This document shows positions 1 to 56,226 of a DNA stretch of 56,226 nucleotides, piece by piece. Source of the stretch: a virus. Below the pieces are notes generated by a model. That model ran no database searches, had not been told where the DNA came from, and saw only the letters and a program-made list of their open reading frames with translations. The DNA is taken from the IMG/VR virus record IMGVR_UViG_3300045988_142515, positions 1 through 56,226 of that record; one strand, 5' to 3'. Numbering within the stretch: the first letter of the stretch is position 1; each line of letters starts with the position of its first letter. The translations under genes were made by a program, and so were the position numbers.

Positions 1-48
1 CCGCCTCCCTCACCTACGACAACGCCAACAGCACCGGCCACGGGGCCG
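1..48. repeat. Terminal overlap: nt 1-48 identical to nt 56179-56226 (circularly closed or terminally redundant genome, unit 56178 bp)
   Basis: Both window ends read ccgcctccctcacctacgacaacgccaacagcaccggccacggggccg. An ORF reads through the junction in frame. Confidence 0.95.
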
Positions 49-128
49 ACACCATCGCCGAAGTCACCAGGGTAGGCGCCCTCGCCCTCGCCTGGCTCAC
101 CCGCTACCAGGACGGAGAAACCCGATGA
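1..128 (+). CDS. MazG-like nucleotide pyrophosphohydrolase paralog 2, C-terminal part (5' part is 55824..56226; junction-spanning gene of about 160 aa)
   Basis: In-frame continuation ..SLTYDNANSTGHGADTIAEVTRVGALALAWLTRYQDGETR, stop TGA 126-128. Clear paralog of the C-terminus of 53714..54361. Confidence 0.7.
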   Translation, partial: ASLTYDNANSTGHGADTIAEVTRVGALALAWLTRYQDGETR

Positions 129-304
129 ACGATACTGACGCGATTGCCGCCAATCTCAAGGAGTATCTGGAAGCAGACTACTTCGCCGGGGCGATCAAAG
201 ATGTCTGCGCACTCATCAACCACATCGTCTTCCTTGAAAAGAAAGTGGCCGACCTGAAAGCCGCAATCGCGAGGATGGGAACAGAAGAAGGAGATTCGGA
301 ATGA
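125..304 (+). CDS. small coiled-coil protein, tandem paralog 1 (59 aa, below the ORF-track cutoff)
   Basis: ATG 125 overlaps the upstream stop (ATGA). Translation MNDTDAIAANLKEYLEADYFAGAIKDVCALINHIVFLEKKVADLKAAIARMGTEEGDSE. Shares the pattern I..L..Y....Y..GA..D..ALI.HI..LE....DL with 558..794. Confidence 0.5.
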   Translation: MNDTDAIAANLKEYLEADYFAGAIKDVCALINHIVFLEKKVADLKAAIARMGTEEGDSE

Positions 305-561
305 CTACCCCCGCCACCCGGTACCCCTGGCTTTGGAACACCAAGGGCATTCGCGACTCGCTGAACGACTACCGGGAAGGAAAAGGCTACGGAGGAGCAC
401 TCCTCGGAGACCCCGAGACCATGGCCGACGACATCGAAGACCTCCTGGACTACGCCGACGATTGCCGGGATAGGATCGCCGAACTCAAGGACACGATTTC
501 CACCCTCCGGGAAGAGAACTACCACCTCAACTCCACGATCCAACTGCTGGAGGAGACATGA
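301..561 (+). CDS. small coiled-coil protein, tandem paralog 2 (divergent)
   Basis: ORF track. ATGA overlaps on both sides. SLNDY..GYGGALLGD...RIAELK is a weaker match to the same family. Confidence 0.6.
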   Translation: MTTPATRYPWLWNTKGIRDSLNDYREGKGYGGALLGDPETMADDIEDLLDYADDCRDRIAELKDTISTLREENYHLNSTIQLLEET

Positions 562-794
562 GCGCCCCATCCAGGATTGTCGACAAGCTCAGGAACTACG
601 AGTACGAGAAGTACGGCTACGACGGTGCGGTTGGCGACATCTACGCGCTCATCCACCACATCGCTGACCTCGAGGAGGAGATCGACGACCTAAGGATCAA
701 GGCTCACGAGTTAGACGCCTGGCGGGGCCGTTACTGCGCGCTCCTAGAGGAGTGCGATGCCTTCCGCCCGCCTGCTCCGGAGGTGGCCGAGTGA
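558..794 (+). CDS. small coiled-coil protein, tandem paralog 3
   Basis: ORF track. KLRNYEYEKYGYDGAVGDIYALIHHIADLEEEIDDLR aligns with paralog 1. Confidence 0.6.
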   Translation: MSAPSRIVDKLRNYEYEKYGYDGAVGDIYALIHHIADLEEEIDDLRIKAHELDAWRGRYCALLEECDAFRPPAPEVAE

Positions 795-931
795 CCTCCT
801 CACTGCTGGCCACGGCCGTCGCCCTGTCCATCAGCCTCCCGATCTTCGCGCTCGGGGAGCGTCTCAGGGCGCGGCAGGGGCGCCGCCTCAGAAACCAGCT
901 CATCCCGCCCAACCGAAAGGACACACCATGA
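791..931 (+). CDS. small membrane protein (46 aa)
   Basis: GTG 791 overlaps the upstream stop (GTGA) and its TGA overlaps ATG 928. VTSSLLATAVALSISLPIFALGERL has one hydrophobic helix followed by a basic tail. Confidence 0.4.
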   Translation: MTSSLLATAVALSISLPIFALGERLRARQGRRLRNQLIPPNRKDTP

Positions 932-1701
932 GCAGATACGACTCATTCACCAGAGTGGTACACAACCAGGAAGGCCTGGAGACCGCCTACCACACCGCCT
1001 CCCCCGCCAAGGTAGAGCGGGTCCTCCTGGAGGGCGGAGCCTTCGTTTTCAGCGCGGACGAGTTCGGGCCGAACCCGGATCCTAAAGTCGAGCTCTATCT
1101 TGGGGAGGGGGCCTGGCTGGAGGTCAGCGACGGCCTCACGCCGCCCGTCCGGCTCACTCTCCCCGAGGAGTACGTCGAGGCCCTGGACCGGGAACCGCTC
1201 AGCCCGGACCGGCCCCGCCGCCTCTACTGGTCGTCGCCCACCCCTCCACACGGGCTGGACGACCCGACCCAGAACCCCTACGGCTACGGTGACGTGACCC
1301 TGTACGTGCCAGAGAGTCTGGAGCCCGCCTACCGTGACAAGGGGTTCTCCGAGTACATGGTCCCAAGTCGCCGCTACCTGGAGATCTGGGAGGGATACGC
1401 GCCGGCAGGGGCCGGGGATACCTCAGAAAGCGGCGATACCTTAGAAGCGGTCGAGTCACCTAACCACTACACCTGGCTCGGTCAGTCGCTTGCCGCGCTC
1501 GGCCTGAGCGACGCGGTCAACGTCGAATCGTGGGACGTGCTAGACGCGGCTTTCCCGTCCGACCCCCTCCTGTGGAACTGTGGCAAATACCTGCTGCGGC
1601 AAGGTCGCAAGGGCGGAAGGGGGAAGCGCCTGGAGGACCTGCGTAAGGCCCGCCAGTACCTAGACCGGCAGATCGCTCAGCTGGCTCGGGGAGGTGAGTG
1701 A
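928..1701 (+). CDS. DUF3310-like domain protein
   Basis: ATG 928 inside ORF 757..1701. C-terminus SPNHY...WNCGKYLLRQGRKGG..LEDLRKARQYLDRQI fits the DUF3310 signature as I recall it (HY ... KYL.R ... DL.KA..YL). Confidence 0.65.
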   Translation: MSRYDSFTRVVHNQEGLETAYHTASPAKVERVLLEGGAFVFSADEFGPNPDPKVELYLGEGAWLEVSDGLTPPVRLTLPEEYVEALDREPLSPDRPRRLYWSSPTPPHGLDDPTQNPYGYGDVTLYVPESLEPAYRDKGFSEYMVPSRRYLEIWEGYAPAGAGDTSESGDTLEAVESPNHYTWLGQSLAALGLSDAVNVESWDVLDAAFPSDPLLWNCGKYLLRQGRKGGRGKRLEDLRKARQYLDRQIAQLARGGE

Positions 1702-1729
1702 CCGCGATCACTGGAATGTGGGGATAGGG

Positions 1730-1770
1730 AGGCTAGCGCCGCACGTGGGGGCGGCGCTAGCCTTATCTTG
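1730..1770 (+). terminator. intrinsic terminator
   Basis: 13-bp perfect stem aggctagcgccgc / gcggcgctagcct, 8-nt loop, followed by tatcttgt. Confidence 0.7.
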
Positions 1771-1807
1771 TACCCAGACAGGTAATCCACTCACAAAGGA
1801 GAGTGAC

Positions 1808-2377
1808 ATGAGCAACACTGAGACCTACCCCGAGAAGGTGGACCGCATCGCCGCCGAGCTGCTGGATGTCCTACGCGACTCGCTCGGCCCCGGCCGACGT
1901 CTGCCCGAGGCCCGCGCGGATTACGCCCGCTACGGCGACCACTCCATCACCGTGCGCGATGGTGAGAGCGGGCGCGTTGAGGTGACCGCCCACCTGACCG
2001 ACTCCGGAGCCGTGCGGGAGTACTCGGCCCGCCTCACTCACGGCGACCAGGACTCCAGGCCGCGGACCACCGTCGGCCCGCTCCGCACGGACTGCTCCGA
2101 GGATCTCGAGGAGCACCCCACCCTCGCCTACGTCCTCCCCCTCATCATCCGCCTGGGTGTGGCGGAGGGGCGGATGAGGAGTGCGGCGCAGGCACTGGGG
2201 AGGGCCGGATTCCTGGCCGAGCGCCTCGGCTCGAGGGTCGTCCTGAGGGAGGCCCGGCCGTGGGGGTCTTACGCCGTCGCTACCGTCGAGCTAGACCCGG
2301 ACAACGGCTCGCTGCACGCTCACGGCCGGGACGCTGCCCAGGTGCGGAGGGTCCTGTACCAGGCCAAGATCTTCTGA
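1808..2377 (+). CDS. hypothetical protein (189 aa)
   Basis: ATG 1808 preceded by aaaggagag, inside ORF 1694..2377. Normal amino-acid composition. Confidence 0.65.
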   Translation: MSNTETYPEKVDRIAAELLDVLRDSLGPGRRLPEARADYARYGDHSITVRDGESGRVEVTAHLTDSGAVREYSARLTHGDQDSRPRTTVGPLRTDCSEDLEEHPTLAYVLPLIIRLGVAEGRMRSAAQALGRAGFLAERLGSRVVLREARPWGSYAVATVELDPDNGSLHAHGRDAAQVRRVLYQAKIF

Positions 2378-2419
2378 GTGATCTGTGACGCGAGCCACTG
2401 AATACGCCCCGCTAGCGGC

Positions 2420-2449
2420 TTGCTGGTGGGGCGTATGCACGCATACGCT
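2420..2449 (+). promoter_or_regulatory. promoter with embedded GTATG-N4-CATAC palindrome; leaderless start at 2456
   Basis: GGCTTGCTG -35 (TTGCTG 2420-2425), 18-nt spacer, TACGCT 2444-2449, then 6 nt to ATG 2456. Palindrome at 2433-2446. Confidence 0.6.
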
Positions 2450-2455
2450 AGAGCC

Positions 2456-2926
2456 ATGAGAACGAACCGCCCCGCCCGCCAGACCGCCATCCACGCCCAC
2501 CGCGCACCGCGCCCAACCCTCGCAGCCATGTTCGTCGCCGCCATCGCCGCAGCGGCCCTCACCATCCTCGTCACCGTCGCCGTGGTCGCCCTGGCCTGCT
2601 ACCTGGCCGAGGCCCCCGCGGCCCCCGCCTCGAGGAGCGGTAGCAGCCAGCAGGCCTCGACCACGTCGACCGCGCCGCTGATCGACCTCACCGCGGGCCG
2701 TGGCGCCGACTCCGCCACCTGCAAGCACGCCCCGCGCTCGCCCCGCTGCCTGCGCGAGGGAGGCACCGCCGCCGTCGTTCGCGACCGGGGCGCGGCCCGC
2801 CCGGTAGGGGGCGGCGACGACCAGGCCGTCCTGCTCGGCGGCGAGGACGCCCGCCCGGCCGAGGTGCCGGGCCGTGTGCCCGGCCGCGGCGGCTGGGTCA
2901 GCGAGGAGGGCCCGTCGCAGGCCTGA
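2456..2926 (+). CDS. membrane protein (156 aa)
   Basis: ATG lies 6 nt after the -10. TM helix LAAMFVAAIAAAALTILVTVAVVALACYLA. In frame with ORF 2420..2926. Confidence 0.6.
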   Translation: MRTNRPARQTAIHAHRAPRPTLAAMFVAAIAAAALTILVTVAVVALACYLAEAPAAPASRSGSSQQASTTSTAPLIDLTAGRGADSATCKHAPRSPRCLREGGTAAVVRDRGAARPVGGGDDQAVLLGGEDARPAEVPGRVPGRGGWVSEEGPSQA

Positions 2927-2967
2927 CCCGGCCGAACCGGCGGAATCGAGCCGATTCGGCTGAGGGC

Positions 2968-2997
2968 TTGCACCCGGCCTGTATGACGGCATACGCT
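2968..2997 (+). promoter_or_regulatory. promoter with embedded GTATG-N4-CATAC palindrome; leaderless start at 3004
   Basis: GGCTTGCAC -35 (2968-2973), 18-nt spacer, TACGCT 2992-2997, then 6 nt to ATG 3004. Palindrome at 2981-2994. Confidence 0.6.
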
Positions 2998-3003
2998 GTA
3001 GCC

Positions 3004-3360
3004 ATGATCGATTCACGAACCGCCCAGCAGCCCGCCAACCACCTCACCACCCAGGAGCCCACTGTGACCCAGACCACTACCCCCTCCGCCCCCTCCGCCG
3101 ACCAGCTGACCGACCAGATGAAAGTGATCGCCGCCACCGCCTCAGCCACCCTCGGCCTGACCCAGGTCAACGAGTGGCGCACCGGCCGGATCGGCCTCAT
3201 CAAGGAGCACAGCCCGCTCCAGGCCCGCATGAGGGTCGAGGACGGCCAGGTCGTGGCCCGGATGACCGGCCGCGAGCGCGGCGGGCGAGAGGTGGCCGGC
3301 CAGATGGCCGACGTGCTGGACGCCCTCGTGCAGCACTTCGAGGCGCCCCTGCCCGCCTGA
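3004..3360 (+). CDS. hypothetical protein (118 aa)
   Basis: ATG 3004 inside ORF 2968..3360. MIDSRTAQQPANHL... Confidence 0.6.
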   Translation: MIDSRTAQQPANHLTTQEPTVTQTTTPSAPSADQLTDQMKVIAATASATLGLTQVNEWRTGRIGLIKEHSPLQARMRVEDGQVVARMTGRERGGREVAGQMADVLDALVQHFEAPLPA

Positions 3361-3390
3361 CCGGACGGCCGCCTCCCGGCGGCTTGCAGC

Positions 3391-3428
3391 AGGCCCCGCT
3401 CACCTGAGGAGGTGGGCGGGGCCTTTTC
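3391..3428 (+). terminator. intrinsic terminator
   Basis: aggccccgctcacc / ggtgggcggggcct stem (one mismatch), followed by tttt. Confidence 0.65.
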
Positions 3429-3540
3429 ATGCCCGTGAAGGGGTCTAGGAGCGTTTCTGACGGACTTTCATGGCCGGGTAGGGCCCGTCATACGGGCGGC
3501 AGGTTCTAAGCCGTCAGAGGGGCTTACACGGCCTCACAGG
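3428..3540 (+). repeat. 113-nt conserved non-coding element, copy A (copy B at 39940..40052)
   Basis: Three blocks sit at identical offsets in both copies: catgccc (0), gagcgYttctgacggacttt (+21), tcagaNNggcttacacggc (+86). The spacers between them are divergent. Confidence 0.7.
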
Positions 3541-3855
3541 CGGCGGTCCCTCCGTAGGAGGGACGCGAGGTGCGCGGCGGGGGCGGTCCGAGGAGGGGAG
3601 GAGGAGGGGAAGGGCGCTCGGAGAGGCGTACGTCCTTAGAGGCCGTCCGAGCCCCGTAGACGGGCGAACGCCCCGGTACCTAGGTGCAGGTACCGGGGCG
3701 TAGGTGTTAGGCCGTCAGCGAGGCTTACAGGGCGGTTAGAAGGCGCTTCAGGGCGAGGGGCCGAGGGGCGTGGGCGGCGGCGACCGCGTAGCGGTCCTGC
3801 CAGCGTAGGAGCTGGTGCGGGTGCACAACCCGGAGGGCTATCCGGGGCGGGGCGG

Positions 3856-3877
3856 AACCTGGGAGAACCCTGGGAAC
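3856..3877 (+). repeat. 22-bp direct repeat aacctgggagaaccctgggaac (second copy 4160..4181)
   Basis: Exact match by eye. The two copies bracket a low-GC segment. Confidence 0.85.
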
Positions 3878-3915
3878 GTAGTGTGGCGCCAGCCACAGGT
3901 CCTTACTATATCTAT

Positions 3916-3946
3916 GGCTTCCCCTCCCCTACGGGGAGGGGAAGCC
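3916..3946. terminator. perfect 14-bp hairpin, candidate bidirectional terminator
   Basis: ggcttcccctcccc tac ggggaggggaagcc, with A/T-rich sequence on both sides. Confidence 0.55.
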
Positions 3947-3999
3947 TATTAGAGAATATGTAACTTAGCATACAACCGCGCCATTCCAACGGAAAGTAC

Positions 4000-4014
4000 G
4001 TATGCTCTGCATAC
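4000..4014. promoter_or_regulatory. GTATG-N5-CATAC operator-like palindrome inside the AT-rich island
   Basis: gtatgctctgcatac. Extra half-sites lie nearby (gcatacaac 3968, ctcatacgtc 4070). Confidence 0.45.
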
Positions 4015-4135
4015 ATCAGACGGTAGCAAGTGTATGACAAGTTACATGTGACGTAGATCTCTTGCCCGCCCTCATACGTCACTTTGAGAAATTAATTTGA
4101 GTGACGGCATTCACATACCTGGAGGTACAGCGGGT

Positions 4136-4182
4136 GAGAAACCTGGGAGAACCCTGAGAAACCTGGGAGAACCCTGGGAACC
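4136..4182 (+). repeat. 20-bp tandem repeat (iteron-like) gagaaacctgggagaaccct x2.3
   Basis: Units at 4136-4155 and 4156-4175 plus a partial unit. Related copies at 3856 and 4441 (agaaacctggga). Confidence 0.85.
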
Positions 4183-4665
4183 GCTACGGGCTCGGAGAGG
4201 GGCCGGCGGTCGTCGTGGAGCCGGTCAGGGAGGCGCCTCGAAGGGGCGGGAGCCTGTACCGATCCGGTCAGGGACGTCTACGTACCGCCCCCGTGCCGCC
4301 GGTCGGACCGAAGCCGCCGTCGCGGACGGAAAGCTGGGGCGGGACGCTGGGCAGCTCTGGGGGCGATGGCGGAATACAGCGGAAAAGTCGGACGATGTAT
4401 GCCGTCATAACGGACTTTTCGTTGCAATCCCAACGGTCAGAGAAACCTGGGACGGAATTAGGCATGCCGTGTACCGTGTGCCGAGGCCGTACCCGTTGGC
4501 TGGGCTAGGCGTGGCCGCGGTCACACAAAATGGCGGGATAGGCGTAGGCACTCCGTGCCGCTGCCGGTCCGCATCCTGCTTGCCCCCGTCCCGGCGAAGC
4601 CGGGCCGCGGCTGCGCGCGAGCGTCGCGGCCGCCAGGTGCATGACACGGTGCACCCTCATCGCTA

Positions 4666-4703
4666 CGGCGCCAGCGCTCCGCTGCGCTCCGCGGCGAGGG
4701 CGC
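4666..4703. other. hairpin H3: GGCGCC/GGCGCC stem carrying the conserved loop cgctccgctgcgctccgc
   Basis: The loop core is identical to the H1 loop (39595..39638) and nearly identical to the H2 loop (39794..39835), but the stem sequence is different. Confidence 0.5.
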
Positions 4704-4984
4704 CTGGGCGATGAGTGCGCAGCGATGTCATACACCCGGCCGCGAGCACTCGCTCCATGGGCCTAAGGCCCTGGCGGAGGCGTGCATGCCAGGGTGCACA
4801 CCGCCTGCGCCTAGGGGCTCCGGCGGGTGCAGCCATGGCATACACGCCCCGGCAGGGGAGGGCTGTGCGGGGCGGCTCACCTCGGGGCGGGGTGTCGATC
4901 GGTCGCTGCGCTCCCTCTCGAACCGCCCCGGGCTCGGGGTGCCCGCTACGCCCTCGGAGGTAGGGCGAGGTCGGGGAGGGCGTC

Positions 4985-5206
4985 TCAGCCGAGGGGGCTG
5001 AACGGGCTGGCAAGGAGGCCTCCCAGACAGAGGGCAGCCCCGAGCAGGGTCGCACACACCAGAGCCAGGAAGAGGATGTCCGGGCCGGTGGGGGAGCCTG
5101 TCAGGCCGCGAGAGGGGTCGGGATGGCGGTAGCCGGGGCAGGCGGGGGGCTGCGAGCCTCCGACGGCCTTGTAACGCCGGTGGCGGGGGCGGTAGGGGGT
5201 AGACAT
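4985..5206 (-). CDS. small membrane protein (73 aa)
   Basis: ATG at 5206 preceded by AAGGAGA plus a 5-nt spacer. C-terminal TM helix ILFLALVCATLLGAALCLGGLLA. In frame with ORF 4985..5647. Confidence 0.55.
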   Translation of the reverse strand: MSTPYRPRHRRYKAVGGSQPPACPGYRHPDPSRGLTGSPTGPDILFLALVCATLLGAALCLGGLLASPFSPLG

Positions 5207-5277
5207 GTCAGGTCTCCTTAAAAGGCTGTGAGGGGCTGTGAGACGGTCGGGAGGACTGTGAGGGCTGAGAGGACGGC

Positions 5278-6093
5278 CTAGCGCCGGACCAGGCCGGTCA
5301 TCGAGCCGTCCTCCTCGAGGACCACGGCGTGGCGGGCGTCGGAGCTGGCGTGGGCCAGGCAGGGCATGGGGGTGTCTGGGGCGGTGGTGCAGCGGGGCAG
5401 GTCGAGAGGGGACGCTGAGGGGTCGTTCTTCGAGTAGGGGGCGCAGGTGTCGGAAGTGACCCAGCCCGGGGCGGGAGCCGAGGCGGGGGCCGGGGAGTGA
5501 GCGGAAGTGATGGGAGAGGGGGTGGTAACGCGCGTTAGCGTGCAACCCTCCGGGGAGGCGGGGGTGGTGGGGTGGGAGGGCGTGGCGGAGGGGTATGGGG
5601 TCCCGGCCTGCTCCGGAGTCGAGGTTCCGGCGCCGGTTCCGCGGCACTCACGCTGGGCCTGATTCCAGTCCTGAGCGGCTAGGGCGTGGCAGTAGGCCCG
5701 AGCGGTGCGGTGGGCGTTGATGGCGGCCACGTTGCAGGCCCCGAGCAGGGCGGCTACGAGGGCGGCGCCGATGGCGAGCTGCATGAGGGAGGGGTGCCAC
5801 CTCATGGAGGGGCGGCGCAGGATGCCGGGGCGGCCCATGTCCTGGAGGGGGGTCTCCTGCTCGGCCTGCTGGGAGGGGGCCTGCTCGGTCGGGCCAGGCC
5901 GGGATGGGGCGGCGAGCGGCAGCTCCTCGGTCGGCGTGCGGTCGCGCCAGCCGGCGAAGGGGGCGGCGTGGCTGGGGTGGGCGGGCCGGCCCGTCGGGTA
6001 GGTGCCCGTCGGGTAGGTGCCCGTCGGGTAGGTGCCCGTCGGGCGGTCGGTGTGCGGGCGGTCGGTGTGCGGGGCGCTGGGGTGGTTGCTCAT
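5278..6093 (-). CDS. membrane-anchored repeat protein (271 aa): HTDRPx2 and TGTYPx3 repeats, one TM helix, Pro/Thr/Ser-rich Cys-containing C-terminal domain
   Basis: Leaderless ATG 6093 lies 6 nt after the -10 of the minus-strand promoter. MSNHPSAPHTDRPHTDRPTGTYPTGTYPTGTYP..., TM helix LMQLAIGAALVAALLGACNVAAI. Confidence 0.6.
   Translation of the reverse strand: MSNHPSAPHTDRPHTDRPTGTYPTGTYPTGTYPTGRPAHPSHAAPFAGWRDRTPTEELPLAAPSRPGPTEQAPSQQAEQETPLQDMGRPGILRRPSMRWHPSLMQLAIGAALVAALLGACNVAAINAHRTARAYCHALAAQDWNQAQRECRGTGAGTSTPEQAGTPYPSATPSHPTTPASPEGCTLTRVTTPSPITSAHSPAPASAPAPGWVTSDTCAPYSKNDPSASPLDLPRCTTAPDTPMPCLAHASSDARHAVVLEEDGSMTGLVRR
5990..6073. repeat. two adjacent in-frame 15-bp tandem arrays (cccgtcgggtaggtg x3.6; cggtcggtgtgcggg x2)
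   Basis: Read directly. They encode the TGTYP and HTDRP pentapeptide repeats of the minus-strand gene. Confidence 0.9.
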
Positions 6094-6099
6094 GCCCCT

Positions 6100-6129
6100 A
6101 CTGTATGACGGCATACGGGGTGGGTGCAA
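6100..6129 (-). promoter_or_regulatory. minus-strand promoter with GTATG-N4-CATAC palindrome; leaderless start at 6093
   Basis: On the minus strand: TTGCAC (6129-6124), 18-nt spacer, TACAGT (6105-6100), then 6 nt to the ATG. Palindrome at 6103-6116. Confidence 0.6.
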
Positions 6130-6400
6130 GTCCGGGACCGAAGGCGGCCGGGCCAGGCCGGGCTCCCTCGTCCTGGGAGGGGTCGAGGCGCTCGCGGGGC
6201 GGCGCCGGCCCCTCGTGAAGCTATGCCTATTTAAACCGCGCGTACGCGGGCGCGCCTGTGGTGGCACGGCCCTCCGGCCGCGGTGTGGGACCTAGGTCCT
6301 ACCAGAGAGGGGCGGGCCGGAGGGGCGGGGTGGCAGGCCGCGAGCGCGAGACGGCCTGCTGTGTACGGTGTACGCGGGGAGGTGGCTTGACCGAGGGGAG

Positions 6401-6475
6401 GTGTGGGGTGGGGTGGAGTGGTGGTGTGGGGTGGGGTGGAGTGGTGGTGTGGGGTGGAGTGGTGTGGTGGAGGGC
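6401..6475 (+). repeat. G-rich 23-bp tandem repeat gtgtggggtggggtggagtggtg x2.7-3 (G-quadruplex-capable)
   Basis: Units at 6401-6423 and 6424-6446 plus a degenerate third unit. Five or more GGGG runs. Confidence 0.85.
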
Positions 6476-6615
6476 GCAGCCCCTTCGTGCTCGGAAAGGG
6501 CACCCCTATGGATAGGCCCCTATACATAGGCATGCACGATGGGGACGAGGCAGGCCGGCCGGCCGCCCTTCGCTCATAGGATCCGCGAGCGCGGGGCCGT
6601 CCACTCATAGGTCTT

Positions 6616-6656
6616 CCTGATGAGGGAGGGGCGATCGATGCCCCTTATCGATCAGG
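6616..6656. other. 41-nt composite hairpin centred on gatcgat
   Basis: cctgat-gagg-gaggggc-gatcgat-gcccctt-atcg-atcagg. Three ATCGAT sites lie within 6633-6715. Confidence 0.5.
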
Positions 6657-6742
6657 CCCGGACCGAGGGGGCGAGCCCGCGCCCATGGGGTTTCCTAATG
6701 TTTACGGAGAGATCGATAGGGAGGGGGTGGGCTTGGCCCCCC

Positions 6743-6748
6743 TATAAT
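6743..6748 (+). promoter_or_regulatory. consensus TATAAT -10 box upstream of the 6792 gene
   Basis: cccctataattcat. No convincing -35 box. Confidence 0.35.
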
Positions 6749-6777
6749 TCATACCAATAACCCACCCTCAACCTTTT

Positions 6778-6791
6778 GTATGGGAGCATAC
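6778..6791. promoter_or_regulatory. GTATG-N4-CATAC palindrome abutting start codon 6792
   Basis: gtatgggagcatac immediately followed by ATG. Confidence 0.45.
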
Positions 6792-7310
6792 ATGTCACCT
6801 TCATCCCCGACCTCGCCGTCTGCGGGGGCCCGCGAGGCGCTCACCGACGCGGCCCTGCTGGCCGTCGACACGGCGCTCACGGTCGGCGCGGCGCTGCGCG
6901 TCACCCGCTTCGCCACTACCGACGTCCTGGGCGGCTGGGCCCTGTCGGACCCCCTGCACCGGCTGGCGAACCGCTTAGAGCCTGCCACCCCTCCCCACCC
7001 GTTCGGCTACCTAGCCCCGCCCTCGGCGCCCCTGCACCGCCTCGTGTCGGCCCTGGACTGCCCGTTCTGCGTCGGCACTCAGGCCGCCCTCGTGATCGGC
7101 GCGGCTCTGGCCGCCACGTCGTCCCGCGCCGTCACCCCTTCCGGCGCCCCTCTCCCCCGCTCGCGACACTCCACCGCCGGCCGCCTCGTCCGAGCGGCCT
7201 GCGCCGCGCTCGGCGCCGCCTACGTCGTGGGCCACGTCTCGCACAGGATCGACTCACTGGCGTCGGCAGCCTCCCAGCCCGCCCCCTACCAGACGAAAGA
7301 CTCGAAGTGA
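6792..7310 (+). CDS. membrane protein, DUF1360-like
   Basis: ALRVTRFATTDVLG and CPFCVGTQAALVIGAAL resemble the DUF1360 pattern as I recall it. ATG 6780 is an alternative start. Confidence 0.5.
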   Translation: MSPSSPTSPSAGAREALTDAALLAVDTALTVGAALRVTRFATTDVLGGWALSDPLHRLANRLEPATPPHPFGYLAPPSAPLHRLVSALDCPFCVGTQAALVIGAALAATSSRAVTPSGAPLPRSRHSTAGRLVRAACAALGAAYVVGHVSHRIDSLASAASQPAPYQTKDSK

Positions 7311-9112
7311 CAGCCTCGCCCACCTCCGCCGCGACCTCAGCCGTCTCTAGCCTCGACGCCTACCGCTCCCGCGCCCTGGCGCGCCGCGGCGTCATCGTCC
7401 AGCAGCCGCCGGCCGCTCCGCCTGCCTCACCTGCACCCCGCACCCTGACCGCCGCGGCCTCACGCCCTGCCGCCTCGGGACGGGGCGCCTCCGGCTCCTC
7501 AGCCACCTCTCCCCGGCGGCAGTCCCCCAGCACCCGCTCGTGGCAGGCAGAGGCGTGGGCGGCCTACGACGAGGTCGGCGAGGAGAGGTTCCTGGCCTCG
7601 ACCCTCGCCGGGCGCCTGAGCCAGGCCCGCCTCTACGTCCAGCACAAACCAGCCACAGGCCCGCGCTCCTCGCTGCGTGACGACGGGATGGACGCGACCG
7701 ACACCGCCCCCTCCCCTACGGCCACCCTCGCTGAGGCGGTCCTGGCGGCCCTCGGTGCGTCCCAGCAGGACCTGGGCCAGATGCTCCAGCGCCTGGCCAC
7801 GAATCTGTTCGTGGCCGGTGAGGGGTGGCTCGTAGGCGTGCCGCGCCACGTTATCGACGAGGTCTCCCCGTCCTCGGCGCCGGCCGTGACCGCGCCTAGC
7901 CCGGATCCGTCGCTGACCGATCTCGTGTGGCGCGTGCTGGCCGTGACCGAGGTCTCCTCGGTCGGCTCCGACGGGCGCACCGTACGGCTGAACCTGGGCA
8001 CCGACGGCTCGGCTCCGGTAGAGGTCGCCTCCAGCGACGTCTACATGGTCCGCGTCTGGCGCCCGCACCCGGCGCGCTACTGGGAGGCTGACTCGCCCAC
8101 GCGGGCCTGTCTGCCGATCCTGCGCGAGCTCATCGGGCTCACCCGCCACATCAGCGCCCAGATCGACTCCCGCCTGGCCGGCGCCGGCATCCTGGTCGTG
8201 CCCTCCTCGGCCTCGGCCGCTCTGGCCTCGGACGCGGCCGACTCCAGTGCCTACGGCGCGCCTGACCCGTTCGTGGCCGCGCTCATGGACTCGATGCTGC
8301 GGCCGATCGAGAACCGGGACGACGCCTCTGCCGTCGTGCCGCTCGTCGTGACCGTGCCGGACGAGGCGGCGGACAAGATGAGCCACCTCACGTTCTCCTC
8401 GGCCCTGGACGCCGGCGCCCGCGACCTGCGCGACGAGGCTATCCGGCGCCTGGCCCTGGCCCAGGACGCGCCGCCGGAGCTCCTACTCGGCTCGGGCGCC
8501 ATGAACCACTGGGGCGCGTGGCTGACGCGTGAGGACACGGTCACCACGCACATCGAGCCGGTCCTGGCCCTCATCTGCGACGCGCTGACCTCCCAGTACC
8601 TTCGTCCGGTCCTGCTCTCGGCGGGCCTATCAGAGGACGAGGTGCGCACGCTCTCCGTCGGCTACGACGTCTCCGCCCTCGTGGCCCGGCCGAACCGCTC
8701 GGAGGAGGCGCTGAACCTCCACCGCGCCGGCGCCGTGTCGGACGAGGCGCTGCGTGAGGCCAGCGGGTTCGACGACTCCGACGCCAAGCCCCTGGACGAG
8801 CGGGCCCTTATGCAGGCCCTGGCCATGGTCACCAAGCGGCCGGACCTGATGGGCACGATCGGCATAGGCCCGCTCACGCAGGAGATCCTCAAGGCCTACG
8901 AGGGAGACTACTCGGCCCCGTCCGAGGCCCTCCGCGCCCTGGCCGTGCCTCCGGCCGCCCCCGACGCCCCCGCTCCTGACCAGGACGGCCCCGGCCGTCC
9001 CCCAAGTGGCGCCGACTCGGCCGAGCCGGGTAGGGTGCCAGGTAGCGAGGCGCCGGTCTCATCCGGCGACGCCCGCCCGGAGTCATCCACCACGGCCCCT
9101 GCTGGGGCCTGA
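7307..9112 (+). CDS. portal protein (601 aa)
   Basis: GTG 7307 overlaps the upstream stop (GTGA). Size and position just before the MuF/protease gene fit a portal. The part of ORF 6776..9112 upstream of 7307 is Arg/Pro-rich junk. Confidence 0.7.
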   Translation: MTASPTSAATSAVSSLDAYRSRALARRGVIVQQPPAAPPASPAPRTLTAAASRPAASGRGASGSSATSPRRQSPSTRSWQAEAWAAYDEVGEERFLASTLAGRLSQARLYVQHKPATGPRSSLRDDGMDATDTAPSPTATLAEAVLAALGASQQDLGQMLQRLATNLFVAGEGWLVGVPRHVIDEVSPSSAPAVTAPSPDPSLTDLVWRVLAVTEVSSVGSDGRTVRLNLGTDGSAPVEVASSDVYMVRVWRPHPARYWEADSPTRACLPILRELIGLTRHISAQIDSRLAGAGILVVPSSASAALASDAADSSAYGAPDPFVAALMDSMLRPIENRDDASAVVPLVVTVPDEAADKMSHLTFSSALDAGARDLRDEAIRRLALAQDAPPELLLGSGAMNHWGAWLTREDTVTTHIEPVLALICDALTSQYLRPVLLSAGLSEDEVRTLSVGYDVSALVARPNRSEEALNLHRAGAVSDEALREASGFDDSDAKPLDERALMQALAMVTKRPDLMGTIGIGPLTQEILKAYEGDYSAPSEALRALAVPPAAPDAPAPDQDGPGRPPSGADSAEPGRVPGSEAPVSSGDARPESSTTAPAGA

Positions 9113-9131
9113 CCAGACCTCAGGAGAACCC

Positions 9132-9659
9132 ATGACACCTCCCCCACCCACAGCCGACGCCGCCCGCGCCTACGCGGCGGCGTCGGCCGCTACCGCCGCC
9201 TCTACCGCCCAACGCCGCACCCCGGACGCGCGCCTGACCGCCCACGGCCAGGACGTTGACGCCACCGCCCTCGTGGCCGTCGTTGACGTCCTGGTAGTCA
9301 AGGCGCTCGAGGCCGTCGGAAAGAGGATCGTGCGGGCCGACCGCGCCCGCTTCAACGCGCTCAAGGGCCGCCCGTTCCACGAGGCGCACGTCCTGTGGCC
9401 CACGGACATCATCACCGTGAGCAAAGCCACGAAGGGCGCCTGGGACGTCGTCCCGGCCCTGCTCGACAACCACGGCTGCCCTGGCGTCGAGTCCGGCCGC
9501 GTCGTGACCCTGCTGGACGCGTACGTGTCCCAGGTCGCCACGCACGGCGTGCCGCACCGGCTGGACCGGCTAGTGACGGCGCTGCGCTACGTCCTGCCGG
9601 AGAACGCGCTCATCCGTACCCCGTCCCTGAACCGGGTGTCCCTCGAGGAGGTGCGTTGA
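9132..9659 (+). CDS. hypothetical protein (175 aa)
   Basis: ATG 9132 preceded by caggagaaccc, inside ORF 9006..9659. Confidence 0.6.
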
Positions 9660-11998
9660 TGGCCTCCCCCTCTACCTCCCCCGACGTCGACCTTCTGGCC
9701 GAGGGCCCCTCGAACTGGGACTCTCCTAAGGCGGTGGCGGACTGGCGCGACGCGATCGAGGAGCAGTACCTCGACCTGGCCGAGCCGGTCCTGAACGACT
9801 TCCTGCGCAAGGTCCGCGCTCTGGCCGAGGACGCCCTCGACTCCCCGGTCCTCGTGGCGGCCGGCGACCGGGTGCCGAACCCGTTCGCCTGGACCTCCGT
9901 CCGCTCGGCCTGGCAGGCCGCTATCCGAGACCTCATCCGCGACGGGCGCGGCCGTCGACGCCTGCCCCAGTACGCGACCGTGCAGAAGATCCTTGAGGAC
10001 TCAGGCCTGCCGGTCGCCGTCTACGAGGACGTGCGCGCCCTTCTCAAGCGCGCCGCCTCCGAGGGCTGGGGCGAGCGGAAGACGAAGATCGAGCTCGGCA
10101 GACTGCTCGGCACCTCCCGCCGTAAGGGGGAGGCCACGACCGCCTACGCGGCCCGCCTGCGCACCCTGGCCCGTACGGCGGCCACTGCTAACGCCGCCCA
10201 CCGGGCGGCTACCTCGGACCTGGCCCGCAAACGGGGCCGGCTGCGCTGGGTAACGGTCCACGACAACCGGGTGCGGCCCACGCACGTCGAGGCAGACGGG
10301 CAAGTGCAGGACCTCGGCACCCCGTTCCTCGTGGGCGGCGCTCACCTGCTCTACCCAGGTGACCCGGCCGGCCCGATCAAGGAGACGGCGAACTGCCGCT
10401 GCATCCTCATCCCGACCGACGCCCGGCCTCCGGTCAACCGGGCCGTCAACGTAAAGTACTCAGCCGCAGACATTGAAAGGACAGCCATGAAGCTTCGCAT
10501 CGAGGAGACAGCCCGCCGCGTGGGCGAGTTCTCAGACCTTCGGGACGAGGAGCCTGTCGGCGACACGGTCGCCGAGCCCGCCGCAGACGGCCGCTGGGAG
10601 GGCGTCATCGCCCGCGAGGGTGAGATGACCGGTGACGGCCGCCTCATAGAGGAAGGTGCCCTGCGCTGGGACGACCTGCCCATTCCGCTGCGCGTCGCGT
10701 TCAAGGACGTAGGAGGCCACGACGGCGCTGAGGTCTGCGGACGGATCGAGACCGTGGAGCGCCGCGGCAACGGCGACATCTACGCTACCGGGACCTTCGA
10801 CCTAGGCTCCGCCGTCGGCACCGAGGCGTTCCGCCAGATCAGCGAGCAGATGTCTAACGGCGTCTCCATCGACACGGACGACGTGGCGTTCAGGATCATG
10901 GCGAAGGCGGACATGCTTGAGGCCGACGTTGCAGATTCCGGCAATGCTGAGGACGTGGAGCCCGGCCCAGACGGCCGGGTCAAGGTCGCTGCCATGTCCT
11001 CCTCGGACGAGCTCATGGTCATCGAGTCAGCTCGCCTCCGAGCCGCCACCCTCGTGGCTGTCCCCGCCTTCGCCACGGCCCGCGTCTACGCCGCTGGGCA
11101 GGCTCCCAGCACCTCAGAGCCCGCCGAGCGCGACGAAAACGTCGATTCTGGGGAGAAAATGGCTCGCTCAGCGGGTGACGACCTGCCGAGCCGCGACGCC
11201 CTGACCGCAGCGGCTATTCCTACCGCTCCGCCTGAGGCGTGGTTCAAGGACCCGCAGCTGACCGGCCCGACCGCCCTCGTGGTCGAGGACGACGGGCGCG
11301 TATACGGCCATATTGCCGTCTGGGGTACCTGCCACATCGGCCAGATCGGGAAGTGCGTCGAGCCGCCGACCAGCCCGTCTAACTACGCCTACTTCCGCAC
11401 CGGCGCCCTACGCACCGCTGAGGGCACGTCCGTGGCTGTGGGGCATCTCACAATGGGGACCGGCCACGCAGGTCCGCGAGAATCGGCCAACGCTGCTGCC
11501 GAGCACTACGACAACACCGGCACGGTCTTCGCCGACGTCGCGGCCGGTGAGGACGCCTCCGGCATCTGGATCGCGGGCTCCCTCCGTCCCGGCATCACCG
11601 CCGAGCAGGTCCGCGTGGCCCGTTCCGCCCCGATCTCGGGCGACTGGCGCACGATCCGCGGCTCCCTGGAGCTGGTAGGAGCCCTGGCCGTCAACGTTCC
11701 AGGCTTCCCGGTGCCTCGCCCGCAGGGCCTGCTGGCCTCTGGTGAGGTCCGCTCATTGCAGGCGTCCGGCGTCGTGGCCCACGACGACTCCGCCGCCCGC
11801 GCCTCGCACCCCTCGAGCCGGATGCAGGGAGACGGCCTCACGCTCGGCGATATCTCGTACCTGAAGCGCCTGGCCGAGTCCGAGCGGCGCCGTGACCTGC
11901 AGCGCGCTTCGGCTGCGGACAAGATGCGTGCTCGTGTCGAGCGCGCCGGTACACTGGCCAAGGCGGCGTCCATGGCGCGCCGTCTCGGATCCATCTGA
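9659..11998 (+). CDS. MuF-like head morphogenesis / capsid maturation protease fusion protein (779 aa)
   Basis: ATG 9659 (TGATG overlap). MuF motif [18 protein letters not shown]...ANCRCI. Protease-like region ...[21 protein letters not shown]...[11 protein letters not shown] and [17 protein letters not shown]. Confidence 0.7.
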
Positions 11999-12015
11999 GG
12001 AAAGGCACAGAAATC

Positions 12016-12135
12016 ATGGGATGCGGATGTGGACGTACTACAACTCCCCCGGTCGGCACCGAGCCCCGGCCCCTAGCCGACGGCACCCTGCCTGGCGAGG
12101 GCTCCAAGGACTCCTCACCGATCACTCGCTTCTAG
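12016..12135 (+). CDS. possible small protein (39 aa, MGCGCGRTTTPP...)
   Basis: gaggaaagg RBS 8 nt upstream, with the terminator downstream. Short, so weakly supported. Confidence 0.25.
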   Translation: MGCGCGRTTTPPVGTEPRPLADGTLPGEGSKDSSPITRF

Positions 12136-12216
12136 GCGTAGCGCCATCCATCGTCATCGGTTATGATGATCCCTGTTAGAGGTCTCATGGACTCCTGACG
12201 CTGGGTGGATCAGGCA

Positions 12217-12260
12217 GAACCCCCGCACCGTTTGCTCATGGCGGTGCGGGGGTTTTGTTC
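12217..12260 (+). terminator. intrinsic terminator
   Basis: gaacccccgcaccg / cggtgcgggggtt stem, followed by ttgttc. Confidence 0.7.
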
Positions 12261-12264
12261 GCCT

Positions 12265-12289
12265 TATAGAGGGATGTCTCACTCATAGG
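12265..12289 (+). promoter_or_regulatory. conserved late-operon motif TATAGAGG-N8-ACTCATAGG (twin at 29256..29280)
   Basis: Same two boxes at an identical 16-nt offset, upstream of the capsid operon and of the holin gene. Confidence 0.5.
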
Positions 12290-12387
12290 TGTATCCTTTA
12301 AGCCAACGGCATGGCAGCAGGGCCTCGTGTGTACCCCGCTGGGGACGGGAACCCTGCCCAGCAACGAGACACGGAGGACCCCTCAAC

Positions 12388-14265
12388 ATGCGAAAGCACT
12401 TCGATATCGCCGTCTTCGCCGACCAGGCCGACGACGCCCAGGTCGAGACCTTCGACCTGGAGATCCCCGAGAACCTATCCGACCTGAGCGCCGCCGACCT
12501 CGGCGACCTGCGCTCCAAGGCCGTTGACGCCTTCCAGACCCTCTACGCGAACGGTGAGTTCACCGATGAGGACCTTGCCACACTCGGCACCCTGACCGAC
12601 GGCATCGAGGTCCTTTCCGCCGAGATCAGCGCCCGCGAGCAGGCCGCCGCCGAGCGCGCCGCCAAGGCTGCCGAGATGGCCGCCAAGGTCGGTGCCGACA
12701 AGCCCGCCAAGGAGGACGCTCCCGCGGATAAGCCTGCCGATGACGACGCGGACGACGCTTCGGCCGACGACTCGGACGATGGCGACTCCCCGGCTGAGGA
12801 GAAGGCCGACGCGGCCGAGGACGAGGCTGAGGCCAAGGCCGAGAAAAAGGCCAAGGCCGCCGCGGCCGACGTCGAGCCCGAGGCCGTCACCGCCGCTGCC
12901 CCTCGCGGACCCATCAAGCTGTCCGGCATCCGTCGGCACGTTCACACCCCCGCACCTGCGATCACTGAGGAGACCTCCGTGGAGGACACCGCTAAGGCCC
13001 GCATGACCGTGGCCGACGTCCCCGGCTTCGCCGCCGACTCCGACGCAACCTTCGAGGACCTGGCCGTCGCCCTTGACCGCCGCCTCCAGGGCTTCAACTC
13101 CGGCGCCTACGCCGCCGCCGCTCGCGCTGGCCGCGCCATGAGCGAGCGTCACGGCCTGGCCGTCATCCGCAAGTCCTTCGACGAGCGCGCCACCGTCAAC
13201 TCCCCCGAGTCGGCCGAGGCCGCCATGGCCTTCGCCGTCAACGAGAAGAACCTGCCCGGCGGCTCCCTCGTCGCGGCCGGCGGCTGGTGCGCCCCTTCCG
13301 AGACCGTCTACGACCTGCTCGAGGACGAGTCCCGCGACGGCCTGATCTCTCTGCCTGAGATCAACGTCACCCGCGGCGGCATCAAGTTCACCAAGGGCCC
13401 CAAGTTCGCCGACCTCTACGCGGCCCCCTCCTTCAACTTCACCGAGGAGGAGGCGAAGGCCGGCAAGTACCTGCCCGACACGGCTAAGCCGGGGGAGAAC
13501 AAGGTCGGCGCCAAGCCCGTCTACAACGTGCCCTGCACCGACTTCGAGGAGGTCCGCCTCTCCGCAGCGGGTATCCACGTCCAGGCCAACCTGCTCCAGC
13601 AGCGAGGCTACCCGGAGCTGGTCGCCCGCACCATCCGCGGCGCCCTCGTCGCTCACGAGCACAAGATGAGCGAGCGCATCATCGCCGCCATGGAGAAGCA
13701 GTCCACCGCCGTCTCCCTGGACGCCGGCCAGATCGGTGCCGCCGCCCCGATCCTGACCGCCATCGAGCTGCAGGTCGAGCACTACCGCTACGCTCAGCGC
13801 CTCTCCCGCTCCACCACCCTGGAGGCGGTCTTCCCGTACTGGGTCCACGGCGCCATCCGCACCGACCTGTCCCGCCGCCAGGGCGTTGACCTCACCGACG
13901 TCAACGACGCCCGTATCGACGCCTGGTTCAAGGCCCGCGGCGTGAACCCCCAGTTCGTCTACGACTGGCAGGCCCTGACCGGCGCGGCCGGCGACTTCAA
14001 GGTCTGGGGCTCCAGCCTGAAGTTCCTGCTCTACAGCGCGGGCACCTTCGTCAAGGGCGGCCAGGACGTCATCACCCTGGACACCGTCTACGACTCGGTC
14101 CTGCTCGGCCAGAACGACTACACCGCCCTGTTCACCGAGGAGGGCTACCTGGTTGCCAAGCGCGGTCACGACGCCCGCGTCGTGACGGTGCCGATCAACC
14201 CGAACGGCGGCACCGGCACCGGCATCAAGCTCCTCGCCAACGGCACGGCTGACCCGGCCAAGTAA
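12388..14265 (+). CDS. capsid-module structural protein (625 aa): acidic coiled-coil scaffold-like N-terminus plus a large C-terminal domain (major capsid candidate)
   Basis: ATG 12388 after ggagga. N-terminal ~200 aa are Ala/Glu/Asp/Lys-rich. The position after the protease fits a capsid/scaffold protein. Confidence 0.5.
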   Translation: MRKHFDIAVFADQADDAQVETFDLEIPENLSDLSAADLGDLRSKAVDAFQTLYANGEFTDEDLATLGTLTDGIEVLSAEISAREQAAAERAAKAAEMAAKVGADKPAKEDAPADKPADDDADDASADDSDDGDSPAEEKADAAEDEAEAKAEKKAKAAAADVEPEAVTAAAPRGPIKLSGIRRHVHTPAPAITEETSVEDTAKARMTVADVPGFAADSDATFEDLAVALDRRLQGFNSGAYAAAARAGRAMSERHGLAVIRKSFDERATVNSPESAEAAMAFAVNEKNLPGGSLVAAGGWCAPSETVYDLLEDESRDGLISLPEINVTRGGIKFTKGPKFADLYAAPSFNFTEEEAKAGKYLPDTAKPGENKVGAKPVYNVPCTDFEEVRLSAAGIHVQANLLQQRGYPELVARTIRGALVAHEHKMSERIIAAMEKQSTAVSLDAGQIGAAAPILTAIELQVEHYRYAQRLSRSTTLEAVFPYWVHGAIRTDLSRRQGVDLTDVNDARIDAWFKARGVNPQFVYDWQALTGAAGDFKVWGSSLKFLLYSAGTFVKGGQDVITLDTVYDSVLLGQNDYTALFTEEGYLVAKRGHDARVVTVPINPNGGTGTGIKLLANGTADPAK

Positions 14266-14345
14266 TGACTCCGGGGCGGGCGGCGGCCAGTCCCCGCCCG
14301 CCCCGTGATCGTCACTAGCCAGTCACCGTCCAGCAAGGAGGACAG

Positions 14346-15185
14346 ATGCCCATCATCGCACCGAAGCAGCGCATCGAGGCGCCGGTCACTCAGCGCCTGA
14401 AGGGCGGCCTCTTCTCCCGGTTCGCCCCCATCGAGGACTCCTCGATCCGCTGGGAGAACGGCGTCACCTGGGAGGACGTCGAGCGCACCGACGTCGGCAC
14501 CATCGGCCAGTACCAGAAGCCGGGCACCGTCACGGGCCTGCCCAAGGTCCTGGACAAGCCTAAGGGCGTGACCGTCGAGTCCATGGCGCCGATCACCGTC
14601 TACGCGACCTTCCGTACCACGCCCCTCGACCACACCCCTGAGGAGGCCGTCGCCATCGCTGCGCAGCGCCTCGCCCAGTACGAGGAGTACGCGGTCGAGA
14701 AGGCGCTGTGGAGCGGCGTCGGTGGCACGGGCCCCGCTCTCAAACGCGCCCAGGAGTGGGCCAACAACGCAGGTGCGCAGCCTGCCGAGGGCGCCTGGAA
14801 CGCGGCTGAGAAGTACGCCCACACCCCAGGAGTGGCCCCGACGTTCCACCTCTCGCAGCGCCTCGGGTCGATGCTGGCCGGGCGCATGTACATCGACACG
14901 GACCCGAGGACCGGCGAGTCCTACACCCGCATGGGGACTCCCGTGGTCTTCGGTGACGGGTACGACGACACCCCGACCATCATCGCGTCCACCGGGCCGA
15001 TCCTGATCTACCGCGGGGACGTCTTCACCTCGACCACCGGGGCGGGCGGCTTCGACAAGGGCACGAACGATCTGACGGCCGTCGCTGAGCGGCAGTACGT
15101 CATCGCGTTCAACCCGGACGACGCCTACTTTGTGAAGGTATCCACCGACCCCGGCTCCGGCAAGTACGTGGCCCGTCAGTTCTGA
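14346..15185 (+). CDS. HK97-fold-like capsid protein candidate (279 aa)
   Basis: RBS aaggagg. C-terminus ...NDLTAVAERQYVIAFNPDDAYFVKV resembles the typical HK97-family capsid C-terminus. Confidence 0.45.
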   Translation: MPIIAPKQRIEAPVTQRLKGGLFSRFAPIEDSSIRWENGVTWEDVERTDVGTIGQYQKPGTVTGLPKVLDKPKGVTVESMAPITVYATFRTTPLDHTPEEAVAIAAQRLAQYEEYAVEKALWSGVGGTGPALKRAQEWANNAGAQPAEGAWNAAEKYAHTPGVAPTFHLSQRLGSMLAGRMYIDTDPRTGESYTRMGTPVVFGDGYDDTPTIIASTGPILIYRGDVFTSTTGAGGFDKGTNDLTAVAERQYVIAFNPDDAYFVKVSTDPGSGKYVARQF

Positions 15186-15239
15186 GCCCAGATGACCTAC
15201 TCACCAACTCCAACACCAACGGGAAGGATGCGCTGAGCC

Positions 15240-15941
15240 ATGGCTAAGACGCACTCATACACACCAGTGCTGGGGAAGCGCATCCGCGTCACCCCGCTGG
15301 ACACCTGCGGCAAGTTCGACAAGGCACAGCACAAGCCGGTGGCAACCAGCGGCTTCGTGTCGGTCAAGCTCTCCGCCGAGGTCGAGGACGGCACGGAGAT
15401 CACGGTCCGCAAGGCCGACGGCTCCCTGTGCGTCAACGAGAAGCAGTCCAACACCTTCAAGTACTTCACGGTCGAGCTGGAGTTCTGCGGCGTGAACCCC
15501 TCCGTCCTGGACATCGTGACCAACGCCACGAAGTACCTGGACCACGCGGGCGACACCGCGGGCTTCAAGGTCGCCTACGGCAAGATCGAGAAAAAGTTCG
15601 CACTCGAGCTGTGGACCGGCCTGTCCGGCCAGGCCTGTGCGGCCGGTGCTGAGGACGCCAGCGGCTACCTGCTTCTGCCCTTCATCACCGCCGGCACGAT
15701 CGGCGACATCGAGGTCACCGGTGAGGACGCGATCACCTTCTCTATGACCGGCGCCGTCACCAAGTCCGGTAACGCCTGGGGCGTCGGCCCCTACGACGTG
15801 GTCAAGAAGGCCAAGGCCGGAGGCGGCGGCTTCGAGAACGCGAAGCTCCCCACCATCCTCGACCCGCTCGACCACCTCCTCATGATCGACACGGCTCTCG
15901 CTCCCCCGCCGGACAGCGACCAGCCCGTCACCATCCCCTGA
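15240..15941 (+). CDS. abundant virion protein; putative displaced major tail protein (233 aa)
   Basis: Last gene of the capsid operon, followed by a hairpin. No other major-tail-sized gene precedes the chaperone genes. Confidence 0.35.
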   Translation: MAKTHSYTPVLGKRIRVTPLDTCGKFDKAQHKPVATSGFVSVKLSAEVEDGTEITVRKADGSLCVNEKQSNTFKYFTVELEFCGVNPSVLDIVTNATKYLDHAGDTAGFKVAYGKIEKKFALELWTGLSGQACAAGAEDASGYLLLPFITAGTIGDIEVTGEDAITFSMTGAVTKSGNAWGVGPYDVVKKAKAGGGGFENAKLPTILDPLDHLLMIDTALAPPPDSDQPVTIP

Positions 15942-15963
15942 GAAACCCCACCTCAGAGGCACT

Positions 15964-16003
15964 GACAGCCCCGTAGAGCGCACAAACGCCCTGCGGGGCT
16001 GTC
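15964..16003 (+). terminator. stem-loop after the capsid operon (weak U-tract)
   Basis: gacagccccg / cggggctgtc 10-bp stem with a 20-nt loop. Confidence 0.45.
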
Positions 16004-16139
16004 ACCATACCTGCGCCCCGCAGAAGCGCCTCTACGGCCCTTAGGACGGTCCTATAGGTATACTCATCCGTGCGGGCACCGCCTATGGAATCCAGGCGGC
16101 GTAGCCATCCCGCACCACGCACGCGTTGTAGGAGAGGGC

Positions 16140-16997
16140 ATGCAGGACATTGGCAGGGGCTACGGCCCAGGGGACTGGCCGGTCTCCTACAGCGCGTGCG
16201 AGGATCTGAAGGAGTACCTGGACGAGGCCGGCAGGCCCGAGCAGCAGCACACCTTCGAGGCCATGGCGACCCAGCTCCTGTGGGAGTGGACCGGGCGCCG
16301 ATTCGGGACCGACATCGTCGTGATCCGGCCCGAGCCAGCCGACTGCGCGCCGCCGCCCACCTACCAGTCCCAGGAGTACCTGAGAGGCTTCCTCCCGTTC
16401 CGTCTGGGGGGCGTCCTGCACGACGTCGTGTGCGGCCTGTGCGGCCCCTACTGCACCCACACCCACGGGACTCCGGCCATCCGCCTGCCCGGCAACGTCC
16501 ACCGTGTGCACCAGGTCACGATCAACGGCAAGGTGCTCCCGCTGGGCGCGTACCGGCTCATCAACCACTCCGTGCTCCAGCTCACAGGCCGCACCTCACC
16601 GCTCGGGCCCGACGTCCCGCTTGTATTCCCCCCGGTACAAGACCTATCCCGGCCGACGACCGAGGAGGGCACCTGGGAGATCCGCTACTCGCAGGGCGTC
16701 CCCGTCCCAGAGGGCGGCCAGGTCGCCGCCGGCGTGCTCGCTCTCGAGCTGGCCAAGGCGGCCTGCATGGACCGCGACTGCGCACTACCGGCCCGGCTCC
16801 AGTCAGTCACCCGGCAGGGCGTCACCGTCCAGGTGCAGGACGACTTCGAGGAGATGCAGGAGGGCCGCACTGGCATCTGGCTGGTCGACTCCTGGGTCAC
16901 CTCGATCCGCAAGCCTCGCCAGGCCGCCCGGGCCTACAACCCGGACGACTACGTGCGCCGCCAGGCGCCCGGCCGTCGCGGTGGGGTGATCTGGTGA
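16140..16997 (+). CDS. head-to-tail connector/adaptor candidate (285 aa)
   Basis: RBS aggagaggg. Assigned by position. Confidence 0.4.
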   Translation: MQDIGRGYGPGDWPVSYSACEDLKEYLDEAGRPEQQHTFEAMATQLLWEWTGRRFGTDIVVIRPEPADCAPPPTYQSQEYLRGFLPFRLGGVLHDVVCGLCGPYCTHTHGTPAIRLPGNVHRVHQVTINGKVLPLGAYRLINHSVLQLTGRTSPLGPDVPLVFPPVQDLSRPTTEEGTWEIRYSQGVPVPEGGQVAAGVLALELAKAACMDRDCALPARLQSVTRQGVTVQVQDDFEEMQEGRTGIWLVDSWVTSIRKPRQAARAYNPDDYVRRQAPGRRGGVIW

Positions 16998-17530
16998 GCC
17001 CGGCCCCGCGGCTGACACGCCGCTCTCGCCAGCAGAGCGAGGACTACGCGGCCCTGTCAGGCCGAGTCGCCTCGCCGGTGCCGTCCGTCGTCCACTCCAC
17101 CGCGCTCGCCCTGCTCAAGGGCGGCGCGGCCGCCCTGTCCAACGCGGTCTCGCAGGCCTACGTCGCCCCTGGCGCCGAGGTGGCGTGGGACGAGTGCTGC
17201 GCCGGGCACCTCTATGTGCGCACCGTCTCCGTCTCTCCCGTCTTTGGCCCCCGTGCCGCCGACGGCGAGGCGTGCTCGGTGCGCTACTGGGCCGCGACCT
17301 ACGCGCTCGGGACGCTACGCTGCGTCGAGGTCGTGGACGATCGGGGCCGGGGGCCCCGCCCCCTCGACCTGACGGCCGACGCGGCCGTCCTGCACCAGGA
17401 CATGGCCGACCTGGGCCAGTTCCTCACGTCGTCCACGAACGCGGGCGACATGGACTGGCAGGCGTCTGGTCCCGACGGGGGCTGCGTGGCGGGCGAGTGG
17501 ACCTTCACAGTCCGCCTCAACTGCCCGTGA
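16994..17530 (+). CDS. head-tail joining protein candidate (178 aa)
   Basis: GTG 16994 (GTGA overlap). This is the 3' part of ORF 16070..17530. Confidence 0.45.
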   Translation: MSPAPRLTRRSRQQSEDYAALSGRVASPVPSVVHSTALALLKGGAAALSNAVSQAYVAPGAEVAWDECCAGHLYVRTVSVSPVFGPRAADGEACSVRYWAATYALGTLRCVEVVDDRGRGPRPLDLTADAAVLHQDMADLGQFLTSSTNAGDMDWQASGPDGGCVAGEWTFTVRLNCP

Positions 17531-17560
17531 CGTCCTCGCAAACTCGTGGGGTAGTGTGAG

Positions 17561-17968
17561 ATGGTTCACGTAAGAGTACGGTTCAAGGGCCCAATCCGTC
17601 AGGACAAGGTGGCCCAGATCACTAAACAGGCCGCCCTTAAGGCGTCCAAGCGCACGCAGGGGCGAATCCAGCGCAACATCCGTGCCAAGGGGCGCGTGAA
17701 CTCGGGCCGTATGGTGAACTCTGTCACAATTGAGAGGGTCCCCGGAAAGCACCCGCTCAACCCGACCTTCGAGATCGGGGCTCGTACACCGTACGCCGCC
17801 TACCAGGAGAAGGGCACCAGGCCCCACGGGCCGGTCAGGGCTAAGCGCATGGTCTTCACACCGAAGGGCTCCAGCCAGACCGTCTTCGCGAAGTGGGTCA
17901 AGGGAATCAAGGGCGCGCACTTCGTCCGCGACGCGGTACGGCTTATCAAGCCCTCTGACTTCCATTAG
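17561..17968 (+). CDS. HK97 gp10-like tail-completion/neck protein
   Basis: TPYAAYQEKGTRPH resembles the gp10-family Y..vE.GT motif. Lies immediately before the chaperone genes. Confidence 0.5.
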   Translation: MVHVRVRFKGPIRQDKVAQITKQAALKASKRTQGRIQRNIRAKGRVNSGRMVNSVTIERVPGKHPLNPTFEIGARTPYAAYQEKGTRPHGPVRAKRMVFTPKGSSQTVFAKWVKGIKGAHFVRDAVRLIKPSDFH

Positions 17969-17977
17969 AATCGCCTC

Positions 17978-18289
17978 ATGGCTACTATCACGATCCCCGG
18001 CAAGACCCGGAAGTCCATCACCGTTGAACTCGTTGGCGAGGAGTACAAGGTCCGCCCGCCCAAGGCCGCCGTCGCCATCTTCCTGTCCCAGGCCCTCAAG
18101 GACTCTGGCGACGACGCTGAGAAGCTGATCGAGGGCCTGTCGAAGTGGTGCCGCGTCCTCTTCGGCAAGGAGACCGGCGCCGAGGTCATCCAGCGGCTCA
18201 AGAATCCCGCCGACGACCTCGACATCCCCGACCTGACCGACCTCCTCACCGCCGTCATGGAGGACGCGAGCGAAAACCCTACTACGTAA
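17978..18289 (+). CDS. tail assembly chaperone (G-like, 103 aa)
   Basis: Located directly upstream of the tape measure gene. Its 3' end overlaps a -1 frame ORF. Confidence 0.7.
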   Translation: MATITIPGKTRKSITVELVGEEYKVRPPKAAVAIFLSQALKDSGDDAEKLIEGLSKWCRVLFGKETGAEVIQRLKNPADDLDIPDLTDLLTAVMEDASENPTT

Positions 18290-18570
18290 CCCAGCGCCTG
18301 CTGGCCTCGGCCCACGAGGAGTGGGACTACACCGACGGGTTCTGCCTCGGGCACGGGATCGACCTGGAGACCCTGCCCCTGAACCGGTTCTGCCACGTCA
18401 TGTGGTGGATCCTCACCCGAAACGCCGAGGACGAGGGCGCTACCGAGAAGCTGAAGAGGGACCTGTGGCTCCCGCCCAAGGGCGTCGAGGTCGCCGATCC
18501 GCGCAGCCCGTGGTACTCGGGCAACGAGTCCGACGGCTTCGGGTCCCTTAAGTCAGCCCTCGGGGTGTGA
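17978..18570 (+). CDS. tail assembly chaperone, -1 frameshift fusion product (17978..18280 joined to 18280..18570)
   Basis: Slippery heptamer A_AAC_CCT at 18274-18280 in the zero frame. The -1 frame stays open to 18570 (..NPYYVTQRLLASAHEEW..). Confidence 0.6.
18274..18280 (+). promoter_or_regulatory. -1 programmed frameshift slippery site AAAACCCT
   Basis: Fits the X_XXY_YYZ pattern in the zero frame (GA A AAC CCT), 7 nt before the G stop codon. Confidence 0.55.
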
Positions 18571-18670
18571 CATCATCTATAGGACACGCCTATGCGGGCG
18601 GTATCATGGCCTCAGACAGGAGTCGGGCCGCGATGCCGCCCGCTCGACGTACGAGTGGGGAGGGTAGCCC

Positions 18671-21600
18671 GTGGCAGACAAGATCGGCGAGGTCGTCGTA
18701 GAGGTCGGCGCTGACGCGCGCGACTTCAACGGCGACGCTGAGCGGGGCATCGAGAAGAGCCTTAAAAAGATCGGCAAGAGGATCGAGCGCGCCGCCGAGA
18801 AGTGGGCGCGCGAGATGCGCGACTCGGTCAAGGACGCCCTGGACGGCCTCGTGCTGCAGGTCAACGCCAAGATCGACCCAAAGGACCTGCGCCGCATCGA
18901 GACGGCGATCGCCAGTACCAAGGCGTCGCCGGAGGTAACCATCTCGGCCCGCGAGCTGGAGGAGATCAAGCAGAAGCTCCGCCGGGCCGAGTGGCGCACG
19001 CCGGTCAAGCCGGTCCTAGACGACAACGCCGTGGCCAAGATGGGCCGAGAGCTCGACGAGATGAAGGCCGCGATCAAGGCCCGCGTCGACCTTGACGAGG
19101 TGTCCCGCAAGCACGCACTGGAGGCGATTCGTAAGACCGAGGCGGAGATCGATGCCAAGGTCGATATCAAGGGCCAGGACATCGCTGAGCTCAAGGAGAA
19201 GATCGCCAACATCAAGTCCGAGGTCAAGGTCGACGCCTCGCTTGAGAAGGCTACGCAGCGCAAGATCAAGGAGCAGATCGCCAAGCTCGACGCGAAGCTC
19301 AAGGCCGAGGCCGAGCTGGACGACGCCTCCAAGAAAAAGCTCCAGGCGGAGCTGAAAAAGCTCGGCGGGGACATCGAGGCCAACGCCCACCTGTCCGAGG
19401 CGTCCAGGCGGAAGCTAAAGCACGAGCTCAACAAGCTTGACGGCAAGGCGACCGTCAACGCAGACCTCGACGACGGCAAGGCGCGCTTCGACCTGGCCCG
19501 GCTGACCCAGAAACCTCGCTACGTCGATATCCACGTCCGCCTGGCCAAGGCGTCGCTGGCGAAGGTTGCCACCGAGCTGAAGGCCCTGGCCGGCGGGAAC
19601 ATCTTCGGCAACCTGAAGAACAGCCTCAACGACATCTTCACCAACCTGGACACCTTCTCCCTGAAGATGGCCGGGGCGGGCACCGCCATCCTCGGGCTGA
19701 CGTCTATCGCCGGGGCCGGGCTGGGCACGCTCGCCCAGTTCGGCGTGAGCATCGCCCACACCCTCCCGGCCCTGCTCGCCATGCCCGGCATCCTGGCCGC
19801 GGCGGGTGCGGGTATAGGCATCTTCGCCGCAGCCATGTCCGACGCCTCCACCGTGCTGGAGGACCTGGGCCCGTCCTTCGAGGCTCTCCAGGACTCCATC
19901 TCCACGTCGTTCTGGGGCGAGGCCGAGGGGGCAGTCCGCTCCCTTATCACCAACGGCCTGGAGGCCCTGACCCCGGCCATCTCGGACGTGGCCTCGCAGA
20001 TGGGGGCCATGACTGGCGCAGTCGCCAGCGCGGCCCAGGACCATCTCCCAGGCTTCCAGGCGTCCCTAGGCTACCTGGCCGAGGCCATGGATATCGGTGG
20101 CGACGGCGCCGGCGCCTTCACCGACGCGCTGCTCACGCTGGGAGAGACCGGCGCGAAGTACCTGCCGTCGATCGCCGAGTGGGCCAATGGCGTGGCCTAC
20201 AGCTTCCAGAGCTGGGTCCAGGCCAAGACCGAGTCGGGCGAGATGGATCAGGCCATCCAGTCCGCCGCGAAGACCTTCGGGACCTTGAAAGACATCGTCT
20301 TCGACCTGGGCGGCATCCTGGGCGGGGTCTTCTCCGCCATGGCCGCAGGCTCGTCCCCGATCGACTCGGTCGCAGACGCTCTGGACCGTGCCAACGCGGC
20401 GGTCAACGGGCCGCTGTGGCAGGGCACCCTGACCACGATCTTCAGCGCGATGGGTACGGCCGCGTCCTACGCCTTCCAGGGCGTAGGTTCGCTTGGCCAG
20501 GCCTTTGTGTCCCTGGCGCCCACGCTCTCCACGATCCTTCCGCTGGTCGGCCAGATCATCGAGACGGGCCTCAATGGAATCTCCCTGGCCCTCCAGGACC
20601 CCGCCTTCCAGGGCGGGCTGGAGTCGTTCTTCAACAACGTCCTCATCGCCGTCCAGGCGCTTGCGCCCGCCATGCCGGCCCTGGGGGAGGCGTTCGGTGC
20701 CCTGGCTACAGTCGGCGGCGAGCTGCTCGCAGCCGTCGCTCCACTGATCGCCGAGCTGGTCGAGCAGCTGGCGCCGGTGATGACTCAGCTGGCCGCTCTG
20801 CTGGCCCCGATCATCGAGCAGCTGGCGGCGGCGCTCATGCCTGTCATCCAGGCGCTCGGGCCCGTGCTGTCGGCCCTGTTCGCTGTCCTCGGCCCGCTCA
20901 TCAATGACCTGCTCGCTGCGATCGTTCCAGCCATCCAGCCGATCGTAGCGTCGATCATGTCCGCGCTGATCCCGGCATTCCAGCTGATCGGGACCGTGGT
21001 GAGGGCTCTCCTGCCGATCGTCGTCCCGGTCGTCAACAACATCCGCGACACGATTACCAGCATGATGAAGATCATTCAGGGCGTCATCAACGTCGTCATG
21101 GGCATCATCACCGGCAACTGGTCCCAGGCGTGGAACGGGATCAAGCAGATCGGCATGGGGGTATGGAACTTCATCTCCAGCTCCTTCCGGAACTTCGGCA
21201 GCCTCCTGAAGGGCATCGCCCAGGCCGCTTGGAACCTCCTCGGCAGCGTCATCTCCGCCGGGTGGAACGCCATCAAGTCCGGTGCCTCAGCCGCGTGGAA
21301 CGGGATCAAGTCGGTCGTCTCGACCGGTGTCAACGGCGTGGTCAACTTCGTCAAGAACCTGCCGAACAACATCAAGAGCATCTTCTCCAGCGCCGGGTCC
21401 TGGCTGGTCAGCGCGGGCAAGAACATCATCCAGGGGTTCATCAACGGTCTGAAGTCCATGTTCGGCTCGGTGAAGTCCACCCTGGGCGGGCTTACCAGCA
21501 AGCTGACGTCCTGGAAGGGCCCCGAGCCCGTCGACAAGGTCCTTCTCACCCCGACGGGTGAGCTGATCATGAAGGGCTTCGTCAAGGGCCTGGAGAGCCA

Positions 21601-21874
21601 GTACGGCACCGTCCGCAAGTCGCTGGCGGGCCTGACCGAGGACATTGCCAAGCCCGCCACGATCGGGTTGAACGCCGACGTGCGCCCGCTTCCCGCCCGC
21701 GCTTCGACCGGGCGGGTGACGTCCTCCGGCGGGGTCTCCGCCTCGGAGCCCTTCCATAAGAGCAATCTTGGAGGCGCTACAATCAACATAACTAATCACT
21801 ATCCGCAGGCGAAGCCTGACAGCAAGACCCGTGACGAGGTCGCCGAGGGCCTGCGGCTAGCCGCCATCGTGTAA
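18671..21874 (+). CDS. tape measure protein (1067 aa)
   Basis: Length, Lys/Glu/Ala coiled-coil N-terminus, Gly/Ala-rich hydrophobic core, and position. Confidence 0.85.
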   Translation: MADKIGEVVVEVGADARDFNGDAERGIEKSLKKIGKRIERAAEKWAREMRDSVKDALDGLVLQVNAKIDPKDLRRIETAIASTKASPEVTISARELEEIKQKLRRAEWRTPVKPVLDDNAVAKMGRELDEMKAAIKARVDLDEVSRKHALEAIRKTEAEIDAKVDIKGQDIAELKEKIANIKSEVKVDASLEKATQRKIKEQIAKLDAKLKAEAELDDASKKKLQAELKKLGGDIEANAHLSEASRRKLKHELNKLDGKATVNADLDDGKARFDLARLTQKPRYVDIHVRLAKASLAKVATELKALAGGNIFGNLKNSLNDIFTNLDTFSLKMAGAGTAILGLTSIAGAGLGTLAQFGVSIAHTLPALLAMPGILAAAGAGIGIFAAAMSDASTVLEDLGPSFEALQDSISTSFWGEAEGAVRSLITNGLEALTPAISDVASQMGAMTGAVASAAQDHLPGFQASLGYLAEAMDIGGDGAGAFTDALLTLGETGAKYLPSIAEWANGVAYSFQSWVQAKTESGEMDQAIQSAAKTFGTLKDIVFDLGGILGGVFSAMAAGSSPIDSVADALDRANAAVNGPLWQGTLTTIFSAMGTAASYAFQGVGSLGQAFVSLAPTLSTILPLVGQIIETGLNGISLALQDPAFQGGLESFFNNVLIAVQALAPAMPALGEAFGALATVGGELLAAVAPLIAELVEQLAPVMTQLAALLAPIIEQLAAALMPVIQALGPVLSALFAVLGPLINDLLAAIVPAIQPIVASIMSALIPAFQLIGTVVRALLPIVVPVVNNIRDTITSMMKIIQGVINVVMGIITGNWSQAWNGIKQIGMGVWNFISSSFRNFGSLLKGIAQAAWNLLGSVISAGWNAIKSGASAAWNGIKSVVSTGVNGVVNFVKNLPNNIKSIFSSAGSWLVSAGKNIIQGFINGLKSMFGSVKSTLGGLTSKLTSWKGPEPVDKVLLTPTGELIMKGFVKGLESQYGTVRKSLAGLTEDIAKPATIGLNADVRPLPARASTGRVTSSGGVSASEPFHKSNLGGATINITNHYPQAKPDSKTRDEVAEGLRLAAIV

Positions 21875-21890
21875 GAAAGGTCACCCACCC

Positions 21891-22706
21891 ATGGCCATCT
21901 ACTCCCTAGACGGAACCGACCTGGATGACCCTCTAGGGCGCTGGGTGCTCGCCGAGGGAACTACACTGTCGACCCGGGGCGAGCCCTGGAACGCCTCCGT
22001 GGACATCCCGGGGCGGTTCGGCGTGCTGCCGATCGCGCCGTCGGTCACCAAGTCCGCCACCGTCGCCCTGAAGTTCACCGTGTTCTCCTGGGCCGACAAT
22101 CGTGACGGCTCCCGCTGCAAGGGCGGGCTGGCCCAGCTGGAGAAGAACTACCAGGACCTCCTGCGCCGGCTGTTCGCTTTCGGACGCCTCCAGACTCTCC
22201 AGTACACGCCTGCGGGCCAGCCGGTTCGAGAGGCACAGGTCCGGCCCACGTCCTCCGTCGAGCCGGTCCTCGACCCGCACTCGGAGACGATCACGTTCGC
22301 AGTCACCTACGAGATCGCCTCCGGCCTGTGGCGGGGGACGTCGAACCTCGTGGCGCTCCTTACGGACATGTCGAAGTTCGACGGCTGCTCGATGCCTATC
22401 CCGGACGGCTGGCTGATGCTGGAGCCTACCGCCCCTATCTGCACGGTCAAGGACAACGTCTCCGGCTCCTCGTTCACCTTCACAGGCTCTCTGAACGGAG
22501 GTGAGCGCCTGATCGTGGACATTGCAGGCTATCGGGCCTGGAAGAACCCGTCCATCGAGTGGGACATACAGCCGGGCGCCCGCTCCGCCGACGGCGAGAT
22601 CTCGATGAGTCCCGGGGGCTTCCGGGCCACTCCTAGCGCTGACGGCCGCATCTCAATGACGCTGACCGGCACGGCCGGACGCTTCCGCGGAAGGATGGCC
22701 TACTGA
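21891..22706 (+). CDS. minor tail protein (distal tail protein candidate)
   Basis: First gene after the tape measure gene; 271 aa. Confidence 0.55.
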   Translation: MAIYSLDGTDLDDPLGRWVLAEGTTLSTRGEPWNASVDIPGRFGVLPIAPSVTKSATVALKFTVFSWADNRDGSRCKGGLAQLEKNYQDLLRRLFAFGRLQTLQYTPAGQPVREAQVRPTSSVEPVLDPHSETITFAVTYEIASGLWRGTSNLVALLTDMSKFDGCSMPIPDGWLMLEPTAPICTVKDNVSGSSFTFTGSLNGGERLIVDIAGYRAWKNPSIEWDIQPGARSADGEISMSPGGFRATPSADGRISMTLTGTAGRFRGRMAY

Positions 22707-24778
22707 TGCCGCGCAACCCCGCCTTCGCGCGTGGCCTGGCCATGCGCTACGTCGCCTACGACCAGGCCACCGGCAGTCGCCTGGGGGTGCTCCCCGACGC
22801 ACTGGCCGGCACCTTCACGTGCCCGCGCCAGGCCACCCCCTCGCTCACCCTGTCCTACCCGAACGGGGACCTGGGCGTACGGGGAACCCTGCTGGACTCG
22901 GACGTGGAGCTCGCCGTCGAGCTCTGCTACGACGGTCAGACCTGGTCCGAGCCATACAACGCCAGGTTCATCAACCTCTCCTCAGAGTGGAACCTGGTAG
23001 ACGACGGCACCGGGCGACGCCACGCGGACCTGATCCACATCGGGCACCGGCTTGAGGGCGCCCTCGTGTGGGACGTCCCCTTCGCGGCGATGGACAAGGA
23101 CGGTAAGTACCGCTTCCGCGACCGCAACGCTGGGGAGATCCTGCGCACGGTCTGGGACGCGGCCGTCAAGCGCGGCTGGGGCAAGGGCCTGGACCTTGAC
23201 GTGTCCGCCACGTCCGACTCCGCCGGGCAGCACTGGGCGTTAATCACGACCATCGCCTTCGACCCGTCGGTGTCGATCAAGTCCATCCTGGACTCGCTCA
23301 TGAACATGGGCATGCTCGACTACCGCTGGCGCGGCCGCACTCTCCAGATCTACAACCCTGACGCCGCGCTCAAGCGCGAGAACCCGGACGTCGTGTGGCG
23401 CCTGGCGGCGGGCACGAAGTCGGCCCCGGAGAAGCTGGATTGGTCCCAGTTGTGCACCCACGTCCTGGTGAAGGGTGACGAGGGCAAGACCTGGACCTTC
23501 CCCAACCCTGAGGCGCCTACGGGCATGCCCCGCACGGAGAAGGTAGTCAGCGCCGGCGGCGTGACCCTGGAGGCGACCGCCCGAAAGGTTGCCGCCCTGA
23601 CGATGAAGACCGGAGCCACTCCGGCGGCCGAGGTCAAGCGTGAGTGGGAGGCCGACGACCTTCAGTGGCTGCCCTTCGAGGACTACGCCCTGGGCGACTG
23701 GATCCGCGTAGAGCGGGCCAAGGGCCTGGAGCGTATGCGGGTCTCGCAGATCTCCATCTCGGTGACCGAGAACGGGCGCTGTCAGGGCCACACCACGTTC
23801 GGGACCGTCCTGGACGACGTCCTGGCCCGCTTGGCTAAGCGCCAGAAAGGCGTTCTGGGAGCGGTCAACTCCGACGGGAAGAACCCCCGGCCGGAGAAGC
23901 CGAAGAGCAAGTACGCGCCGGTGCCTCCCCAGGGGCTTGTAGTCACCTCGGACGTGGTGATCAACGACCAGGGCTGGCCCCGGGCCGTCGCAACCCTGAA
24001 GTGGTCACCAGTCGAGACTGACGCCCTGGGCGTTGCCGTGGCCGTCACGGGCTATGAGATCTCGGCGCGTCAGTTGCCGTTCCTGTCCGGCCCGATGAGT
24101 ACGTCCAAGGAGACGCAGGCCCAGATCGCCAACCTTACGGCTGGCCTGAAGTACGCGTTCAAGGTCCGCGCTGTGACCGCCGACACGACAGGCTCGTGGT
24201 CGCAGGAGGTCGAGGCCACGATGGCGATCGACACCGAGCCGCCGCCGGTGCCGACGGCTCCCGTCCTCACTCAGACCTTAGGCGTGCTCGGCATTTACTG
24301 GGATGGTAAGGGCACCGGTGGGGCAGGCATGCCGTCCGACTTCGCGGGCATCGAGGTGTCGGTGCGCGAGCCCGGCCTGACGCCTCAGAAGTTCTCGGAC
24401 ATGCCGGTGCCCCTCCAGCGCACCAACCTGGCGGGCCTGGAGATCCGTGAGTGGGAGGTGCGCCTGCGGTCCTACGACCGGGCCGGGAACAGGTCGGCCT
24501 GGGGCGCGTCTGCGACTATCACGCTGAAGCAGAACGTCGACACGGACGCGATCGTCAAGCAGGTCGAGGAGAAGCTCAAGAACTCCGACGCCATGCAGCA
24601 GGCGGCCCGCGAGGGCACGCTCAAGGAGATGAAGCACCTCACTGAGGCCATGACCCAGGTGGCCACCAACCTCGTGACGTCAGGACCCATCCCGCCGGAT
24701 AGTGGGACAATAGGGTCCAGCATGTGGATCGCGCCCGACGGAAGAATCTTCGTTCTCAGAGCCAAAGGAGACGACTAA
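22706..24778 (+). CDS. minor tail protein with fibronectin-III-like repeats (Tal-like)
   Basis: Second gene after the tape measure gene. WSPVE...GYEISAR...YAFKVRAV and ...RSYDRAGNRSAWG look FN3-like. Confidence 0.55.
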   Translation: MPRNPAFARGLAMRYVAYDQATGSRLGVLPDALAGTFTCPRQATPSLTLSYPNGDLGVRGTLLDSDVELAVELCYDGQTWSEPYNARFINLSSEWNLVDDGTGRRHADLIHIGHRLEGALVWDVPFAAMDKDGKYRFRDRNAGEILRTVWDAAVKRGWGKGLDLDVSATSDSAGQHWALITTIAFDPSVSIKSILDSLMNMGMLDYRWRGRTLQIYNPDAALKRENPDVVWRLAAGTKSAPEKLDWSQLCTHVLVKGDEGKTWTFPNPEAPTGMPRTEKVVSAGGVTLEATARKVAALTMKTGATPAAEVKREWEADDLQWLPFEDYALGDWIRVERAKGLERMRVSQISISVTENGRCQGHTTFGTVLDDVLARLAKRQKGVLGAVNSDGKNPRPEKPKSKYAPVPPQGLVVTSDVVINDQGWPRAVATLKWSPVETDALGVAVAVTGYEISARQLPFLSGPMSTSKETQAQIANLTAGLKYAFKVRAVTADTTGSWSQEVEATMAIDTEPPPVPTAPVLTQTLGVLGIYWDGKGTGGAGMPSDFAGIEVSVREPGLTPQKFSDMPVPLQRTNLAGLEIREWEVRLRSYDRAGNRSAWGASATITLKQNVDTDAIVKQVEEKLKNSDAMQQAAREGTLKEMKHLTEAMTQVATNLVTSGPIPPDSGTIGSSMWIAPDGRIFVLRAKGDD

Positions 24779-25482
24779 TGCAGCCATACGCAGCCGCTAA
24801 GCAGTGGCGGGACGGGTTCGGCGCGAACGAGACCCGCATCACCGCGGCCGACCTCATCCACATCGAGGACGGCATCAGCGCCGCCACCCAGGGCGTCACG
24901 AACCTGGAGACGAAGGTCAACGGCCAGCCCGCCGAGATCCTGAAGCAGGTTCAGACGATCGCTGAGAGCATCAAAGTGCTCATGAACAAGGCGATCCCGA
25001 TCGGCACCATCGCCATGTACGGCTCCAACGCGGACCCTGAAGGGTGGATCCGCTGCGACGGGCGCCTGATTGACCGCAACACCTACCCGACGCTGTTCCG
25101 GGTGATCGGCACCAAGTTCGGCTCGACCACGGTATCCAACTTCCGGGTGCCGGACTACCGGGAGCGCACTCCAGTTGGTGCCGGCGACGGCTCGAAGTAC
25201 GACCTGAACGACAAGGGCGGCGCCACGACCATCACCCTGACGGTAGACCAGCTGCCCGCTCACACCCACCAGATCGGAGAGGTGGAGGACCAGGGCCGCC
25301 GCTTCCAGGCGCGCACCGCCGGCCAGGACATCGGCATTGGCACCTCCGGCTACACGTACCTGACGTCCACCGGTAACAACGGCGCTGGCCGTAGCCCGAT
25401 CGCGGCCTCCACCGGCTCGGGCGCGCCTATTGATGTGCGCCAGCCGTACCTCGGCTCGATCTACATCATCAGGGCTCTGTAA
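24778..25482 (+). CDS. tail collar domain fibre protein
   Basis: GWIRCDGRLIDRNTYPTLFRVIGTKFG...NFRVPDYRERTPVG...LPAHTH matches the phage tail collar motif. Confidence 0.7.
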   Translation: MQPYAAAKQWRDGFGANETRITAADLIHIEDGISAATQGVTNLETKVNGQPAEILKQVQTIAESIKVLMNKAIPIGTIAMYGSNADPEGWIRCDGRLIDRNTYPTLFRVIGTKFGSTTVSNFRVPDYRERTPVGAGDGSKYDLNDKGGATTITLTVDQLPAHTHQIGEVEDQGRRFQARTAGQDIGIGTSGYTYLTSTGNNGAGRSPIAASTGSGAPIDVRQPYLGSIYIIRAL

Positions 25483-27383
25483 TGCCGGGCCCTAAGAAAC
25501 CGTTCCTCGCCGGCGCGGGGGCCCGCGGCGCTCAGTACGTAACCGTTCCGGCGTTCGCCGCGCCGGGGCACTCATCCCCGTCCAACTCGAGGGACGCCCC
25601 GGGCTCAACCGTCGTCTACTCCCCCAAGGGGTGGAAGTGGGAGGAGGCCGGCGACGACTACTCCAAGACGGTCTCCAGGCTGACGGCCGCCACGATGGAG
25701 TCCGCGGTGCGCCGCGTCAAGACGTCCTTCGGGGAGGTCTTCTACATTCGCGGCGACTCCGAGACCGTACCTCCGTTCCCGGGCACCGCCGTCGGCGACA
25801 CCTGCCGCGTTCAGGACGCTCAGACCCTGGACATCACGGCGGAGTGGCGCTGGGACGGCGCGCGCTGGGAGCGGATGAAGGTCACCAGTGAGCAGATCAG
25901 CAACCTCGACGTGGGGAAGCTGACCGCAGGCGCCGCCAACATCGCTGAGGTCACTGCCCGGAAGATCGCCTCCGACGTCGGGCGGTTCCTGGAGATCACC
26001 ACGGACCAGCTCACCGTCACCGGGAACGCCTCCTTCGTGAACGCGACTGCCCACCACGTGTGGTCCGAGATCGTGACCGCGAAGCGGGGAGAGTACGAGC
26101 AGATCCACGCTGGCATGATCGCTGCCAACTCGATCACCGCCAACCAGATCCAGGCGGGCGCCATCGACGGCATGGTCATCACCGGCGCAACGATCCAGAC
26201 GTCCAGAACCCCGAATCGGGGGCTCAAGCTGTCCAGCGACGGCCTCCAGGTCTACTCCCCCAAAGGCTGGAAGTCACTCGACATCAACGCCCACACCGGC
26301 GACATCATCATCAATGGCCGCATCGGGCGGCGCGACTCGTGGTCGGAGTGCTACTTCAACGACCTGGTGTGGGCCCAGACCGGCACGGACATCTCCCGAG
26401 CCGGGGCCAAAATCGGCTGCGGGCTGGTGTTCAACTCTCTAGAGGATGACTGGGACGACGGGGGGCTGTTCCTACAGAAGGACTCGCAGACCGGAACCCC
26501 TACGATCACGCTGCAGTCAGCCGCTAAGTCGGGGGACAAGGAACGTCCGTCTCTCATGCTGGGGGCTCAGCAGCTGAGCATCTTCATCGGCACGAACGGT
26601 ACGTGGGGCACTATGGCCCTGAACAAGTTCGGCTTCAACGTCCGCACAGGGGCCAGCTCCCTTGTAGTCAACGACAGTGGTCTCGAGTACCGGAAGACGA
26701 ACGACAACTACTCGTACCTAGGCGTAGGGCGCACGTGGGCCAACCTCGCCACGCTCGGCAACCGGAACTCGGGAGTCTGGGTCAATGACCACGCCACCGT
26801 CATGGCATGGCGCCGTATCCCGCAGATCTGGCTCGACAACGACGGCATCCACATGAACCCGGAGAAAAAGTTCACGATGCAGGTGCCGAGGCTCTCCAAG
26901 GAGCGCGGCGGCCTGTGGCTGTCCCACGCCTGTACCGAGTCCCCCTACGACGGGGTGGAGTACTGGGAGAACCTCACTCTCGACGAGGCTGGGCACGCCC
27001 GGTGGGCGCTGCCGGACTACGTACCGCGGATCGCCTCCCCGGTTGCGCCGTGGGCGGTGTTCGCCTCAGGCACGGCCTCTGCCGAGATCGACCGCAGCGA
27101 CCCGGACCTATGGGCTGTCACCGTCAAGGGAGAGCCTGGAGCACGGGTGGACGTCCTAGTCAAGGGCGCTCGTATGGTCAACACCGGGGAGGACGACGCT
27201 GACGGCGAGCCGATCATGAAGGACAACGCCCGTAAGACCAACTGGGAGCTTGGCCCGCCCGGTGGGGGCGGGAACAGTGGAGGCATCCCCGACGACATGT
27301 CCCTGCCCGGAACGTACTATGGACCTGCACCTCGCCCAGAAGATTGGAGCAATGACAATGGAAGCACAGACCAGCCAGGTTGA
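25482..27383 (+). CDS. minor tail / receptor-binding protein (633 aa)
   Basis: Assigned by position and size. TAATG start overlap. Confidence 0.5.
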   Translation: MPGPKKPFLAGAGARGAQYVTVPAFAAPGHSSPSNSRDAPGSTVVYSPKGWKWEEAGDDYSKTVSRLTAATMESAVRRVKTSFGEVFYIRGDSETVPPFPGTAVGDTCRVQDAQTLDITAEWRWDGARWERMKVTSEQISNLDVGKLTAGAANIAEVTARKIASDVGRFLEITTDQLTVTGNASFVNATAHHVWSEIVTAKRGEYEQIHAGMIAANSITANQIQAGAIDGMVITGATIQTSRTPNRGLKLSSDGLQVYSPKGWKSLDINAHTGDIIINGRIGRRDSWSECYFNDLVWAQTGTDISRAGAKIGCGLVFNSLEDDWDDGGLFLQKDSQTGTPTITLQSAAKSGDKERPSLMLGAQQLSIFIGTNGTWGTMALNKFGFNVRTGASSLVVNDSGLEYRKTNDNYSYLGVGRTWANLATLGNRNSGVWVNDHATVMAWRRIPQIWLDNDGIHMNPEKKFTMQVPRLSKERGGLWLSHACTESPYDGVEYWENLTLDEAGHARWALPDYVPRIASPVAPWAVFASGTASAEIDRSDPDLWAVTVKGEPGARVDVLVKGARMVNTGEDDADGEPIMKDNARKTNWELGPPGGGGNSGGIPDDMSLPGTYYGPAPRPEDWSNDNGSTDQPG

Positions 27384-27507
27384 CGCGCTCGCCGTGATCG
27401 ACGCGCTGACGATGGAGATCGCCGCCCTGACCCGCAGGGCCGTGGTCGCTGAGCAGCAGGTGGCGGCCCTCATGGCCGAGAAGACTGAGAACAAGGAGAG
27501 CAAGTGA
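27352..27507 (+). CDS. small coiled-coil protein (51 aa)
   Basis: ATG 27352 after ggag, inside ORF 27250..27507. Overlaps both neighbouring genes. Confidence 0.4.
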   Translation: MTMEAQTSQVDALAVIDALTMEIAALTRRAVVAEQQVAALMAEKTENKESK

Positions 27508-29234
27508 GCGTAGGATCGATCACCGCTGAGATCGCCCGTCGCATCTGTGACAGCGAGAACGTCGGCTACAGCCAGCCCGAGCGCCGGTCGTGGTACGCGG
27601 CGGCCGACGCTCACGGGCGCGTCTCCAGCCCGCAGAACGCGGACTGTTCCAGTCTGGCGTGCGGTGCCGTCTCCTACGGCATCCACCACACCTACGGGGT
27701 GCCGTGGGGCCACGCCGCCCTCCTGGAGATCAACGACTACTGGACCGGCAACATGCGCCAGGGCATGGAGTCTCATGGCTTCAATGAGGTCCCGTGGAAT
27801 GACTCAGACCTCACCCCTGCCGGCGGCTTCCAGGTCGGGGACATCGTCCTGTCGGCCGCGAACGAGGGCGGCGTCGGCCACGTCGTGGTCGTTGTCGAGT
27901 CCGGCAGTGACCCGCTCGTTTCCGAGGCGTGGATCGCCGAGGACGGTAGCATCGACGGATACGCGGGCGACACCACCGGTCAGGAGACCCGTACCGTCCG
28001 CTACTCCTCGCACCCGCACACTCAGCGCGGCGCGTGGACGTCGTGCCACCGCTTCAGCGAGGCGAAGTTCCTCCAGCAGTGGCCGGCCTTCGCCAAGTGG
28101 AAGACGTCGGCCCCGGCCTCCAGGCCGGCCGCTCCGGCGTCTCAGGCGGCGGCGCCGCAGCACGCCCACGGGATCGACATCTCCAGCCACCAGGGCGGGC
28201 TCAATATCGCCGCGATCTGGGCCGATTTCGTCATCGTCAAGGTGACGGAGGGCACCGGCTACGAGAATCCATTCTGGCGTGCCCAGGCGGAGGCGACGCT
28301 GGCGGCCTCGAAGCGGCTTGGGTTCTACCACTTCGCCCGTCCAGGTGACGCGGCCGCCCAGGCTCGCTACTTCGTGTCCGCCGTCGGCGCCCTGCGCAGC
28401 AAGGCGACCCTGTGGCTCGACTGGGAGGACAACGCGGTGCCGCTGGGACCTGGCTGGGCGAAGGCGTTCCTGGACACCGTTAAGTCCCTGACGGGCTCCA
28501 CGCCGGGCATCTACATGAACGGCAGCGCCGTGGGCGGCTACGACTGGAGCGCCGTCGCTGCCCAGTACCCCCTGTGGTACGCGGGCGGCCCGGACTACTC
28601 GGACTACGGCCGCCCCTACTCGGACCCGGCGGTGCCCTCGGTCTCCTACTGGGGGCAGCCGCTCATCCACCAGTACACAGAGGACGGGAGCCTGCCCGGC
28701 TACTCCGGCACGCTGGACCTGAACCGCTTGCGTGACCGGACCGCGTGGGACCGCATGATCAACGGCGGCGCCGTCACCTCGGCCCCGGCCCCCGCAGCCT
28801 CGGCCACGCCGTCGGCGAGCCCCTACACGGGCAAGAAAAACAAGTCCGATGGCCAGTCGGAGCTTGTCTGCAACGGCGTCTTCGGGATCGCGACGATCGG
28901 CCGGCTTCAGCAGGTCATGGGTACGCCGATCGACGGCATCCTGAACGAGGGCGGCAGCCCCGCCGTCGCCCGCCTCCAGGCGTTCCTGAACTCGGCCGTA
29001 CAGGCGACCACCCAGGTCGCCCTAAACGACTCGCCGCGTCTGGCCGAGGACGGCGTCCTCGGAGCGGCCACGTGGCGCACGCTCCAGTTCCTCATCATGG
29101 CCTGGCACAAGGAGTACCTGCCTCAGGGCTGGGACTTCGCTGACTGGGTTGACGGTGAGGCCGGCCCTGCCACGATCGGCGCTCTCCAGCGGGCGCTGAA
29201 CAACTCCAAGGCCAACTCGCGGCGGCTGTGGTGA
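27504..29234 (+). CDS. endolysin: Cys-peptidase (NlpC/P60/CHAP-like) + GH25 muramidase + peptidoglycan-binding repeats
   Basis: NADCSSLACG...VGHVVVV (Cys/His peptidase pair). HGIDISSHQG..VIVKVTEG..FYHFARPG..LWLDWE (GH25). GVFGIATIGRLQQ and EDGVLGAATWRTLQ (PG-binding). Confidence 0.8.
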   Translation: MSVGSITAEIARRICDSENVGYSQPERRSWYAAADAHGRVSSPQNADCSSLACGAVSYGIHHTYGVPWGHAALLEINDYWTGNMRQGMESHGFNEVPWNDSDLTPAGGFQVGDIVLSAANEGGVGHVVVVVESGSDPLVSEAWIAEDGSIDGYAGDTTGQETRTVRYSSHPHTQRGAWTSCHRFSEAKFLQQWPAFAKWKTSAPASRPAAPASQAAAPQHAHGIDISSHQGGLNIAAIWADFVIVKVTEGTGYENPFWRAQAEATLAASKRLGFYHFARPGDAAAQARYFVSAVGALRSKATLWLDWEDNAVPLGPGWAKAFLDTVKSLTGSTPGIYMNGSAVGGYDWSAVAAQYPLWYAGGPDYSDYGRPYSDPAVPSVSYWGQPLIHQYTEDGSLPGYSGTLDLNRLRDRTAWDRMINGGAVTSAPAPAASATPSASPYTGKKNKSDGQSELVCNGVFGIATIGRLQQVMGTPIDGILNEGGSPAVARLQAFLNSAVQATTQVALNDSPRLAEDGVLGAATWRTLQFLIMAWHKEYLPQGWDFADWVDGEAGPATIGALQRALNNSKANSRRLW

Positions 29235-29255
29235 AGCCGTGACATCGGCGTAACC

Positions 29256-29280
29256 TATAGAGGCTTCACAGACTCATAGG
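29256..29280 (+). promoter_or_regulatory. conserved late-operon motif TATAGAGG-N8-ACTCATAGG (twin of 12265..12289)
   Basis: cctatagaggcttcacagactcataggg. Confidence 0.5.
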
Positions 29281-29290
29281 GATACACTAA

Positions 29291-29317
29291 GGGCGGGGAC
29301 TCATGAGGTCCCCGCCC
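29291..29317 (+). other. 10-bp hairpin between the lysin and holin genes
   Basis: gggcggggac tcatgag gtccccgccc. Confidence 0.5.
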
Positions 29318-29338
29318 TTACCTATGGAAGGAGAACAT

Positions 29339-29599
29339 GTGAAGTACGCAACCGCGACGTTCTGGGAGGGCCTGGCCGAGCGCGCCATCTCCACCTTTGC
29401 GCAGTCCCTTGTGGGCGCCTTCGGTGTCGGCAGCTCGCTTTTCGGCCTGGACTGGAAGGGTGCGTTCGGCATCGCCGGTGCGGCCGCTCTGGCCTCTGTC
29501 CTGAAGTCGTTCTCCCTGCCCGAGGAGACCGACCGCGCCGTGGCCTCGGCCGAGGTGGAGGCCTACAACCCCCGCCACGCCTCCGACCTGGCCGGCTGA
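29339..29599 (+). CDS. holin (r1t-type-like, 86 aa)
   Basis: GTG 29339 after ggaaggaga. ERAISTFAQSLVGAFGV and two hydrophobic segments. Adjacent to the endolysin. Confidence 0.6.
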   Translation: MKYATATFWEGLAERAISTFAQSLVGAFGVGSSLFGLDWKGAFGIAGAAALASVLKSFSLPEETDRAVASAEVEAYNPRHASDLAG

Positions 29600-29606
29600 G
29601 ACAGCC

Positions 29607-30095
29607 ATGCTCGCAGCAGAGTCGTCCCCGTCGCCTATCGTCACAGTGCTGACCTCGCCGGACGTGATCGCGGCGGGGACGGCCCTGCTGGTTGCACTCA
29701 TCACCTGGCTCAGGATCACGATCAGTAAGCAGCAGCAGCGCCTGGAGGAGAGGATGACCCGGATGAACGCCCACATCGCGAGGGCGGCCAGTGCGGCGGA
29801 ATCGGCCTCGGAAGGCGTCCACAACAGCCACAGCGAGAATCTGCGGGACGACCTCGACTCCAAGTTCGGGCAGGTCCTGGATGGGCTGGCCCGCCTGACC
29901 GCGTCGGTCGACGACCTTCGGGAGTCGGACCGGCAGCACGACGCCCGCATGGCCCGCCTGGAGAACCAGATCGAGGGCGTCCGCAATGACGCCCGTACTG
30001 ATAGGTCTCACCTATACACGGAGGTCCAGTCATTACATGATCGTATTGATAAGGTAAAGTCTGAGACGATACCGTTACGTCAGGAGCCCAGATGA
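29607..30095 (+). CDS. membrane-anchored coiled-coil protein of the lysis cassette
   Basis: N-terminal TM helix AAGTALLVALITWL followed by a long coiled coil. Confidence 0.5.
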   Translation: MLAAESSPSPIVTVLTSPDVIAAGTALLVALITWLRITISKQQQRLEERMTRMNAHIARAASAAESASEGVHNSHSENLRDDLDSKFGQVLDGLARLTASVDDLRESDRQHDARMARLENQIEGVRNDARTDRSHLYTEVQSLHDRIDKVKSETIPLRQEPR

Positions 30096-30571
30096 TCTCT
30101 CCCGCAGCTACGATCACCGGCCGAGTCGTAGGCCCTGACGGCCTGGGGCGCCTGGGCCGCCTCACTCTCACTCCCGCCAGCCTCGGCGCACCTCTCCCGG
30201 CTAGGGACATCGTCGCAGGTAGAGCCTCGTTCCGCATCGATACTGACGGATATCTGGTAGGGCATTCAGGCCGGTCGGTAACCGTCTCTCCCGGGAACTA
30301 TGAGATAGATCTCAATATTCCTGGGGACCTCGGAGCCCATGTCAGGACAACTAGAGCCCTGGCAGACGGTGACGTGCTTAATATCGCCGACCTGCTCGCG
30401 ACGGTGCCCGCCCCACCACCACCACCACCTCCGCCGCCAAGCCCGGACCCGGGCCAGCCGCCTACGCCTCGGGAACGGGGTGTCCGCATTGCGGGACAGC
30501 CCGGTATCCTTGAGGCTATAGATAGGTCGAAAGTCATAGACCTAGGCAATGGAGTACTCACCTGGAGGTAG
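30092..30571 (+). CDS. hypothetical protein with a poly-proline tract
   Basis: ORF track. VPAPPPPPPPPPSPDPGQPP encoded by a (CCA)n-like run near 30414. Confidence 0.55.
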   Translation: MISPAATITGRVVGPDGLGRLGRLTLTPASLGAPLPARDIVAGRASFRIDTDGYLVGHSGRSVTVSPGNYEIDLNIPGDLGAHVRTTRALADGDVLNIADLLATVPAPPPPPPPPPSPDPGQPPTPRERGVRIAGQPGILEAIDRSKVIDLGNGVLTWR

Positions 30572-30577
30572 ACGGCT

Positions 30578-32314
30578 ATGGCCGATCTCACATGGTACAG
30601 CCGAGAGGGCGCTGACCAGCGGTTCCTGACGAAGACCGAGGCATCTGGCCTGGCCACCAAGGCTGAGAGCACGCAGGGCGACGCCGCCCTGAGCGGTCGG
30701 ATCGACGCCGTCAAGGCCACCGCCGAGGCTGCCCTGCCGTCAGCCACCGCCGCCGTCACCTACTCCACGAAGGCCGAGATGGAGGCCGTCAAGCAGTCCA
30801 TTCCCCCGGCCTCTACGCCTCCGGACCTGTCGGGCTACGCGACCAAGTCCGAGATGCAGGCCGCCGACGGCGCGCTCGATCAGCGCATCGGCATCGTCTC
30901 CGGGGTCGCCTCCGCCGCGGCCACGAAGGCCGAGCTGGCCCAGTACGCGACCACCGCGGCCGTCGCCAGCACCTACGCCACCCGGGAGTCCCTGGCAGAC
31001 TACCTGACAGCCTCCGACGCGGAGAGCACGTACGCCACGAAGGCCGCACTCGCTCAGGCCCAGCTCGGAGGGGGCGGCGGCCAGGCTCCGGACCTCTCAG
31101 GGCTCGCCACCAAGGCTGAGATGCATCAGGCCGACTCCGCCCTGGGCGCCCGCATTACCCAGGTCAAGGCCACCGCCGACGCCGCCCTCCCCAAGATCGA
31201 GGCCTCCGCTCAGTACGCCTCCAAGGCAGAGGTGTCGGGATACCTCAAGCAGACCGATGCCGACTCCCGCTACGCCGCCAAGTCGTCCCTGGCCGGGGTC
31301 AAGGCGACGGCGGACAAGGCCATCGCCGCCCAGTCGCCGTTCCATCCCGGGGAGCGCTACTACTCCCCTGTGACGTATTTCTGGCCCGACTACTACGACG
31401 ACGGCAAGCCGGGCAAGACCTCGAAGTGGGCGCAGATCCTAAAGTTCGCGGGCTCCCTGGGCATCGTCATCCTCAACCGCAGCAGCGGCAACTGGGACGA
31501 GTTCAACGTCGACTTCAAAAAGCAGGCCGAGCTGGCGCTCGCCGCGGGCGCGAAGCGGGCGGTCTTCTACGTCAAGACCCAGTACCTCGCGGCTACCCTC
31601 CCCGCAGGCGACCCTGGCCGGACCGACGTCCCCAACGTCGACAAGTACACGCCCGACTACATCCTCGGCCAGATCGAGAAGGCTAAGACCCAGTACGGGG
31701 ATGTCTGCCAGGGCGTGTTCCTGGACGAGACGATCAACGGCTGGGGCACGCAGGCCGGCCGCATCCCCGCCTACAAGTCCCTAATCGATCAGATCCGCGC
31801 CAAGTACGGCAAGGACTTCCTCATCGTCGTCAACTCGGGCTCGAACATCTCCGAGGACATGTGCCGGCTCGACTTCGACGTCTGCATGATGTTCGAGAAG
31901 GACGCGACCGCGTTCCTGAACGAGGACCCCGGCACGCCGATCCTCCCGGACCACATGAAGGCGTACCCGTCCACACGCTGGTGGGCCGTCGTCCATGGAG
32001 TCACCTCGGAGAACTACCGGAAGGTCTTCGACAAGGCTGACAAGCTCGGGATCGCGCACCTGTACATCACGGACGGGCAGTTGCGCGAGGACCCGCAGCA
32101 GGGCGGCCAGTGGGAGCCGGTCGGCAACCCCTATGCGAACCCGCCGTCGAGTCACATCCTTGAGCTCGTGGTTCCGTGGCTGAAGGGCTACCTCCCGCTG
32201 AAGCTGGAGGTGGACGAGCTGCGCTCTCGGCCGGCCGTCCTGTCCCTCGGCAAGCACGAGGCTGTCCCTGCTGGGACTAAGCCTGGAACGATCATCGTTA
32301 GGAAGGATGCCTAA
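30578..32314 (+). CDS. fibre-repeat protein with C-terminal spherulin-4/GH135-like glycoside hydrolase domain (putative exopolysaccharide depolymerase)
   Basis: N-terminal repeats Y(A/S)TKAE x6 or more. C-terminal GIVILNRSSGNWDEF...AKRAVFYVKTQY...CQGVFLDE fits my recollection of the spherulation-specific family 4 pattern. Confidence 0.5.
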   Translation: MADLTWYSREGADQRFLTKTEASGLATKAESTQGDAALSGRIDAVKATAEAALPSATAAVTYSTKAEMEAVKQSIPPASTPPDLSGYATKSEMQAADGALDQRIGIVSGVASAAATKAELAQYATTAAVASTYATRESLADYLTASDAESTYATKAALAQAQLGGGGGQAPDLSGLATKAEMHQADSALGARITQVKATADAALPKIEASAQYASKAEVSGYLKQTDADSRYAAKSSLAGVKATADKAIAAQSPFHPGERYYSPVTYFWPDYYDDGKPGKTSKWAQILKFAGSLGIVILNRSSGNWDEFNVDFKKQAELALAAGAKRAVFYVKTQYLAATLPAGDPGRTDVPNVDKYTPDYILGQIEKAKTQYGDVCQGVFLDETINGWGTQAGRIPAYKSLIDQIRAKYGKDFLIVVNSGSNISEDMCRLDFDVCMMFEKDATAFLNEDPGTPILPDHMKAYPSTRWWAVVHGVTSENYRKVFDKADKLGIAHLYITDGQLREDPQQGGQWEPVGNPYANPPSSHILELVVPWLKGYLPLKLEVDELRSRPAVLSLGKHEAVPAGTKPGTIIVRKDA

Positions 32315-32826
32315 TGGCGGATAGTGTCCTGCCCCCGTTCGGGACGTGGTGGCGCGGCAACGGTGTGAGAGATGGCGATGGGGCGCTGATCCGGGCAGGC
32401 TCGTCCTCGACCCTGTTCGACCAGTACGCGCTAGACCGCGAGGATGGTAAGTGGACGATCGAGTACGAGTACTCAGCCGATGCTGAGGCGGTCGTATGGA
32501 TCGTCATCAACCGGTACAGCGACGCGAAGGTGAAGCTTGGGGAGGGTGCGATCTTCGACCGGCGCCTCCCGGCGGCCCAGAACAGCCGCATCGTCCTGGA
32601 TATGGAGTTTCCTGCCAAGGTCGACGCCAAGTGGCTCCCGTCCATGGTCGTCCGACCCGGCGGCGCGGATGTTAAGTTCAACTGGGTGAAGGTCTATAAG
32701 ACCCCGCCCCCAGCTCCGGCGGGCCCCGTCACTACCGTGTGGAACGGCACAGACGAGATCGGGGTGGCCGTCACCGTCTGGGACGGTACCAGCGAGATTC
32801 CAGCTACTGTCGAGATTCAGGCCTAA
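32314..32826 (+). CDS. hypothetical beta-rich protein (possible carbohydrate-binding)
   Basis: ORF track. TAATG coupling to the upstream gene. Confidence 0.5.
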   Translation: MADSVLPPFGTWWRGNGVRDGDGALIRAGSSSTLFDQYALDREDGKWTIEYEYSADAEAVVWIVINRYSDAKVKLGEGAIFDRRLPAAQNSRIVLDMEFPAKVDAKWLPSMVVRPGGADVKFNWVKVYKTPPPAPAGPVTTVWNGTDEIGVAVTVWDGTSEIPATVEIQA

Positions 32827-32883
32827 GGAGAAACTGTCGTAATCCACGATATCAAGGTCACGAAGGCCTCCTGACGGTAGCAC

Positions 32884-32925
32884 AAGGCCCCCGCTTGTAA
32901 CTGGGCTAGTACAAGCGGGGGCCTT
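32884..32925. terminator. bidirectional terminator between convergent genes
   Basis: 16-bp perfect stem aaggcccccgcttgta / tacaagcgggggcctt. Confidence 0.75.
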
Positions 32926-32931
32926 AGTATG

Positions 32932-35085
32932 TCAGGAGTAGAGCTCCCAAGCGGAGGCGTTCCCTCCCTGGGCCTCAAAGGTGAGGATTGCCGGCTTGGT
33001 GGAGTCCCCTGAGATGTTGGTCCACCAGTCTGAGCCGCGGTCGGCGGAGGGGCAGGAGATGATCCAACGCGAGTCCCCGACCTGGCGGACACCGAAGTTG
33101 TGCCAGTGCCCGTGGACAAGGATCCTGGCGTCGTAGAGGCCGCTACGGCGGCCGAACGCGAGGTCTCTGAACCATCCGGGCACCTTCGACTGTGAGCCTG
33201 CCAGGTGGCCGTGGGTGAAGCCGATGCGGGTCCCGTCCGCGGCGTCCACGGTAACGGCCTCCTCCCACTTCTCGGGACGGTGGAAGGTGACGTGCTCATA
33301 TCCTGGGCGGTCGGCGATGATGTCTTCGATGTTGTGGGAGATCATGATGCCGAAGTCGTCGTCTGGGGCGTTGGCGCGGGAGTTCTTCCCCGTACCGGTG
33401 CGCACCGCGCAGTGGTTGGACGGGACGGCCACGTAGTAGAGGGACTCGCACAGCGGCGCGAGCAGCTGGACGGCCTCGGCGTAGAGGCGTTGGACAGTGC
33501 GAATCTGATCGGTCAGGGACAGGTCGTTGGTCTGGGCCTGGCTGGCGACGTTCCAGAAGCCCTCTGTCGAGTCCCCGACGTCTGCGAGGATGATGCGCTG
33601 ATACGGGGCCGGCTCTGTGAGGTCGTCTGCGATGTCCTTCAGGGCGCGGCGCACGAGCCGGACCGTGTCCTCCGTGCCGCCACCACTTCCACAGTTGTGC
33701 GTGAGTGTCAGTTCCCGGCCAGCCAGATACTCCCCACCCTCGACGGTGATGCACTGAGCCATGCCCCGGCCCGCAGGAACCACGTCGATCACGGACAGGC
33801 GATGGTCCCGCCTCTCTGTAGACGGCCGCTGATTGGCGGCCTTGCGAGGGAGTCGGAACATCGGCCGGTCTGCTCGGAACTGAATGCGCCAGTGTTGCTT
33901 GCACTGGGCATCGCCGTAGTGTCCGATAGCCGTAGTTACCTTGGGGGTTACTCCCTCCAAGTGGAGGAGGGTGAGGACGCCGTCGATGATGTTCTTGTTG
34001 GTGTTGCTAAACTCGATGGCGCCTGACCTAGGGTTGCAGTAGCCGTCGGAGTCCATGAGGCCCTGGAGGAGTGCGAGGCGCTGCTCAGACGAGGCTTGCA
34101 GATACGCCTCGGGGATGTGCTTGTTGTCCTTCAGTCCCGCCAGTCGAAGATCCCGGGTTAGGCCGTCTACGACGACGGTGCCCAGGCCCTCCCGGGACTT
34201 GATCTCGTGCCCAAGGGCGAGCAGGTGGTCACGATCCACGGCTCCCTTGGTGATACGCCCGCCCGAGGCTCGCCCGTCCCCCAGCCAGAACCCCAGGATG
34301 TAGGGGTCGATGGGGAGGCTGGCCTCGGGCAGCTCGATCGGGCTATGCGCCCACACCTTGAAGGGCCGCATCCTACCGGCCCGCATTCGGGTGATCTTCA
34401 TGATCTCCTCAGTCGTGAGAGTCATCTCACGGTCCTCCCACCGGGACGTGTCTCCCTCAGGGTGCATGCGGCGACGGCCGCTCCATAGGTGGCCTGAGGT
34501 AGCCCGCAGCGCTCGCCCCTCGGGGAAGGTGACGTCGAAGAGGTCCTGCTCGGTCGAGCCGGTCACTGCAAGGATGCGCTTCGGCTTACCGTCCCGGCCA
34601 TAGACGTGCATGCCCGGGCGGAGGTCCCCGTGGCGCTTCCAGCCGTCGGTCGTCAGGACCGGGGTTGAGTCTTCAAGAGCTTTGCCTACCTGAAAGTCCG
34701 CCAGGCAGACCACCGGCGTCGACTCGATCGGGCCGGACGGGCTGGTCGCCCTAGGCAGGAGAGGCTCGCGAAAGACGGGCTCCAAGTCCTCGTAGGAGAG
34801 GCGCTTAGCCTCCTCCATCTCAACGGCTCCGGGGCGGTACTCGATCTTCTCGTACGAGCCGTCGGCGAGGCGGACGGTCTTGCCGCGCTTCGTGATGGCA
34901 CCTACGGGGAGGTCGAAGAACGCGTCGCGGTCGAACTCATCCCGGCCCTTGCGTTTCAGGGCGCGCCTATGCCGGCGCACGGTCGCCTCGGAGGTGTTGA
35001 ACTCCTCGGCCAGGTCGACGTTCGTCTTGCGCTCTCGCTCGGGGAGCTCGTCGTTGGCGATGATCGCCTCGTCCAGCGGACTCAT
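32932..35085 (-). CDS. HTH-domain calcineurin-like metallophosphoesterase precursor interrupted by an intein (717 aa)
   Basis: N-terminal HTH NVDLAEEFNTSEATVRRHRRAL. MPP motifs LADFQVGK | ILADVGDSTE, VPSNHC, FTHGH, LVHGHWH. RBS aggagaccc. Confidence 0.8.
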   Translation of the reverse strand: MSPLDEAIIANDELPERERKTNVDLAEEFNTSEATVRRHRRALKRKGRDEFDRDAFFDLPVGAITKRGKTVRLADGSYEKIEYRPGAVEMEEAKRLSYEDLEPVFREPLLPRATSPSGPIESTPVVCLADFQVGKALEDSTPVLTTDGWKRHGDLRPGMHVYGRDGKPKRILAVTGSTEQDLFDVTFPEGRALRATSGHLWSGRRRMHPEGDTSRWEDREMTLTTEEIMKITRMRAGRMRPFKVWAHSPIELPEASLPIDPYILGFWLGDGRASGGRITKGAVDRDHLLALGHEIKSREGLGTVVVDGLTRDLRLAGLKDNKHIPEAYLQASSEQRLALLQGLMDSDGYCNPRSGAIEFSNTNKNIIDGVLTLLHLEGVTPKVTTAIGHYGDAQCKQHWRIQFRADRPMFRLPRKAANQRPSTERRDHRLSVIDVVPAGRGMAQCITVEGGEYLAGRELTLTHNCGSGGGTEDTVRLVRRALKDIADDLTEPAPYQRIILADVGDSTEGFWNVASQAQTNDLSLTDQIRTVQRLYAEAVQLLAPLCESLYYVAVPSNHCAVRTGTGKNSRANAPDDDFGIMISHNIEDIIADRPGYEHVTFHRPEKWEEAVTVDAADGTRIGFTHGHLAGSQSKVPGWFRDLAFGRRSGLYDARILVHGHWHNFGVRQVGDSRWIISCPSADRGSDWWTNISGDSTKPAILTFEAQGGNASAWELYS
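33694..34680 (-). mobile_element. intein (329 aa, residues A136-N464) with a LAGLIDADG homing endonuclease; class-3-like signature
   Basis: Starts ALEDSTPVLTTDGW (Ala1). Block B TSGHLW (Trp at B:12). LAGLIDADG motifs LGFWLGDGRA and LLQGLMDSDGY. Block F AQCITVE. Ends LTLTHN followed by C+1. Confidence 0.8.
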
Positions 35086-35123
35086 GGGTCTCCTATCTCG
35101 GGGCTACTGGGAATGTTGGGGAA

Positions 35124-35154
35124 ATTCTATCCCTGTCCCCAGCCTTTTCCACAA
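35124..35154 (-). promoter_or_regulatory. candidate promoter of the phosphoesterase gene
   Basis: On the minus strand: TTGTGG, 19-nt spacer, TAGAAT. Confidence 0.35.
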
Positions 35155-35214
35155 ATCCATTAACCGTTTCGGGACCTACGTGTCGCACATCACCTGAGTA
35201 ACTATTGTCAGGCA

Positions 35215-35243
35215 TTGCCCCCGCCTCACTTCCAACCTACAGT
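35215..35243 (+). promoter_or_regulatory. promoter of the replication operon; leaderless start at 35250
   Basis: TTGCCC, 17-nt spacer, TACAGT, then 6 nt to ATG 35250. Confidence 0.55.
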
Positions 35244-35249
35244 TGAGGC

Positions 35250-35447
35250 ATGAGCACTTCAACATTCGTCATCACCGGCCACGCCTGCCGAGGCTGCAAG
35301 CACTGCGAGCAGGGGGCTCAGCTCGTAGGTCTCAAGCTGATCCACTGGACACTCGCCCTGTTTACCAGCTTCATCTGGCTGTTGGTTCCGCTGTTCTACA
35401 AGCGGTGCCTATGCTGTGGCCACAGCCTGTACCTGAACCAGCACTGA
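35250..35447 (+). CDS. small Cys-rich membrane protein (65 aa)
   Basis: CRGCKHC ... CLCCGH plus the TM helix WTLALFTSFIWLLVPLFY. Confidence 0.55.
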   Translation: MSTSTFVITGHACRGCKHCEQGAQLVGLKLIHWTLALFTSFIWLLVPLFYKRCLCCGHSLYLNQH

Positions 35448-35482
35448 TCTACCTCTCCACCTACCCAGATAAGGGGAATCCC

Positions 35483-35635
35483 ATGAAGAACCAGTACGAG
35501 TACACGATCAACTCAACCGACGACATCCGTAAGGCCCCGGCCGAGGGGTCCGCTGGTGCGGGCCCGCGCCTTCGAGTGGAGGATGGCGCCGAGGCAATTC
35601 GAGGTGCCGCAGCCTCCTCCGGAACTGAGAACTGA
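35483..35635 (+). CDS. small hypothetical protein (50 aa)
   Basis: ATG 35483 after aagggga, inside ORF 35243..35635. Confidence 0.4.
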   Translation: MKNQYEYTINSTDDIRKAPAEGSAGAGPRLRVEDGAEAIRGAAASSGTEN

Positions 35636-35654
35636 GAACTGATAGGAGAATCCA

Positions 35655-35975
35655 ATGACATCCCTCTCTACCAATTACCTCGCCTTCCCCAGCAACTTCA
35701 ACCCTCTCACCGAGCGCCGCGTGTCTGCTCAGTCCTGGGCCAACGCCCTTCTCCCCTACCTGCACTACGTGCACACCGTCGAGCAGAACGGCGTCACGCA
35801 GGTCATAGCGGAGAACGGGAACGACCTCGTCCTGACCCTCACCCAGTCCGAGGAGAAGCGCGGCCGCTGGCCGCTGTGGACTATGGACATCTACTCCCGG
35901 CGTACTCGCGTCGAGTACAGCTACAAGGTCGGTAACCTCCGGGACGTGCTAGTCTCTCTCCTGCACGAGCTCTGA
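35655..35975 (+). CDS. hypothetical protein (106 aa)
   Basis: ORF track. RBS ataggagaatcc. Confidence 0.6.
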   Translation: MTSLSTNYLAFPSNFNPLTERRVSAQSWANALLPYLHYVHTVEQNGVTQVIAENGNDLVLTLTQSEEKRGRWPLWTMDIYSRRTRVEYSYKVGNLRDVLVSLLHEL

Positions 35976-36030
35976 ACCATCACCACCGCCTAGTCAGCGG
36001 GCCAGAGCCTCGCCAGGCAACGGAGCCACG

Positions 36031-36066
36031 CAGAAACCCCACGGTTCAAGGTCGTGGGGTTTTCTG
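36031..36066 (+). terminator. intrinsic terminator
   Basis: cagaaaccccacg / cgtggggttttctg, followed by ttg. Confidence 0.7.
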
Positions 36067-36176
36067 TTGCCCGGATCACGCTTGTAAAGTTGTGAGCTCT
36101 TTACCCGTCACCTCACAAGATGTAGGCTGGACCCATCACCCGGCGACGGCCACCGCCGTCCCAGATAGGAGCAGTC

Positions 36177-38270
36177 ATGAGCATCATGGACCTGGAGAAG
36201 GTAGTTAGCATGGCCAGGAAGGCCGCCCAGGGCTCACACACGCCCTGCGGCCCAATCACGTGGGTCTGGGGTAAGGAGGACCTAAAGGCCCTCGTCAAGG
36301 CCATTCACGCCTCACAGAAGGTCGTCATGGACCTGGAGACCACCGGCCTGGACGAGTATGCGGAGGCCGGCGGGGACACCAACGGCGGCTACCCGGCCCG
36401 TATCGTCCTGGCCTCCCTGACCCTGCCAAATGCCGAGCGCGCCGCGGCGGGCGCCTACAACTGGCGCACCTTCGACGGCGAGCAGCCGATGACCTACCTC
36501 GTACCCCTCTCGCACCCGGCCTCGCCCTTGATCGGAGTGTGGCGGAAGGTCATGGCGATCATCGGCCGCGAGATTAACCGCAGCGGAAAGCCCTTCGTCA
36601 ACGCGAACATCAAGTTCGACGCCCGCTGGGTCTTCGCCCAGGCCGGCGTGGACCTGTCCGATCGTATCGAGTGGGACACGACCGTCTCGTCCCAGCTGGT
36701 CGACACCGAGGCCCGCACCCGCCTCAAGATCCGCGCCGCTCGCGACTTCGGGATCGAGGAGTGGGACGACTTCGACCTCAGCACACCCGGCGCCGCCGAG
36801 CGCGTGGACCTGATCCAGCTGGGCGAGTACGCGGCGCGTGACACCTACTACACCTGGAAGATCGAGGAGGAGCACCGCGACCAGATGTTCCTCACCGGCG
36901 ACGAGGAGCCCTCCGACTCAGACGACATCCAGATGGCCCGGCTCGGCAAGGTCGCCACCTACGTAGCCATGCCTACTGTGAAGACTCTCACAAAGGTCGA
37001 GCAGCGGGGCTTCCTGCTCGACGTGGACTGGGTCCACGCCAAGATCGAGGAGATGGACGCGCTGCGCCTAAAGGCCTGCGAGGACATCCTCGGCCTGTAC
37101 GGCACCGCCCCCGCGCCGGCGCCAGCGAAGGACGGCGTCACTACCGCCGCGACGTCGAAGTGGTTCCAGGGCTTCGTGGCCCAGGCCATCGAGGCTGGCG
37201 ACCTGCGCGTGACGGCCCGCACGGACTCCGGCAACGCCCAGTGGAACAAGGCGGTCCTCATCGCCCAGCAGCGTCAGGGCAGCCCGGCCGCCGACGCCCT
37301 GCTCCGCCACCGCGACGCGACGAAGACGCTGGAGTTCCTCCGCTCGTGGCTGGAGCTGCGTGACCCTAACAACGTGATCCACGCCACCTACAACGTGGGA
37401 TTTGTCCGCACGGGAAGATTAAGTTCGAGCAGCCCGAACGTCCAGCAGATATCGGCCAGGCTCAAGCCCGCCTTTATCCCGCGGCCCGGGCACGTCCTGC
37501 TCGACCTCGACTACAGCCAGGTCGAGCTGCGGGTGGCGGCGTTCATCTCCCGCTCGCAGCCGATGATCGAGGCCTTCCAGCGGGGTGATGATCTTCACAG
37601 GCTCCTAGCCGCGAAGATCGCCGGCAAGGCTCCAGCGGACGTCACCAGCCTGGAGCGCAAGAGGGCGAAGGCCGGCAACTTCGGCCTCCTCTACGGAATG
37701 AGCCCCGGCGGCTTCCAGTCCTACGCCGCCACCGCCTATGACGTTTCTCTCACTTTGGCCGAGGCGCAGGCCGTCCACAGCGCCTTCTTCGAGATGTGGG
37801 ACGGCATGCGCCAGTGGCACGAGCGCGCCAAGCGCCGGGCCTACGAGCGCGGTTATGTGACGTCCCCCATAGGCCGCACGCAGTGGCTCAGCGACCTGTA
37901 CTCGAAGAGCTCGTTCAAGTCGTCCCACGCCGAGCGCAACGCCCTGAACAGCCCCGTGCAGGGCTTCGGCTCGGACCTCATGCAGATGGCGGCGGCCTCG
38001 ATCATGGGCACGCTGCCCGGCTACCCGCTTCCCCGGGTCGAGGGGGCGCACGTCGTGGCCACCGTCCACGATGAGATCTGCATCGAGGTGCCCGAGGACC
38101 GCTGGCAAGAGATCCTGATCGAGTGCAAGCGCCGCATGGAGGACGTCAACACCTTCCTCCGCCCGCTCGACTGCCAGATGGACGTCCCCATCGTGGCAGG
38201 CCCCTCGGCCGGGACCCGCTGGGGCGTGCACGACCTGCACGATGAGGACGACCCGCTCCCCACGCCCTGA
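36177..38270 (+). CDS. polA: DNA polymerase I (family A, with 3'-5' exonuclease domain, no 5' nuclease domain)
   Basis: Exo I VMDLETTGLD. Motif A LLDLDYSQVELRV. Motif B RKRAKAGNFGLLYGMS. Motif C VATVHDEI. Confidence 0.9.
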   Translation: MSIMDLEKVVSMARKAAQGSHTPCGPITWVWGKEDLKALVKAIHASQKVVMDLETTGLDEYAEAGGDTNGGYPARIVLASLTLPNAERAAAGAYNWRTFDGEQPMTYLVPLSHPASPLIGVWRKVMAIIGREINRSGKPFVNANIKFDARWVFAQAGVDLSDRIEWDTTVSSQLVDTEARTRLKIRAARDFGIEEWDDFDLSTPGAAERVDLIQLGEYAARDTYYTWKIEEEHRDQMFLTGDEEPSDSDDIQMARLGKVATYVAMPTVKTLTKVEQRGFLLDVDWVHAKIEEMDALRLKACEDILGLYGTAPAPAPAKDGVTTAATSKWFQGFVAQAIEAGDLRVTARTDSGNAQWNKAVLIAQQRQGSPAADALLRHRDATKTLEFLRSWLELRDPNNVIHATYNVGFVRTGRLSSSSPNVQQISARLKPAFIPRPGHVLLDLDYSQVELRVAAFISRSQPMIEAFQRGDDLHRLLAAKIAGKAPADVTSLERKRAKAGNFGLLYGMSPGGFQSYAATAYDVSLTLAEAQAVHSAFFEMWDGMRQWHERAKRRAYERGYVTSPIGRTQWLSDLYSKSSFKSSHAERNALNSPVQGFGSDLMQMAAASIMGTLPGYPLPRVEGAHVVATVHDEICIEVPEDRWQEILIECKRRMEDVNTFLRPLDCQMDVPIVAGPSAGTRWGVHDLHDEDDPLPTP

Positions 38271-38289
38271 GGTGACCGTCCTCACCCAA

Positions 38290-38384
38290 CTGAGACTTGC
38301 GTCTCAAATCCTCAAAACCGGGAATACGTTGAAAACGCTGGGAAATCTGCCTATTCCCGTAGTCACTTGAGACCCGCACCACAC
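38290..38384 (+). repeat. ~95-bp direct repeat R1 (TGAGAC-ttgc-GTCTCA hairpin plus GGGAATA...TATTCCC inverted repeat)
   Basis: Aligned by eye with R2 at roughly 70% identity, 156-bp period. Confidence 0.75.
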
Positions 38385-38445
38385 TTAAGGAGCCGCCCGC
38401 GCAACGCGGCCACTCCCCGCCCTCCCGGTGACCATCCCCACCCCG

Positions 38446-38540
38446 CTGAGACTTGCGTCTCACTTTCAGAAAACGGGAATACGCCTGGAAACACTGGAAA
38501 AGGTCCGTATTCCCAAATCCCTCAGAGACCTGTATCACAC
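38446..38540 (+). repeat. ~95-bp direct repeat R2
   Basis: ctgagacttgcgtctca...gggaatacg-N22-cgtattccc...ctcagagacc. A partial third copy (ccgtattcccaaatc) lies at 39312-39330. Confidence 0.75.
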
Positions 38541-38565
38541 CCCAAACAACGCCTAGGAGGCACCC

Positions 38566-39057
38566 ATGCGCAACGCGCTTCGCACCTACCCCGCCCGCAA
38601 GGCCACGATCCAGGGCCGCCCCGCCGTCCAGGTCCGGGACACGAGGAACGAGATCGAGTACTGGGTCGAGATCACTGACGAGCCGGACTCCGGCGGCCGC
38701 TACCACGTCGTAAACCTCCTGTGCCGCCCAGATACGGGCGTTCGCTTCCCCGACAGTGTCCCCCACAGGACCCTCTGTGAAATCGCCGCAAACGTGCTTG
38801 AGAGGGCCGAGAAGCCCGCACGAGGGGGCAACGCCTACCGCGGCGCGCCTGTCGAGACGCTGCGCAAGCTGATCGAGGAGGGCAAGACCCGCACCGACAT
38901 CGCCAAGGAGCTGGGTCGAAGCATCTACACCGTGGACTCCTGGCTGCGCAGGGCCCGCCGCATCGACCCCGAGTTCCCGGGCACGATGACGAAGAGCGGG
39001 ACACGTCGCCCGGCTCGTAACAAGACCCCCTACGCGAGGGCGCCGAAGGACGCCTGA
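38566..39057 (+). CDS. HTH DNA-binding protein (163 aa)
   Basis: RBS ctaggagg. C-terminal HTH RTDIAKELGRSIYTVDSWLRRAR. Confidence 0.65.
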   Translation: MRNALRTYPARKATIQGRPAVQVRDTRNEIEYWVEITDEPDSGGRYHVVNLLCRPDTGVRFPDSVPHRTLCEIAANVLERAEKPARGGNAYRGAPVETLRKLIEEGKTRTDIAKELGRSIYTVDSWLRRARRIDPEFPGTMTKSGTRRPARNKTPYARAPKDA

Positions 39058-39067
39058 GCCCCTGACC

Positions 39068-39100
39068 GAAGGGCCCCAGCCTTCGCGGCTGGGGCCCTTT
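39068..39100 (+). terminator. intrinsic terminator
   Basis: gaagggccccagcc ttcgc ggctggggccctt, followed by ttg. Confidence 0.75.
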
Positions 39101-39240
39101 TGCGTGCCCTGAATCACTCCCTCAGGCCTCTGTCCATATGCTGAGACAGTTGTCCGCATAGCGGGAAAGTGACCCAAGACACGCCTGATTTGCCCTTCCG
39201 CAGCCCCCCATCTCACATTCTGGACACATGTATGCTGGTC

Positions 39241-39254
39241 GTATGGCGTCATAC
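39241..39254. promoter_or_regulatory. GTATG-N4-CATAC palindrome
   Basis: gtatggcgtcatac. No supported gene lies next to it. Confidence 0.4.
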
Positions 39255-39434
39255 GGTTTGTCCCGCAAAGTTTGCACTTTTGCGCTATTGCTGGGATCCG
39301 TCGGCGTGTCGGACCGTATTCCCAAATCGGTCTGTGAGGAATATCCCACTTTTAAAGGCCTATTCCGTGAACAACTTCACCGTTTTGCTCTTGCATTTGG
39401 CCCCGGAATTTGCCATCATGCGCGCCCGCGCGCG

Positions 39435-39519
39435 CCCACACACACTCGCGCCCCCGTGTCTCCTCCCCCTGACGGAGTCAGGGGGGGAGGAGACACAGGG
39501 GGCGCTCGTGTTGTGTGGG
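39435..39519. repeat. 85-nt imperfect inverted repeat (about 39-43-nt arms, 3-nt centre) followed by an AT-rich tract at 39521-39547
   Basis: cccacacacactcgcgcccccgtgtctcctccccctgac gga gtcagggggggaggagacacagggggcgctcgtgttgtgtggg, then aatatatgtgtatatatga. Confidence 0.8.
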
Positions 39520-39594
39520 TAGTGGAATATATGTGTATATATGAGCCAGGTCACATCCGTTGCCGAGTCCGTTTCCGTACCCGTTGCCGGTTCC

Positions 39595-39638
39595 GACCGA
39601 CCCCCTCGCTCCGCTGCGCTCCGCTTCGGGGGTCGGTC
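39595..39638. other. hairpin H1: 11-bp stem gaccgaccccc/gggggtcggtc, loop tcgctccgctgcgctccgcttc
   Basis: Read directly. The loop is shared with H2 and H3. Confidence 0.6.
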
Positions 39639-39793
39639 ATTGAACCCCGGTCCGATTCGTGCCCGTCGCCAGCGCCGGGGGACCTTCACCCGCCCGGTGT
39701 CCCCGCGAAGGGCGCTGCGGCGCTGGGGCGCCGGTCGCCCCGCGGGTCCTCGGGCGTTTTCGGTCCCAGGCGGAGAGGCTTTCCTCGGGTCGC

Positions 39794-39835
39794 CGTGTCG
39801 AGACTCGCTCCGCTGCGCTGCGCTCGGTCGACACG
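39794..39835. other. hairpin H2: 8-bp stem cgtgtcga/tcgacacg, loop gactcgctccgctgcgctgcgctcgg
   Basis: Read directly. Same loop core on a different stem. Confidence 0.6.
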
Positions 39836-39939
39836 CCCGCCCCTCGGGCCTCTCGGCGACCTCGAGCTCCGGAGGCGGTCCACCTCGCGCCTGCCCCTCG
39901 TGCCCCTTCGTGCACCTTCGTGCTGGGGAGAGGGCCGCA

Positions 39940-40052
39940 CATGCCCCTCAGAGGCCGTGAGAGCGCTTCTGACGGACTTTTACCCCGCCCCCGCACTCCC
40001 GGAGGGGTCCGGCCCCAAAAGGCGCTCAGAATGGCTTACACGGCTTCTGAGG
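39940..40052 (+). repeat. 113-nt conserved non-coding element, copy B
   Basis: Same three blocks at the same offsets as 3428..3540. Block 3 forms ctcagaa-[tggcttacacggc]-ttctgag. Confidence 0.7.
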
Positions 40053-40978
40053 AATCTAGACGCCGGCTCTGGGGGCGTAACCGCACCTTCGTTCCGGGGA
40101 GGGGCGCGCCGCCCGCCCGGCGAATGTGACGACACTCACGACACGAGACGGCCCTCCCGATTTGCATTCGCTCCCGGGATGGGGTTTAATAAACCCATCA
40201 CCGCCGAGGGAGCGAAACTCTCCGGACCGGCCGCCGCAATCCAGCGGCGGGCCCCCGGCCCGCCCTGAGGAACTAACCCGAGGCGATGAGATACCCGGTA
40301 AGCCGGGAGGCTTTGCGAGTACGCGATGGCCTGGACGGACGGGGCAACCTCGATGAAAGCTGGTCGAGGCCTCCAAGACAAGTCGACCACCGCTATAAGG
40401 CCCGCAGGGCCCGGATAACTGGATCTGCTAATCGCCTTTAAGGCGGAGGATGGAATGGACCTCAGTGTTCCCCCTCACACCAAACCTGGCTCGTAGTCGG
40501 GGAGGGGGGCCGCTGGCTGACGAGTCTCCGTGATCCCGTCGGGCGTAGAGCTCGGGTTGAGAGCCCGGACGGCTCCCGGTAAACCTGCACCGTCGAGTGA
40601 CAGGGTGACGGGCCGGACGGATACTTGAAGCGGGTCTCGCGGCACGATTGCCTGGTCCCGAGACGTGAGGAGAAGCTGCCCGCAAGGGTTCCTCGCTGAA
40701 ACGCTTCCTCGAGAGACCTTAATCAAACGACCCGATAGACCCTCTCATCGCTGCTGTTTGGAGAAGTCGAGACGGGAGACTAGGGACTGCTCGAGCGACG
40801 TGAACCGCCGCTTCCGGATCGGTGAGGTATGACAGCGAGCCCTCCGGCGACGAATGCGGGAATCTGAGACATGTGATTCGCCCGAGCGCCTCGTCAACGC
40901 TCCATGAGCCTTCGTAAAGAATGGACTTCCACGCCGTGGGATGCGGCAACCGCCCGGCCACCTCGGCCCTCAGAGCCC

Positions 40979-41022
40979 TTGAGGTTCTAATACCCTTCGG
41001 GTAGTGTATGCGGGGCATACAC
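40979..41022 (+). promoter_or_regulatory. promoter (TTGAGG, 17-nt spacer, TAGTGT) overlapped by the GTGTATG-N5-CATACAC palindrome
   Basis: -35 at 40979-40984, -10 at 41002-41007, palindrome at 41004-41022. RBS agaggaga precedes ATG 41040. Confidence 0.55.
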
Positions 41023-41039
41023 CCGACAGAGGAGATGAC

Positions 41040-41384
41040 ATGCCCCGCCCCAGCAAGGACAAGCTTGTCCCGTACGTAGATGACCGCCCAGATCTTGACC
41101 AACGGTTCTCGCCGTTGGATGCCCCCACATCGATCGACTTCGGCCGGAAGCCGGGCAACCCTTCAGGCCCACGCAAGTCAGTTACCTTCACGATGAGGGA
41201 GGCTACCTGGGAGAGAGTCATCCGCCGGGCAGAGCGTCAGGGCCTGCAGCCCAGGATCGTCCTAGCGCGCCTCATGGAGGCGTACGGGAATCGCGAGCTC
41301 GATCTGGCTCCACACCCTTCGGGGATCAAGGTGACCACACATCGGACCACCTTCACCAATCCAGACAACCCCTCGAACCGGTGA
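41040..41384 (+). CDS. ribbon-helix-helix DNA-binding protein (114 aa)
   Basis: RKSVTFTMREATWERVIRRAERQGLQPRIVLARLMEAY fits the beta-alpha-alpha RHH pattern. ATG 41040 inside ORF 41004..41384. Confidence 0.6.
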   Translation: MPRPSKDKLVPYVDDRPDLDQRFSPLDAPTSIDFGRKPGNPSGPRKSVTFTMREATWERVIRRAERQGLQPRIVLARLMEAYGNRELDLAPHPSGIKVTTHRTTFTNPDNPSNR

Positions 41385-41404
41385 CCGGCTGACTACCGGT
41401 CACC
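41380..41404 (+). other. 9-bp hairpin overlapping the stop codon, followed by ggttt
   Basis: ggtgaccgg ctgacta ccggtcacc. Confidence 0.4.
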
Positions 41405-41446
41405 GGTTTAGGGCATCTACCCACCCCACCCAGCAACCCAGGACCC

Positions 41447-43876
41447 ATGAGCACCACTGAACAGCACAACGCGGCCGTCGTAGAGGCCGCGCTCGACGCG
41501 TACCGCAGGGGGCTGACACCCCTGCCCATCCCTCGCCACTCCAAGAGCCCGACCATGGCCGGCTGGACTAAGGTCCGCTGGCCAGACCCCGAGACCGACA
41601 CCGGCGAGGGGGAGGCTGCCGTAAGGCAGGCCTTCGAGGAGTACACGGCCGGGGGATCCACCAACCTCGGCGTCCTCCTCGGCGAGGCGTCGGGAGACCT
41701 CATCGACGTCGACCTCGACCACCCGGCCGCGCAGCGGCTGAAGTCGTACCTGCTGCCGTACACGGCCGCGGTCCACGGCCGCGAGACGTCGCGCAGGTCG
41801 CACTACTGGTACCGCGCCAAGCCCGGCACGCTTCCGCCAACGCGCCGCCTCAAGATCCCGGACGTGTCTGGGAGGGGCTCCGGAGTGTCGGTAGAGATCC
41901 GCACTACCGGCTCCCAGACTCTCGTGCCCCCCTCGATCCATCCCGCCACGGCCGAGACCTACGAGTGGGAGGGAGAGCCCTGGGGCGGTGACGAGGGCCC
42001 CGCCGTCGTTGACGGCACCGAGCTGTTGGCTCAGGTCACTCTCCTCGGGCTGTGCGCCGTCCTGCTGGACGCCTGGCCCGGCCCCGGCCAGCGCCACGAT
42101 GCCTACGTCGCCCTCGCCGGCGGTCTCCTTCGTTATGGGGACTCACAGACCGTGCACCCGTTCTGGGAGCGGAACGCCGGCCTTGTTATCCGCACCCTCG
42201 CCCAGGCCACTCACGACGAGGACGGCGCCGAGCAGCGCGAGCGTGAGGCGATCTACACTACGAAGCGCCGCCTCCGGGAGGGCGGGGAGGCGACCGGCTT
42301 CACCCGCCTGGCCGAGTACATAGGGGAGGAGAGCGTGAAGATCGTCGAGCGCCTCGTCCGAGACGCCGAGGCCGTGGCCGGCTTCGTGCCGGACGTGGCT
42401 GGCGACGTACCCGGCTGGCAGCCTCCGTGGGCGCGTCAGTGGGACGGCCTGGAGATCGAGCTCGATGAGTCGGCCCCGGCGCCGGCCTTCGTTGACGGTG
42501 ACGACTTCTCCGAGCCCCGCTCCCTCGGCGAGCTGGGGCCGGCCCTCGGGCAGCCTAAAGAAGGCGACAACTCTCCGGATAGTCCGGATAGTCTCGGCCC
42601 AGATGAGGGCACTGACGACGTTCCCGAGGACCTGGATCCGCTCGACGCCCGACCCTCGTCCTGGAGCCCCGTCGACCTGGAGCCCTACCTGACCGGAAAG
42701 CTCAAGGTCCCGGACCCGGAGGTCTGCCGCCGCAACGACGGCGCCTGCCTCATGTACCGGGGGCGCGTGAACATGCTGTTCGGCTCCTCGGAGTCGGCCA
42801 AGTCGTGGATCGCCATGGCGATCTGCCTCCAGGAGATAGAGGGCGGCGGCCGCGCTCTTTACTTGGATTTTGAGGATGAGCCTGTACAAACCTTGAACCG
42901 TCTCCGCCTCCTGGGAGCCGTGGACGATGACCTTCGGGCACAGTTCTCCTACATCCGCCCTGAAGGGCCCTTGGCCGACATGCAGCGCAACAAGTGGGGC
43001 AAGGACCAGCCAACCAAGTCCGGCGAGTTCGCTCAGGACCAGTTCGACACGGCGCTCCAGTCTCTTGACCCGGACATCATTGTGGCCGACGGTATGACCG
43101 CTCTCTACGGATTGCACGGCCTGGACGCGAACGACGCCGTAAGTACCGACGTCATCACGTCGTGGCTGAAGCGCCTCACGCGCAACGGCCGCTCGACCGT
43201 CATCATCATCGACCACCAGGCCAAGAGCGCCGAGAAGGGCTCCATGCCGATCGGCTCGCAGCACAAGGTCGCCATGGTGCAGGGAACCCTGCTCCAGGTG
43301 TGGCCTATCAAACAGCCTATGCCCGGCGATGTCGGCGAGATGGAGCTGGTCGTTCTGAAGGACCGGCCCGGCCAGGTCCGTGCACACTCCCAGAAGACCG
43401 GAGGTCGCGGCAAGGCTCAGGTGGCCGGCGTCGTCACGCTCGACAGCCGCACCGAGGGGCGCTCATCCCTCGTCATCACTCCCCCGCGCCGCACACCCTC
43501 AGGAGGGGGCGGCACTCTGAACGCGGATGGCGAGGACGTGAACGATGTCGAGCGCCGCGTGGAGCTGGACTTCACCGACATGTCTAAGGTGATGGAGAAG
43601 ATGGCACAGCGCCAGGACGATGAGGACACCGTCATCGGAGCGTTCCGAGGCGAGATCGGCGCCGAGCTGAACTCGCGAGATCTGTACGACCTTGTGGACG
43701 ATGACCTCCCCCGCTCGAGGACCAAGTCGGCCCTTGGCCGCCTGATCTCGCGGGGCTGGATCATGTCCGCCGGGGATCGCGGCGGCCACAGGTACACACT
43801 GATCGCCGTAGGCGAGGACGGTCTCGAGGAGCGGGTCCTGGACGAGAGCAGTAACGGGAACGGAGGTGAGGGCTGA
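41447..43876 (+). CDS. bifunctional primase-polymerase (PrimPol) / RepA-DnaB-like helicase (809 aa)
   Basis: N-terminal region GLTPLPIPRHSKSPTMAGW, LIDVDLDH, VEIRTTGSQTLVPPSIHP. C-terminal P-loop-like GSSESAKSW and IIIDHQAKS. Confidence 0.8.
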   Translation: MSTTEQHNAAVVEAALDAYRRGLTPLPIPRHSKSPTMAGWTKVRWPDPETDTGEGEAAVRQAFEEYTAGGSTNLGVLLGEASGDLIDVDLDHPAAQRLKSYLLPYTAAVHGRETSRRSHYWYRAKPGTLPPTRRLKIPDVSGRGSGVSVEIRTTGSQTLVPPSIHPATAETYEWEGEPWGGDEGPAVVDGTELLAQVTLLGLCAVLLDAWPGPGQRHDAYVALAGGLLRYGDSQTVHPFWERNAGLVIRTLAQATHDEDGAEQREREAIYTTKRRLREGGEATGFTRLAEYIGEESVKIVERLVRDAEAVAGFVPDVAGDVPGWQPPWARQWDGLEIELDESAPAPAFVDGDDFSEPRSLGELGPALGQPKEGDNSPDSPDSLGPDEGTDDVPEDLDPLDARPSSWSPVDLEPYLTGKLKVPDPEVCRRNDGACLMYRGRVNMLFGSSESAKSWIAMAICLQEIEGGGRALYLDFEDEPVQTLNRLRLLGAVDDDLRAQFSYIRPEGPLADMQRNKWGKDQPTKSGEFAQDQFDTALQSLDPDIIVADGMTALYGLHGLDANDAVSTDVITSWLKRLTRNGRSTVIIIDHQAKSAEKGSMPIGSQHKVAMVQGTLLQVWPIKQPMPGDVGEMELVVLKDRPGQVRAHSQKTGGRGKAQVAGVVTLDSRTEGRSSLVITPPRRTPSGGGGTLNADGEDVNDVERRVELDFTDMSKVMEKMAQRQDDEDTVIGAFRGEIGAELNSRDLYDLVDDDLPRSRTKSALGRLISRGWIMSAGDRGGHRYTLIAVGEDGLEERVLDESSNGNGGEG

Positions 43877-44210
43877 GGTGCGATACTTCGACGAGTTGCC
43901 CCTGCTGACGCCTGAGGAGGCGTTCGAGAGGGCGAGGGAGGAGGGCGGCTCCGCCCACCCGGTGTTCGATCTAGGGTACCGGGTCCGGGATCTAAACGCC
44001 TGGAAGGCCATCGAGACCCTGCTGCGCCAGGACGATGTTCCCGACATCACCATCGCGGCCTTCGGACTGAAGCGCTTCGAGGAGATATTCGACGTGTTCG
44101 TCATGCTGTCCGATCGCGGCTGGCATCTTTGGGAGACGGCGGCAACTGTCTACGTCGGAGGGGAGCGGAAGACTGTGCAGGCTATCCGGGCCCATTACTC
44201 GGGCGACTAG
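43866..44210 (+). CDS. hypothetical protein (about 110-114 aa)
   Basis: ORF track. Start is GTG 43866 or GTG 43878. Confidence 0.55.
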   Translation: MRAEVRYFDELPLLTPEEAFERAREEGGSAHPVFDLGYRVRDLNAWKAIETLLRQDDVPDITIAAFGLKRFEEIFDVFVMLSDRGWHLWETAATVYVGGERKTVQAIRAHYSGD

Positions 44211-44239
44211 CCGCCAATCTGGCAGCATTTCAACGAAAT

Positions 44240-44269
44240 CTACCCCAGTGACTCAAGTCACTGGGGTAG
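44240..44269 (+). terminator. 13-bp perfect hairpin terminator
   Basis: ctaccccagtgac tcaa gtcactggggtag. Confidence 0.65.
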
Positions 44270-44283
44270 ACCTTTACCGGGGC

Positions 44284-44313
44284 TTGCATCGTGACATACA
44301 GACTGCGTAGCCT
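44284..44313 (+). promoter_or_regulatory. promoter GGCTTGCAT, 18-nt spacer, TAGCCT
   Basis: Same extended -35 block as the other promoters. Confidence 0.5.
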
Positions 44314-44358
44314 TGAGCCATCCGAAGAACGATCGCTACGGCGGAGAAAGGACCTGAA

Positions 44359-44571
44359 ATGGCACACAAAGGCTCCATGCGAGCCCAGCGCAAGCGTTGG
44401 GCGCAGTGGGAGGCGTACCGCAACGAGATGTACGTGACCGACGAGAAGGCCCTCGCTCGCGCCTACCGGGAGTACAGCCTGACCGGTGTCCTGGAGGACC
44501 CGTGGACCGGGGACCGGTACTGCCCATCCTGCGAGAAGCCCGAGCAGTACTGCGACTGCGGAGTCGCCTGA
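44359..44571 (+). CDS. small zinc-binding-like protein (70 aa)
   Basis: RBS ggagaaagg. C-terminal CPSCEKPEQYCDC. Confidence 0.6.
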   Translation: MAHKGSMRAQRKRWAQWEAYRNEMYVTDEKALARAYREYSLTGVLEDPWTGDRYCPSCEKPEQYCDCGVA

Positions 44572-44602
44572 TCCTCGCCACCCTAGCACCTTAGGAGACA
44601 CC

Positions 44603-44902
44603 TTGAGCCTAGAGGGATCGCCCTACACGCTGACCTCGACCGACGCCGTCTACGCCAACCGCGCCCTGCGCCGCCTGTACTGGGCGGCAGGCGCAACCAT
44701 CATCGTCATGATGATTCGCCCTCTGATCGAGGACGACACTGCCCTCGACATCACGTGGGGCCTTTGGATGCTGCTTGAGATTCCGCAGGCCGCCGTCTAC
44801 TGGGTAAGGGCCCGTATAGCCGGGCGCCGGGACCGCCGCGTCCTGATCTTCTCGGTCCGCGAGGGCGCCTTCGTCTCTATCCAGGAGGCAGAGGACAGGT
44901 GA
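44603..44902 (+). CDS. membrane protein (99 aa, TTG start)
   Basis: aggagacacc precedes TTG 44603. TM segments ATIIVMMIRPL and WGLWMLLEIPQAAVYWV. ATG 44486 is an alternative start. Confidence 0.45.
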   Translation: MSLEGSPYTLTSTDAVYANRALRRLYWAAGATIIVMMIRPLIEDDTALDITWGLWMLLEIPQAAVYWVRARIAGRRDRRVLIFSVREGAFVSIQEAEDR

Positions 44903-44957
44903 GAACGCTTCTGAAAGTTCTGGCATTCATCATCAAGACCTATAAAAGGAGGATCCG

Positions 44958-45263
44958 ATGAGTCGGTACGGCATCGTCAGCGCCAAGGAGATCCGGCGCC
45001 GCGTGGAGTCGTCCCCCACGGGGGACATCAAGGACGCCGACATCCTGGCCGTCAAGGGCAAGAAACCGATCTCATACGTCCCCAGCCGACGCGTCGGCCA
45101 TGCTCGGACCAAGACCGAGCTCGTCGGAGAGTACGTCCGCTACCTGACCGACATCCACGACCGACGCAAGGACTTGCTGAGGATCCCGGAGGAGAAGCGG
45201 CAGGCGTACATTCTCGCCGAGGCAGAGAAGGCCGCGGCACTGCTCCTGGGAGAGAACTCATGA
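44958..45263 (+). CDS. hypothetical protein (101 aa)
   Basis: ORF track. RBS aaaggagg. Confidence 0.6.
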   Translation: MSRYGIVSAKEIRRRVESSPTGDIKDADILAVKGKKPISYVPSRRVGHARTKTELVGEYVRYLTDIHDRRKDLLRIPEEKRQAYILAEAEKAAALLLGENS

Positions 45264-45832
45264 GCACTTACCCCTACGATATCGACAACGACAGCGCCGA
45301 CTACTCGAGGGTGCAGGCCCTGGGGCAGTACATCTCGCTCAAGCGGGGCAGCGACATCGTCGCCGACGCGATCATCTACCACGGTGACTGCTGGTGGAAG
45401 GTCCTCGGGAACGGGACCACGATGGAGAGCGAGATCCTGTACGCCGAGAAGGCCGGGAGCCCTGAGGGTAGCCTCGAGGAGGTCAAGATTCCTATCGACG
45501 AGTGCGCGCTATATCCGGCCGTTCTGGAGGGGCCTCCCCTTCAGTTTCAGGACGGCTCCCTCCTGAAGGAGTTTTGGCCCTGCTGCGGGCTGATCTACGT
45601 CAAAGATGCTCGCCGGAGGTCTGCGCAGACTGATGAGAACGAGAAGGTCTTCGGCATCTTCGCGCTTCACTACGACCCTGACGGGGATCCCTATTACTAC
45701 CCCGTTGATCAGGAGGTGCAGCCCGGAGTCGCGTCTACCTGGAGACTCGATCCGCGGTACGACCTCGTCCTCGACTGGGAGCCGATCGACGTGACTGATC
45801 TGCTGGAGAGGATGCCGAAGGAGCATGGCTAA
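45260..45832 (+). CDS. hypothetical protein (190 aa)
   Basis: ORF track. ATGA overlap. Confidence 0.6.
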   Translation: MSTYPYDIDNDSADYSRVQALGQYISLKRGSDIVADAIIYHGDCWWKVLGNGTTMESEILYAEKAGSPEGSLEEVKIPIDECALYPAVLEGPPLQFQDGSLLKEFWPCCGLIYVKDARRRSAQTDENEKVFGIFALHYDPDGDPYYYPVDQEVQPGVASTWRLDPRYDLVLDWEPIDVTDLLERMPKEHG

Positions 45833-47495
45833 GTTCGAGTTCGGGGGTCCGCCCCGATTCGCCCATCAGAAGCGCGGCCTGGCCCAGCTCATCGCCTGTA
45901 ACGGCGTCGGTGCCCTCCTCATGGAGCCCGGCACCGGGAAAACCGCAGTCACGCTAGACTACTGCTCCCTGCTGGCGCTGGCCTCGCGGCGCGGCGAGGC
46001 CCGCGTCCTCGTGATCGGGCCGCTCGCCGCCGTCGACCAGTGGGCGCTCCAGGCCCCGAAGTGGGTGAGCCCCCAGGTCAACGTCTGGGCCGAGGCCTTA
46101 GGCGGCTCGGTCATGCAGCGTGTCGAGGCCCTGCGATCCCGCGGCGGGAAGACGGTCGCCAAGCCAACCGGCGGCAAGGGCCGTGGCGCCGGGGACGACA
46201 TCCGAGCCGTCCACGCCACTAGGTCCTGGGCGCTCGCCGCTCGGCGGGACGGCGTCCTCTTGGACCGGAAGATGGCGGCCAAGGCCGGTCCGAACGTGCT
46301 GGGCGACACTAAGCCTCGCCTCGTGATCGAGGCGATTAATCTGGACACGCTGTCTCAGCGCCGTCAGGTCGGCTCCAAGACGATGGCCGACGTCGTGCTG
46401 AGCGCGGTCATGGACTTCGACCCCGACCTCGTAGTGATCGACGAGATGCACAAGATCAAGTCGGTCGCCTCCAACGCGTCCCGCCTGGCGGGACGGATCG
46501 GCTCACGGGTCGAGCGCCGAATTGGCCTGACCGGGACGGTCATCCCTCACAGCCCGCTCGACGTCTACGGGCAGTGGAGGTTCCTTGACCCTAGGGCGTT
46601 CGGCCGGGTGCAACCAAACGGCGAGCGTCGCGTGGCGACGTTCAAGCACTTCAAGGAGGACTACGCCGAGATGGGCGGGTACATGGGGCACGAGGTCGTC
46701 GGCTTCAAGAACCTGGACCGCCTGGAGGAGATCATGGGCGAGCGTAGCTCGGTCGCCATCAAGGAGGAGTGCCTGGACCTGCCAGACGCGATTGACACCA
46801 TCCTCCCAGTCGCCCTGAGCCCGAAGGAGCTCAAGGCATACGAGGACATGCGCACGAAGCTCCAGGTCGAGTTCCGTGAGGAGGACGACGTCCGAGAGGC
46901 CGGCGACGGCGGGGACGCCGCTACCGCGGCCAGCCGCCTCGTGCGGATGACGCGCCTTCGCCAGATCACGGCCGGTCACCTGCCTGACGACGAGGGGCAG
47001 GTGCGAGAGATCGGCCGGTCCAAGGCGAAGGCCGTCGCCTCGCTCATCCACGACACTCTGGAGGATGAGAGCCGCATCGTCGTCTTCGGGTCCTTCACCC
47101 ACGAGCTGAAGGCCTTGGAGGAGGAGATCGCCGACAGGCGGACCACGGTACTGCGGATCGACGGCTCCACCAAGCCAGAGGACCGGTTGGCGATGCGGCA
47201 GCGCTTCGGATCCGATGACCCGGCCAGGCTGGTGATCGTCGCCCAGATCAAGACCCTCTCGGTCGCCGTGAACGAGCTGGTCACTGCCAGGAACGCGATC
47301 TTCGCCTCCCTGCCGTGGCAACGCGACGACATCGTCCAGGCCCGCGACCGCCTCAACCGGCTTGGCCAGAAGAGCGCCACCACGTTCTGGTACGCGCTTG
47401 CACCGAACACCGTGGATGACCTAGTCTTCCAGGCCTACCAGGACCGCACGGACCTGGAGAAGACCCTCATGAATCACATCTACAACGATAGGTAA
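45825..47495 (+). CDS. SNF2-family helicase
   Basis: LLMEPGTGKTAVTL (motif I), VVIDEMHKIK (motif II), LTGTVIPHSPLDVYGQWRFLDP (motif III), QARDRLNRLGQ (motif VI). Confidence 0.85.
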   Translation: MAKFEFGGPPRFAHQKRGLAQLIACNGVGALLMEPGTGKTAVTLDYCSLLALASRRGEARVLVIGPLAAVDQWALQAPKWVSPQVNVWAEALGGSVMQRVEALRSRGGKTVAKPTGGKGRGAGDDIRAVHATRSWALAARRDGVLLDRKMAAKAGPNVLGDTKPRLVIEAINLDTLSQRRQVGSKTMADVVLSAVMDFDPDLVVIDEMHKIKSVASNASRLAGRIGSRVERRIGLTGTVIPHSPLDVYGQWRFLDPRAFGRVQPNGERRVATFKHFKEDYAEMGGYMGHEVVGFKNLDRLEEIMGERSSVAIKEECLDLPDAIDTILPVALSPKELKAYEDMRTKLQVEFREEDDVREAGDGGDAATAASRLVRMTRLRQITAGHLPDDEGQVREIGRSKAKAVASLIHDTLEDESRIVVFGSFTHELKALEEEIADRRTTVLRIDGSTKPEDRLAMRQRFGSDDPARLVIVAQIKTLSVAVNELVTARNAIFASLPWQRDDIVQARDRLNRLGQKSATTFWYALAPNTVDDLVFQAYQDRTDLEKTLMNHIYNDR

Positions 47496-47500
47496 GTCCA

Positions 47501-48685
47501 ATGAGTCCCACCCAGCGTCCCGAGGAGGACGTCATCACGGCCGAGAAGGCCACCTACTCCGCACTAACCCTCCACCGGCGATGCCCGCAGGCGTGGAAGT
47601 ACCGCTACATCGACGGCCTGCGCCGCGCCCGGTCCGAGGTCACGCCGGCCCTTGACTTCGGTAGCTGGTTCCACGCCGTCCGAGCCGCGGACAGGCTCGC
47701 CGAGGGCCGCGCCGAGGGCACGCTCAAGGTCGACCTGGAGGAGATCCAGACCACGGACACCGGCCCGACGTTCCCAGGGACCGTCTCACCTGATGAGATC
47801 ATCTCCGCCTCCCAGGACTACTGGGACCGGCTCGGGGAGACGGCTCGCGAGACCTGGCTGGAGTGGCTGGGCCAGCCCCTCCCCCAGCGTCTCGCCCACG
47901 TGTACGCCGAGTGGCGGGAGCGCTGGGCTGAGGACTCTGAGAACGAGGCCGTCATCGCCGTCGAACAGCGCTGGGAGCGGGAGATTCCCGGCACCGGCGT
48001 CACGCTCTGGGGTTATGCGGACGAGGTCTACCAGGATCGCAAGCGCGGCATCGTCGTGGTGCGGGACTGCAAGACTTCCGGCACCCTCGGGCAGGTTACG
48101 AGCCTGGACGAGATGATGGACAGCCAGGTCCAGCTCTACGCGTGGGGCCTCGGACCTGCCTGCGATGAGTGGGGCGTGCCGCGCCCCCGAGCCGTCGCCT
48201 TCGATCGCGTACGGTCCAAGGCGCCGAAGACTCCCAAGATCACGAAGGCCGGCAAGCTTTCCGCATCGGTCAAGGACTACGACCTGCGGACTTACCTGGA
48301 GTGGTGCGCCGACGGCGTCCCCTTCGAGGGGATGAAGAAAGATGGCAGCGCCGCGGGTGTCTACACGGCCGAGGAGGCCGAGATCGAGCGCCTGACCTCT
48401 CAGCAGGTCGTCTCTCAGTGGTTCGCCAAGCACCTGACCCCGGTCAGCCCGTACCTTGTCCGCTCCCACCTCCAGGCCGCGGCCGACACGTGCTCTGACA
48501 TCTCCCGTACTCGAGTCCGGGCAGATCGGCGCGGCGAGGCCCCCCGTAACTTCGGAAAGGCCGCGTGCCAGTTCTGCGAGTTCGCTGACCTGTGCCGTGC
48601 GCAGATGGTCGGGGGTCCGGGCGGGGAGTACGCGCCGGAGGAGTACGGCCTCCGCTACCGTGACCTGTCTCACCTCGGTAGGTAG
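47501..48685 (+). CDS. Cas4/RecB-family PD-(D/E)XK exonuclease with Fe-S Cys cluster
   Basis: N-terminal RRCPQAW. GYADEV...VVVRDCKTS. QVQLYAWG. C-terminal CQFCEFADLC. Confidence 0.75.
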   Translation: MSPTQRPEEDVITAEKATYSALTLHRRCPQAWKYRYIDGLRRARSEVTPALDFGSWFHAVRAADRLAEGRAEGTLKVDLEEIQTTDTGPTFPGTVSPDEIISASQDYWDRLGETARETWLEWLGQPLPQRLAHVYAEWRERWAEDSENEAVIAVEQRWEREIPGTGVTLWGYADEVYQDRKRGIVVVRDCKTSGTLGQVTSLDEMMDSQVQLYAWGLGPACDEWGVPRPRAVAFDRVRSKAPKTPKITKAGKLSASVKDYDLRTYLEWCADGVPFEGMKKDGSAAGVYTAEEAEIERLTSQQVVSQWFAKHLTPVSPYLVRSHLQAAADTCSDISRTRVRADRRGEAPRNFGKAACQFCEFADLCRAQMVGGPGGEYAPEEYGLRYRDLSHLGR

Positions 48686-48695
48686 CCTTTCAGGC

Positions 48696-48725
48696 TTGCG
48701 ATGCCCGCAGGCATACGCCTACAGT
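48696..48725 (+). promoter_or_regulatory. promoter GGCTTGCGA, 18-nt spacer, TACAGT
   Basis: -35 at 48696-48701, -10 at 48720-48725. Half-site gcatacgcc in the spacer. Confidence 0.5.
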
Positions 48726-48757
48726 TAAGTCACCACCCAACGGCGGAAGGAAATTCA

Positions 48758-49615
48758 ATGACCAGTTTCGCAGGCGTCAACATCGTTGACGTTGAGGAGG
48801 AGGCAGCCGACTACGGTCGGTGGCTGATCCTAGGGGCGCCCGGTTCCGGAAAGTCGAGTCTTGCCTCAACCGTCGCCACGATGGGCAAGGCCCTGTTCAT
48901 CGACCTCCCCGGGGAGAAGGGTACGCAGTCCTTCAAGAACGCCCCGTACGCCAAGAACATCGACGTGGTCCGCCCCGAGAGCGTCACTGCCCTGGACGAC
49001 ATCTTCTGGAGCCTGGACAAGGGCGGACACGGTTACAAGGCCGTCATCATCGACAGCCTTACCGCCCTCCAGAAGATGACGATGAGGTACCTCACAGGCT
49101 TCTCGGAGACCGCGGTGCGAGAGATCAAGCAGGGCACCGCCCCCGCCGACCAGCGCACCTGGGGGCAGGCTCTCGACATCATGACCGACACGGCAGTGTT
49201 CTGGTACGGACTTGCCGACGGGAACCGCAAGGAGCCGATGCACGTCGTCATGACTGCCCAGGTCAAGATGGTCGAGGACGAGATCAACGGCGGTGTGCGC
49301 CGCTCGCCGGACGTCCAGCGCGGCGCTCAGTCGATCATCCGGGCCACACCGAACTACATCATCTACGCCGATGTAGAGGAGGATCTCGACAACTCCGGCC
49401 GCGACGACGGCCCCTCGCTGAAGCACATTGTCCGCTTCGGCACTGACCCGGAGTACGGGACCAAGGCCCGTATCCCCTATAACCTTCGCGGGAAGGTCCC
49501 GTCCGTCCTCGGGCGCGACCACCCCGTGACTCTGGAGAAGCTCTCCCGCTTCCTCGGAGTGGGCGGAGTACCGGAGCGCAAGCCCGCCGCCAAGTCGGCC
49601 AAGACCGACGACTGA
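48758..49615 (+). CDS. RecA-like/Sak4-like AAA ATPase (285 aa)
   Basis: Walker A LILGAPGSGKSSL. Walker B AVIIDSLTAL. ATG 48758 after ggaagga. Confidence 0.7.
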   Translation: MTSFAGVNIVDVEEEAADYGRWLILGAPGSGKSSLASTVATMGKALFIDLPGEKGTQSFKNAPYAKNIDVVRPESVTALDDIFWSLDKGGHGYKAVIIDSLTALQKMTMRYLTGFSETAVREIKQGTAPADQRTWGQALDIMTDTAVFWYGLADGNRKEPMHVVMTAQVKMVEDEINGGVRRSPDVQRGAQSIIRATPNYIIYADVEEDLDNSGRDDGPSLKHIVRFGTDPEYGTKARIPYNLRGKVPSVLGRDHPVTLEKLSRFLGVGGVPERKPAAKSAKTDD

Positions 49616-49645
49616 CTCAGTAACCCAACCACCTAGGAGAACACC

Positions 49646-50185
49646 ATGGCTCTGACCTTCGACTTCACCAACTACAAGGACACCTCCACCGCCCACGTCC
49701 CGGCCGGCACCTACCACGCCGAGGTCTCGGACTTCGAGGAGACGACCTCCAAGGCCGGTAACGTGATGTTCGTCATCTACCTGGAGATCACTGAGGGCCC
49801 GCACTCCGGTAAGCAGATCATCGACCGCCTCCCGCAGACGGAGAAGGCGATGTTCCGCTCGGCGGCCTTCCTCCAGGCGCTCGGCGTCAAGATCGCCAAG
49901 AGGAAGATCGCTCTCAACCCGAAGGCGCTGATCGGCCGCCCCGTGGACATCGTCGTGGAGGACGGCGAGCCCTACAACGGCAAGGTCAAGAGCGAGGTGC
50001 GGGAGTACCTTCGCGCTACCAAGCCTGCCGAGGCCGAGCCTGCGGACGACCCGCTGGCGGGCGAGGGCGAGATTGACGAGGCCCCCTCCGCCGCTGCCGA
50101 GGAGCCGGCCAAGGCCGCACCGGCTGAGGAGGACGCTACCGAGATCGACGTGGACGCTCTGGACATCGACGACCTGGACCTCTGA
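49646..50185 (+). CDS. DUF669-like ssDNA-binding protein with acidic tail
   Basis: VPAGTYHAEVSDFEETTSKAGNVMFVIYLEITEGPHSGKQI. C-terminal tail DALDIDDLDL. Follows the Sak4-like ATPase. Confidence 0.55.
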   Translation: MALTFDFTNYKDTSTAHVPAGTYHAEVSDFEETTSKAGNVMFVIYLEITEGPHSGKQIIDRLPQTEKAMFRSAAFLQALGVKIAKRKIALNPKALIGRPVDIVVEDGEPYNGKVKSEVREYLRATKPAEAEPADDPLAGEGEIDEAPSAAAEEPAKAAPAEEDATEIDVDALDIDDLDL

Positions 50186-50196
50186 GGTCCTCTCAC

Positions 50197-50224
50197 GACG
50201 GCCCCCGCTCCAGCGGGGGCCGTC
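50197..50224 (+). terminator. 12-bp perfect hairpin (no U-tract)
   Basis: gacggcccccgc tcca gcgggggccgtc. Confidence 0.45.
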
Positions 50225-50245
50225 CCATAGACGAAAAGGAGTGAC

Positions 50246-50629
50246 ATGGCTAGCAAGGAGAGCGGCGTCGTTGACGCCATCCGGCGCCGCATCGCTCAGG
50301 TATGGCCGGGCTCGGTCACCTGGAAGATGCACGGCTCTGTCTACATGGAGGCCGGTATCCCCGACGTGCTGTGCTGCGTCGAGGGGCGTCTGATCTTCCT
50401 GGAGGTCAAGCACCAGAAGCCGGGGGAGTCCCGCGGACACGCCCTGGCCCGCACATCGGTCGAGCAGGTCCGCCAGATTCGCCGCGTGCGCGCCGCCGGC
50501 GGCGCAGCCTGTACCGTCCTGGACGCTGACGAGGCTGAGTGGGCGGTGCGCGAGGCGCTGACCGGCTCGACTCTATCGAGCATGTACCCGGTCACTGGCG
50601 CGGGGGGTGACCTCAGTGGCGAGGGCTAG
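50246..50629 (+). CDS. VRR-NUC nuclease
   Basis: GIPDVLCCVEGRLIFLEVKHQ fits the (PD...E.K) motif. Confidence 0.65.
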   Translation: MASKESGVVDAIRRRIAQVWPGSVTWKMHGSVYMEAGIPDVLCCVEGRLIFLEVKHQKPGESRGHALARTSVEQVRQIRRVRAAGGAACTVLDADEAEWAVREALTGSTLSSMYPVTGAGGDLSGEG

Positions 50630-51020
50630 GCTGACCGAGACCGAGTTCGACTTCGTGCGCCAACTGGAGTGGGAACGGATGTCCCCGGCCCAGCTGAAGG
50701 CGGCTCGCGAGACCTGGACGACCGGCTCTGTCTACCAGGATGAGGTTAACCCCCGTGTCTGGTGGGTGCGGTCCTACTCAGCCCGGGGCTCGGGCGAGGT
50801 CCGGGACAAATCCGGAGGGAAGTTCCACCACGTGGTCCTAAAGTCCGATCACGGGTACCCCCGGTTCACGTGCACGTGCAAGCACGGCCAGAATTCGCGC
50901 TGGGCGTCGTGCTGGCACGCCAAGACCGTGGCCCGCATCTACCGGATCATGGTTGACCAGATGAAGCGACAGGAGAGGGAGGACTTGCTCCATGAGTACC
51001 GCAGCAAGCGCAGTGATTGA
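50607..51020 (+). CDS. SWIM zinc-finger protein
   Basis: FTCTCKHGQNSRWASCWH fits CxC...CxH. Start uncertain (GTG 50607 or 50616). Confidence 0.6.
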   Translation: MTSVARARLTETEFDFVRQLEWERMSPAQLKAARETWTTGSVYQDEVNPRVWWVRSYSARGSGEVRDKSGGKFHHVVLKSDHGYPRFTCTCKHGQNSRWASCWHAKTVARIYRIMVDQMKRQEREDLLHEYRSKRSD

Positions 51021-51258
51021 CGATATCCCGGAGCAGCCCGACGGCGAGGGGGCCGGGGCTGGAGACGCGCTCATGGCCGCCGGCGACATCATCATCTCCA
51101 TCACGGCGGCCTGTGCCGGCATCCGTACGCGCATGACCCAGGAGCAGGGCTGGAGCGAGCACTTCGCTGAGCAGTTCGCCCAGGACCTGGCCCGCGCTCT
51201 CGTGAACCAGTCCCTCGCACCTTCCCAGGACGGGCGATCAGCACTGGAGGGGCTGTGA
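50992..51258 (+). CDS. hypothetical protein (88 aa)
   Basis: ORF track. Confidence 0.5.
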   Translation: MSTAASAVIDDIPEQPDGEGAGAGDALMAAGDIIISITAACAGIRTRMTQEQGWSEHFAEQFAQDLARALVNQSLAPSQDGRSALEGL

Positions 51259-51851
51259 CTACCGCGAAGCCGCCGGCTCCGAGGAAGCCCGCCCCCTTGG
51301 ACTACACCCGGCCGATCTGGAAGCGGCAGGACGGCGAGACCGAGGCCGCCTACGCCTCGTTCAAGGCCTACCGGGACATGGAGCGACGGCGAGTGCGGGA
51401 CGCCCCCAACGGCAACTCCTACTCGGCTCGGTGGTCGTGGAGGGAGCGCGTCGAGGCCTGGGACAAGCACATGGCCGATAACGAGGCGAACGAGCTCGTC
51501 CGCTACCGGATCGCCATGGGGGACCGCCATAGGGCTCTGGGCCGCAAGGCCCTGGAGAAGGTCGAGATGTGGCTCAACTCGCTGACTGAGGACCGTATCG
51601 CCCACATGAGCGTCAACGGGATCGTCCAGATGATGGACGTCGCTGCGCGCATCGAGCGGGAGGCTGCCGGCGCTGGGACGGATGCGGCCAAGATCCAGGT
51701 CGAGGTCTCCTCTAACCTGGCCGAGATGACGGCGTCGGCCACGACGTCGAGGATCGAGCAGCTGGTTGCGGAGGTCGAGCGCCGCAAGCGTGAGCAGGGT
51801 CTCATAGATGTGGGCCCCGCTGACGTTGAGGTGATCGACTCTGAGCAGTAA
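51255..51851 (+). CDS. terS: terminase small subunit candidate
   Basis: GTG after ggagggg. Lies immediately upstream of the large terminase gene. 198 aa with a helical N-terminus. Confidence 0.5.
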   Translation: MTTAKPPAPRKPAPLDYTRPIWKRQDGETEAAYASFKAYRDMERRRVRDAPNGNSYSARWSWRERVEAWDKHMADNEANELVRYRIAMGDRHRALGRKALEKVEMWLNSLTEDRIAHMSVNGIVQMMDVAARIEREAAGAGTDAAKIQVEVSSNLAEMTASATTSRIEQLVAEVERRKREQGLIDVGPADVEVIDSEQ

Positions 51852-51876
51852 AGTTGTCCTCGGGACATTGGGGCAG

Positions 51877-51910
51877 GATACCGCCACCCTCGGCACGGGG
51901 TGGCGGTATT
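51877..51910 (+). other. 12-bp hairpin between the terminase subunit genes
   Basis: gataccgccaccc tcggcac gggtggcggtatt, then ctgtatctatat. Confidence 0.5.
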
Positions 51911-51952
51911 CTGTATCTATATGGAAGTCCACCCTAGCAATAGGAGATGCTT

Positions 51953-53644
51953 ATGCCCCGCGTGAAGAAGCCTCTGGAGCCGTGGGAGATGACACCGGCC
52001 CAGCTGGAGGAAGAGCTGGAGGCCCTCATCAAGCGCCAGACGTGGCTGGAGAATCAGCCGAAGTGCGACCGCCCCTCGTGCGATGGGCGGCCTCACGCCG
52101 GGGCGCCGTACCCGCACGACCCAACCTACCGGCAGGCGGCCAGCCCGCTGGAGAGCGCCCAGCAGCTCGATGAGGCCTACGCCGGCCGCCCCCACATCCA
52201 GTACCTCTCCGACAGGCTGACCGAGGCCGTGCGCGCCGTCGAGGCGGGCGAGAACCGGTACATGACGATCTCCATGCCTCCGCGCATGGGGAAGAGCACG
52301 CTGACCTCGATCAACTTGCCGATCTGGCTGCTGCGCCAGCACCCAGACTGGAAGATCGGCCTCATCTCCCACTCGCCGCAGCTCGCCACGGCGTGGGGCC
52401 GGCAGGTCCGCCGCTTCGTCGAGGAGGACGGCGAGAAGTGGGGCATCAAGATCGCGTCCGACGCGGGCGCCGTGAGCGAGTGGCAGACGACGCGCGGGGG
52501 CGGCATCGTCTCCCGCTCGGCTCCGGGCCAGTCGATCACCGGTCTCGGCTTCAAGGTGATGCTGATGGACGACGTCGTGAAGGACTTCGCCGACGCTCAC
52601 AGTGAGTCGAAGCGTGAGGCCATCTGGGACTGGTGGCAGGCCAACGCCGTCACGCGCCTGGAGCCGCCCTTCCTCTGCATCGCCATCGCCACCCGCTGGC
52701 ACGAGGACGACTTCATCGGTAGGCTCCTGAACCCTGCCAAGAACCCCGACGCCGGTAAGTGGGAGAACGTCATCTTCCCCGCCATCGCCGAGGAGGGCGA
52801 CCCGCTCGGACGCGAGCCCGGCGATCCGCTCTACAGCCCCCTCGTGGAGGAGACTCGCGAGGAGGCGCTCGAGCGCTGGGACTCACTGAAGCGATCGGTG
52901 GGTTCGTACATGTGGGAGGCCCTGTACCAGCAGCACCCCACGCCGGCCGACGGGTCGATCTTCAACCTGGGCTGGCTGCGGTTCTGGACGACGGACCCCT
53001 CCAAGGTCAAGGGGGGAGACGACTCCGTCATCCTCCTTCCGCGCGAGCGCCTGGAGCGCGGACAGTGGCTCGACTCGTGGGACCTCACCTTCAAGGGCGC
53101 CTCGACGTCGGACTACGCCGTTGGGCAGCGCTGGTGCCGTCAAGGGCCAGACCGGTTCCTGATCGCCCAGCAGCGCGGGCAGTGGTCCTTTACACAGACT
53201 CTGGAGAAGATGCTGAGGTGGTGCAACGCCGGCGACCTGGACGACAAGGCCTCTCCCGGCGGGTCGTTCGTCCACCAGCGCCTCGTGGAGGACGCGGCCA
53301 ACGGTACGGCGGCCATCGACGTGCTGCGCAAGAAGGTGGCGGGCATCAAGCCGATCAAGCCCCGCTCCTCGAAGGAGGTCCGGGCACGGGCCGTGACGCC
53401 GGAGATCGAGTCCGGAAACGTCTACCTCCCTCACCCGTCGGACCCCGGCAACGGCTGGGTGAACGAGCTCATCTCCGAGATGCGGGCGTTCCCGTCTGGC
53501 AGGCACGACGACCAGGTGGACGCTCTGAGCATGGGGCTTCTCGGTCTGCGTGACGCTGGGCAGGCGTCGCTGTTCGTGCCGAAGGGGACGATCCGGCGCG
53601 CTGTGAGCGGTCTCTCACTGGCAGGTACGATTCCTAGGTTCTGA
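51953..53644 (+). CDS. terL: terminase large subunit
   Basis: Walker A-like PPRMGKSTL. Walker B VMLMDDVV. C-terminal nuclease region HDDQVDALS. ATG 51953 has better RBS spacing than ATG 51947. Confidence 0.85.
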   Translation: MPRVKKPLEPWEMTPAQLEEELEALIKRQTWLENQPKCDRPSCDGRPHAGAPYPHDPTYRQAASPLESAQQLDEAYAGRPHIQYLSDRLTEAVRAVEAGENRYMTISMPPRMGKSTLTSINLPIWLLRQHPDWKIGLISHSPQLATAWGRQVRRFVEEDGEKWGIKIASDAGAVSEWQTTRGGGIVSRSAPGQSITGLGFKVMLMDDVVKDFADAHSESKREAIWDWWQANAVTRLEPPFLCIAIATRWHEDDFIGRLLNPAKNPDAGKWENVIFPAIAEEGDPLGREPGDPLYSPLVEETREEALERWDSLKRSVGSYMWEALYQQHPTPADGSIFNLGWLRFWTTDPSKVKGGDDSVILLPRERLERGQWLDSWDLTFKGASTSDYAVGQRWCRQGPDRFLIAQQRGQWSFTQTLEKMLRWCNAGDLDDKASPGGSFVHQRLVEDAANGTAAIDVLRKKVAGIKPIKPRSSKEVRARAVTPEIESGNVYLPHPSDPGNGWVNELISEMRAFPSGRHDDQVDALSMGLLGLRDAGQASLFVPKGTIRRAVSGLSLAGTIPRF

Positions 53645-53648
53645 CGGC

Positions 53649-53693
53649 TTGCATCTCCTGACGGGGTGGACGTATGATTTCATACGTCCACCC
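53649..53693 (+). promoter_or_regulatory. promoter GGCTTGCAT, 18-nt spacer, TATGAT, embedded in a perfect 30-bp palindrome (53664-53693)
   Basis: gggtggacgtatga tt tcatacgtccaccc. Contains GTATG-N4-CATAC at 53672-53685. Confidence 0.55.
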
Positions 53694-53713
53694 GATCTAC
53701 GTTAGGAGACGCC

Positions 53714-54361
53714 ATGAAGCCACTGCTAAAGGGCAGCACCCCAGACGCCCTGTTCCGATCCTCTCAGCGGAGGGTTGCGGAGCTGTCCAAAGCCCTCCAG
53801 GACGCCTACACCTGGTCTTACACCTCCGGCAAGCTGGACGAACTGGATTCGATCCTGCGGGAAGCCTGCGTCCCGATCCCGCAGGAAATCGTTACCCGGA
53901 ACCGGATGATCCAGGTCTGGGAGGAGGGCTGCGAGCGGTTCCCGGCGGAGTTCCGCGCACAGTCGGACGGCCCTGCCTCGGAGATCTCGTGGATGCTCCA
54001 CTACGCCTCCCTCATGCGTGATGCGCGCGCCGCGGGCGCCTGCCTTGCCCGATCCTGGCTGTGGTACCTAGCCATCTCCGCGTCCAGGCTCCTTCCCGAG
54101 GACTTCGACGTTCTCCCCCGCGCCCTGGAGGAGTACTCCCGGGCCGCCCGCAAGCACCCCGGCATGACGTTGGAGTGCGACGGCCACACCGACGCCACCC
54201 GCCTGTTCGCCCTCGTCGAGGAGATCGGCGAGGTCGCGGCCTGTCTGACCTACGACAACGATGCTGAGACTGGTCACGGCTCGGACCTGGAGTCCGAGGT
54301 GGTCCAGGTCATCGCCCTGGCGCTGGCCTGGGCTACTCGTTACCTGAAGGACGGTGAGTGA
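53714..54361 (+). CDS. MazG-like nucleotide pyrophosphohydrolase paralog 1 with N-terminal extension (215 aa)
   Basis: RBS aggagacgcc. KHPGMTLECDGHTDATRLFALVEEIGEVAACLTYDN...LESEVVQVIALALAW fits the phage MazG pattern. Confidence 0.7.
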   Translation: MKPLLKGSTPDALFRSSQRRVAELSKALQDAYTWSYTSGKLDELDSILREACVPIPQEIVTRNRMIQVWEEGCERFPAEFRAQSDGPASEISWMLHYASLMRDARAAGACLARSWLWYLAISASRLLPEDFDVLPRALEEYSRAARKHPGMTLECDGHTDATRLFALVEEIGEVAACLTYDNDAETGHGSDLESEVVQVIALALAWATRYLKDGE

Positions 54362-54362
54362 G

Positions 54363-54572
54363 ATGGACGTCGAAGTAGGGCACCTCCCGAACCATTACAA
54401 GCTAGGTGTCGCCTACTGCGGAGGTCCGCCGATAGGGTCCGTAGAGAAGGTAGTCATGAGTGAGCCGGACTCTGACCGATTGGGGCCATACATCCGAAAG
54501 GCCTTACGGGACTCATTCTGGGTCAAGCTGTCGGTCGAGAACCCATCCGGACCTGAGGAGGCGGGGTGCTGA
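54363..54572 (+). CDS. hypothetical protein (69 aa)
   Basis: ORF track 54354..54572. GC3 about 70% by hand count. An antisense ORF competes with it. Confidence 0.35.
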   Translation: MDVEVGHLPNHYKLGVAYCGGPPIGSVEKVVMSEPDSDRLGPYIRKALRDSFWVKLSVENPSGPEEAGC

Positions 54573-54952
54573 ATGTAGTCCCTCAGATCACTGGAATCTT
54601 CGTAGCCAGGCACCTGAAGATCAGCTACTCGGCCGGACTCGATCTTGCGTATATCGCGTTTTGGAGCGACTTTCGAATTGATAGGGACACCTCCAACAGG
54701 CGGGGAGAGCGCGGTCGAAGGATGTTGTTCCTGAGGGCTAAAGGATTCACGATCCGCCTGAAGAGGCTGCACGACCGCCTCGAGGTGCGGACTCGCCGAG
54801 ACGGGCAGGCGCCCGAGGTGATCCGGGACCTTCGAGACATGCGTGAGGTGCTGAACAAGGTCCGGAGCATGGCCGAGAACTATCAACGCTCCCGCTTGGC
54901 GTGGTGGGCGGTAGTGCCTATCAATCAGTATCGATTCATTCAATTCCTATAG
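54566..54952 (+). CDS. hypothetical basic protein (128 aa) in a lower-GC patch
   Basis: GTGCTGA start/stop coupling. Co-oriented with its neighbours. Coding signal is weak. Confidence 0.3.
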   Translation: MLNVVPQITGIFVARHLKISYSAGLDLAYIAFWSDFRIDRDTSNRRGERGRRMLFLRAKGFTIRLKRLHDRLEVRTRRDGQAPEVIRDLRDMREVLNKVRSMAENYQRSRLAWWAVVPINQYRFIQFL

Positions 54953-54961
54953 GAGACACCT

Positions 54962-55444
54962 ATGACATCAATCAATGACGTTGCCGACCTCCCCAAGCGC
55001 CTGGAGGCGTGGGCCGGTGGGAAGGGCTACCGCAAGGCCTTCGGGATCGACGCTGAGCGCGCGATGGCCGACGACCTTCGCAAGCTTCTCTCCCTGGCCG
55101 TCCAGCAGGCAAAGGCCCTGGAGGACACGCGGGAGCAGGTTCACTTCCTGGAAAAGCGCCTCCCGACCTCGCAGACCGACGCCTATGAGTCTGAGCCCTC
55201 GGCCGATGATCCCCTGGAAGAGGCCGCACGCCTCGACCGCAAGGCACGCCGGGACGCGAAGTTGGCCCGCGCGGTCCTCCAGCAGGAGGTCCTGGCCGCC
55301 TACTCACGCGGCATCTCCAAGTCGGCTCTCAGCCAGGTCTCCGGCATGACTCGCCAGACCGTGGACCGCGTCCTCGGTGAGTGGAAGCGCAAGCCCCCGA
55401 AGATCGCCGGACGGGAGGATGAGGCGCCTCTCACACTGATCTGA
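54962..55444 (+). CDS. HTH DNA-binding protein (160 aa)
   Basis: RBS aggagacacct. C-terminal HTH ISKSALSQVSGMTRQTVDRVL. Confidence 0.65.
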   Translation: MTSINDVADLPKRLEAWAGGKGYRKAFGIDAERAMADDLRKLLSLAVQQAKALEDTREQVHFLEKRLPTSQTDAYESEPSADDPLEEAARLDRKARRDAKLARAVLQQEVLAAYSRGISKSALSQVSGMTRQTVDRVLGEWKRKPPKIAGREDEAPLTLI

Positions 55445-55455
55445 CCGCTGCGGGC

Positions 55456-55484
55456 TTGCTCTGGGACGTATGCCGGCATACGCT
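55456..55484 (+). promoter_or_regulatory. promoter GGCTTGCTC, 17-nt spacer, TACGCT, with GTATG-N4-CATAC, inside a ~49-bp imperfect palindrome
   Basis: gcgggcttgctctgggacgtatgccggcatacgcttagggcaagcccgc. Confidence 0.55.
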
Positions 55485-55521
55485 TAGGGCAAGCCCGCAC
55501 CCCAACTGCTAGCGAGGAACC

Positions 55522-55782
55522 ATGAGCACAGAAACCTCAACCACCAAGACCCTGGGGAACCGCGCCCCCCAGCACCCTCAGGCGCGAATCAAGCCCCTCG
55601 ACGCCGACACCCTGCACGAGGCCCACACGTGCCTCGTCTACGAGGGAGGCCGGCCCGTCGCCCAGCTGAAGCGCTGCGGCCAGCGATGCTGGTGCGTCTA
55701 CCCGGCAGGGGCGACGATCCCCGCCACGTTCGGCGCTTCCGCGCTGGAGGCTGCGACGGCGTGGATGAGCTCCCGAGACTGA
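55522..55782 (+). CDS. hypothetical protein (86 aa)
   Basis: ORF track. RBS gcgaggaacc. Confidence 0.6.
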   Translation: MSTETSTTKTLGNRAPQHPQARIKPLDADTLHEAHTCLVYEGGRPVAQLKRCGQRCWCVYPAGATIPATFGASALEAATAWMSSRD

Positions 55783-55823
55783 ATGCTTCGTACCCCGACC
55801 CGCGCCTACCAGAAGGAGCACCA

Positions 55824-56226
55824 ATGGCCATGAACATAGTTCCGGATTTTGTTCGAGATATATCCACCCCGGGAGATAAGCCCTTCGACGTACTTCGCTA
55901 CTGGCACCGCAGCCTCATCCACATCGCCACGGCGATGCACGACCGCGAGGTCACTTACGGAGTACTGGGCCTGGGGCCCGGGAACGGCGCCCACTTACGA
56001 TGGATGGCCAGAGACGCGGCCAAACTCCTCATTCGCCTAGGAGTGGATGATCCTGCCGCGGCGTTCCAGGCGGAGTACGCCCGCGCCGCCATCAAGCATC
56101 CGGGCATGACGTTGGACTGTGACGGTCACACGGACGAGACCCGGTTCTACGCGCTCGCTGAGGAGGTGGGGGAGGTCGCCGCCTCCCTCACCTACGACAA
56201 CGCCAACAGCACCGGCCACGGGGCCG
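55824..56226 (+). CDS. MazG-like nucleotide pyrophosphohydrolase paralog 2, N-terminal part (continues at nt 49..128 after the junction)
   Basis: ATG 55824 after aaggagcacca. ...IKHPGMTLDCDGHTDETRFYALAEEVGEVAASLTYDN. The ORF is open to the window end. Confidence 0.7.
   Translation, partial: MAMNIVPDFVRDISTPGDKPFDVLRYWHRSLIHIATAMHDREVTYGVLGLGPGNGAHLRWMARDAAKLLIRLGVDDPAAAFQAEYARAAIKHPGMTLDCDGHTDETRFYALAEEVGEVAASLTYDNANSTGHGA

Follow-up and report, generated by a model that had tools for sequence, protein, structure and literature searches.

A short palindrome, GTATG-N4/5-CATAC, recurs between the genes of this viral DNA, and its arrangement raises the question of what reads it. The window, the whole 56,226-nt stretch analysed here, comes from an uncultured, human-oral, actinobacterial phage family with promoters of the host-RNA-polymerase type. 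With moderate confidence, and on sequence evidence, we propose that the palindrome is the operator of one sequence-specific, probably dimeric, phage-encoded repressor and is built into SigA-type promoters. Binding of a protein there would keep RNA polymerase out or block it. A single regulator of this kind would switch off, or keep at a set level, three sets of genes: the insulated small transcription units from terminase to portal, the regulator's own operon and the replication module, through its promoter. The proposed control resembles that exerted by Cro in the lytic cycle.

Distribution of the palindrome in the window and the phage family

Exact GTATG-N4-CATAC copies start at 2433, 2981, 6103, 6778, 39241, 53672 and 55468, and exact N5 copies at 4000 and 41006. 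The degenerate copy at 4397 (GTATGCCGTCATAA) is the sole one-mismatch copy in the window. When spacings of 0 to 11 were scanned, 4 and 5 were the only ones found. The nine copies compare with 0.00 in dinucleotide shuffles and with 0.043 expected from the half-site frequency, an enrichment of about 210-fold; 18 of the 49 half-sites in the window sit within palindromes. GTATG-N4 also ranked first in an unbiased scan of all 5-mer palindromes. Every copy falls outside the stretches that show coding periodicity. The original prediction had given the same nine coordinates and the degenerate copy, had placed all copies between genes and had put the chance count well under one, and each of these points was confirmed. 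Its description of a genome-wide module was overstated, because the motif is regional. Seven of the nine copies lie within the 9.4 kb terminase-to-portal region (from 53.6 kb through the ends of the window to 6.8 kb) and two at 39.2-41.0 kb; the 32 kb that hold the structural, lysis and polymerase genes are free of it.

More than 100 related phage contigs carry the palindrome at syntenic sites, in about 290 copies altogether. The first 77 related loci (1.02 Mb) hold 250 copies with N4, 27 with N5 and 14 with N3, at most one with each other spacing, and none in the everted half-site arrangement. This variation in spacing counts against an operator, since rigid dimers tolerate it poorly and hairpin loops easily. 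The five-base arms are invariant in the roughly 290 copies, and the flanks have diverged. A search with the leaderless module described below (the whole module, not the 10-base palindrome alone) gave no match in 185,579 bacterial and archaeal species genomes and pointed to no host or prophage. In IMG/VR all 64 module matches lay on contigs of this phage family. Such confinement fits a cognate protein encoded by the phage. Microbacterium phage Megan, the closest cultured relative by terminase, lacks the palindrome, orders its genes differently and was not informative; our literature search found nothing specific on the motif or on this family.

Two further palindromes of the same 5-N4-5 geometry, missed in the earlier motif survey, were found. 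GTGAC-N4-GTCAC lies about 64 nt upstream of predicted start sites, and two copies of GAGAC-N4-GTCTC (38292 and 38448) precede the helix-turn-helix (HTH) gene at 38566. The former reads GTGA-N6-TCAC, which we take to be the core of the actinobacterial CRP/GlxR consensus, and this resemblance makes host factors at these promoters plausible. The GTATG palindrome might itself be the site of a host transcription factor exploited by the phage, with the accessory genes following a host signal. Such a factor would suit the 5-N4-5 geometry, which many dimeric bacterial regulators share, and no phage protein is tied specifically to the motif. We nevertheless regard a host factor as quite unlikely, given the absence of the module from the species genomes and the confinement of its IMG/VR matches; in addition, absolute invariance, in a family with otherwise diverging intergenic sequence, is what a cognate pair inherited together typically shows.

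Predicted promoters and the registers of the palindrome

Comparison of about 120 related loci strongly supports one putative operator embedded in sigma-70/SigA-type promoters, several of which are predicted to be leaderless. The sites in the window are as follows.

2433 to 2446 (+): putative operator palindrome GTATGCACGCATAC of P2433, predicted leaderless class; -35 TTGCTG (2420-2425) inside GGCTTGC (2417-2423), 18-nt spacer, -10 TACGCT (2444-2449), ATG 2456
2981 to 2994 (+): putative operator palindrome of P2981, predicted leaderless class; -35 TTGCAC (2968-2973), -10 TACGCT (2992-2997), ATG 3004
4000 to 4014: N5 palindrome centred in an AT-rich inverted repeat (3958-3974 / 4031-4047); further half-sites at 3969 and 4032
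4397 to 4410: degenerate copy, inverted partner of the 4000 site (35 nt, 74% complementary), 376 nt apart
6103 to 6116 (-): putative operator palindrome of a predicted leaderless minus-strand promoter; GACTTGC (plus-strand 6126-6132), -10 TACAGT (6100-6105), ATG 6093
6093 to 5278 (-): gene for a 271-aa membrane protein headed by the 6103 promoter, with GC3 periodicity on the minus strand
6778 to 6791 (+): palindrome GTATG-GGAG-CATAC, its spacer holding the Shine-Dalgarno GGGAG (6782-6786) and ATG 6792 directly adjoining; TATAAT (6743-6748) about 30 nt upstream; starts g6792, followed by portal and structural genes
39241 to 39254: palindrome in a 2-kb non-coding stretch (39058-41001); extra GTATG at 39230
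41006 to 41020 (+): putative N5 operator palindrome of P41006; -35 TTGAGG (40979-40984), -10 TAGTGT (41002-41007) over the left arm, GAGGAG (41029-41034), ATG 41040; heads g41040 and the primase-polymerase/replication module
53672 to 53685 (+): putative operator palindrome of P53672; -35 TTGCAT (53649-53654), -10 TATGAT (53673-53678) over the left arm, AGGAG (53704-53708), ATG 53714; heads the operon g53714, g54566, HTH54962
55468 to 55481 (+): putative operator palindrome of P55468; -35 TTGCTC (55456-55461), 17-nt spacer, -10 TACGCT (55479-55484), leader GAGGAA (55514-55519), ATG 55522

Promoters were called with the actinobacterial pattern TTGNNN/TANNNT, which is looser than the E. coli-type pattern, at a hexamer separation of 16-19 nt. 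Six sites fit it: TTGCTG-18-TACGCT, TTGCAC-18-TACGCT, TTGCAC-18-TACAGT, TTGCTC-17-TACGCT, TTGCAT-18-TATGAT and TTGAGG-17-TAGTGT. The positions of their hexamers are conserved across the family, as is every element of P2433. A generic E. coli-type sigma-70 scan of 1-7400 (threshold 9/12) returned no promoters, so the call rests on the TTGNNN/TANNNT pattern together with conservation. No clear promoter could be assigned at 4000, 4397 or 39241.

The GGCTTGC block occurs at 2417, 2965, 53646, 55453, 44281 and 48693. It is also present at seven places unconnected with promoters and hence is not specific alone. It had been proposed as the -35 at six promoter sites; the match is exact in four, while 6103 has GACTTGC and 41006 has CCTTGAG. 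Its predicted occurrence without the full palindrome at 44281 and 48693 was borne out. The proposed overlap of the -10 with the right arm holds for 2433, 2981, 6103(-) and 55468, and at 53672 and 41006 the left arm is the one involved. The sites accordingly fall into registers. In class A (the former four) the palindrome spans about -23 to -10 and its right arm supplies the TAC of a -10 TACNNT; in class B (the latter two) it spans about -13 to +5 with the left arm over the -10. The dyad-symmetric site thereby overlaps the RNA-polymerase footprint of the predicted class A and class B promoters. At 6778 the palindrome lies near +30 and encloses the ribosome-binding site. Because the palindrome takes different registers relative to the -10, the dyad and not the -10 appears to be the unit under selection.

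The promoter reading is supported by constraints that differ from register to register. Among 79 distinct leaderless-class sites the information profile is near maximal at GCTTGC, GTATG, CATAC, the -10 T and the ATG, and low between these blocks. The third base past the palindrome is T in 79/79 sequences, ATG stands at a fixed distance in 78 (the remaining one has GTG), and TTG lies 13 nt upstream in 71. For the post-terminase class (P53672) the second spacer base, position 6 of the -10 TATGNT, is T in 64/64, as against only 1/79 and 1/50 in the other classes. The 41006 site is conserved, always as N5, in 40 of 42 distinct upstream sequences, and the 6778 site is identical in 12 distinct relatives with varying flanks. 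Some relatives carry two N3 copies at the 39241 position.

As had been claimed, the distance from a TANNNT hexamer to the ATG is exactly 6 nt at 2456, 3004, 6093(-) and 35250. The start codon then coincides with the predicted +1, which leaves no space for a Shine-Dalgarno sequence, and coding periodicity begins there; the ATG 6093 start was also called independently in a public contig. Judged from this spacing, the transcripts at 2433, 2981 and 6103(-) would be leaderless, each beginning at its own start codon. Site 55468 has the class A geometry but a leader before its ATG.

These geometries bear on whether the palindrome represses or activates. An activator or specificity site would involve MerR-like remodelling, or redirection of RNA polymerase to the GGCTTGC promoters by the sigma-region-4-like protein HTH38566. 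The class A dyad does lie in a rather long spacer (17-18 nt) beside a weak -10, the extended -35 block GCTTGC is unusually conserved, and HTH38566 has a near-threshold Sigma70_r4_2 match. In MerR-type promoters the spacer is 19-20 nt long and contains the entire dyad, whereas the class A dyad overlaps the -10. The class B dyad over the -10 and start, and the 6778 dyad downstream of its promoter, fit repression. Moreover, predicted promoters at 35250, 44281 and 48693 have the same -35 block and no palindrome, and HTH38566, at 163 aa, lacks sigma region 2. We therefore consider activation very improbable. Repression has its own difficulty at 6778, which heads structural genes and is a poor fit to a simple early shut-off repressor.

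Hairpins overlapping the putative operators

Three palindrome copies lie in strong hairpins, an overlap that was missed in the original description of these sites (2433, 53672 and 55468).

2402 to 2437 (+): 15-bp hairpin ATACGCCCCGCTAGC-GGCTT-GCTGGTGGGGCGTAT
53664 to 53693: 13-bp hairpin after the terminase stop (53644), with the putative operator 53672 at its tip
55449 to 55499: 23-bp hairpin right after the stop of the HTH gene 54962-55444, with the putative operator 55468 at its tip

Their folding energies are -30.4, -27.2 and -40.1 kcal/mol, respectively, and all three z scores are -4.9 or lower (-4.9 for 2402-2437 and -5.7 for 55449-55499). In the first, the -35 lies in the loop and 3' arm, and the left half-site forms the base of the 3' arm. 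This stem is 97.7% paired among relatives, with compensatory changes in 6 of its 15 pairs, and none of 500 shuffles was as good. In the post-terminase hairpin the five core pairs are unchanged (29/29), whereas compensatory changes occur in 7 of the 10 outer pairs. Compensatory changes thus maintain the extended stems at 2433-type and 53672-type sites with the exception of the five core pairs. A core that stays fixed while the outer stem covaries suggests that the core is read as sequence and that the outer stem only needs pairing.

These stems raise the possibility that the palindrome acts mainly as an RNA (or extruded DNA) hairpin, in termination, processing (e.g. by RNase III), stability or translational control, with no repressor at all. 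The three stems, backed by compensatory changes, directly follow upstream stop codons and carry the palindrome at the tip or base. At 6778 the Shine-Dalgarno sequence lies in the loop and the ATG abuts the stem. Loops of 3 to 5 nt are tolerated, and some GTGAC-N4-GTCAC copies are likewise hairpin tips. However, a purely structural element would covary throughout, and here about 290 copies show no change in the five arm pairs, beside stem pairs that covary freely. The bare palindrome also folds weakly: 6778 gives -5.7 kcal/mol (z -0.8), and 2981 forms no stable hairpin (z +0.84). At leaderless-class sites the predicted start lies downstream of the palindrome, which would therefore be absent from the mRNA of that gene. 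None of the three strong hairpins has a U-tract, the downstream sequences GCACGCATAC, GATCTACG and ACCCCAAC not being T-rich, although canonical hairpin-plus-T-tract terminators exist elsewhere in the genome (e.g. at 3391-3424 and just after 39057). A terminator scan of 1-7400 gave, among palindrome sites, only a weak match at 4016-3998(-). Rfam at gathering thresholds matched no family in the whole window, and a tRNA scan of the window found nothing. Taken together, a hairpin acting without a repressor seems unlikely to us.

With a repressor operator as the preferred reading, we infer that the hairpins at 2433, 53672 and 55468 are transcript-end or processing structures overlapping the next promoter. 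Some palindrome copies may also have an RNA-level role, given the strong covarying hairpins at three sites and the ribosome-binding site enclosed by another. In a broader scheme, to which we give a low probability, the family may run its programme on the three 5-N4-5 dyads with a different factor for each, the GTATG dyad being both operator and RNA signal for the same protein. If so, the RNA signal at the hairpin tips would serve termination, processing or translation, and one protein would couple promoter repression to transcript-end formation at terminator-promoter junctions.

Candidate regulators and comparison with known systems

Three phage proteins were considered as the regulator.

54962 to 55444 (+): HTH54962, 160 aa, two long helices followed by a C-terminal helix-turn-helix
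38566 to 39057 (+): HTH38566, 163 aa, second candidate, with a C-terminal HTH_23 / sigma-70 region-4-like HTH
41040 to 41384: g41040, supposed ribbon-helix-helix (RHH) protein, headed by P41006

HTH54962, of coiled-coil-plus-HTH type, is the best candidate, a tentative choice. Its operon begins at the putative operator 53672 and ends at 55468, and R131, Q132 and T133 of its recognition helix are invariant across homologues of 52-96% identity. The gene is present in 69 of 75 related terminase loci. Of the six that lack it, five end before the gene's position is reached and one is L075, a distant relative free of the motif. All 120 homologues among the matches listed are at least 83% identical. 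The AF2 model (pLDDT 74) is all-helical and without a cNMP domain. Neither a PDB profile search nor Foldseek gave a significant match, and only generic HTH matches appeared; the best HTH profile match was the gamma-delta resolvase DNA-binding domain (E 0.19), and the best Foldseek E value was 0.16. Membership of the CRP/FNR family was rejected on the all-helical fold, the missing cNMP domain and an HTH_Crp_2 score of 20.7 bits, below the 27-bit cut-off. Beside this weak Pfam match, its helix presumably resembles the CRP recognition helix. A CRP-like reading in which Gln contacts the A of GTA found no support in the PDB profile search or Foldseek and is kept only as a lead.

HTH38566 scores 23.5 bits for Sigma70_r4_2 against a cut-off of 25.7. 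The recognition helices of both HTH proteins are conserved, and all three candidates are present wherever a locus covers their position; neither conservation nor co-occurrence with the motif thus separates HTH54962 from HTH38566. No paralogy between these two was detectable. For g41040 there was no Pfam match even at E 10 and no PDB sequence match. Its AF2 monomer is of low confidence (pLDDT 47), with a strand at 46-48 and helices at 54-67 and 71-82. Only close homologues were found (at least 67% identity), and the outward residues of the putative DNA-reading strand vary among them while the operator is constant. A role of g41040 as a ribbon-helix-helix regulator is disfavoured.

Neither a phosphoesterase nor an HTH linked to one turned up among the 40 window proteins scanned, and the scanned proteins likewise included no integrase or CI-like gene. 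We also rejected the idea that an RNA polymerase of the phage's own reads these promoters, since neither a relative's annotation nor those 40 proteins contain such a gene. The original prediction had named the two HTH proteins, both of which do give HTH matches, together with an RHH protein at 41040 and the HTH domain of a phosphoesterase; the RHH assignment was not confirmed and the phosphoesterase was not found. Its central idea of an operator within promoters is upheld, and its scope and list of regulators needed correction.

Multi-dyad phage repressors and leaderless SigA actinophage promoters are both well known. In lambda, short dyads in several copies (OR and OL) overlap the -35 and -10 of early promoters, and the order is PR-cro-O-P. 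The sites here are similar to lambdoid Cro/CI operators in that multiple short dyads lie over -35/-10 elements and autoregulation is implied; P41006, like PR, carries a putative operator and lies ahead of a small regulator-like gene and the replication genes that follow it. Unlike lambda, they are scattered over about ten single promoters with no clustered tripartite operators, several targets are predicted to be leaderless, and the candidate regulators have no detectable homology to Cro or CI. Streptomyces phage phiC31, which is temperate and has a defined repressor gene, carries conserved inverted repeats (CIRs) in multiple copies at early promoters, where the c repressor binds. The present case shares an actinophage setting and a conserved inverted repeat in multiple copies at promoters. 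The early promoters of phiC31 are not SigA-like, in contrast to the SigA-type promoters here, and the sequences are unrelated. Intercistronic hairpins are known from phage early mRNAs, as at T7 RNase III sites and terminator-promoter junctions. The stems at 2402-2437, 53664-53693 and 55449-55499 are likewise strong and conserved between transcription units, but they overlap the next promoter, hold an invariant core and lack a U-tract.

The stoperators of the temperate Cluster A mycobacteriophages are 13-14 bp long and orientation-dependent, whereas the site here is a perfect dyad and not an asymmetric sequence. The stoperator is described as an asymmetric site that is bound by a monomeric repressor and terminates elongation at numerous genomic positions (PMC9283540). 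Many short-intergenic sites for one phage repressor, there of the L5/Bxb1 gp71 type, are a shared feature, and repression at and downstream of promoters would parallel the +30 site at 6778 (PMC9283540, PMC6550527). The portion of the Cluster O mycobacteriophage description used here reports a 17-bp repeat, TGTTCGG-N3-CCGAACA, of unknown function, in more than 30 mostly intergenic copies through the genome, and predicted SigA-like promoters with +1 at the start codon (PMC4351075). By that account both systems combine invariant inverted-repeat arms around a variable centre with predicted SigA-like leaderless promoters and a terminase displaced from the other structural genes (PMC4351075). They differ in that each of the nine copies here sits at a set position relative to a promoter or start codon and the Cluster O repeats are not placed at a fixed promoter position in that part of the description; the sequences are also unrelated (PMC4351075).

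The finding overturns nothing and adds a further phage operator/promoter regulon to a familiar type of phage control. An invariant operator core within a covarying hairpin represents two constraints on one sequence. For a phage family that is abundant in the human mouth, uncultured, and known from hundreds of protein clusters and dozens of near-complete contigs, the analysis gives a testable regulon map. It covers about ten promoters and a single operator sequence, with two or three candidate regulators and compact promoter-operator-leaderless-ORF cassettes. Such cassettes could act as regulated expression elements in high-GC actinobacteria.

Distribution of the palindrome in the window and its relatives

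When spacings of 0-11 nt were scanned in the window, GTATG and CATAC arms were found paired only at 4 nt (seven copies) and 5 nt (two copies). These nine copies are exactly those listed in the original prediction, and they exceed chance: shuffles gave 0.00 and the half-site frequencies predict 0.043. They account for 18 of the 49 GTATG/CATAC pentamers, and the degenerate copy at 4397 is the sole 1-mismatch copy. Every copy falls where third-position G+C periodicity is absent, in agreement with an intergenic location. The module had been called genome-wide, but its distribution is regional, with seven copies in the terminase-portal interval, two at 39.2-41.0 kb and none in 6.8-39.2 kb or 41.0-53.6 kb.

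The window (G+C 63-72%, almost all coding on the plus strand) is a circularly permuted form of ENA ERZ989385 k127_44973, a 56,282-bp contig from a human oral metagenome. Among named genomes its closest relative is Dulem virus 38 (circular, 56,032 bp, from lemur saliva), whose replication module is ~82% identical to that of the window. The window's terminase weakly resembles Microbacterium phage terminases. From the high G+C, the oral origin and this terminase we infer that the host is an oral actinobacterium. The phage looks lytic because neither an integrase nor a CI-like repressor was seen in its gene content.

Main features of the window
6.8-32.8 kb: g6792 (the gene starting at ATG 6792), portal, then head, tail and lysis genes
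32932-35085, minus strand: 717-aa gene, the sole large minus-strand gene
36-50 kb: DNA polymerase, prim-pol, SNF2 helicase, PD-(D/E)XK nuclease, AAA_24, SSB-like protein
51.3-53.6 kb: small and large terminase (large terminase 51947-53644)
53.6 kb to 6.8 kb, through the window ends: ~9.4 kb of non-coding DNA and small genes of unknown function

Small accessory genes and non-coding DNA fill the ~9.4 kb between the large terminase and the portal (~7330-9112); Microbacterium phage Megan has two small genes only in this interval. Gene 6093..5278(-), encoding a predicted membrane protein, carries perfect 15-nt tandem repeats (x3.7 and x2.3) at 5989-6073, which specify PTGTY-type peptide repeats near the N-terminus. 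The 717-aa product combines a terminase/primase-like ATPase region, LAGLIDADG_3 (residues 334-386) and an exonuclease-like C-terminus. Its Dulem virus 38 counterpart, in the syntenic minus-strand position, has only 445 aa, pointing to an intein or homing-endonuclease insertion in the window gene.

Related IMG/VR loci were retrieved with the terminase protein (75 loci) and with the protein of g41040, at 41040-41384 (44 more). The first retrieval (1.02 Mb) contained 250 palindromes at N4, 27 at N5 and 14 at N3, no more than one at each of the other spacings (0-12), and no everted CATAC-Nx-GTATG. All copies in terminase loci lie 3' of the terminase. In an unbiased tally of all 5-mer-armed palindromes, GTATG-N4 came out on top (280 distinct contexts). 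Eight copies occupy syntenic positions in Dulem virus 38, with the N4/N5 assignment unchanged. Flank clustering yielded orthologous classes corresponding to the window sites; inside each, the ten arm bases are invariant and the flanks diverged.

Promoter registers of the dyad

The sequence-invariant dyad lies in fixed registers within conserved, predicted SigA-type promoters. Actinobacterial promoters follow TTGNNN/TANNNT, a looser pattern than TTGACA/TATAAT. A generic scan (at least 9/12 matches to TTGACA/TATAAT) found none of the dyad promoters, so the promoter call rests on conservation and the looser pattern.

The leaderless class, 79 distinct sequences that include the sites at 2433, 2981 and 6103(-), has the layout (G/A)CTTGC-N9-GTATG-N4-CATAC-NNT-N6-ATG. 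TTG stands 13 nt 5' of the palindrome in 71/79, the third base after it is T in all 79, and ATG follows at a fixed distance in 78, with GTG in the remaining one. Information content approaches its maximum at GCTTGC, both arms, the -10 T and CATGA, and is low elsewhere. Read as a promoter this is a -35 TTGCNN and a -10 TACNNT separated by 17-18 nt, with six bases between the -10 and ATG, which fits TTGNNN/TANNNT; by geometry the A of ATG is the expected +1. Six nucleotides between -10 and ATG are too few for a Shine-Dalgarno sequence, and several dyad-bearing promoters are leaderless as judged from geometry. The ATG positions and -10 hexamers originally quoted, with ATG 6 nt after the -10, were correct.

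Other classes place the same dyad differently. Sequences following the HTH protein at 54962-55444 (site 55468; 50 sequences) share the leaderless-class promoter geometry, followed by a 30-nt leader with GAGGAA. In the post-terminase class (site 53672; 64 sequences), a -35 TTGCAT lies 22-23 nt 5' of the palindrome, and the -10 TATGNT is formed by the left arm together with spacer bases 1 and 2. As this requires, spacer base 2 is T in 64/64, versus 1/79 leaderless and 1/50 post-HTH sequences. At 41006 a -10 TAGTGT overlaps the left arm, and the spacing is always N5. This type of site is kept where g41040 is only 69% identical, with AGAGT as spacer instead of CGGGG; in one divergent relative the left arm is missing. 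One dyad in different registers, each carrying the constraint that its own -10 requires, is the strongest evidence that the sites are promoters and that the whole dyad is the unit selected.

Two details of the predicted layout held in part. The -35 block GGCTTGC, assigned to six promoter sites, is exact at only four of them, and it also occurs at seven unrelated places. The -10 overlaps the right half-site as proposed, except at 53672 and 41006, where it involves the left arm. The -35 block is present without the dyad at 44281 and 48693, as noted originally, and at 35250 (leaderless). The last promoter (35203-35252, TTGCCC-17-TACAGT-N6-ATG, ATG at 35250) heads the rightward replication genes, divergent from gene 32932-35085(-).

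A second dyad, GTGAC-N4-GTCAC, equivalent to GTGA-N6-TCAC and resembling the CRP/GlxR core, has an exact copy at 44248-44261 and 1-mismatch copies at 2385-2398, 48660-48673, 38272, 39169, 4101, 4511 and 40126. With at most one mismatch there are 14 window copies against 2.5 expected, and in the family loci the N4 form occurs 130 times, no other spacing exceeding 7. It begins 32-34 nt 5' of the -35 block (2385 for 2417, 44248 for 44281, 48660 for 48693), which puts its centre at about -64 relative to the predicted start sites, as is typical of an activator. In ~40% of family copies it forms the tip of a long hairpin, e.g. 44240-44269 (-25.1 kcal/mol).

The leaderless module pattern had no match in 185,579 bacterial and archaeal species (one genome per species), its IMG/VR matches are confined to contigs of this phage family, and no palindrome occurs in 50 kb of phage Megan sequence. 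The element is therefore family-specific, which favours a phage-encoded reader. These large collections were searched with the module pattern, the 10-base dyad alone being too short, so a host-factor reader is also compatible with the distribution.

Hairpins and non-coding stretches

Some dyad copies overlap covarying hairpins. Three window sites lie within strong hairpins directly after the preceding stop codon, a feature absent from the original prediction.

Hairpins overlapping palindrome sites
2402-2437: site 2433, -30.4 kcal/mol, z -4.9
53664-53693: site 53672, -27.2 kcal/mol, z -6.6
55449-55499: site 55468, -40.1 kcal/mol, z -5.7

In the 15-bp stem of the 2433 type, the -35 occupies the loop and 3' arm and the left half-site the 3' base. 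Across 37 distinct sequences, 97.7% of the stem is paired and 6 pairs show compensatory changes; 0/500 shuffles reached this level, and slid controls collapsed. At post-terminase sites the dyad is the stem tip: its five core pairs are identical in 29/29 sequences, and 7/10 outer pairs show compensatory changes. This pattern indicates selection for pairing in the outer stem and for sequence in the core. No significant structure was predicted at 2981 (z +0.84), and at 6778 the dyad by itself folds into a weak hairpin (-5.7 kcal/mol). Classical intrinsic terminators were ruled out, because a T-tract is missing after each of the three hairpins and canonical hairpin-plus-T-tract terminators are present elsewhere in this genome. 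Possible functions of the hairpins, which overlap the next promoter, are U-less termination, processing or stabilisation of 3' ends. The element matches no Rfam family.

Four sites, 6778, 4000, 4397 and 39241, depart from this simple scheme. At 6778 the dyad lies ~30 nt past a perfect TATAAT, so that the ribosome-binding site falls within the spacer and the start codon adjoins the right arm; GTATG-GGAG-CATAC-ATG is identical in 12 distinct relatives. Protein bound here would act as a roadblock or translational block where the structural genes begin. Between divergent gene 6093(-) and the TATAAT at 6743 are plus-strand G-rich tandem repeats (GGGGT-type; 23-nt unit x3.4) and a CCCCTATACATAGG repeat, at 6393-6470 and 6503-6531.

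The 4000 and 4397 sites are mutually inverted copies 376 nt apart, in a 1.9-kb stretch without coding periodicity that holds eight further half-sites. They resemble the two ends of a small unit; 3983-4017 and 4394-4428 (35 nt) are 74% complementary, each followed by an outward-facing T-rich run. Site 39241, with an extra GTATG adjoining, is in a second ~2-kb non-coding stretch; some relatives have two N3 dyads at this position. Both stretches (3361-5277 and 39058-41001) lack third-position G+C periodicity over ~2 kb, an uncommon situation in a phage. Inverted and direct repeats abound in them, including GAGAAACCTGGGAGAACCC at 3849, 4133 and 4153 and CGGGCGTGTCG- and TATTCCCAAAT-style motifs, and additional GTATG/CATAC half-sites are present. 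Possible roles are as origins, packaging sites or genes for non-coding RNA; Rfam gave no matches in either stretch.

Candidate readers and proposed control

Both HTH proteins named as possible regulators are genuine: 38566-39057 (163 aa) meets the Pfam HTH_23 cut-off and nearly that of Sigma70_r4_2, and 54962-55444 (160 aa) matches PHROG HTH families and, weakly, HTH_Crp_2. Neither recognition-helix conservation (homologues of 52-96% identity) nor co-occurrence separates them, since both helices are conserved and each protein is present in all related loci covering its position. We tentatively favour 54962-55444, while regarding the assignment as doubtful, because its operon starts at the operator-bearing promoter at 53672 and ends 24 nt before operator 55468, because it is modelled as two long helices suited to dimerisation followed by an HTH (pLDDT 74), and because the gene at 38566 is preceded instead by two copies of another dyad, GAGAC-N4-GTCTC. 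We presumed the recognition helix of 54962-55444 to resemble that of CRP; PDB sequence and fold searches did not support this.

The GAGAC-N4-GTCTC copies (38292-38305 and 38448-38461) are each followed by an inverted repeat GGGAATAC...GTATTCCC, and in the family N4 accounts for 37 copies, no other spacing for more than 5. This dyad may be the operator of protein 38566-39057 itself.

The other two proposed regulators are less well supported. g41040, supposedly an RHH protein, has no protein-family or PDB match and a low-confidence beta-alpha-alpha model. The outward-facing residues of its putative strand vary widely among homologues (S/E/R/T/V, T/R/S/V/K, T/H/R) while the operator upstream retains GTATG and CATAC, which argues against g41040 as reader. 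No phosphoesterase, with or without an HTH domain, was found among the 40 proteins scanned.

It is reasonably likely that a protein binds the dyad as an operator with a negative effect on these promoters. The proposed reader, a dimeric HTH protein of the phage, would occlude the -10 and start site. It would in this way switch off or buffer the small units transcribed in the terminase-portal interval, the operon it belongs to and the promoter of the replication module. The hairpins would protect each unit from read-through, which makes sense because a leaderless ORF is translated solely from its own 5'-terminal AUG.

Such logic is that of a Cro-like or lytic-repressor regulon. A stoperator system was ruled out because the stoperator site, as described in PMC9283540, is asymmetric. 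The closest published actinophage parallel is the Cluster O mycobacteriophages. PMC4351075 describes in them a displaced terminase, SigA-like promoters whose transcripts are predicted to be leaderless, and a 17-bp palindrome with invariant arms in >30 copies, a repeat whose function is given there as unknown. The proposed GTATG-dyad regulon is a known type of phage control that would not surprise a specialist; it is well supported and of use for an abundant group of uncultured oral phages.

Follow-up and report, generated by a model that had tools for sequence, protein, structure and literature searches.

The window examined here is a 56,226-nucleotide stretch of viral DNA (IMG/VR record IMGVR_UViG_3300045988_142515, positions 1 to 56,226). 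On its minus strand lies an open reading frame (ORF) of 717 codons whose product reads as a metallophosphoesterase interrupted, directly after its first catalytic motif, by 329 additional residues. These were interpreted in an initial annotation as a class-3-type intein that carries a LAGLIDADG endonuclease. The locus raises three questions: is the insert an intein, by what chemistry might it be excised, and can it still home?

Boundaries of the insert

The gene was divided as follows (here and below, a slash marks a splice junction or insertion point).

32932-35085 (including the stop codon), minus strand: precursor gene, an HTH-metallophosphoesterase split by an intein, 717 aa (ORF list; full-length match of the spliced product to phrog_284)
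34681-35085, minus strand: N-extein, aa 1-135 (91% identity to aa 1-135 of the intein-free homologue P0001)
33694-34680, minus strand: intein, 329 aa, precursor aa 136-464, with a Hint splicing domain and a nested LAGLIDADG endonuclease
32932-33693, minus strand: C-extein, aa 465-717 and stop codon, with motifs II-V (98% identity to aa 138-388 of P0001)
35124-35151, minus strand: promoter-like site in the divergent region that this gene and the DNA polymerase gene share, ca. 40 nt before the ATG (consensus scan; one site v. 0.4 expected, which is weak evidence)

The strings on which the initial annotation was built (LADFQVGK, ALEDSTPVLTTDGW, TSGHLW, LGFWLGDGRA, LLQGLMDSDGY, AQCITVE, and THN/C, with GD, SNHC, THGH, and GHWH after the insert) were all located in the translation, and residues 136-464 corresponded exactly to positions 33694-34680. 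Alignments of the extein to intein-free homologues were colinear once the insert was removed; whether the protein was compared with two annotated phage homologues or with the two alleles closest to it in the database, a single gap of 329 residues opened. The insert was missing from more than 120 close homologues. The 120 nearest intein-free alleles were 386-388 aa long (with one of 415 aa), and 92 of them had exactly the 388 aa (135 + 253) expected of the spliced protein; identity to the extein reached 96%. At the DNA level, similarity to the closest intein-free contig ended at 34682 and restarted at 33676, and the fused flank across the insertion point was GGCAAA/TGTGGAAGT; natural intein-free variants had RSS, TQS, VGK, and AAS codons. 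Of the 398 positions in the phrog_284 profile, the spliced sequence covered 23-378. This clean in-frame indel, together with the full-length homology to phage inteins and the predicted Hint and LAGLIDADG folds described below, confirmed that the insert is a real intein and not a chance pattern.

The gene had also been described as the only large one on the minus strand. This is plausible, because every ORF with a PHROG match is on the plus strand, but it falls short of proof: the minus-strand ORF at 5278-6267 lies where the GC skew is strongly positive.

The interrupted enzyme

34681-34704, minus strand: motif I, LADFQVGK (D130, Q132, G134, K135), with the intein directly after K135 (49-sequence family alignment)
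33559-33588, minus strand: motif II, ADVGD (C-extein)
33409-33426, minus strand: motif III, PSNHC (C-extein)
33205-33219, minus strand: motif IV, THGH (C-extein)
33097-33117, minus strand: motif V, GHWH (C-extein)
34945-35025, minus strand: putative helix-turn-helix (HTH), aa 21-47 (sub-threshold matches to Pfam HTH_24 and HTH_11)

All five metal-binding motifs of calcineurin-like metallophosphoesterases were found. In the 49-sequence family alignment, Q132 and G134 were invariant and D130 and K135 nearly so; G175-D176, N228-H229, H296, and H331-x-H333 (P0001 numbering) were likewise invariant or nearly so. In D130-x-Q132, Gln replaces the His of the DxH motif, and it does so throughout the family. 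The spliced sequence matched phrog_284 (“exonuclease”) at 1e-52. The Pfam model Metallophos_2 scored only 16.2 bits on the extein (E = 0.011), below its gathering cut-off of 27, and searches of the extein in NCBIfam and the PDB sequences returned nothing meaningful. Structure prediction and fold searches took their place. The model of the spliced protein (pLDDT 85, with values over 90 throughout the catalytic domain) featured the metallophosphoesterase beta-sandwich; it matched PolD DP1, Mre11, and SbcD with E values from 1e-9 to 1e-6 and also resembled viral calcineurin-like phosphoesterases. The assignment as a metallophosphoesterase was thus borne out by the phrog_284 and fold matches, with Pfam below threshold, and the predicted fold supports an Mre11/SbcD/PolD-DP1-like enzyme. 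As had been proposed, the intein splits the active site: motif I lies on one side of it and motifs II-V on the other, within the core of the fold.

The HTH domain in the initial annotation fared less well. The N-terminus was modeled as a three-helix arrangement that included helices at residues 22-28 and 33-47, and a BFVD fragment named “helix-turn-helix” matched at 65% identity, but Pfam matches were found below threshold only; the domain is weakly supported.

Fold and ancestry of the insert

The insert matched phage inteins at E = 4e-51 and was 35-39% identical, over its full length, to the inteins of the mycobacteriophage cluster J TerL, of Catera gp206, and of the Brevibacterium phage Rousseau DnaB. 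Its closest solved relatives by sequence were the class 3 DnaB inteins 6RIX and 6BS8 (PDB, E about 1e-6); in the alignment to crystallized 6BS8, which has 139 residues, residue 4 of the insert fell on residue 4 and residue 329 on residue 139. A Hint-domain profile match had been expected of a true intein in the initial annotation. None was obtained: when Pfam was searched with the insert at E ≤ 1, no Hint or intein-splicing model was returned, only LAGLIDADG_3. The splicing domain was recognized instead by the PDB sequence matches and by fold. The AlphaFold model of the intein (pLDDT 93.8), with its predicted N- and C-terminal beta-strand regions, matched PI-SceI (E about 1e-19, TMq 0.72-0.75) and mini-inteins (target-normalized TM 0.76-0.81) that included MchDnaB-1 and Msm DnaBi1 (about 0.8); I-DmoI was among the fold matches for the endonuclease part. 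On this model, the insert has the Hint fold.

Splicing motifs and the class 3 signature

34639-34680, minus strand: block A, ALEDSTPVLTTDGW, with Ala1 (Ala136) at 34678-34680 (intein alignments)
34477-34515, minus strand: block B, RALRATSGHLWSG, with Thr B:7 (aa 196), His B:10 (aa 199), and Trp B:12 (aa 201, 34483-34485)
33718-33765, minus strand: block F, GMAQCITVEGGEYLAG, with Cys F:4 (Cys445, 33751-33753), the proposed first nucleophile
33691-33711, minus strand: block G and the +1 residue, LTLTHN/C, with Thr G:5 (aa 462), His463, Asn464, and Cys465 (+1)

Comparisons with four phage inteins and 120 homologues recovered all the features by which an intein is recognized: the four splicing blocks (A, B, F, and G), Asn as the last residue, and Cys, Ser, or Thr at +1. 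Because residue 1 is Ala, the intein has no N-terminal nucleophile. Class 3 inteins are defined by the WCT triplet, i.e. Trp B:12, Cys F:4, and Thr G:5 (PMC2807308); both features that allow membership to be assigned without biochemistry, this triplet and a position 1 free of Cys, Ser, and Thr, were present. In intein numbering, the signature comprised Ala1, W66, C310, and T327-H328-N329. Block B aligned to “aHqW” of 6RIX and 6BS8, and block F to “vrCveV” of the class 3 structures; the agreement of Ala1, Trp B:12, Cys F:4, and T-H-N with these two structures and with Catera gp206, column by column, sustained the class proposed in the initial annotation. Among the 120 nearest intein homologues, Ala occupied position 1 in 104, Trp B:12 was kept in 117, and Cys F:4 in 110; the complete triplet was present in 103, the remainder being mostly truncated sequences. 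The +1 residue was atypical for class 3: Ser or Thr was found there in 99 of 108 homologues and Cys in nine, eight of which were at the metallophosphoesterase site. On these sequence features, the splicing chemistry probably follows the class 3 type.

The endonuclease and evidence bearing on homing

34267-34308, minus strand: first LAGLIDADG motif, DPYILGFWLGDGRA, with the catalytic Asp270 at 34276-34278 (homologue alignment)
34039-34080, minus strand: second LAGLIDADG motif, RLALLQGLMDSDGY, with the catalytic Asp347 at 34045-34047 (Pfam LAGLIDADG_3)

The LAGLIDADG_3 match (3.9e-8) was above its threshold. G130, W132, L133, G134, D135, and G136 of the first motif and D210, D212, and G213 of the second (all in intein numbering) were invariant in 44 homologues. 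The catalytic Asp residues (D270 and D347) and the block D Lys were invariant in homologues, and both the catalytic acids and the alpha-beta-beta-alpha-beta-beta-alpha fold of a two-motif LAGLIDADG endonuclease were present. Among five other intein-bearing alleles, dN/dS ranged from 0.09 to 0.16 in the intein, with 0.09-0.17 in its endonuclease core and 0.00-0.11 in its Hint blocks; the exteins gave 0.08-0.21. The splicing and endonuclease parts are both under strong purifying selection (dN/dS about 0.1).

Near-identical inteins in diverged exteins were sought as a mark of recent homing. The opposite was found: dS between intein copies (0.7-1.3) was at least as high as that between exteins (0.5-0.8), which gives no hint of recent homing. 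Over the nine bases that follow the insertion point on its 3' side, every intein-free allele read as DNA departed from the sequence flanking the intein; thus, no obviously cleavable target was seen among them. The intein was followed by Cys-Gly-Ser, with synonymous codon changes, in all six intein-bearing alleles, whereas Cys was found at the position equivalent to +1 in only two of 120 intein-free alleles (Fisher p = 6e-9); like the purifying selection, this pattern of Cys+1 conservation lends splicing indirect support. The distribution was patchy, with about six intein alleles v. more than 120 intein-free clusters, and the intein-bearing N-exteins each resembled different intein-free alleles. 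In intein-free alleles, the tripeptide after GK was hypervariable, its positions ranking 5th, 13th, and 15th of 268. An arms race with the endonuclease is a speculative explanation for this variability, which a lack of constraint fits equally well. Among distant members of the family, the loop after GK varied in length and sequence, whether or not they bore an intein.

Proposed mechanism

It was considered likely that the 717-aa precursor of the Mre11-like metallophosphoesterase removes a class-3-type intein from itself to yield a 388-aa enzyme and an intein capable of homing. Because the intein is located between motif I and the rest of the catalytic core, the precursor should be unable to assemble the metal site. 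The intein would be removed after translation, most likely by the class 3 route. Cys445 (F:4), placed with the help of His199 and Trp201 of block B, would attack the K135-A136 bond to form a thioester branch, and the N-extein would then be transferred to Cys465 (+1). Cyclization of Asn464, assisted by His463, would release the intein, and an S-to-N shift would establish the K135-C465 peptide bond, leaving the 388-aa enzyme and the free intein as end products. The LAGLIDADG domain of the free intein would then be expected to cleave, near ...CAGGTAGGCAAA/TGTGGAAGTGGT..., the intein-free allele of a co-infecting relative, into which the intein would be copied as the break is repaired by recombination.

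Competing readings

The intein may also be competent to splice but no longer to home, i.e. a vertically inherited passenger whose endonuclease fold is kept for structural reasons. This was regarded as possible, though on the unlikely side. It accords with the synonymous divergence of the intein, which equals or exceeds that of the exteins, and with the exact flanking sequence occurring in none of the intein-free alleles read. Related inteins also occupy the GK/ site in divergent family members; where the exteins are 31-40% identical, the inteins are only 39-49% identical, as would fit long co-divergence. However, dN/dS in the endonuclease core (0.09-0.17) is not relaxed; the LAGLIDADG motifs, the catalytic Asp pair, and the block D Lys are all invariant; and the patchy distribution across varied N-extein backgrounds fits gain by homing. 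It is very unlikely that the element is a dead relic that fails to splice and leaves a metallophosphoesterase pseudogene. There is a precedent in the Arthrobacter Arth_1007 intein (PMC3196547), and decayed copies occur in the present lineage (that of Actinoplanes, P0124, ends TQD/C, and P0126 has ARS for AQC), but here all catalytic residues are intact, the frame is open for 717 codons, exteins and intein are under purifying selection, and the C-extein is 98% identical to that of an intein-free allele. That the insert is instead a nuclease or DNA-binding module permanently fused into the enzyme was given hardly any credence: the recognition of the LAGLIDADG part alone by Pfam would suit such a module, but the predicted terminal beta-strand regions match Hint-domain mini-inteins, homologues share the terminal Asn as well as blocks A, B, F, and G, and the insertion parts motif I from motifs II-V inside the core of the fold.

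A different chemistry, with the splicing domain intact, was judged improbable. Because the intein has Ala1 and Cys+1, Cys465 could make a direct attack on the K135-A136 bond, the route taken by KlbA inteins, with Cys445 playing a structural role. Ala1 with Cys+1 is the class 2 combination (PMC2807308), and Cys+1 marks the subgroup at the metallophosphoesterase site. By definition, however, an intein of class 2 has no WCT triplet (PMC2807308), and the triplet is present here; the intein groups by sequence with the solved class 3 inteins; the same-site relatives P0347 (Ser+1) and P0127 (Thr+1) both retain Cys F:4; and in the Bvi IcmO intein, the one class 3 intein with Cys+1 to have been tested, loss of the block F Cys is not compensated by Cys+1 (PMC5222942). 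Going beyond the class 3 reading, the intein might serve as a conditional redox switch in addition to being a selfish element, with a reversible Cys445-Cys465 disulfide stalling splicing under oxidizing conditions. In Msm DnaBi1, a related class 3 intein, the catalytic Cys has been shown to behave in this kind of way (PMC6195587), but the proposal is a long shot. If it were true, activation of the Mre11-like nuclease would be gated during infection of oral actinobacteria, and the near-exclusive occurrence of Cys+1 at the metallophosphoesterase site would reflect that role.

Relation to known inteins

The inteins of cluster J TerL (LittleE gp9, Redno2 gp9), Catera gp206, Rousseau DnaB, and the prototype MP-Be DnaB likewise consist of a Hint domain within which a two-motif LAGLIDADG endonuclease is nested. 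Trp B:12, Cys F:4, and T-H-N were common to all four aligned phage relatives, and Lys at -1 to three; Ala1 was shared with LittleE and Rousseau, whereas position 1 is Ser in Catera and Asp in Redno2. The present intein is inserted at motif I of an Mre11-like metallophosphoesterase, in contrast to the P-loop of TerL and DnaB or the PD-(D/E)XK motif of Cas4-like nucleases, and is followed by Cys where the actinobacteriophage class 3 relatives have Thr or Ser. MchDnaB-1 (6RIX/6RIY) and Msm DnaBi1 (6BS8) agree with it residue by residue in blocks B, F, and G and have coincident ends, but they are mini-inteins of 139-146 aa from bacterial DnaB without an endonuclease, while the present intein has 329 aa and an apparently intact endonuclease. 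The +1 residue of those two mini-inteins is Ser or Thr. Bvi IcmO, from Burkholderia vietnamiensis, also combines the lack of an N-terminal nucleophile with the WCT triplet and Cys+1; this mini-intein, whose host is a bacterial type IV secretion ATPase, was described in 2009 and again in 2016 as the sole known class 3 intein with Cys+1 (PMC2807308, PMC5222942). The best whole-chain structural match, PI-SceI (the Sce VMA1 intein), has the same arrangement of Hint and LAGLIDADG domains but is a eukaryotic class 1 intein (Cys1) with an extra DNA-recognition region and about 15% identity.

The intein in the RDF metallophosphoesterase of cluster A1 mycobacteriophages (the Bethlehem “phosphoesterase”, gp52 in AY500153 and gp51 in Kelley 2016; Bxb1 gp47 family) was also considered as a possible identity. 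It too is a LAGLIDADG intein in a metallophosphoesterase motif of a phage enzyme (PMC5050341), and motif I of that enzyme is Asp-x-Gln, not Asp-x-His, as here. It was ruled out, as class, site, and extein family all differ: the RDF intein is class 1 (Cys1, ...GN/S) and lies at motif III (GNHD/C), not after motif I, and BLAST of the Bethlehem gp52 extein against P0001 gave no significant similarity. Within the present family, motif III is a second intein site, occupied by a class 1 intein. One phage nuclease family has thus been entered at two different motifs of its active site, by inteins that belong to different mechanistic classes.

Judged by its sequence, this is an element of known kind at a site of insertion that is new, and its splicing and homing we infer. 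A 2025 survey of actinophages reported class 3 inteins in four host proteins only (TerL, Cas4 exonuclease, DNA helicase, and minor capsid protein) and a phosphoesterase among intein hosts, with its class not given (10.1101/2025.01.02.630785); a host protein and an insertion site would be added to this short list. The understanding of inteins is unchanged by the metallophosphoesterase-site intein. It does provide a naturally occurring set of Cys+1 inteins of class 3, with which one could ask whether the two branched intermediates must truly form in a fixed order. For annotation, it explains the misleading names of the gene's GenBank relatives, and the 717-aa “LAGLIDADG” protein in oral phage contigs would be a nuclease precursor. 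The assembly collection had no record of the exact 717-aa protein, and a scan of GTDB species genomes for relatives found none; leads on the phage host are the oral and saliva metagenomes from which the relatives come and a G+C content of 66%.

Boundaries and identity of the insertion

The intein-bearing precursor is encoded on the minus strand, and the three codons that follow its insert are also located here:
32932-35085, minus strand, precursor ORF (717 aa)
33685-33693, minus strand, codons of C465-G466-S467

Every string quoted in the initial annotation was present in the 717-aa translation, and insert residues 136-464 correspond exactly to 33694-34680 of the window. Two annotated phage homologues were aligned to the precursor with a single clean gap across these residues. 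A conceptually spliced query (residues 1-135 joined to 465-717; 388 aa) retrieved 1018 proteins, of which the best 120 were all 386-388 aa long save one (415 aa), with identities to the query of up to 96%. The proposal that intein-free homologues would be colinear with the spliced exteins was thus borne out; judging from the two annotated proteins and the lengths of the best 120, none of these intein-free proteins was continuous through residues 136-464. The DNA match to the closest intein-free contig (L010) runs to 34682 and restarts at 33676, so that what fails to align is exactly the insert and 18 variable bases. The spliced sequence also matched PHROG 284 ("exonuclease"; positions 23-378 of 398, E = 1e-52).

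The HMM check proposed for the insert was half successful: Pfam returned LAGLIDADG_3 (3.9e-8) but no match to a Hint model, a result that the initial annotation had counted against an intein. That gap is covered by homology to phage inteins, by alignment to solved structures, and by a match of predicted fold. A tblastn search of 50,697 phage genomes gave full-length matches to the insert (35-39% identity, E down to 4e-51), comprising cluster J mycobacteriophage TerL inteins, the Catera gp206-type intein, and the DnaB intein of Brevibacterium phage Rousseau. By sequence, the closest solved structures were those of two class 3 mini-inteins, MchDnaB-1 (6RIX/6RIY) and Msm DnaBi1 (6BS8). The insert and the 139-residue 6BS8 chain share their termini, as insert residue 4 pairs with residue 4 of the chain and residue 329 with residue 139. 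An AlphaFold model of the insert was built from 44 homologues (pLDDT 93.8, pTM 0.91). In a fold search, it resembled PI-SceI (E ~1e-19, TMq 0.72-0.75), VMA inteins, PI-PfuI, and I-DmoI, and its Hint part had a target-normalised TM of ~0.8 against the two class 3 mini-inteins.

Splicing class

Class 3 inteins are defined by the absence of an N-terminal nucleophile together with a Trp(B:12)-Cys(F:4)-Thr(G:5) (WCT) triplet, and their first branched thioester is formed by the block F Cys (PMC2807308). The signature ascribed to the insert was found in it: residue 1 is Ala136, block B features T196/H199/W201, F:4 is Cys445, and the insert ends in T462-H463-N464, followed by Cys465. Among the 120 nearest database homologues of the intein, Lys was present at -1 in 107, Ala1 in 104, and the complete triplet in 103, the remainder being mostly truncated sequences. 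Of the 108 homologues scored at +1, 88 had Ser, 11 had Thr, and nine had Cys; eight of these nine occupy the same metallophosphoesterase site as the window's intein. Among these sequences, an unusual preference for Cys+1 marks inteins at that site.

Class 2 inteins likewise combine Ala1 with Cys+1, and direct attack by Cys+1 is therefore a formal rival. However, WCT is absent from class 2 inteins (PMC2807308) and present here, and Cys F:4 is kept in same-site relatives that bear Ser+1 or Thr+1. Further, in Bvi IcmO, the only class 3 intein with Cys+1 to have been characterised, the block F Cys could not be replaced by Cys+1 (PMC5222942). For the window's intein, splicing, the order of the chemical steps, and homing are inferred.

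Lys at -1, often as Gly-Lys, is found in nearly all of the intein homologues. This points to a need for Lys in splicing or, alternatively, to a shared GGnAAR target by which moves between host proteins become easier. The next-nearest relatives (P0139-P0240) reside mostly in bacterial dCTP deaminases (LEGK/A ... THN/SSLG; slashes mark junctions).

The host protein

The host protein scored 16 bits against Metallophos_2, below the cut-off of 27, and sequence searches of NCBIfam and the PDB gave no matches. In a 49-sequence family alignment, D130-x-Q132, G175-D176, N228-H229, H296, and H331-x-H333 were invariant or nearly so. The host model (pLDDT 85, >90 in the catalytic domain) matched the PolD DP1 proofreading exonuclease, Mre11, and SbcD, as well as viral calcineurin-like phosphoesterases. 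Despite the sub-threshold Pfam score, the conserved motifs and the fold match uphold the metallophosphoesterase part of the proposed "HTH-metallophosphoesterase"; the N-terminal HTH is tentative. Actinophage homologues are annotated as "MRE11 double-strand break endo/exonuclease", "metallophosphoesterase", or "exonuclease". Because the intein lies directly after K135, motif I is cut off from motifs II-V.

Across the host family, motif I has an invariant Gln in place of the metallophosphoesterase His (D-x-Q; Gln132 codon at 34690-34692), and the same change is seen in the unrelated cluster A RDF phosphoesterase (Bethlehem gp52, record L008; PDTQLP). Two intein-free homologues in GenBank, PP511596 and OR148984, are annotated "polymerase/primase" and "putative YonJ"; these names look wrong, since structure and motifs point to an Mre11/DP1-like metallophosphoesterase.

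Distribution and known systems

The host family had 849 members among the 1.84 billion cluster representatives searched. Six of the best 150 of these members carried class-3-type inteins at the window's site, with Ala1 or Gly1, WCT, and Cys or Ser at +1; their exteins were 31-40% and their inteins 39-49% identical. Three additional inteins (in P0125, P0127, and P0128) occupy the same site. None of the matches listed from deposited phage genomes exceeded 38.5% identity to the window's intein, to which same-site inteins are 41-49% identical, and the site thus seems absent from isolated, deposited phages. The divergent homologue P0258 has a related class-3-type intein three codons upstream (ADYQ/CGK rather than QVGK/C; equivalent to ~34684-34692 of the window). 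Many intein-free alleles of the window's lineage have a Cys at exactly that position (ADLQCGK), which may be coincidental, may have been left behind by intein loss, or may mark a potential target.

An unrelated class 1 intein (Cys1 ... GN/C, penultimate Gly) interrupts motif III (SNH/C) in P0255, P0359, and P0380. This is a second, independent site of the host family, equivalent to 33409-33426 (PSNHC) in the window. Motif III is also the site of the class 1 RDF intein of cluster A1 mycobacteriophages (GNHD/C). The inteins of P0255, P0359, and P0380 resemble the Bethlehem RDF intein in position and, weakly, in sequence (E ~1e-8), and BLAST detected no similarity between the cluster A1 RDF extein and the host family.

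Class 3 inteins are well established, as are the phage origin proposed for them and the forms that bear a LAGLIDADG domain (PMC2807308, PMC5050341). A 2025 actinophage survey reported class 3 inteins in four host proteins only: TerL, Cas4 exonuclease, DNA helicase, and minor capsid protein (10.1101/2025.01.02.630785). The previously known phage metallophosphoesterase intein is class 1 and lies at a different motif from the window's. As no class 3 intein in an Mre11-like metallophosphoesterase came up in full-text literature searches, the window's intein is a known kind of element in a new host protein and at a new insertion site, of moderate relevance to intein specialists and otherwise ordinary.

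P0124 and P0126, from Actinoplanes genomes, bear the annotation "LAGLIDADG family homing endonuclease" as stand-alone proteins of ~350 aa. Their identity to the window's intein is 45-48%; they have almost no extein, and their junctions have decayed (THN to TQD or TYH; AQC to ARS). Like the Arthrobacter Arth_1007 pseudo-intein, both are probably relics.

Selection and homing

Five further intein-bearing alleles were found, of which P0241 is complete (717 aa) and the others are contig fragments; those with a named source came from oral metagenomes. Pairwise dN/dS by the Nei-Gojobori method was 0.09-0.16 in the intein as a whole, with 0.09-0.17 in its endonuclease core and 0.00-0.11 in its Hint blocks; the exteins gave 0.08-0.21. 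Among 44 homologues, no variation was seen in the two LAGLIDADG motifs, the two catalytic Asp residues, or the block D Lys.

Cys-Gly-Ser follows the intein in all six intein-bearing alleles, with synonymous codon differences, while Cys occurs at +1 in 2 of 120 intein-free alleles (p = 6e-9). In the intein-free P0001-P0120, the tripeptide after GK is hypervariable (TQS, AAS, VGK, VAQ, RSS, and others), its positions ranking 5th, 13th, and 15th in variability among 268 in the catalytic domain. CGS thus seems to be under constraint only in alleles that carry the intein, which is what a need for splicing would predict; the variability could reflect escape from the endonuclease or a plain unconstrained loop. 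Nothing pointed to recent homing: dS in the intein (0.7-1.3) was at least that of the exteins (0.5-0.8), and the fused flank sequence was absent from the three intein-free alleles compared at the DNA level. In the P0121 contig (L003, 178-2328), the intein-bearing allele stops early, after 565 aa, with a separate ORF of 137 aa behind it; either that phage has a frameshift or the assembly is in error.

Genomic setting

The window is a tailed-phage genome of ~56 kb. Its plus strand carries the portal, a MuF-like head protein, the major head protein, tape measure, tail proteins, and endolysin, as well as family A DNA polymerase, primase, helicase, a PD-(D/E)XK exonuclease, a Sak4-like annealing protein, and TerL. 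The window shares ~80% identity with half of "Dulem virus 38", a circular genome of 56 kb from a lemur saliva assembly. The precursor gene lies upstream of the DNA polymerase gene and divergent to it, with a promoter-like site at 35151-35124. In L010, the nuclease gene is followed on the same strand by a 152-aa DUF7448 gene (3006-3464), a counterpart of which was absent from the window downstream of 32932.

The precursor had been called the only large minus-strand gene. All named genes are indeed on the plus strand, but a 329-aa ORF at 5278-6267 (minus), with TGTYP repeats, a hydrophobic segment, and no family matches, may be a second. The region around it, 4700-6700, differs from most of the genome in its very high G+C (0.70-0.74) and strongly positive GC skew (+0.31).

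The exonuclease and annealing protein form a recombination pair at 47501-48685 and 48701-49615 (both plus), which could repair an endonuclease-made break and so aid homing of the intein.

Follow-up and report, generated by a model that had tools for sequence, protein, structure and literature searches.

A conserved ~2-kb non-coding tract in the replication module of an oral-phage lineage, a probable locus for a large structured RNA

Replication origins that are primed by transcription or form R-loops, such as ColE1 with its RNA II, ori(uvsY) and ori(34) of phage T4 and the primary origins of phage T7, take up 0.1-0.6 kb; ori/crr of phage P4 and other iteron origins are served by a primase-helicase. 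Single-strand origins (sso) measure 150-300 nt and belong to rolling-circle replicons. They occur on rolling-circle plasmids and ICEs (PMC4595007). In the lactococcal prolate phage Ceduovirus c2, the ori is a non-coding sequence between the early promoters PE1 and PE2. How long the PE1-T transcript is and how it folds both matter for its function, and the sequence comes in several types in related phages (PMC7150918). GOLLD, ROOL and OLE are large 'ornate' RNAs, phage-borne or bacterial, of the size of the tract described here (PMC12286853).

This tract occupies positions 39058-41039 of the window, that is, of the whole 56,226-nt stretch of viral DNA that was analysed. It is ~2 kb long with 64% GC, and lies between an HTH gene and an RHH gene inside the replication module, with the DNA polymerase I (PolA) gene on one side and a primase-helicase gene on the other. 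All neighbouring genes are on the plus strand, and the replication proteins examined in the module were PolA, Prim-Pol/helicase, SNF2, a nuclease and AAA_24. Only two runs of more than 0.7 kb without coding signal occur in the window (38911-41070 and 3271-5370), in line with an earlier note on this DNA that had singled out the tract as unusually large for lacking ORFs. The same note spoke of a gene desert, which holds for proteins, but the tract is not featureless: its first ~330 nt form a variable regulatory region, its final 60 nt are the predicted promoter and operator of the RHH gene, and conserved helices are found in it (Table 1). Conservation in related phages was also checked, and the gap was present in all 34 relatives having both flanks, with a size of 1.8-2.55 kb (1.8-2.0 kb in the close clade, 2.27-2.55 kb in the far clade) and at the same position in two clades whose primases are only ~70% identical to each other. 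The nearest cultured relatives, Microbacterium phages in which polymerase, small genes and primase follow in the same order, lack it. Core domains of the tract are 84-89% identical among relatives, on par with the flanking genes. A search for prophages or hosts with the primase matched nothing among 185,579 reference genomes, and the lineage consists of uncultured oral phages, probably with Actinomyces as their host. The tract is a genuine non-coding locus, maintained by selection in one oral-phage lineage.

Table 1. Features of the tract and its borders (positions in the window; a dot marks features given without strand).
Feature	Position	Strand	Description
Intrinsic terminator of PolA-HTH operon	39069-39101	+	13-14 bp GC-rich stem, 5-nt loop, TTTT
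Variable 5' spacer	39102-39310	+	conservation 0.48-0.8
Operator-like repeats	39315-39367	.	CGTATTCCC (39315), inverted GAGGAATA (39336-39343), CTATTCCG (39360)
Sigma-70-like promoter candidate	39391-39419	+	TTGCAT, 17 nt, CATCAT; predicted start ~39426
5' GC-rich palindrome/hairpin	39435-39519	+	~40 bp stem; preceded by alternating (GC)n
AT-rich alternating tract TAGTGGAATATATGTGTATATATGAG	39520-39546	.	possible DNA-unwinding element
Three 12-nt direct repeats CCGTTKCCGNNN, iteron-like	39555-39589	+	Tandem Repeats Finder
Hairpin H1	39589-39646	+	11-bp stem, 6 covarying pairs
Multi-branch domain	39661-39867	+	helices 21-27, 94-98% paired, 16 covarying pairs
Variable 10-nt tandem repeat TGCCCCTTCG x3.3	39892-39923	+	poorly conserved spacer, 0.5-0.6 with gaps
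Element X, rod-like hairpin of ~115 nt	39946-40055	+	inverted-repeat arms, covarying consensus fold
Sub-domain R1	40176-40345	+	alignment A2 fold: 39 pairs, 13 covarying
3' domain	40346-40905	+	66% identity, several haplotypes; helices kept
RHH-primase operon promoter candidate	40979-41039	+	TTGAGG 40979-84, 17 nt, TAGTGT 41002-07

The absence of a credible ORF, claimed earlier, was borne out by the GC-frame profile, the phase of substitutions and the lack of conserved ORFs. The spread of GC between codon phases is at most 0.19, and mostly below 0.1, over 39000-41000, compared to 0.35-0.59 in PolA and the primase, and among 25 relatives the commonest codon phase collects 34-44% of the substitutions in 39008-41032, compared to 49-82% in the HTH, RHH and primase genes. 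Recomputing third-position GC for three candidate ORFs that had been counted by hand gave 0.72, 0.66 and 0.56, so the hand counts were right; real genes of this genome have 0.75-0.91, the values are not above GC1 or GC2 of the same ORFs, and all three were rejected as genes on codon-position GC and substitution pattern. The longest ORF (346 aa, 39228-40268) was likewise rejected: it has no GC phase bias, and BLASTP against the CDS that the Dulem virus 38 record places there gave E=0.46, despite 65% identity of the underlying DNA. Indels among close relatives break the frame, their lengths not being multiples of 3. The far clade likewise showed no codon-position GC bias of the coding type; a weak GC-phase bump in its loci is a conserved nucleotide block with differences that do not fall at third positions, and the ORFs there are not common to the far-clade loci L035 and L041, so a coding reading was rejected. 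Long ORFs in several frames, and the six hypothetical CDS annotated in the homologous gap of Dulem virus 38, might be taken to mean that one or more protein genes had been missed (e.g. 39228-40268, 39541-39960 or, on the minus strand, 40719-41102), but without codon-position bias, without 3-base periodicity of substitutions, with frame-breaking indels in close relatives and with no protein similarity between the overlapping ORFs of the window and Dulem virus, the chance of this is negligible.

Base-pairing was scored on a 36-sequence alignment, using 500 shuffles and slid partners as controls. The consensus fold has 523 predicted pairs and was predicted on the same alignment that scored it; 90.9% of its cells were paired (shuffles 86.7±0.1, slid partners 37-44%), 164 pairs changed on both sides (shuffles 97±5, slid 80-94), and 742 cells were compensatory (shuffles 275±15, slid 141-192). 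None of the 500 shuffles reached the observed value on any of five measures. Several dozen helices over ~39430-40900 are kept by compensatory changes, stems compensated at multiple sites can be read directly in the alignment, and the same architecture folds in the far clade. Compensatory changes imply selection on pairing.

Hairpin H1 carries four CGCTN pentamers in a conserved loop (39607-39626), and a second hairpin, H3 (39787-39843), likewise carries four in its loop (39806-39825). The multi-branch domain also contains a long arm (39673-39772) with the invariant tip GGCGCTGCGGCGCTGGGGCGCC at 39710-39741, and its mean DNA identity of 88.6%, equal to that of the coding flanks, goes along with haplotypes compensated at multiple sites. 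Many of the compensatory differences in 39595-39860 are carried by 2-3 haplotypes only, which points to few independent events in this part. One relative (L049) lacks 39606-39805 (~200 nt), apparently by recombination between the two CGCTN loops, so that either the sub-domain is dispensable or the contig is misassembled. Within R1 (mean identity 86.4%), covarying helices alternate with the invariant unpaired segments GCGAAAC, GGAACUAACCC and GAGAUACC, and a covariance model of R1 finds the syntenic domain in the far-clade relatives L040 (E=2e-6) and L041 (E=0.002). Helices of the 3' domain (52, 64, 66, 70, 71, 73, 76, 79 and 80) are maintained through C-G / U-G / U-A series, and 10 of the 13 pairs in 40547-40563/40624-40638 covary; within the far clade, the L035 group carries another 3' part. 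A long-range pairing of 39540-39551 with 40484-40495 was discarded, as the 5' partner differs in ~10 relatives in the alignment while the 3' partner is invariant, leaving the changes uncompensated. An IMG/VR scan for the CGCTN loop motif was also set aside: it returned >118 mostly unrelated matches, the motif being too low in complexity.

Element X consists of 27-30-nt inverted arms (CTCAGAGGCCGTGWRAGCG.TTCTGA / TCAGAA.GGCTTACACGGCTTCTGAG) enclosing an inner hairpin, and is flanked by direct repeats (GCACCTTCGTKC.GGGGAG) at 39912 and 40083. It can fold either into two local hairpins, the first followed by UUUU, or into one long rod, and its consensus fold across the close clade, the far clade and a paralogue has 38 pairs, 87% paired and 11 covarying. 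The paralogue occupies 3430-3545, and a partial copy is found near 3700-3760. They belong to a second non-coding block of ~1.5 kb (3430-4984) that has modules in common with the tract, further CGCTN hairpins among them, and shows covariation too. The motifs said earlier to be shared between the two blocks are real: TCAGARKGGCTTACACGGC was found 4 times vs 0.05 expected, CGCTCCGCTGCGCTSCGC 4 times (one overlapping, 3 mismatches) vs 0.8 expected, and GAGCGYTTCTGACGGACTTT in 2 copies, all on the plus strand. In IMG/VR, Element X was confined to this phage family, the matches outside it (L182, L185) being unrelated sequences, and its pattern gave only 7 chance matches, in unrelated taxa, among 185,579 reference genomes. 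Element X was rejected as a promoter, having no acceptable -10 at the right spacing, and as a recently mobile miniature element, its position being fixed in both clades.

Wobble intermediates at transition-type covarying pairs, predicted on both strands, were used to ask which strand is folded. G·U outnumbered A·C by 95 cells to 21 in 35 sequences (alignment A1 minus L024) and by 115 to 19 in 60 sequences, with 15 pairs favouring G·U and 3 favouring A·C, and the G·U intermediates dominate in the 3' part, 40340-40900. The terminator, in which G:T exceeds A:C, served as a positive control. This pattern points to the plus strand, though G·T is tolerated in DNA hairpins too; runs of at least three CGCTN units are all on the plus strand. 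The helices of 39595-39860 show no wobble intermediates, and for that part the test is uninformative on both strand and RNA versus DNA. The total folding energy of the alignment did not separate the strands (-897 vs -900), nor did chance G·U or A·C pairs at the ends of helices, which were as frequent in plus- as in minus-strand predictions; the informative signal came from the wobble intermediates at transition-type covarying pairs only.

At the upstream border, the terminator held up as the clean one described before: 39069-39081 pairs with 39087-39099, followed by TTTT and placed just after the stop codon, 6 of 14 pairs change on both sides in relatives with 98.8% of cells paired, and it was the sole terminator-like site in a scan of 38000-41600. 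The spacer behind it has a conserved block (39105-39180) and then, in the alignment, one of two alternative cassettes (~39180-39300) depending on the relative. The operator-like repeats (1 match vs 0.02 expected, conserved 0.81-0.87) belong to a family with inverted pairs GGGAATACG / CGTATTCCC upstream of the HTH gene as well (38320/38350 and 38475/38506), and are presumably bound by a protein. At the downstream border, the promoter placed at 40979 by the earlier note stands as a consensus-like match (40979-41007) in a stretch that is 91-95% conserved, but at the level of a motif match only. Helices 85-87 of the consensus fold fall in this stretch, a perfect palindrome GTGTATGC-GGG-GCATACAC at 41004-41022 is likely an operator, and a Shine-Dalgarno sequence AGGAG (41030-34) precedes the RHH ATG at 41040.

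The promoter candidate at 39391-39419 sits at a fixed distance upstream of the first hairpin, conserved across clades, and the close clade, Dulem virus and the far clade all retain its TTGCAW and the spacing of 17-18 nt. Its -10 varies (TATCAT, TAACCT, TATCCC, TATCCG, TAATCG, TACTCG), is a weak CATCAT here, and the candidate was missed by a consensus scan; that it is active is inferred from these motifs. It opens an array at 39391-39589 within the replication module, in which it is followed by the GC palindrome, the AT-rich tract and the three 12-nt repeats. The base of the palindrome (CCCACACAC..TCGCGCCCCC / GGGGGCGCTCGTGTGTGGG) is conserved in sequence in all clades and its middle varies in length; its T:G pairs fall on the plus strand, and assemblies break at it (poly-C/G in L006 and L018, Ns in L029). 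The neighbouring tract is AT-rich in the far clade too; of all 30-mers of the window, 39526-39555 ranks among the five lowest in GC, and a minus-strand promoter-like match overlaps the AT-rich tract. The repeats have a hexamer as their unit, with a copy number of 3-6 in far-clade relatives, and the Prim-Pol/AAA_25 gene follows 1.9 kb downstream. At least three direct repeats by an AT-rich tract near an initiator gene make an iteron-type anatomy, and on this anatomy the array may be an origin, the other possibility raised in the earlier note. Cumulative GC skew showed no turn at 39.4 kb and lends an origin at the locus no support. The second block, which has the longest AT-rich tract of the genome and GAGAAMCCTGG repeats, may be the actual origin instead.

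Among the closest described layouts is that of the c2 ori: here, too, a non-coding tract lacking ORFs and a ribosome-binding site lies between two co-oriented promoter or promoter-like elements heading early or replication genes, although both flanking promoters of the phage tract are motif-level predictions, and the c2 sequence types recall the mosaic haplotypes with preserved pairing. No sequence relationship is expected; the phage tract is ~3x longer, has 64% GC compared to the AT-rich c2 ori, and belongs to a phage encoding its own PolA and Prim-Pol/helicase. Its origin role is a candidate one. With the ColE1, T4 and T7 origins it shares a (candidate) promoter, G-runs and an AT-rich unwinding tract within ~100 nt and, putatively, a folded transcript, and dependence on a family-A polymerase, as in those origins, is plausible because PolA is encoded next door. 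Unlike them, it has no nameable RNase H or processing site, and GC skew over 39501-40000 is -0.08, so that the plus strand downstream is not G-rich and a long R-loop is not favoured. Two separated non-coding regions with common short motifs, direct repeats beside an AT-rich tract and a nearby multidomain primase-helicase gene resemble P4 ori/crr, but the motifs lie in hairpin loops and rods on one strand only, and conservation is mostly of pairing and not of double-stranded sequence. An sso, finally, is likewise orientation-specific, with conserved imperfect palindromes, loop motifs and pairing kept by compensatory change. A rolling-circle single-strand origin was nevertheless rejected, since 150-300 nt and a Rep protein would be expected, whereas the paired tract is ~1.4 kb in a phage with PolA, primase-helicase and terminase, and no rolling-circle Rep was among the replication proteins examined in the module.

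As base-pairing has been preserved by evolution and no protein is encoded, a very large folded RNA, of a kind missing from the catalogues, is the most likely product. The tract is probably a functional plus-strand locus for a structured RNA, with putative transcription and function. Compensatory changes, the preponderance of G·U over A·C and the conserved promoter-like element upstream support the structured-RNA half of the interpretation given in the earlier note. More tentatively, I favour a large structured non-coding transcript that is coupled to replication-origin function or replication control. RNA polymerase would start near 39426 and produce a long, heavily folded non-coding RNA composed of the 5' hairpin, the CGCUN-pentamer-loop hairpins, the rod of Element X and a 3' domain in which invariant single strands are interspersed with covarying helices; no terminator-like site that could mark its 3' end was found in 39102-41039. 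The link to replication is drawn from the position of the unit, with DNA polymerase I encoded on one side and the primase-helicase on the other, from the origin-like array at its start (promoter, GC palindrome carrying G-runs, AT-rich tract, three 12-nt repeats), and from the two co-oriented promoter candidates that bracket it. Transcription-coupled origin function is the mechanism thought most likely, with the transcript opening or priming the origin or organising replication proteins in cis; the structured PE1-T transcript of c2 and the RNA II of ColE1 plasmids are precedents. To my knowledge, known origins need 0.5 kb at most, so an origin role leaves 1.5 kb of conserved pairing unexplained.

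The main rival, somewhat less likely, is a large 'ornate' RNA of the GOLLD or ROOL type that stands alone and acts in trans; its position in the replication module would then be incidental. It could be a single RNA gene, or several RNAs cut apart at long rods, and could assemble into a particle of complex tertiary or multimeric structure or use its repeated CGCUN loops to tie up a host factor. In T7 early mRNA processing, RNase III cuts double-stranded rods, and by inference from this the long rods of the phage tract (5' hairpin, Element X) could be RNase III cutting sites. The large size, the many covarying helices, the invariant unpaired segments between covarying stems in 40176-40345, the deep conservation with which the R1 model matches L040 and L041, and the duplication of modules in a second, likewise covarying non-coding block would all suit such an RNA, and GOLLD, ROOL and OLE illustrate that RNAs of this size exist in phages or bacteria (PMC12286853). 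Like these, the tract is phage-borne and combines several hundred to >1000 nt with many covarying helices and conserved unpaired nucleotides. However, no known family matched the locus in Rfam 15, which covers GOLLD, ROOL, OLE, HEARO, raiA, group I/II introns, RNase P, tmRNA, 6S and riboswitches: there were no matches at the gathering score in the whole window and six related loci, and at the permissive E<=5 only below-threshold miRNA look-alikes, on both strands of the 39435-39519 palindrome, were returned for 38200-41500. Much of the tract also consists of long hairpins in series and not of a compact fold with multiple junctions, and the tract is not beside tRNA genes, ARAGORN having found no tRNA or tmRNA gene in the window. 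A free-standing RNA would further be without a terminator of its own, its 5' third resembles a DNA-level element (repeats of varying copy number and an AT tract, that is, origin-like DNA repeats at its start), and its 3' domain is only 66% identical, with a different 3' part in the L035 group.

Quite unlikely is that the RHH-primase operon has a structured 5' leader of exceptional length, transcribed from 39426 on into the replication genes, in which the fold would control their expression or stability by attenuation, antitermination, processing or protein binding. The shared orientation with the operon, the missing terminator-like site before the RHH gene, the upstream operator-like repeats in common with the control region of the HTH gene, and the alternative folds of Element X, which have the anatomy of a switch, are consistent with a leader. 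On the other hand, the RHH gene has a well-conserved promoter-like element and operator palindrome of its own at 40979-41022, copies of Element X and the CGCTN hairpin in the other block are not upstream of RHH-primase genes, and at 1.6 kb it would be far longer than any known leader.

More doubtful still is an element that acts at the DNA level only, where pairing would be used in single-stranded or cruciform DNA, as priming or single-strand initiation sites, hairpins recognised by Prim-Pol/helicase or protein-binding palindromes, and any RNA would be functionless. Strict Watson-Crick pairing holds on either strand for the helices of 39595-39860, where G-C to C-G swaps are many; the 5' palindrome keeps its stem sequence from clade to clade; there are alternating GC/CA/AT tracts; and the loops display repeated GCT, a primase recognition triplet in T4, in a locus adjoined by the primase gene. 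Against this, the plus-strand G·U bias in 40340-40900 and the conserved upstream promoter fit RNA better, and 1.4 kb of single-strand DNA structure is, as far as I know, without precedent. That the tract is functionless, the decaying relic of earlier genes or of a mobile-element insertion, is very improbable: the block is lineage-specific, with Microbacterium phage relatives lacking the gap, its 5' spacer is mosaic, and the inverted arms and flanking direct repeats of Element X resemble a miniature transposable element, but it holds the same place in two clades with only ~70% identical primases, its core identity equals that of the coding flanks, and its compensatory changes imply selection on pairing.

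Beyond a replication-coupled transcript as the favoured reading, it is plausible, though less likely than not, that a lineage of oral Actinomyces-type phages carries a previously undescribed class of very large structured RNA (at least 1.4 kb) that acts as RNA itself and does more than mark a DNA origin. Such an RNA might act on a host or phage protein, as its scaffold or decoy, or be part of the replication machinery, and its modules (Element X and the CGCUN-loop hairpins) would recur in the second 1.5-kb locus. Few RNAs this large with a comparatively supported fold are known outside rRNA, and each large RNA so far (GOLLD, ROOL, OLE) has revealed a new RNA architecture; the locus supplies a 60-sequence alignment for structure probing or cryo-EM. 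It also illustrates how annotation pipelines place spurious 'hypothetical proteins' into such a tract, as with the six in the Dulem virus 38 record. In a genome packed this tightly, the phage bears a real cost in keeping 1.5-2.5 kb of non-coding sequence that is paired, and if the undescribed-class reading is true, the two loci would devote ~6% of the genome to structured RNA. Should the transcript prove to be coupled to the firing of an origin, replication primed by transcription, as described for ColE1, T4, T7 and lactococcal c2, would be extended to high-GC actinophages with a PolA and a Prim-Pol/helicase of their own, and in an unusually elaborate form.

The gap at 39058-41039 sits within the replication module of a metagenome-assembled tailed-phage genome of 56.2 kb and 65% GC. 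The primase of this phage is identical to DAV70960.1 ('MAG TPA: Caudoviricetes sp.'), a protein of which a partial copy is filed under Actinomyces sp., and Dulem virus 38 (lemur saliva) is the sole relative among deposited phage genomes; 57 related loci were collected from IMG/VR and at least 44 further ones from ENA metagenomes, and the primase cluster by itself numbers 48 members.

Features of the gap and its neighbourhood, in window positions
Feature	Position	Strand	Remarks
DNA polymerase A (PolA)	36177-38270		upstream of gap
Small HTH protein	38566-39057		upstream of gap; sigma-70 region-4-like motif
Intrinsic terminator	39069-39099 + TTTT		first element of gap
Variable spacer			second element, after terminator
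Repeats CGTATTCCC / GAGGAATA / CTATTCCG	39315-39367
Promoter-like element TTGCAT-17 nt-CATCAT	39391-39419	+	conserved motif
Alternating-GC run, then 85-nt palindrome	39435-39519 (palindrome)		begins about 15 nt past the -10
AT-rich alternating tract			after palindrome; among lowest-GC 30-mers of genome
Three 12-nt direct repeats CCGTTKCCGNNN			after AT-rich tract
Hairpin H1, multi-branch domain, hairpin H3	39589-39867
Variable 10-nt tandem repeat			between H3 and Element X
Element X	39946-40055		rod of about 115 nt
Sub-domain R1	40176-40345		invariant unpaired segments (GCGAAAC, GGAACUAACCC, GAGAUACC) alternating with covarying stems
3' domain	R1 to about 40905		fast-evolving; helices persist via C-G / U-G / U-A series
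RHH promoter-like element, perfect 8+8 palindrome (41004-41022), Shine-Dalgarno sequence			3' end of gap
114-aa protein, named RHH in the earlier note			downstream of gap; no Pfam match
Prim-Pol + AAA_25 primase-helicase	41447-43876		downstream of gap
SNF2 helicase, PD-(D/E)XK nuclease, AAA_24 protein			after primase-helicase

The earlier note had described a gene desert of about 2 kb behind a clean terminator, rich in helices and palindromes, and all the features it described are present. The terminator is the sole terminator-like site in 38000-41600 and has six compensated pairs in relatives, and the hand counts of third-position GC were right, at 0.72, 0.66 and 0.56 for the candidate ORFs as against 0.75-0.91 in real genes. 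Codon-phase GC, which the note had proposed plotting, has a spread of at most 0.19, and mostly below 0.1, across 39060-41000, whereas PolA and primase reach 0.35-0.59. In an alignment with 25 close relatives, the commonest codon phase takes 34-44% of the substitutions in the gap versus 49-82% in the flanking genes, and indel lengths in close relatives are not divisible by three. The 346-aa ORF of the gap and the 239-aa Dulem virus CDS at the same place show no protein similarity (E=0.46), while the DNA beneath them is 65% identical over 1 kb. The tract is non-coding, and missed protein-coding genes can for practical purposes be dismissed. Only two tracts above 0.7 kb in this genome lack coding signal, the gap itself and 3271-5370. 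The GenBank record of Dulem virus 38 (PP511596.1) places six 'hypothetical protein' CDS within the homologous gap (5812-7717); the largest is not a conserved protein by the tests applied here, and all six are probably spurious calls.

The position of the locus is conserved, and the gap is present in 34 of the 34 relatives that carry both flanking genes. It spans 1.8-2.0 kb in a close clade, with primases at about 90% identity, and 2.27-2.55 kb in a far clade, with primases at about 70%, where it shows no coding signal either; the locus occurs in more than 90 metagenomic genomes, partly duplicated at a second locus. Mean identity is 67% in the 5' 330 nt, which include two alternative cassettes, 81-89% in 39391-40345, on par with the HTH gene (86.5%) and the 5' end of the primase (85.5%), 66% in 40346-40905, and 90% in the final 65 nt. 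In the nearest cultured relatives, Microbacterium phages from the genus Rogerhendrixvirus whose primases are 45-48% identical, polymerase, two small genes and primase follow one another in the same order, and the spacer is shorter than 0.2 kb. Since the oral-phage relatives keep the gap and Rogerhendrixvirus has so short a spacer, the block was gained in the oral-phage lineage and has been retained since; that it consists of decay remnants is highly improbable.

Pairing was evaluated on a 36-sequence alignment with an RNAalifold structure of 523 pairs, using shuffled partners and partners slid by 1-3 columns as controls. Bearing in mind that the structure was derived from the very alignment it was scored on, and that related sequences can outscore shuffles without any structure, 90.9% of cells were paired (86.7±0.1% shuffled, 37-44% slid), 164 pairs had changed on both sides (97±5 shuffled, 80-94 slid), 742 cells were compensatory (275±15 shuffled, 141-192 slid), and on each of the five measures used, 0 of 500 shuffles came up to the observed figure. 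These values exceed both controls, and the pairing of the locus is under selection. By BLAST, the far clade is alignable with the window at the palindrome base and Element X only, and nonetheless it folds into the same order of elements.

The loops of H1 and H3 hold four tandem CGCTN pentamers apiece, and the genome has only three such runs of three or more units (4675, 39607, 39806), all on the + strand and between inverted arms. The H1 stem is GACCGACCCCC/GGGGGTCGGTC in the window, GACCCGAGCCC/GGGCTCGGGTC in others and GACCGAGGGGC/GCCCCTCGGTC in Dulem virus, while the loop is unchanged; in the long arm at 39673-39772, eight positions differ between haplotypes and 8/8 are compensated, with the compensations across 39595-39860 borne by only two or three haplotypes. 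One relative, L049 (IMGVR_UViG_3300045988_143493), lacks about 200 nt (39606-39805), exactly from the CGCTN loop of H1 to that of H3, which looks like recombination between the two repeats or misassembly, and two more (L017 and L048) have an H1 loop shorter by two pentamers (10 nt). Compared across both clades and the paralogous copy at 3430-3545, Element X shows 38 consensus pairs, of which 11 covary; within IMG/VR it is confined to this phage family, and none was found in 185,579 reference genomes. Direct repeats of 27 nt bracket it (39912-39938 and 40083-40109; GCACCTTCGTKC.GGGGAG.GG.CGC, 81% identical), each opening with a small GCAC-CUUC-GUGC hairpin. Its inverted arms and flanking repeats resemble a miniature inverted-repeat element, yet its position is fixed in both clades. 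A covariance model of R1 recovers the domain at its syntenic position in the far-clade sub-lineages L040 (E=2e-6) and L041 (E=0.002), and matches weakly in the L035 group (E 0.2-0.5). The R1 motif is also carried by a metagenomic contig (BNJU01004934.1, L214) of 131,672 bp. At more than twice the phage genome length, it could be host sequence containing a prophage, or else a concatemer or chimera, and may give a clue to host or lifestyle.

At the 5' end, the promoter-like motif upstream of the locus is conserved: its TTGCAW box and 17-18 nt spacing are retained in the close clade, Dulem virus and the far clade while the surroundings diverge, and the -10 varies as TAnnnn. Inverted pairs of the repeats just upstream of it recur twice in the 300-nt control region of the HTH gene, and these repeats are probably operators for one regulator. 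That region (38270-38566) contains two direct repeats of about 156 nt, each with CTGAGACTTGCGTCTCA and an inverted pair GGGAATACG ... C(G/C)TATTCCC; its TATTCC/GGAATA motif is found again before the putative RNA promoter, at 39315-39367, which suggests one regulator for both. The base of the 85-nt palindrome is conserved in all clades, with a middle that lengthens or shortens symmetrically. In three assemblies (L006, L018, L029) the sequence there gives way to Ns or to runs of poly-C/poly-G. This artefact, arising in sequencing or assembly, is probably due to the great stability of the hairpin, and these rows should be removed from structure alignments. A consensus scan gave a minus-strand promoter-like site (GTGACC-17 nt-TATATT, 39526-39554) within the AT-rich tract, directed back into the palindrome, which would converge with the + candidate. 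Far-clade relatives have 3-6 hexamer units in place of the 12-nt repeats.

Other parts of the genome are of interest here. The second non-coding block (3430-4984; 1.5 kb, no codon-phase GC signal) has the longest AT-rich tract of the genome, at about 3900-4100, with GAGAAMCCTGG-type repeats on either side (3856-3880, 4135-4180, 4439-4456), as well as two Element X-like copies (3430-3545 and about 3700-3760) and one CGCTN-loop hairpin (4675). It is 75-84% conserved in 7 relatives, and folding an alignment of eight sequences gave 74 covarying pairs. This block could be where the true origin lies, or it could be a sister RNA locus. At 41376-41408, a perfect inverted repeat of 13 bp (AACCGGTGACCGG N7 CCGGTCACCGGTT) overlaps the RHH stop codon just before the primase gene and could be a terminator, attenuator or operator. 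A 717-aa ORF (32932-35085, minus strand, opposite to its neighbours) has a LAGLIDADG_3 homing-endonuclease-like domain at residues 334-386; its Dulem homologue is annotated 'polymerase/primase', and the product could be a replication protein that contains an intein or is fused to an endonuclease.

Total alignment-folding energies did not separate the strands. An unbiased count of intermediates did, made at pairs predicted on both strands that show both C-G and U-A (or G-C and A-U), a G·U intermediate being well tolerated in + strand RNA. There were 95 G·U cells versus 21 A·C cells in 35 sequences (the alignment without L024), and 115 versus 19 in 60 distinct sequences, where 15 pairs were richer in G·U and 3 in A·C (one-sided sign test, about 0.004). 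The terminator hairpin, as positive control, had the same bias. The signal comes mainly from 40340-40900 and the 5' hairpin; the helices of 39595-39860 have zero intermediates and many G-C to C-G swaps, and the test is uninformative there. The wobble bias points to the + strand. This bias, the promoter-like element on the + strand, the confinement of CGCTN runs to that strand and the direction of all neighbouring genes together make a functional + strand RNA likely. A DNA-only element is unlikely.

As to function, the reading tentatively placed first is a non-coding, structured transcript tied to the working of an origin or to control of replication. Its start, with promoter candidate, GC palindrome with G-runs, AT tract and direct repeats, has the anatomy of a transcription-activated origin, and the unit lies between PolA and primase-helicase, bracketed by two co-oriented promoter candidates. 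ColE1 RNA II and the T4 and T7 origins are precedents. So is the lactococcal c2-type phage origin, which is arranged like the locus and where it matters how long the non-coding PE1-T transcript is and what structure it has (PMC7150918). It is this anatomy, setting and precedent that place the origin-coupled transcript first. Against it, 1.5 kb is more than an origin needs, the other non-coding block has the longer AT tract and the GAGAAMCCTGG repeats, GC skew gives no signal at the locus, and L049 lacks 39606-39805. The main rival, somewhat less probable, is a free-standing ornate RNA acting in trans; on that reading RNase III might cut at the long rods (5' hairpin, Element X), and a protein might be bound or sequestered by the CGCUN loops. 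A regulatory leader, 1.6 kb long, of the RHH-primase operon would fit with the lack of an intervening terminator, but the RHH gene has its own promoter-like element and operator palindrome, and this reading is unlikely.

Neither in the window nor in six relatives did any Rfam 15 family reach its gathering score, and at E<=5 the only matches are those of microRNA-type hairpin models to the palindrome, on both strands and well short of threshold; no tRNAs were found in the window. The locus is outside every described RNA family, and to my knowledge it is larger than any origin transcript. The general kind is already known, whether as a large structured RNA carried by phages, as an origin linked to transcription, or as both; it is possible, if short of probable, that the locus represents a new class of very large modular RNA acting as RNA. 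Its 1.5 kb of covariation-supported structure would surprise specialists in non-coding RNA or phage replication, and is directly testable.
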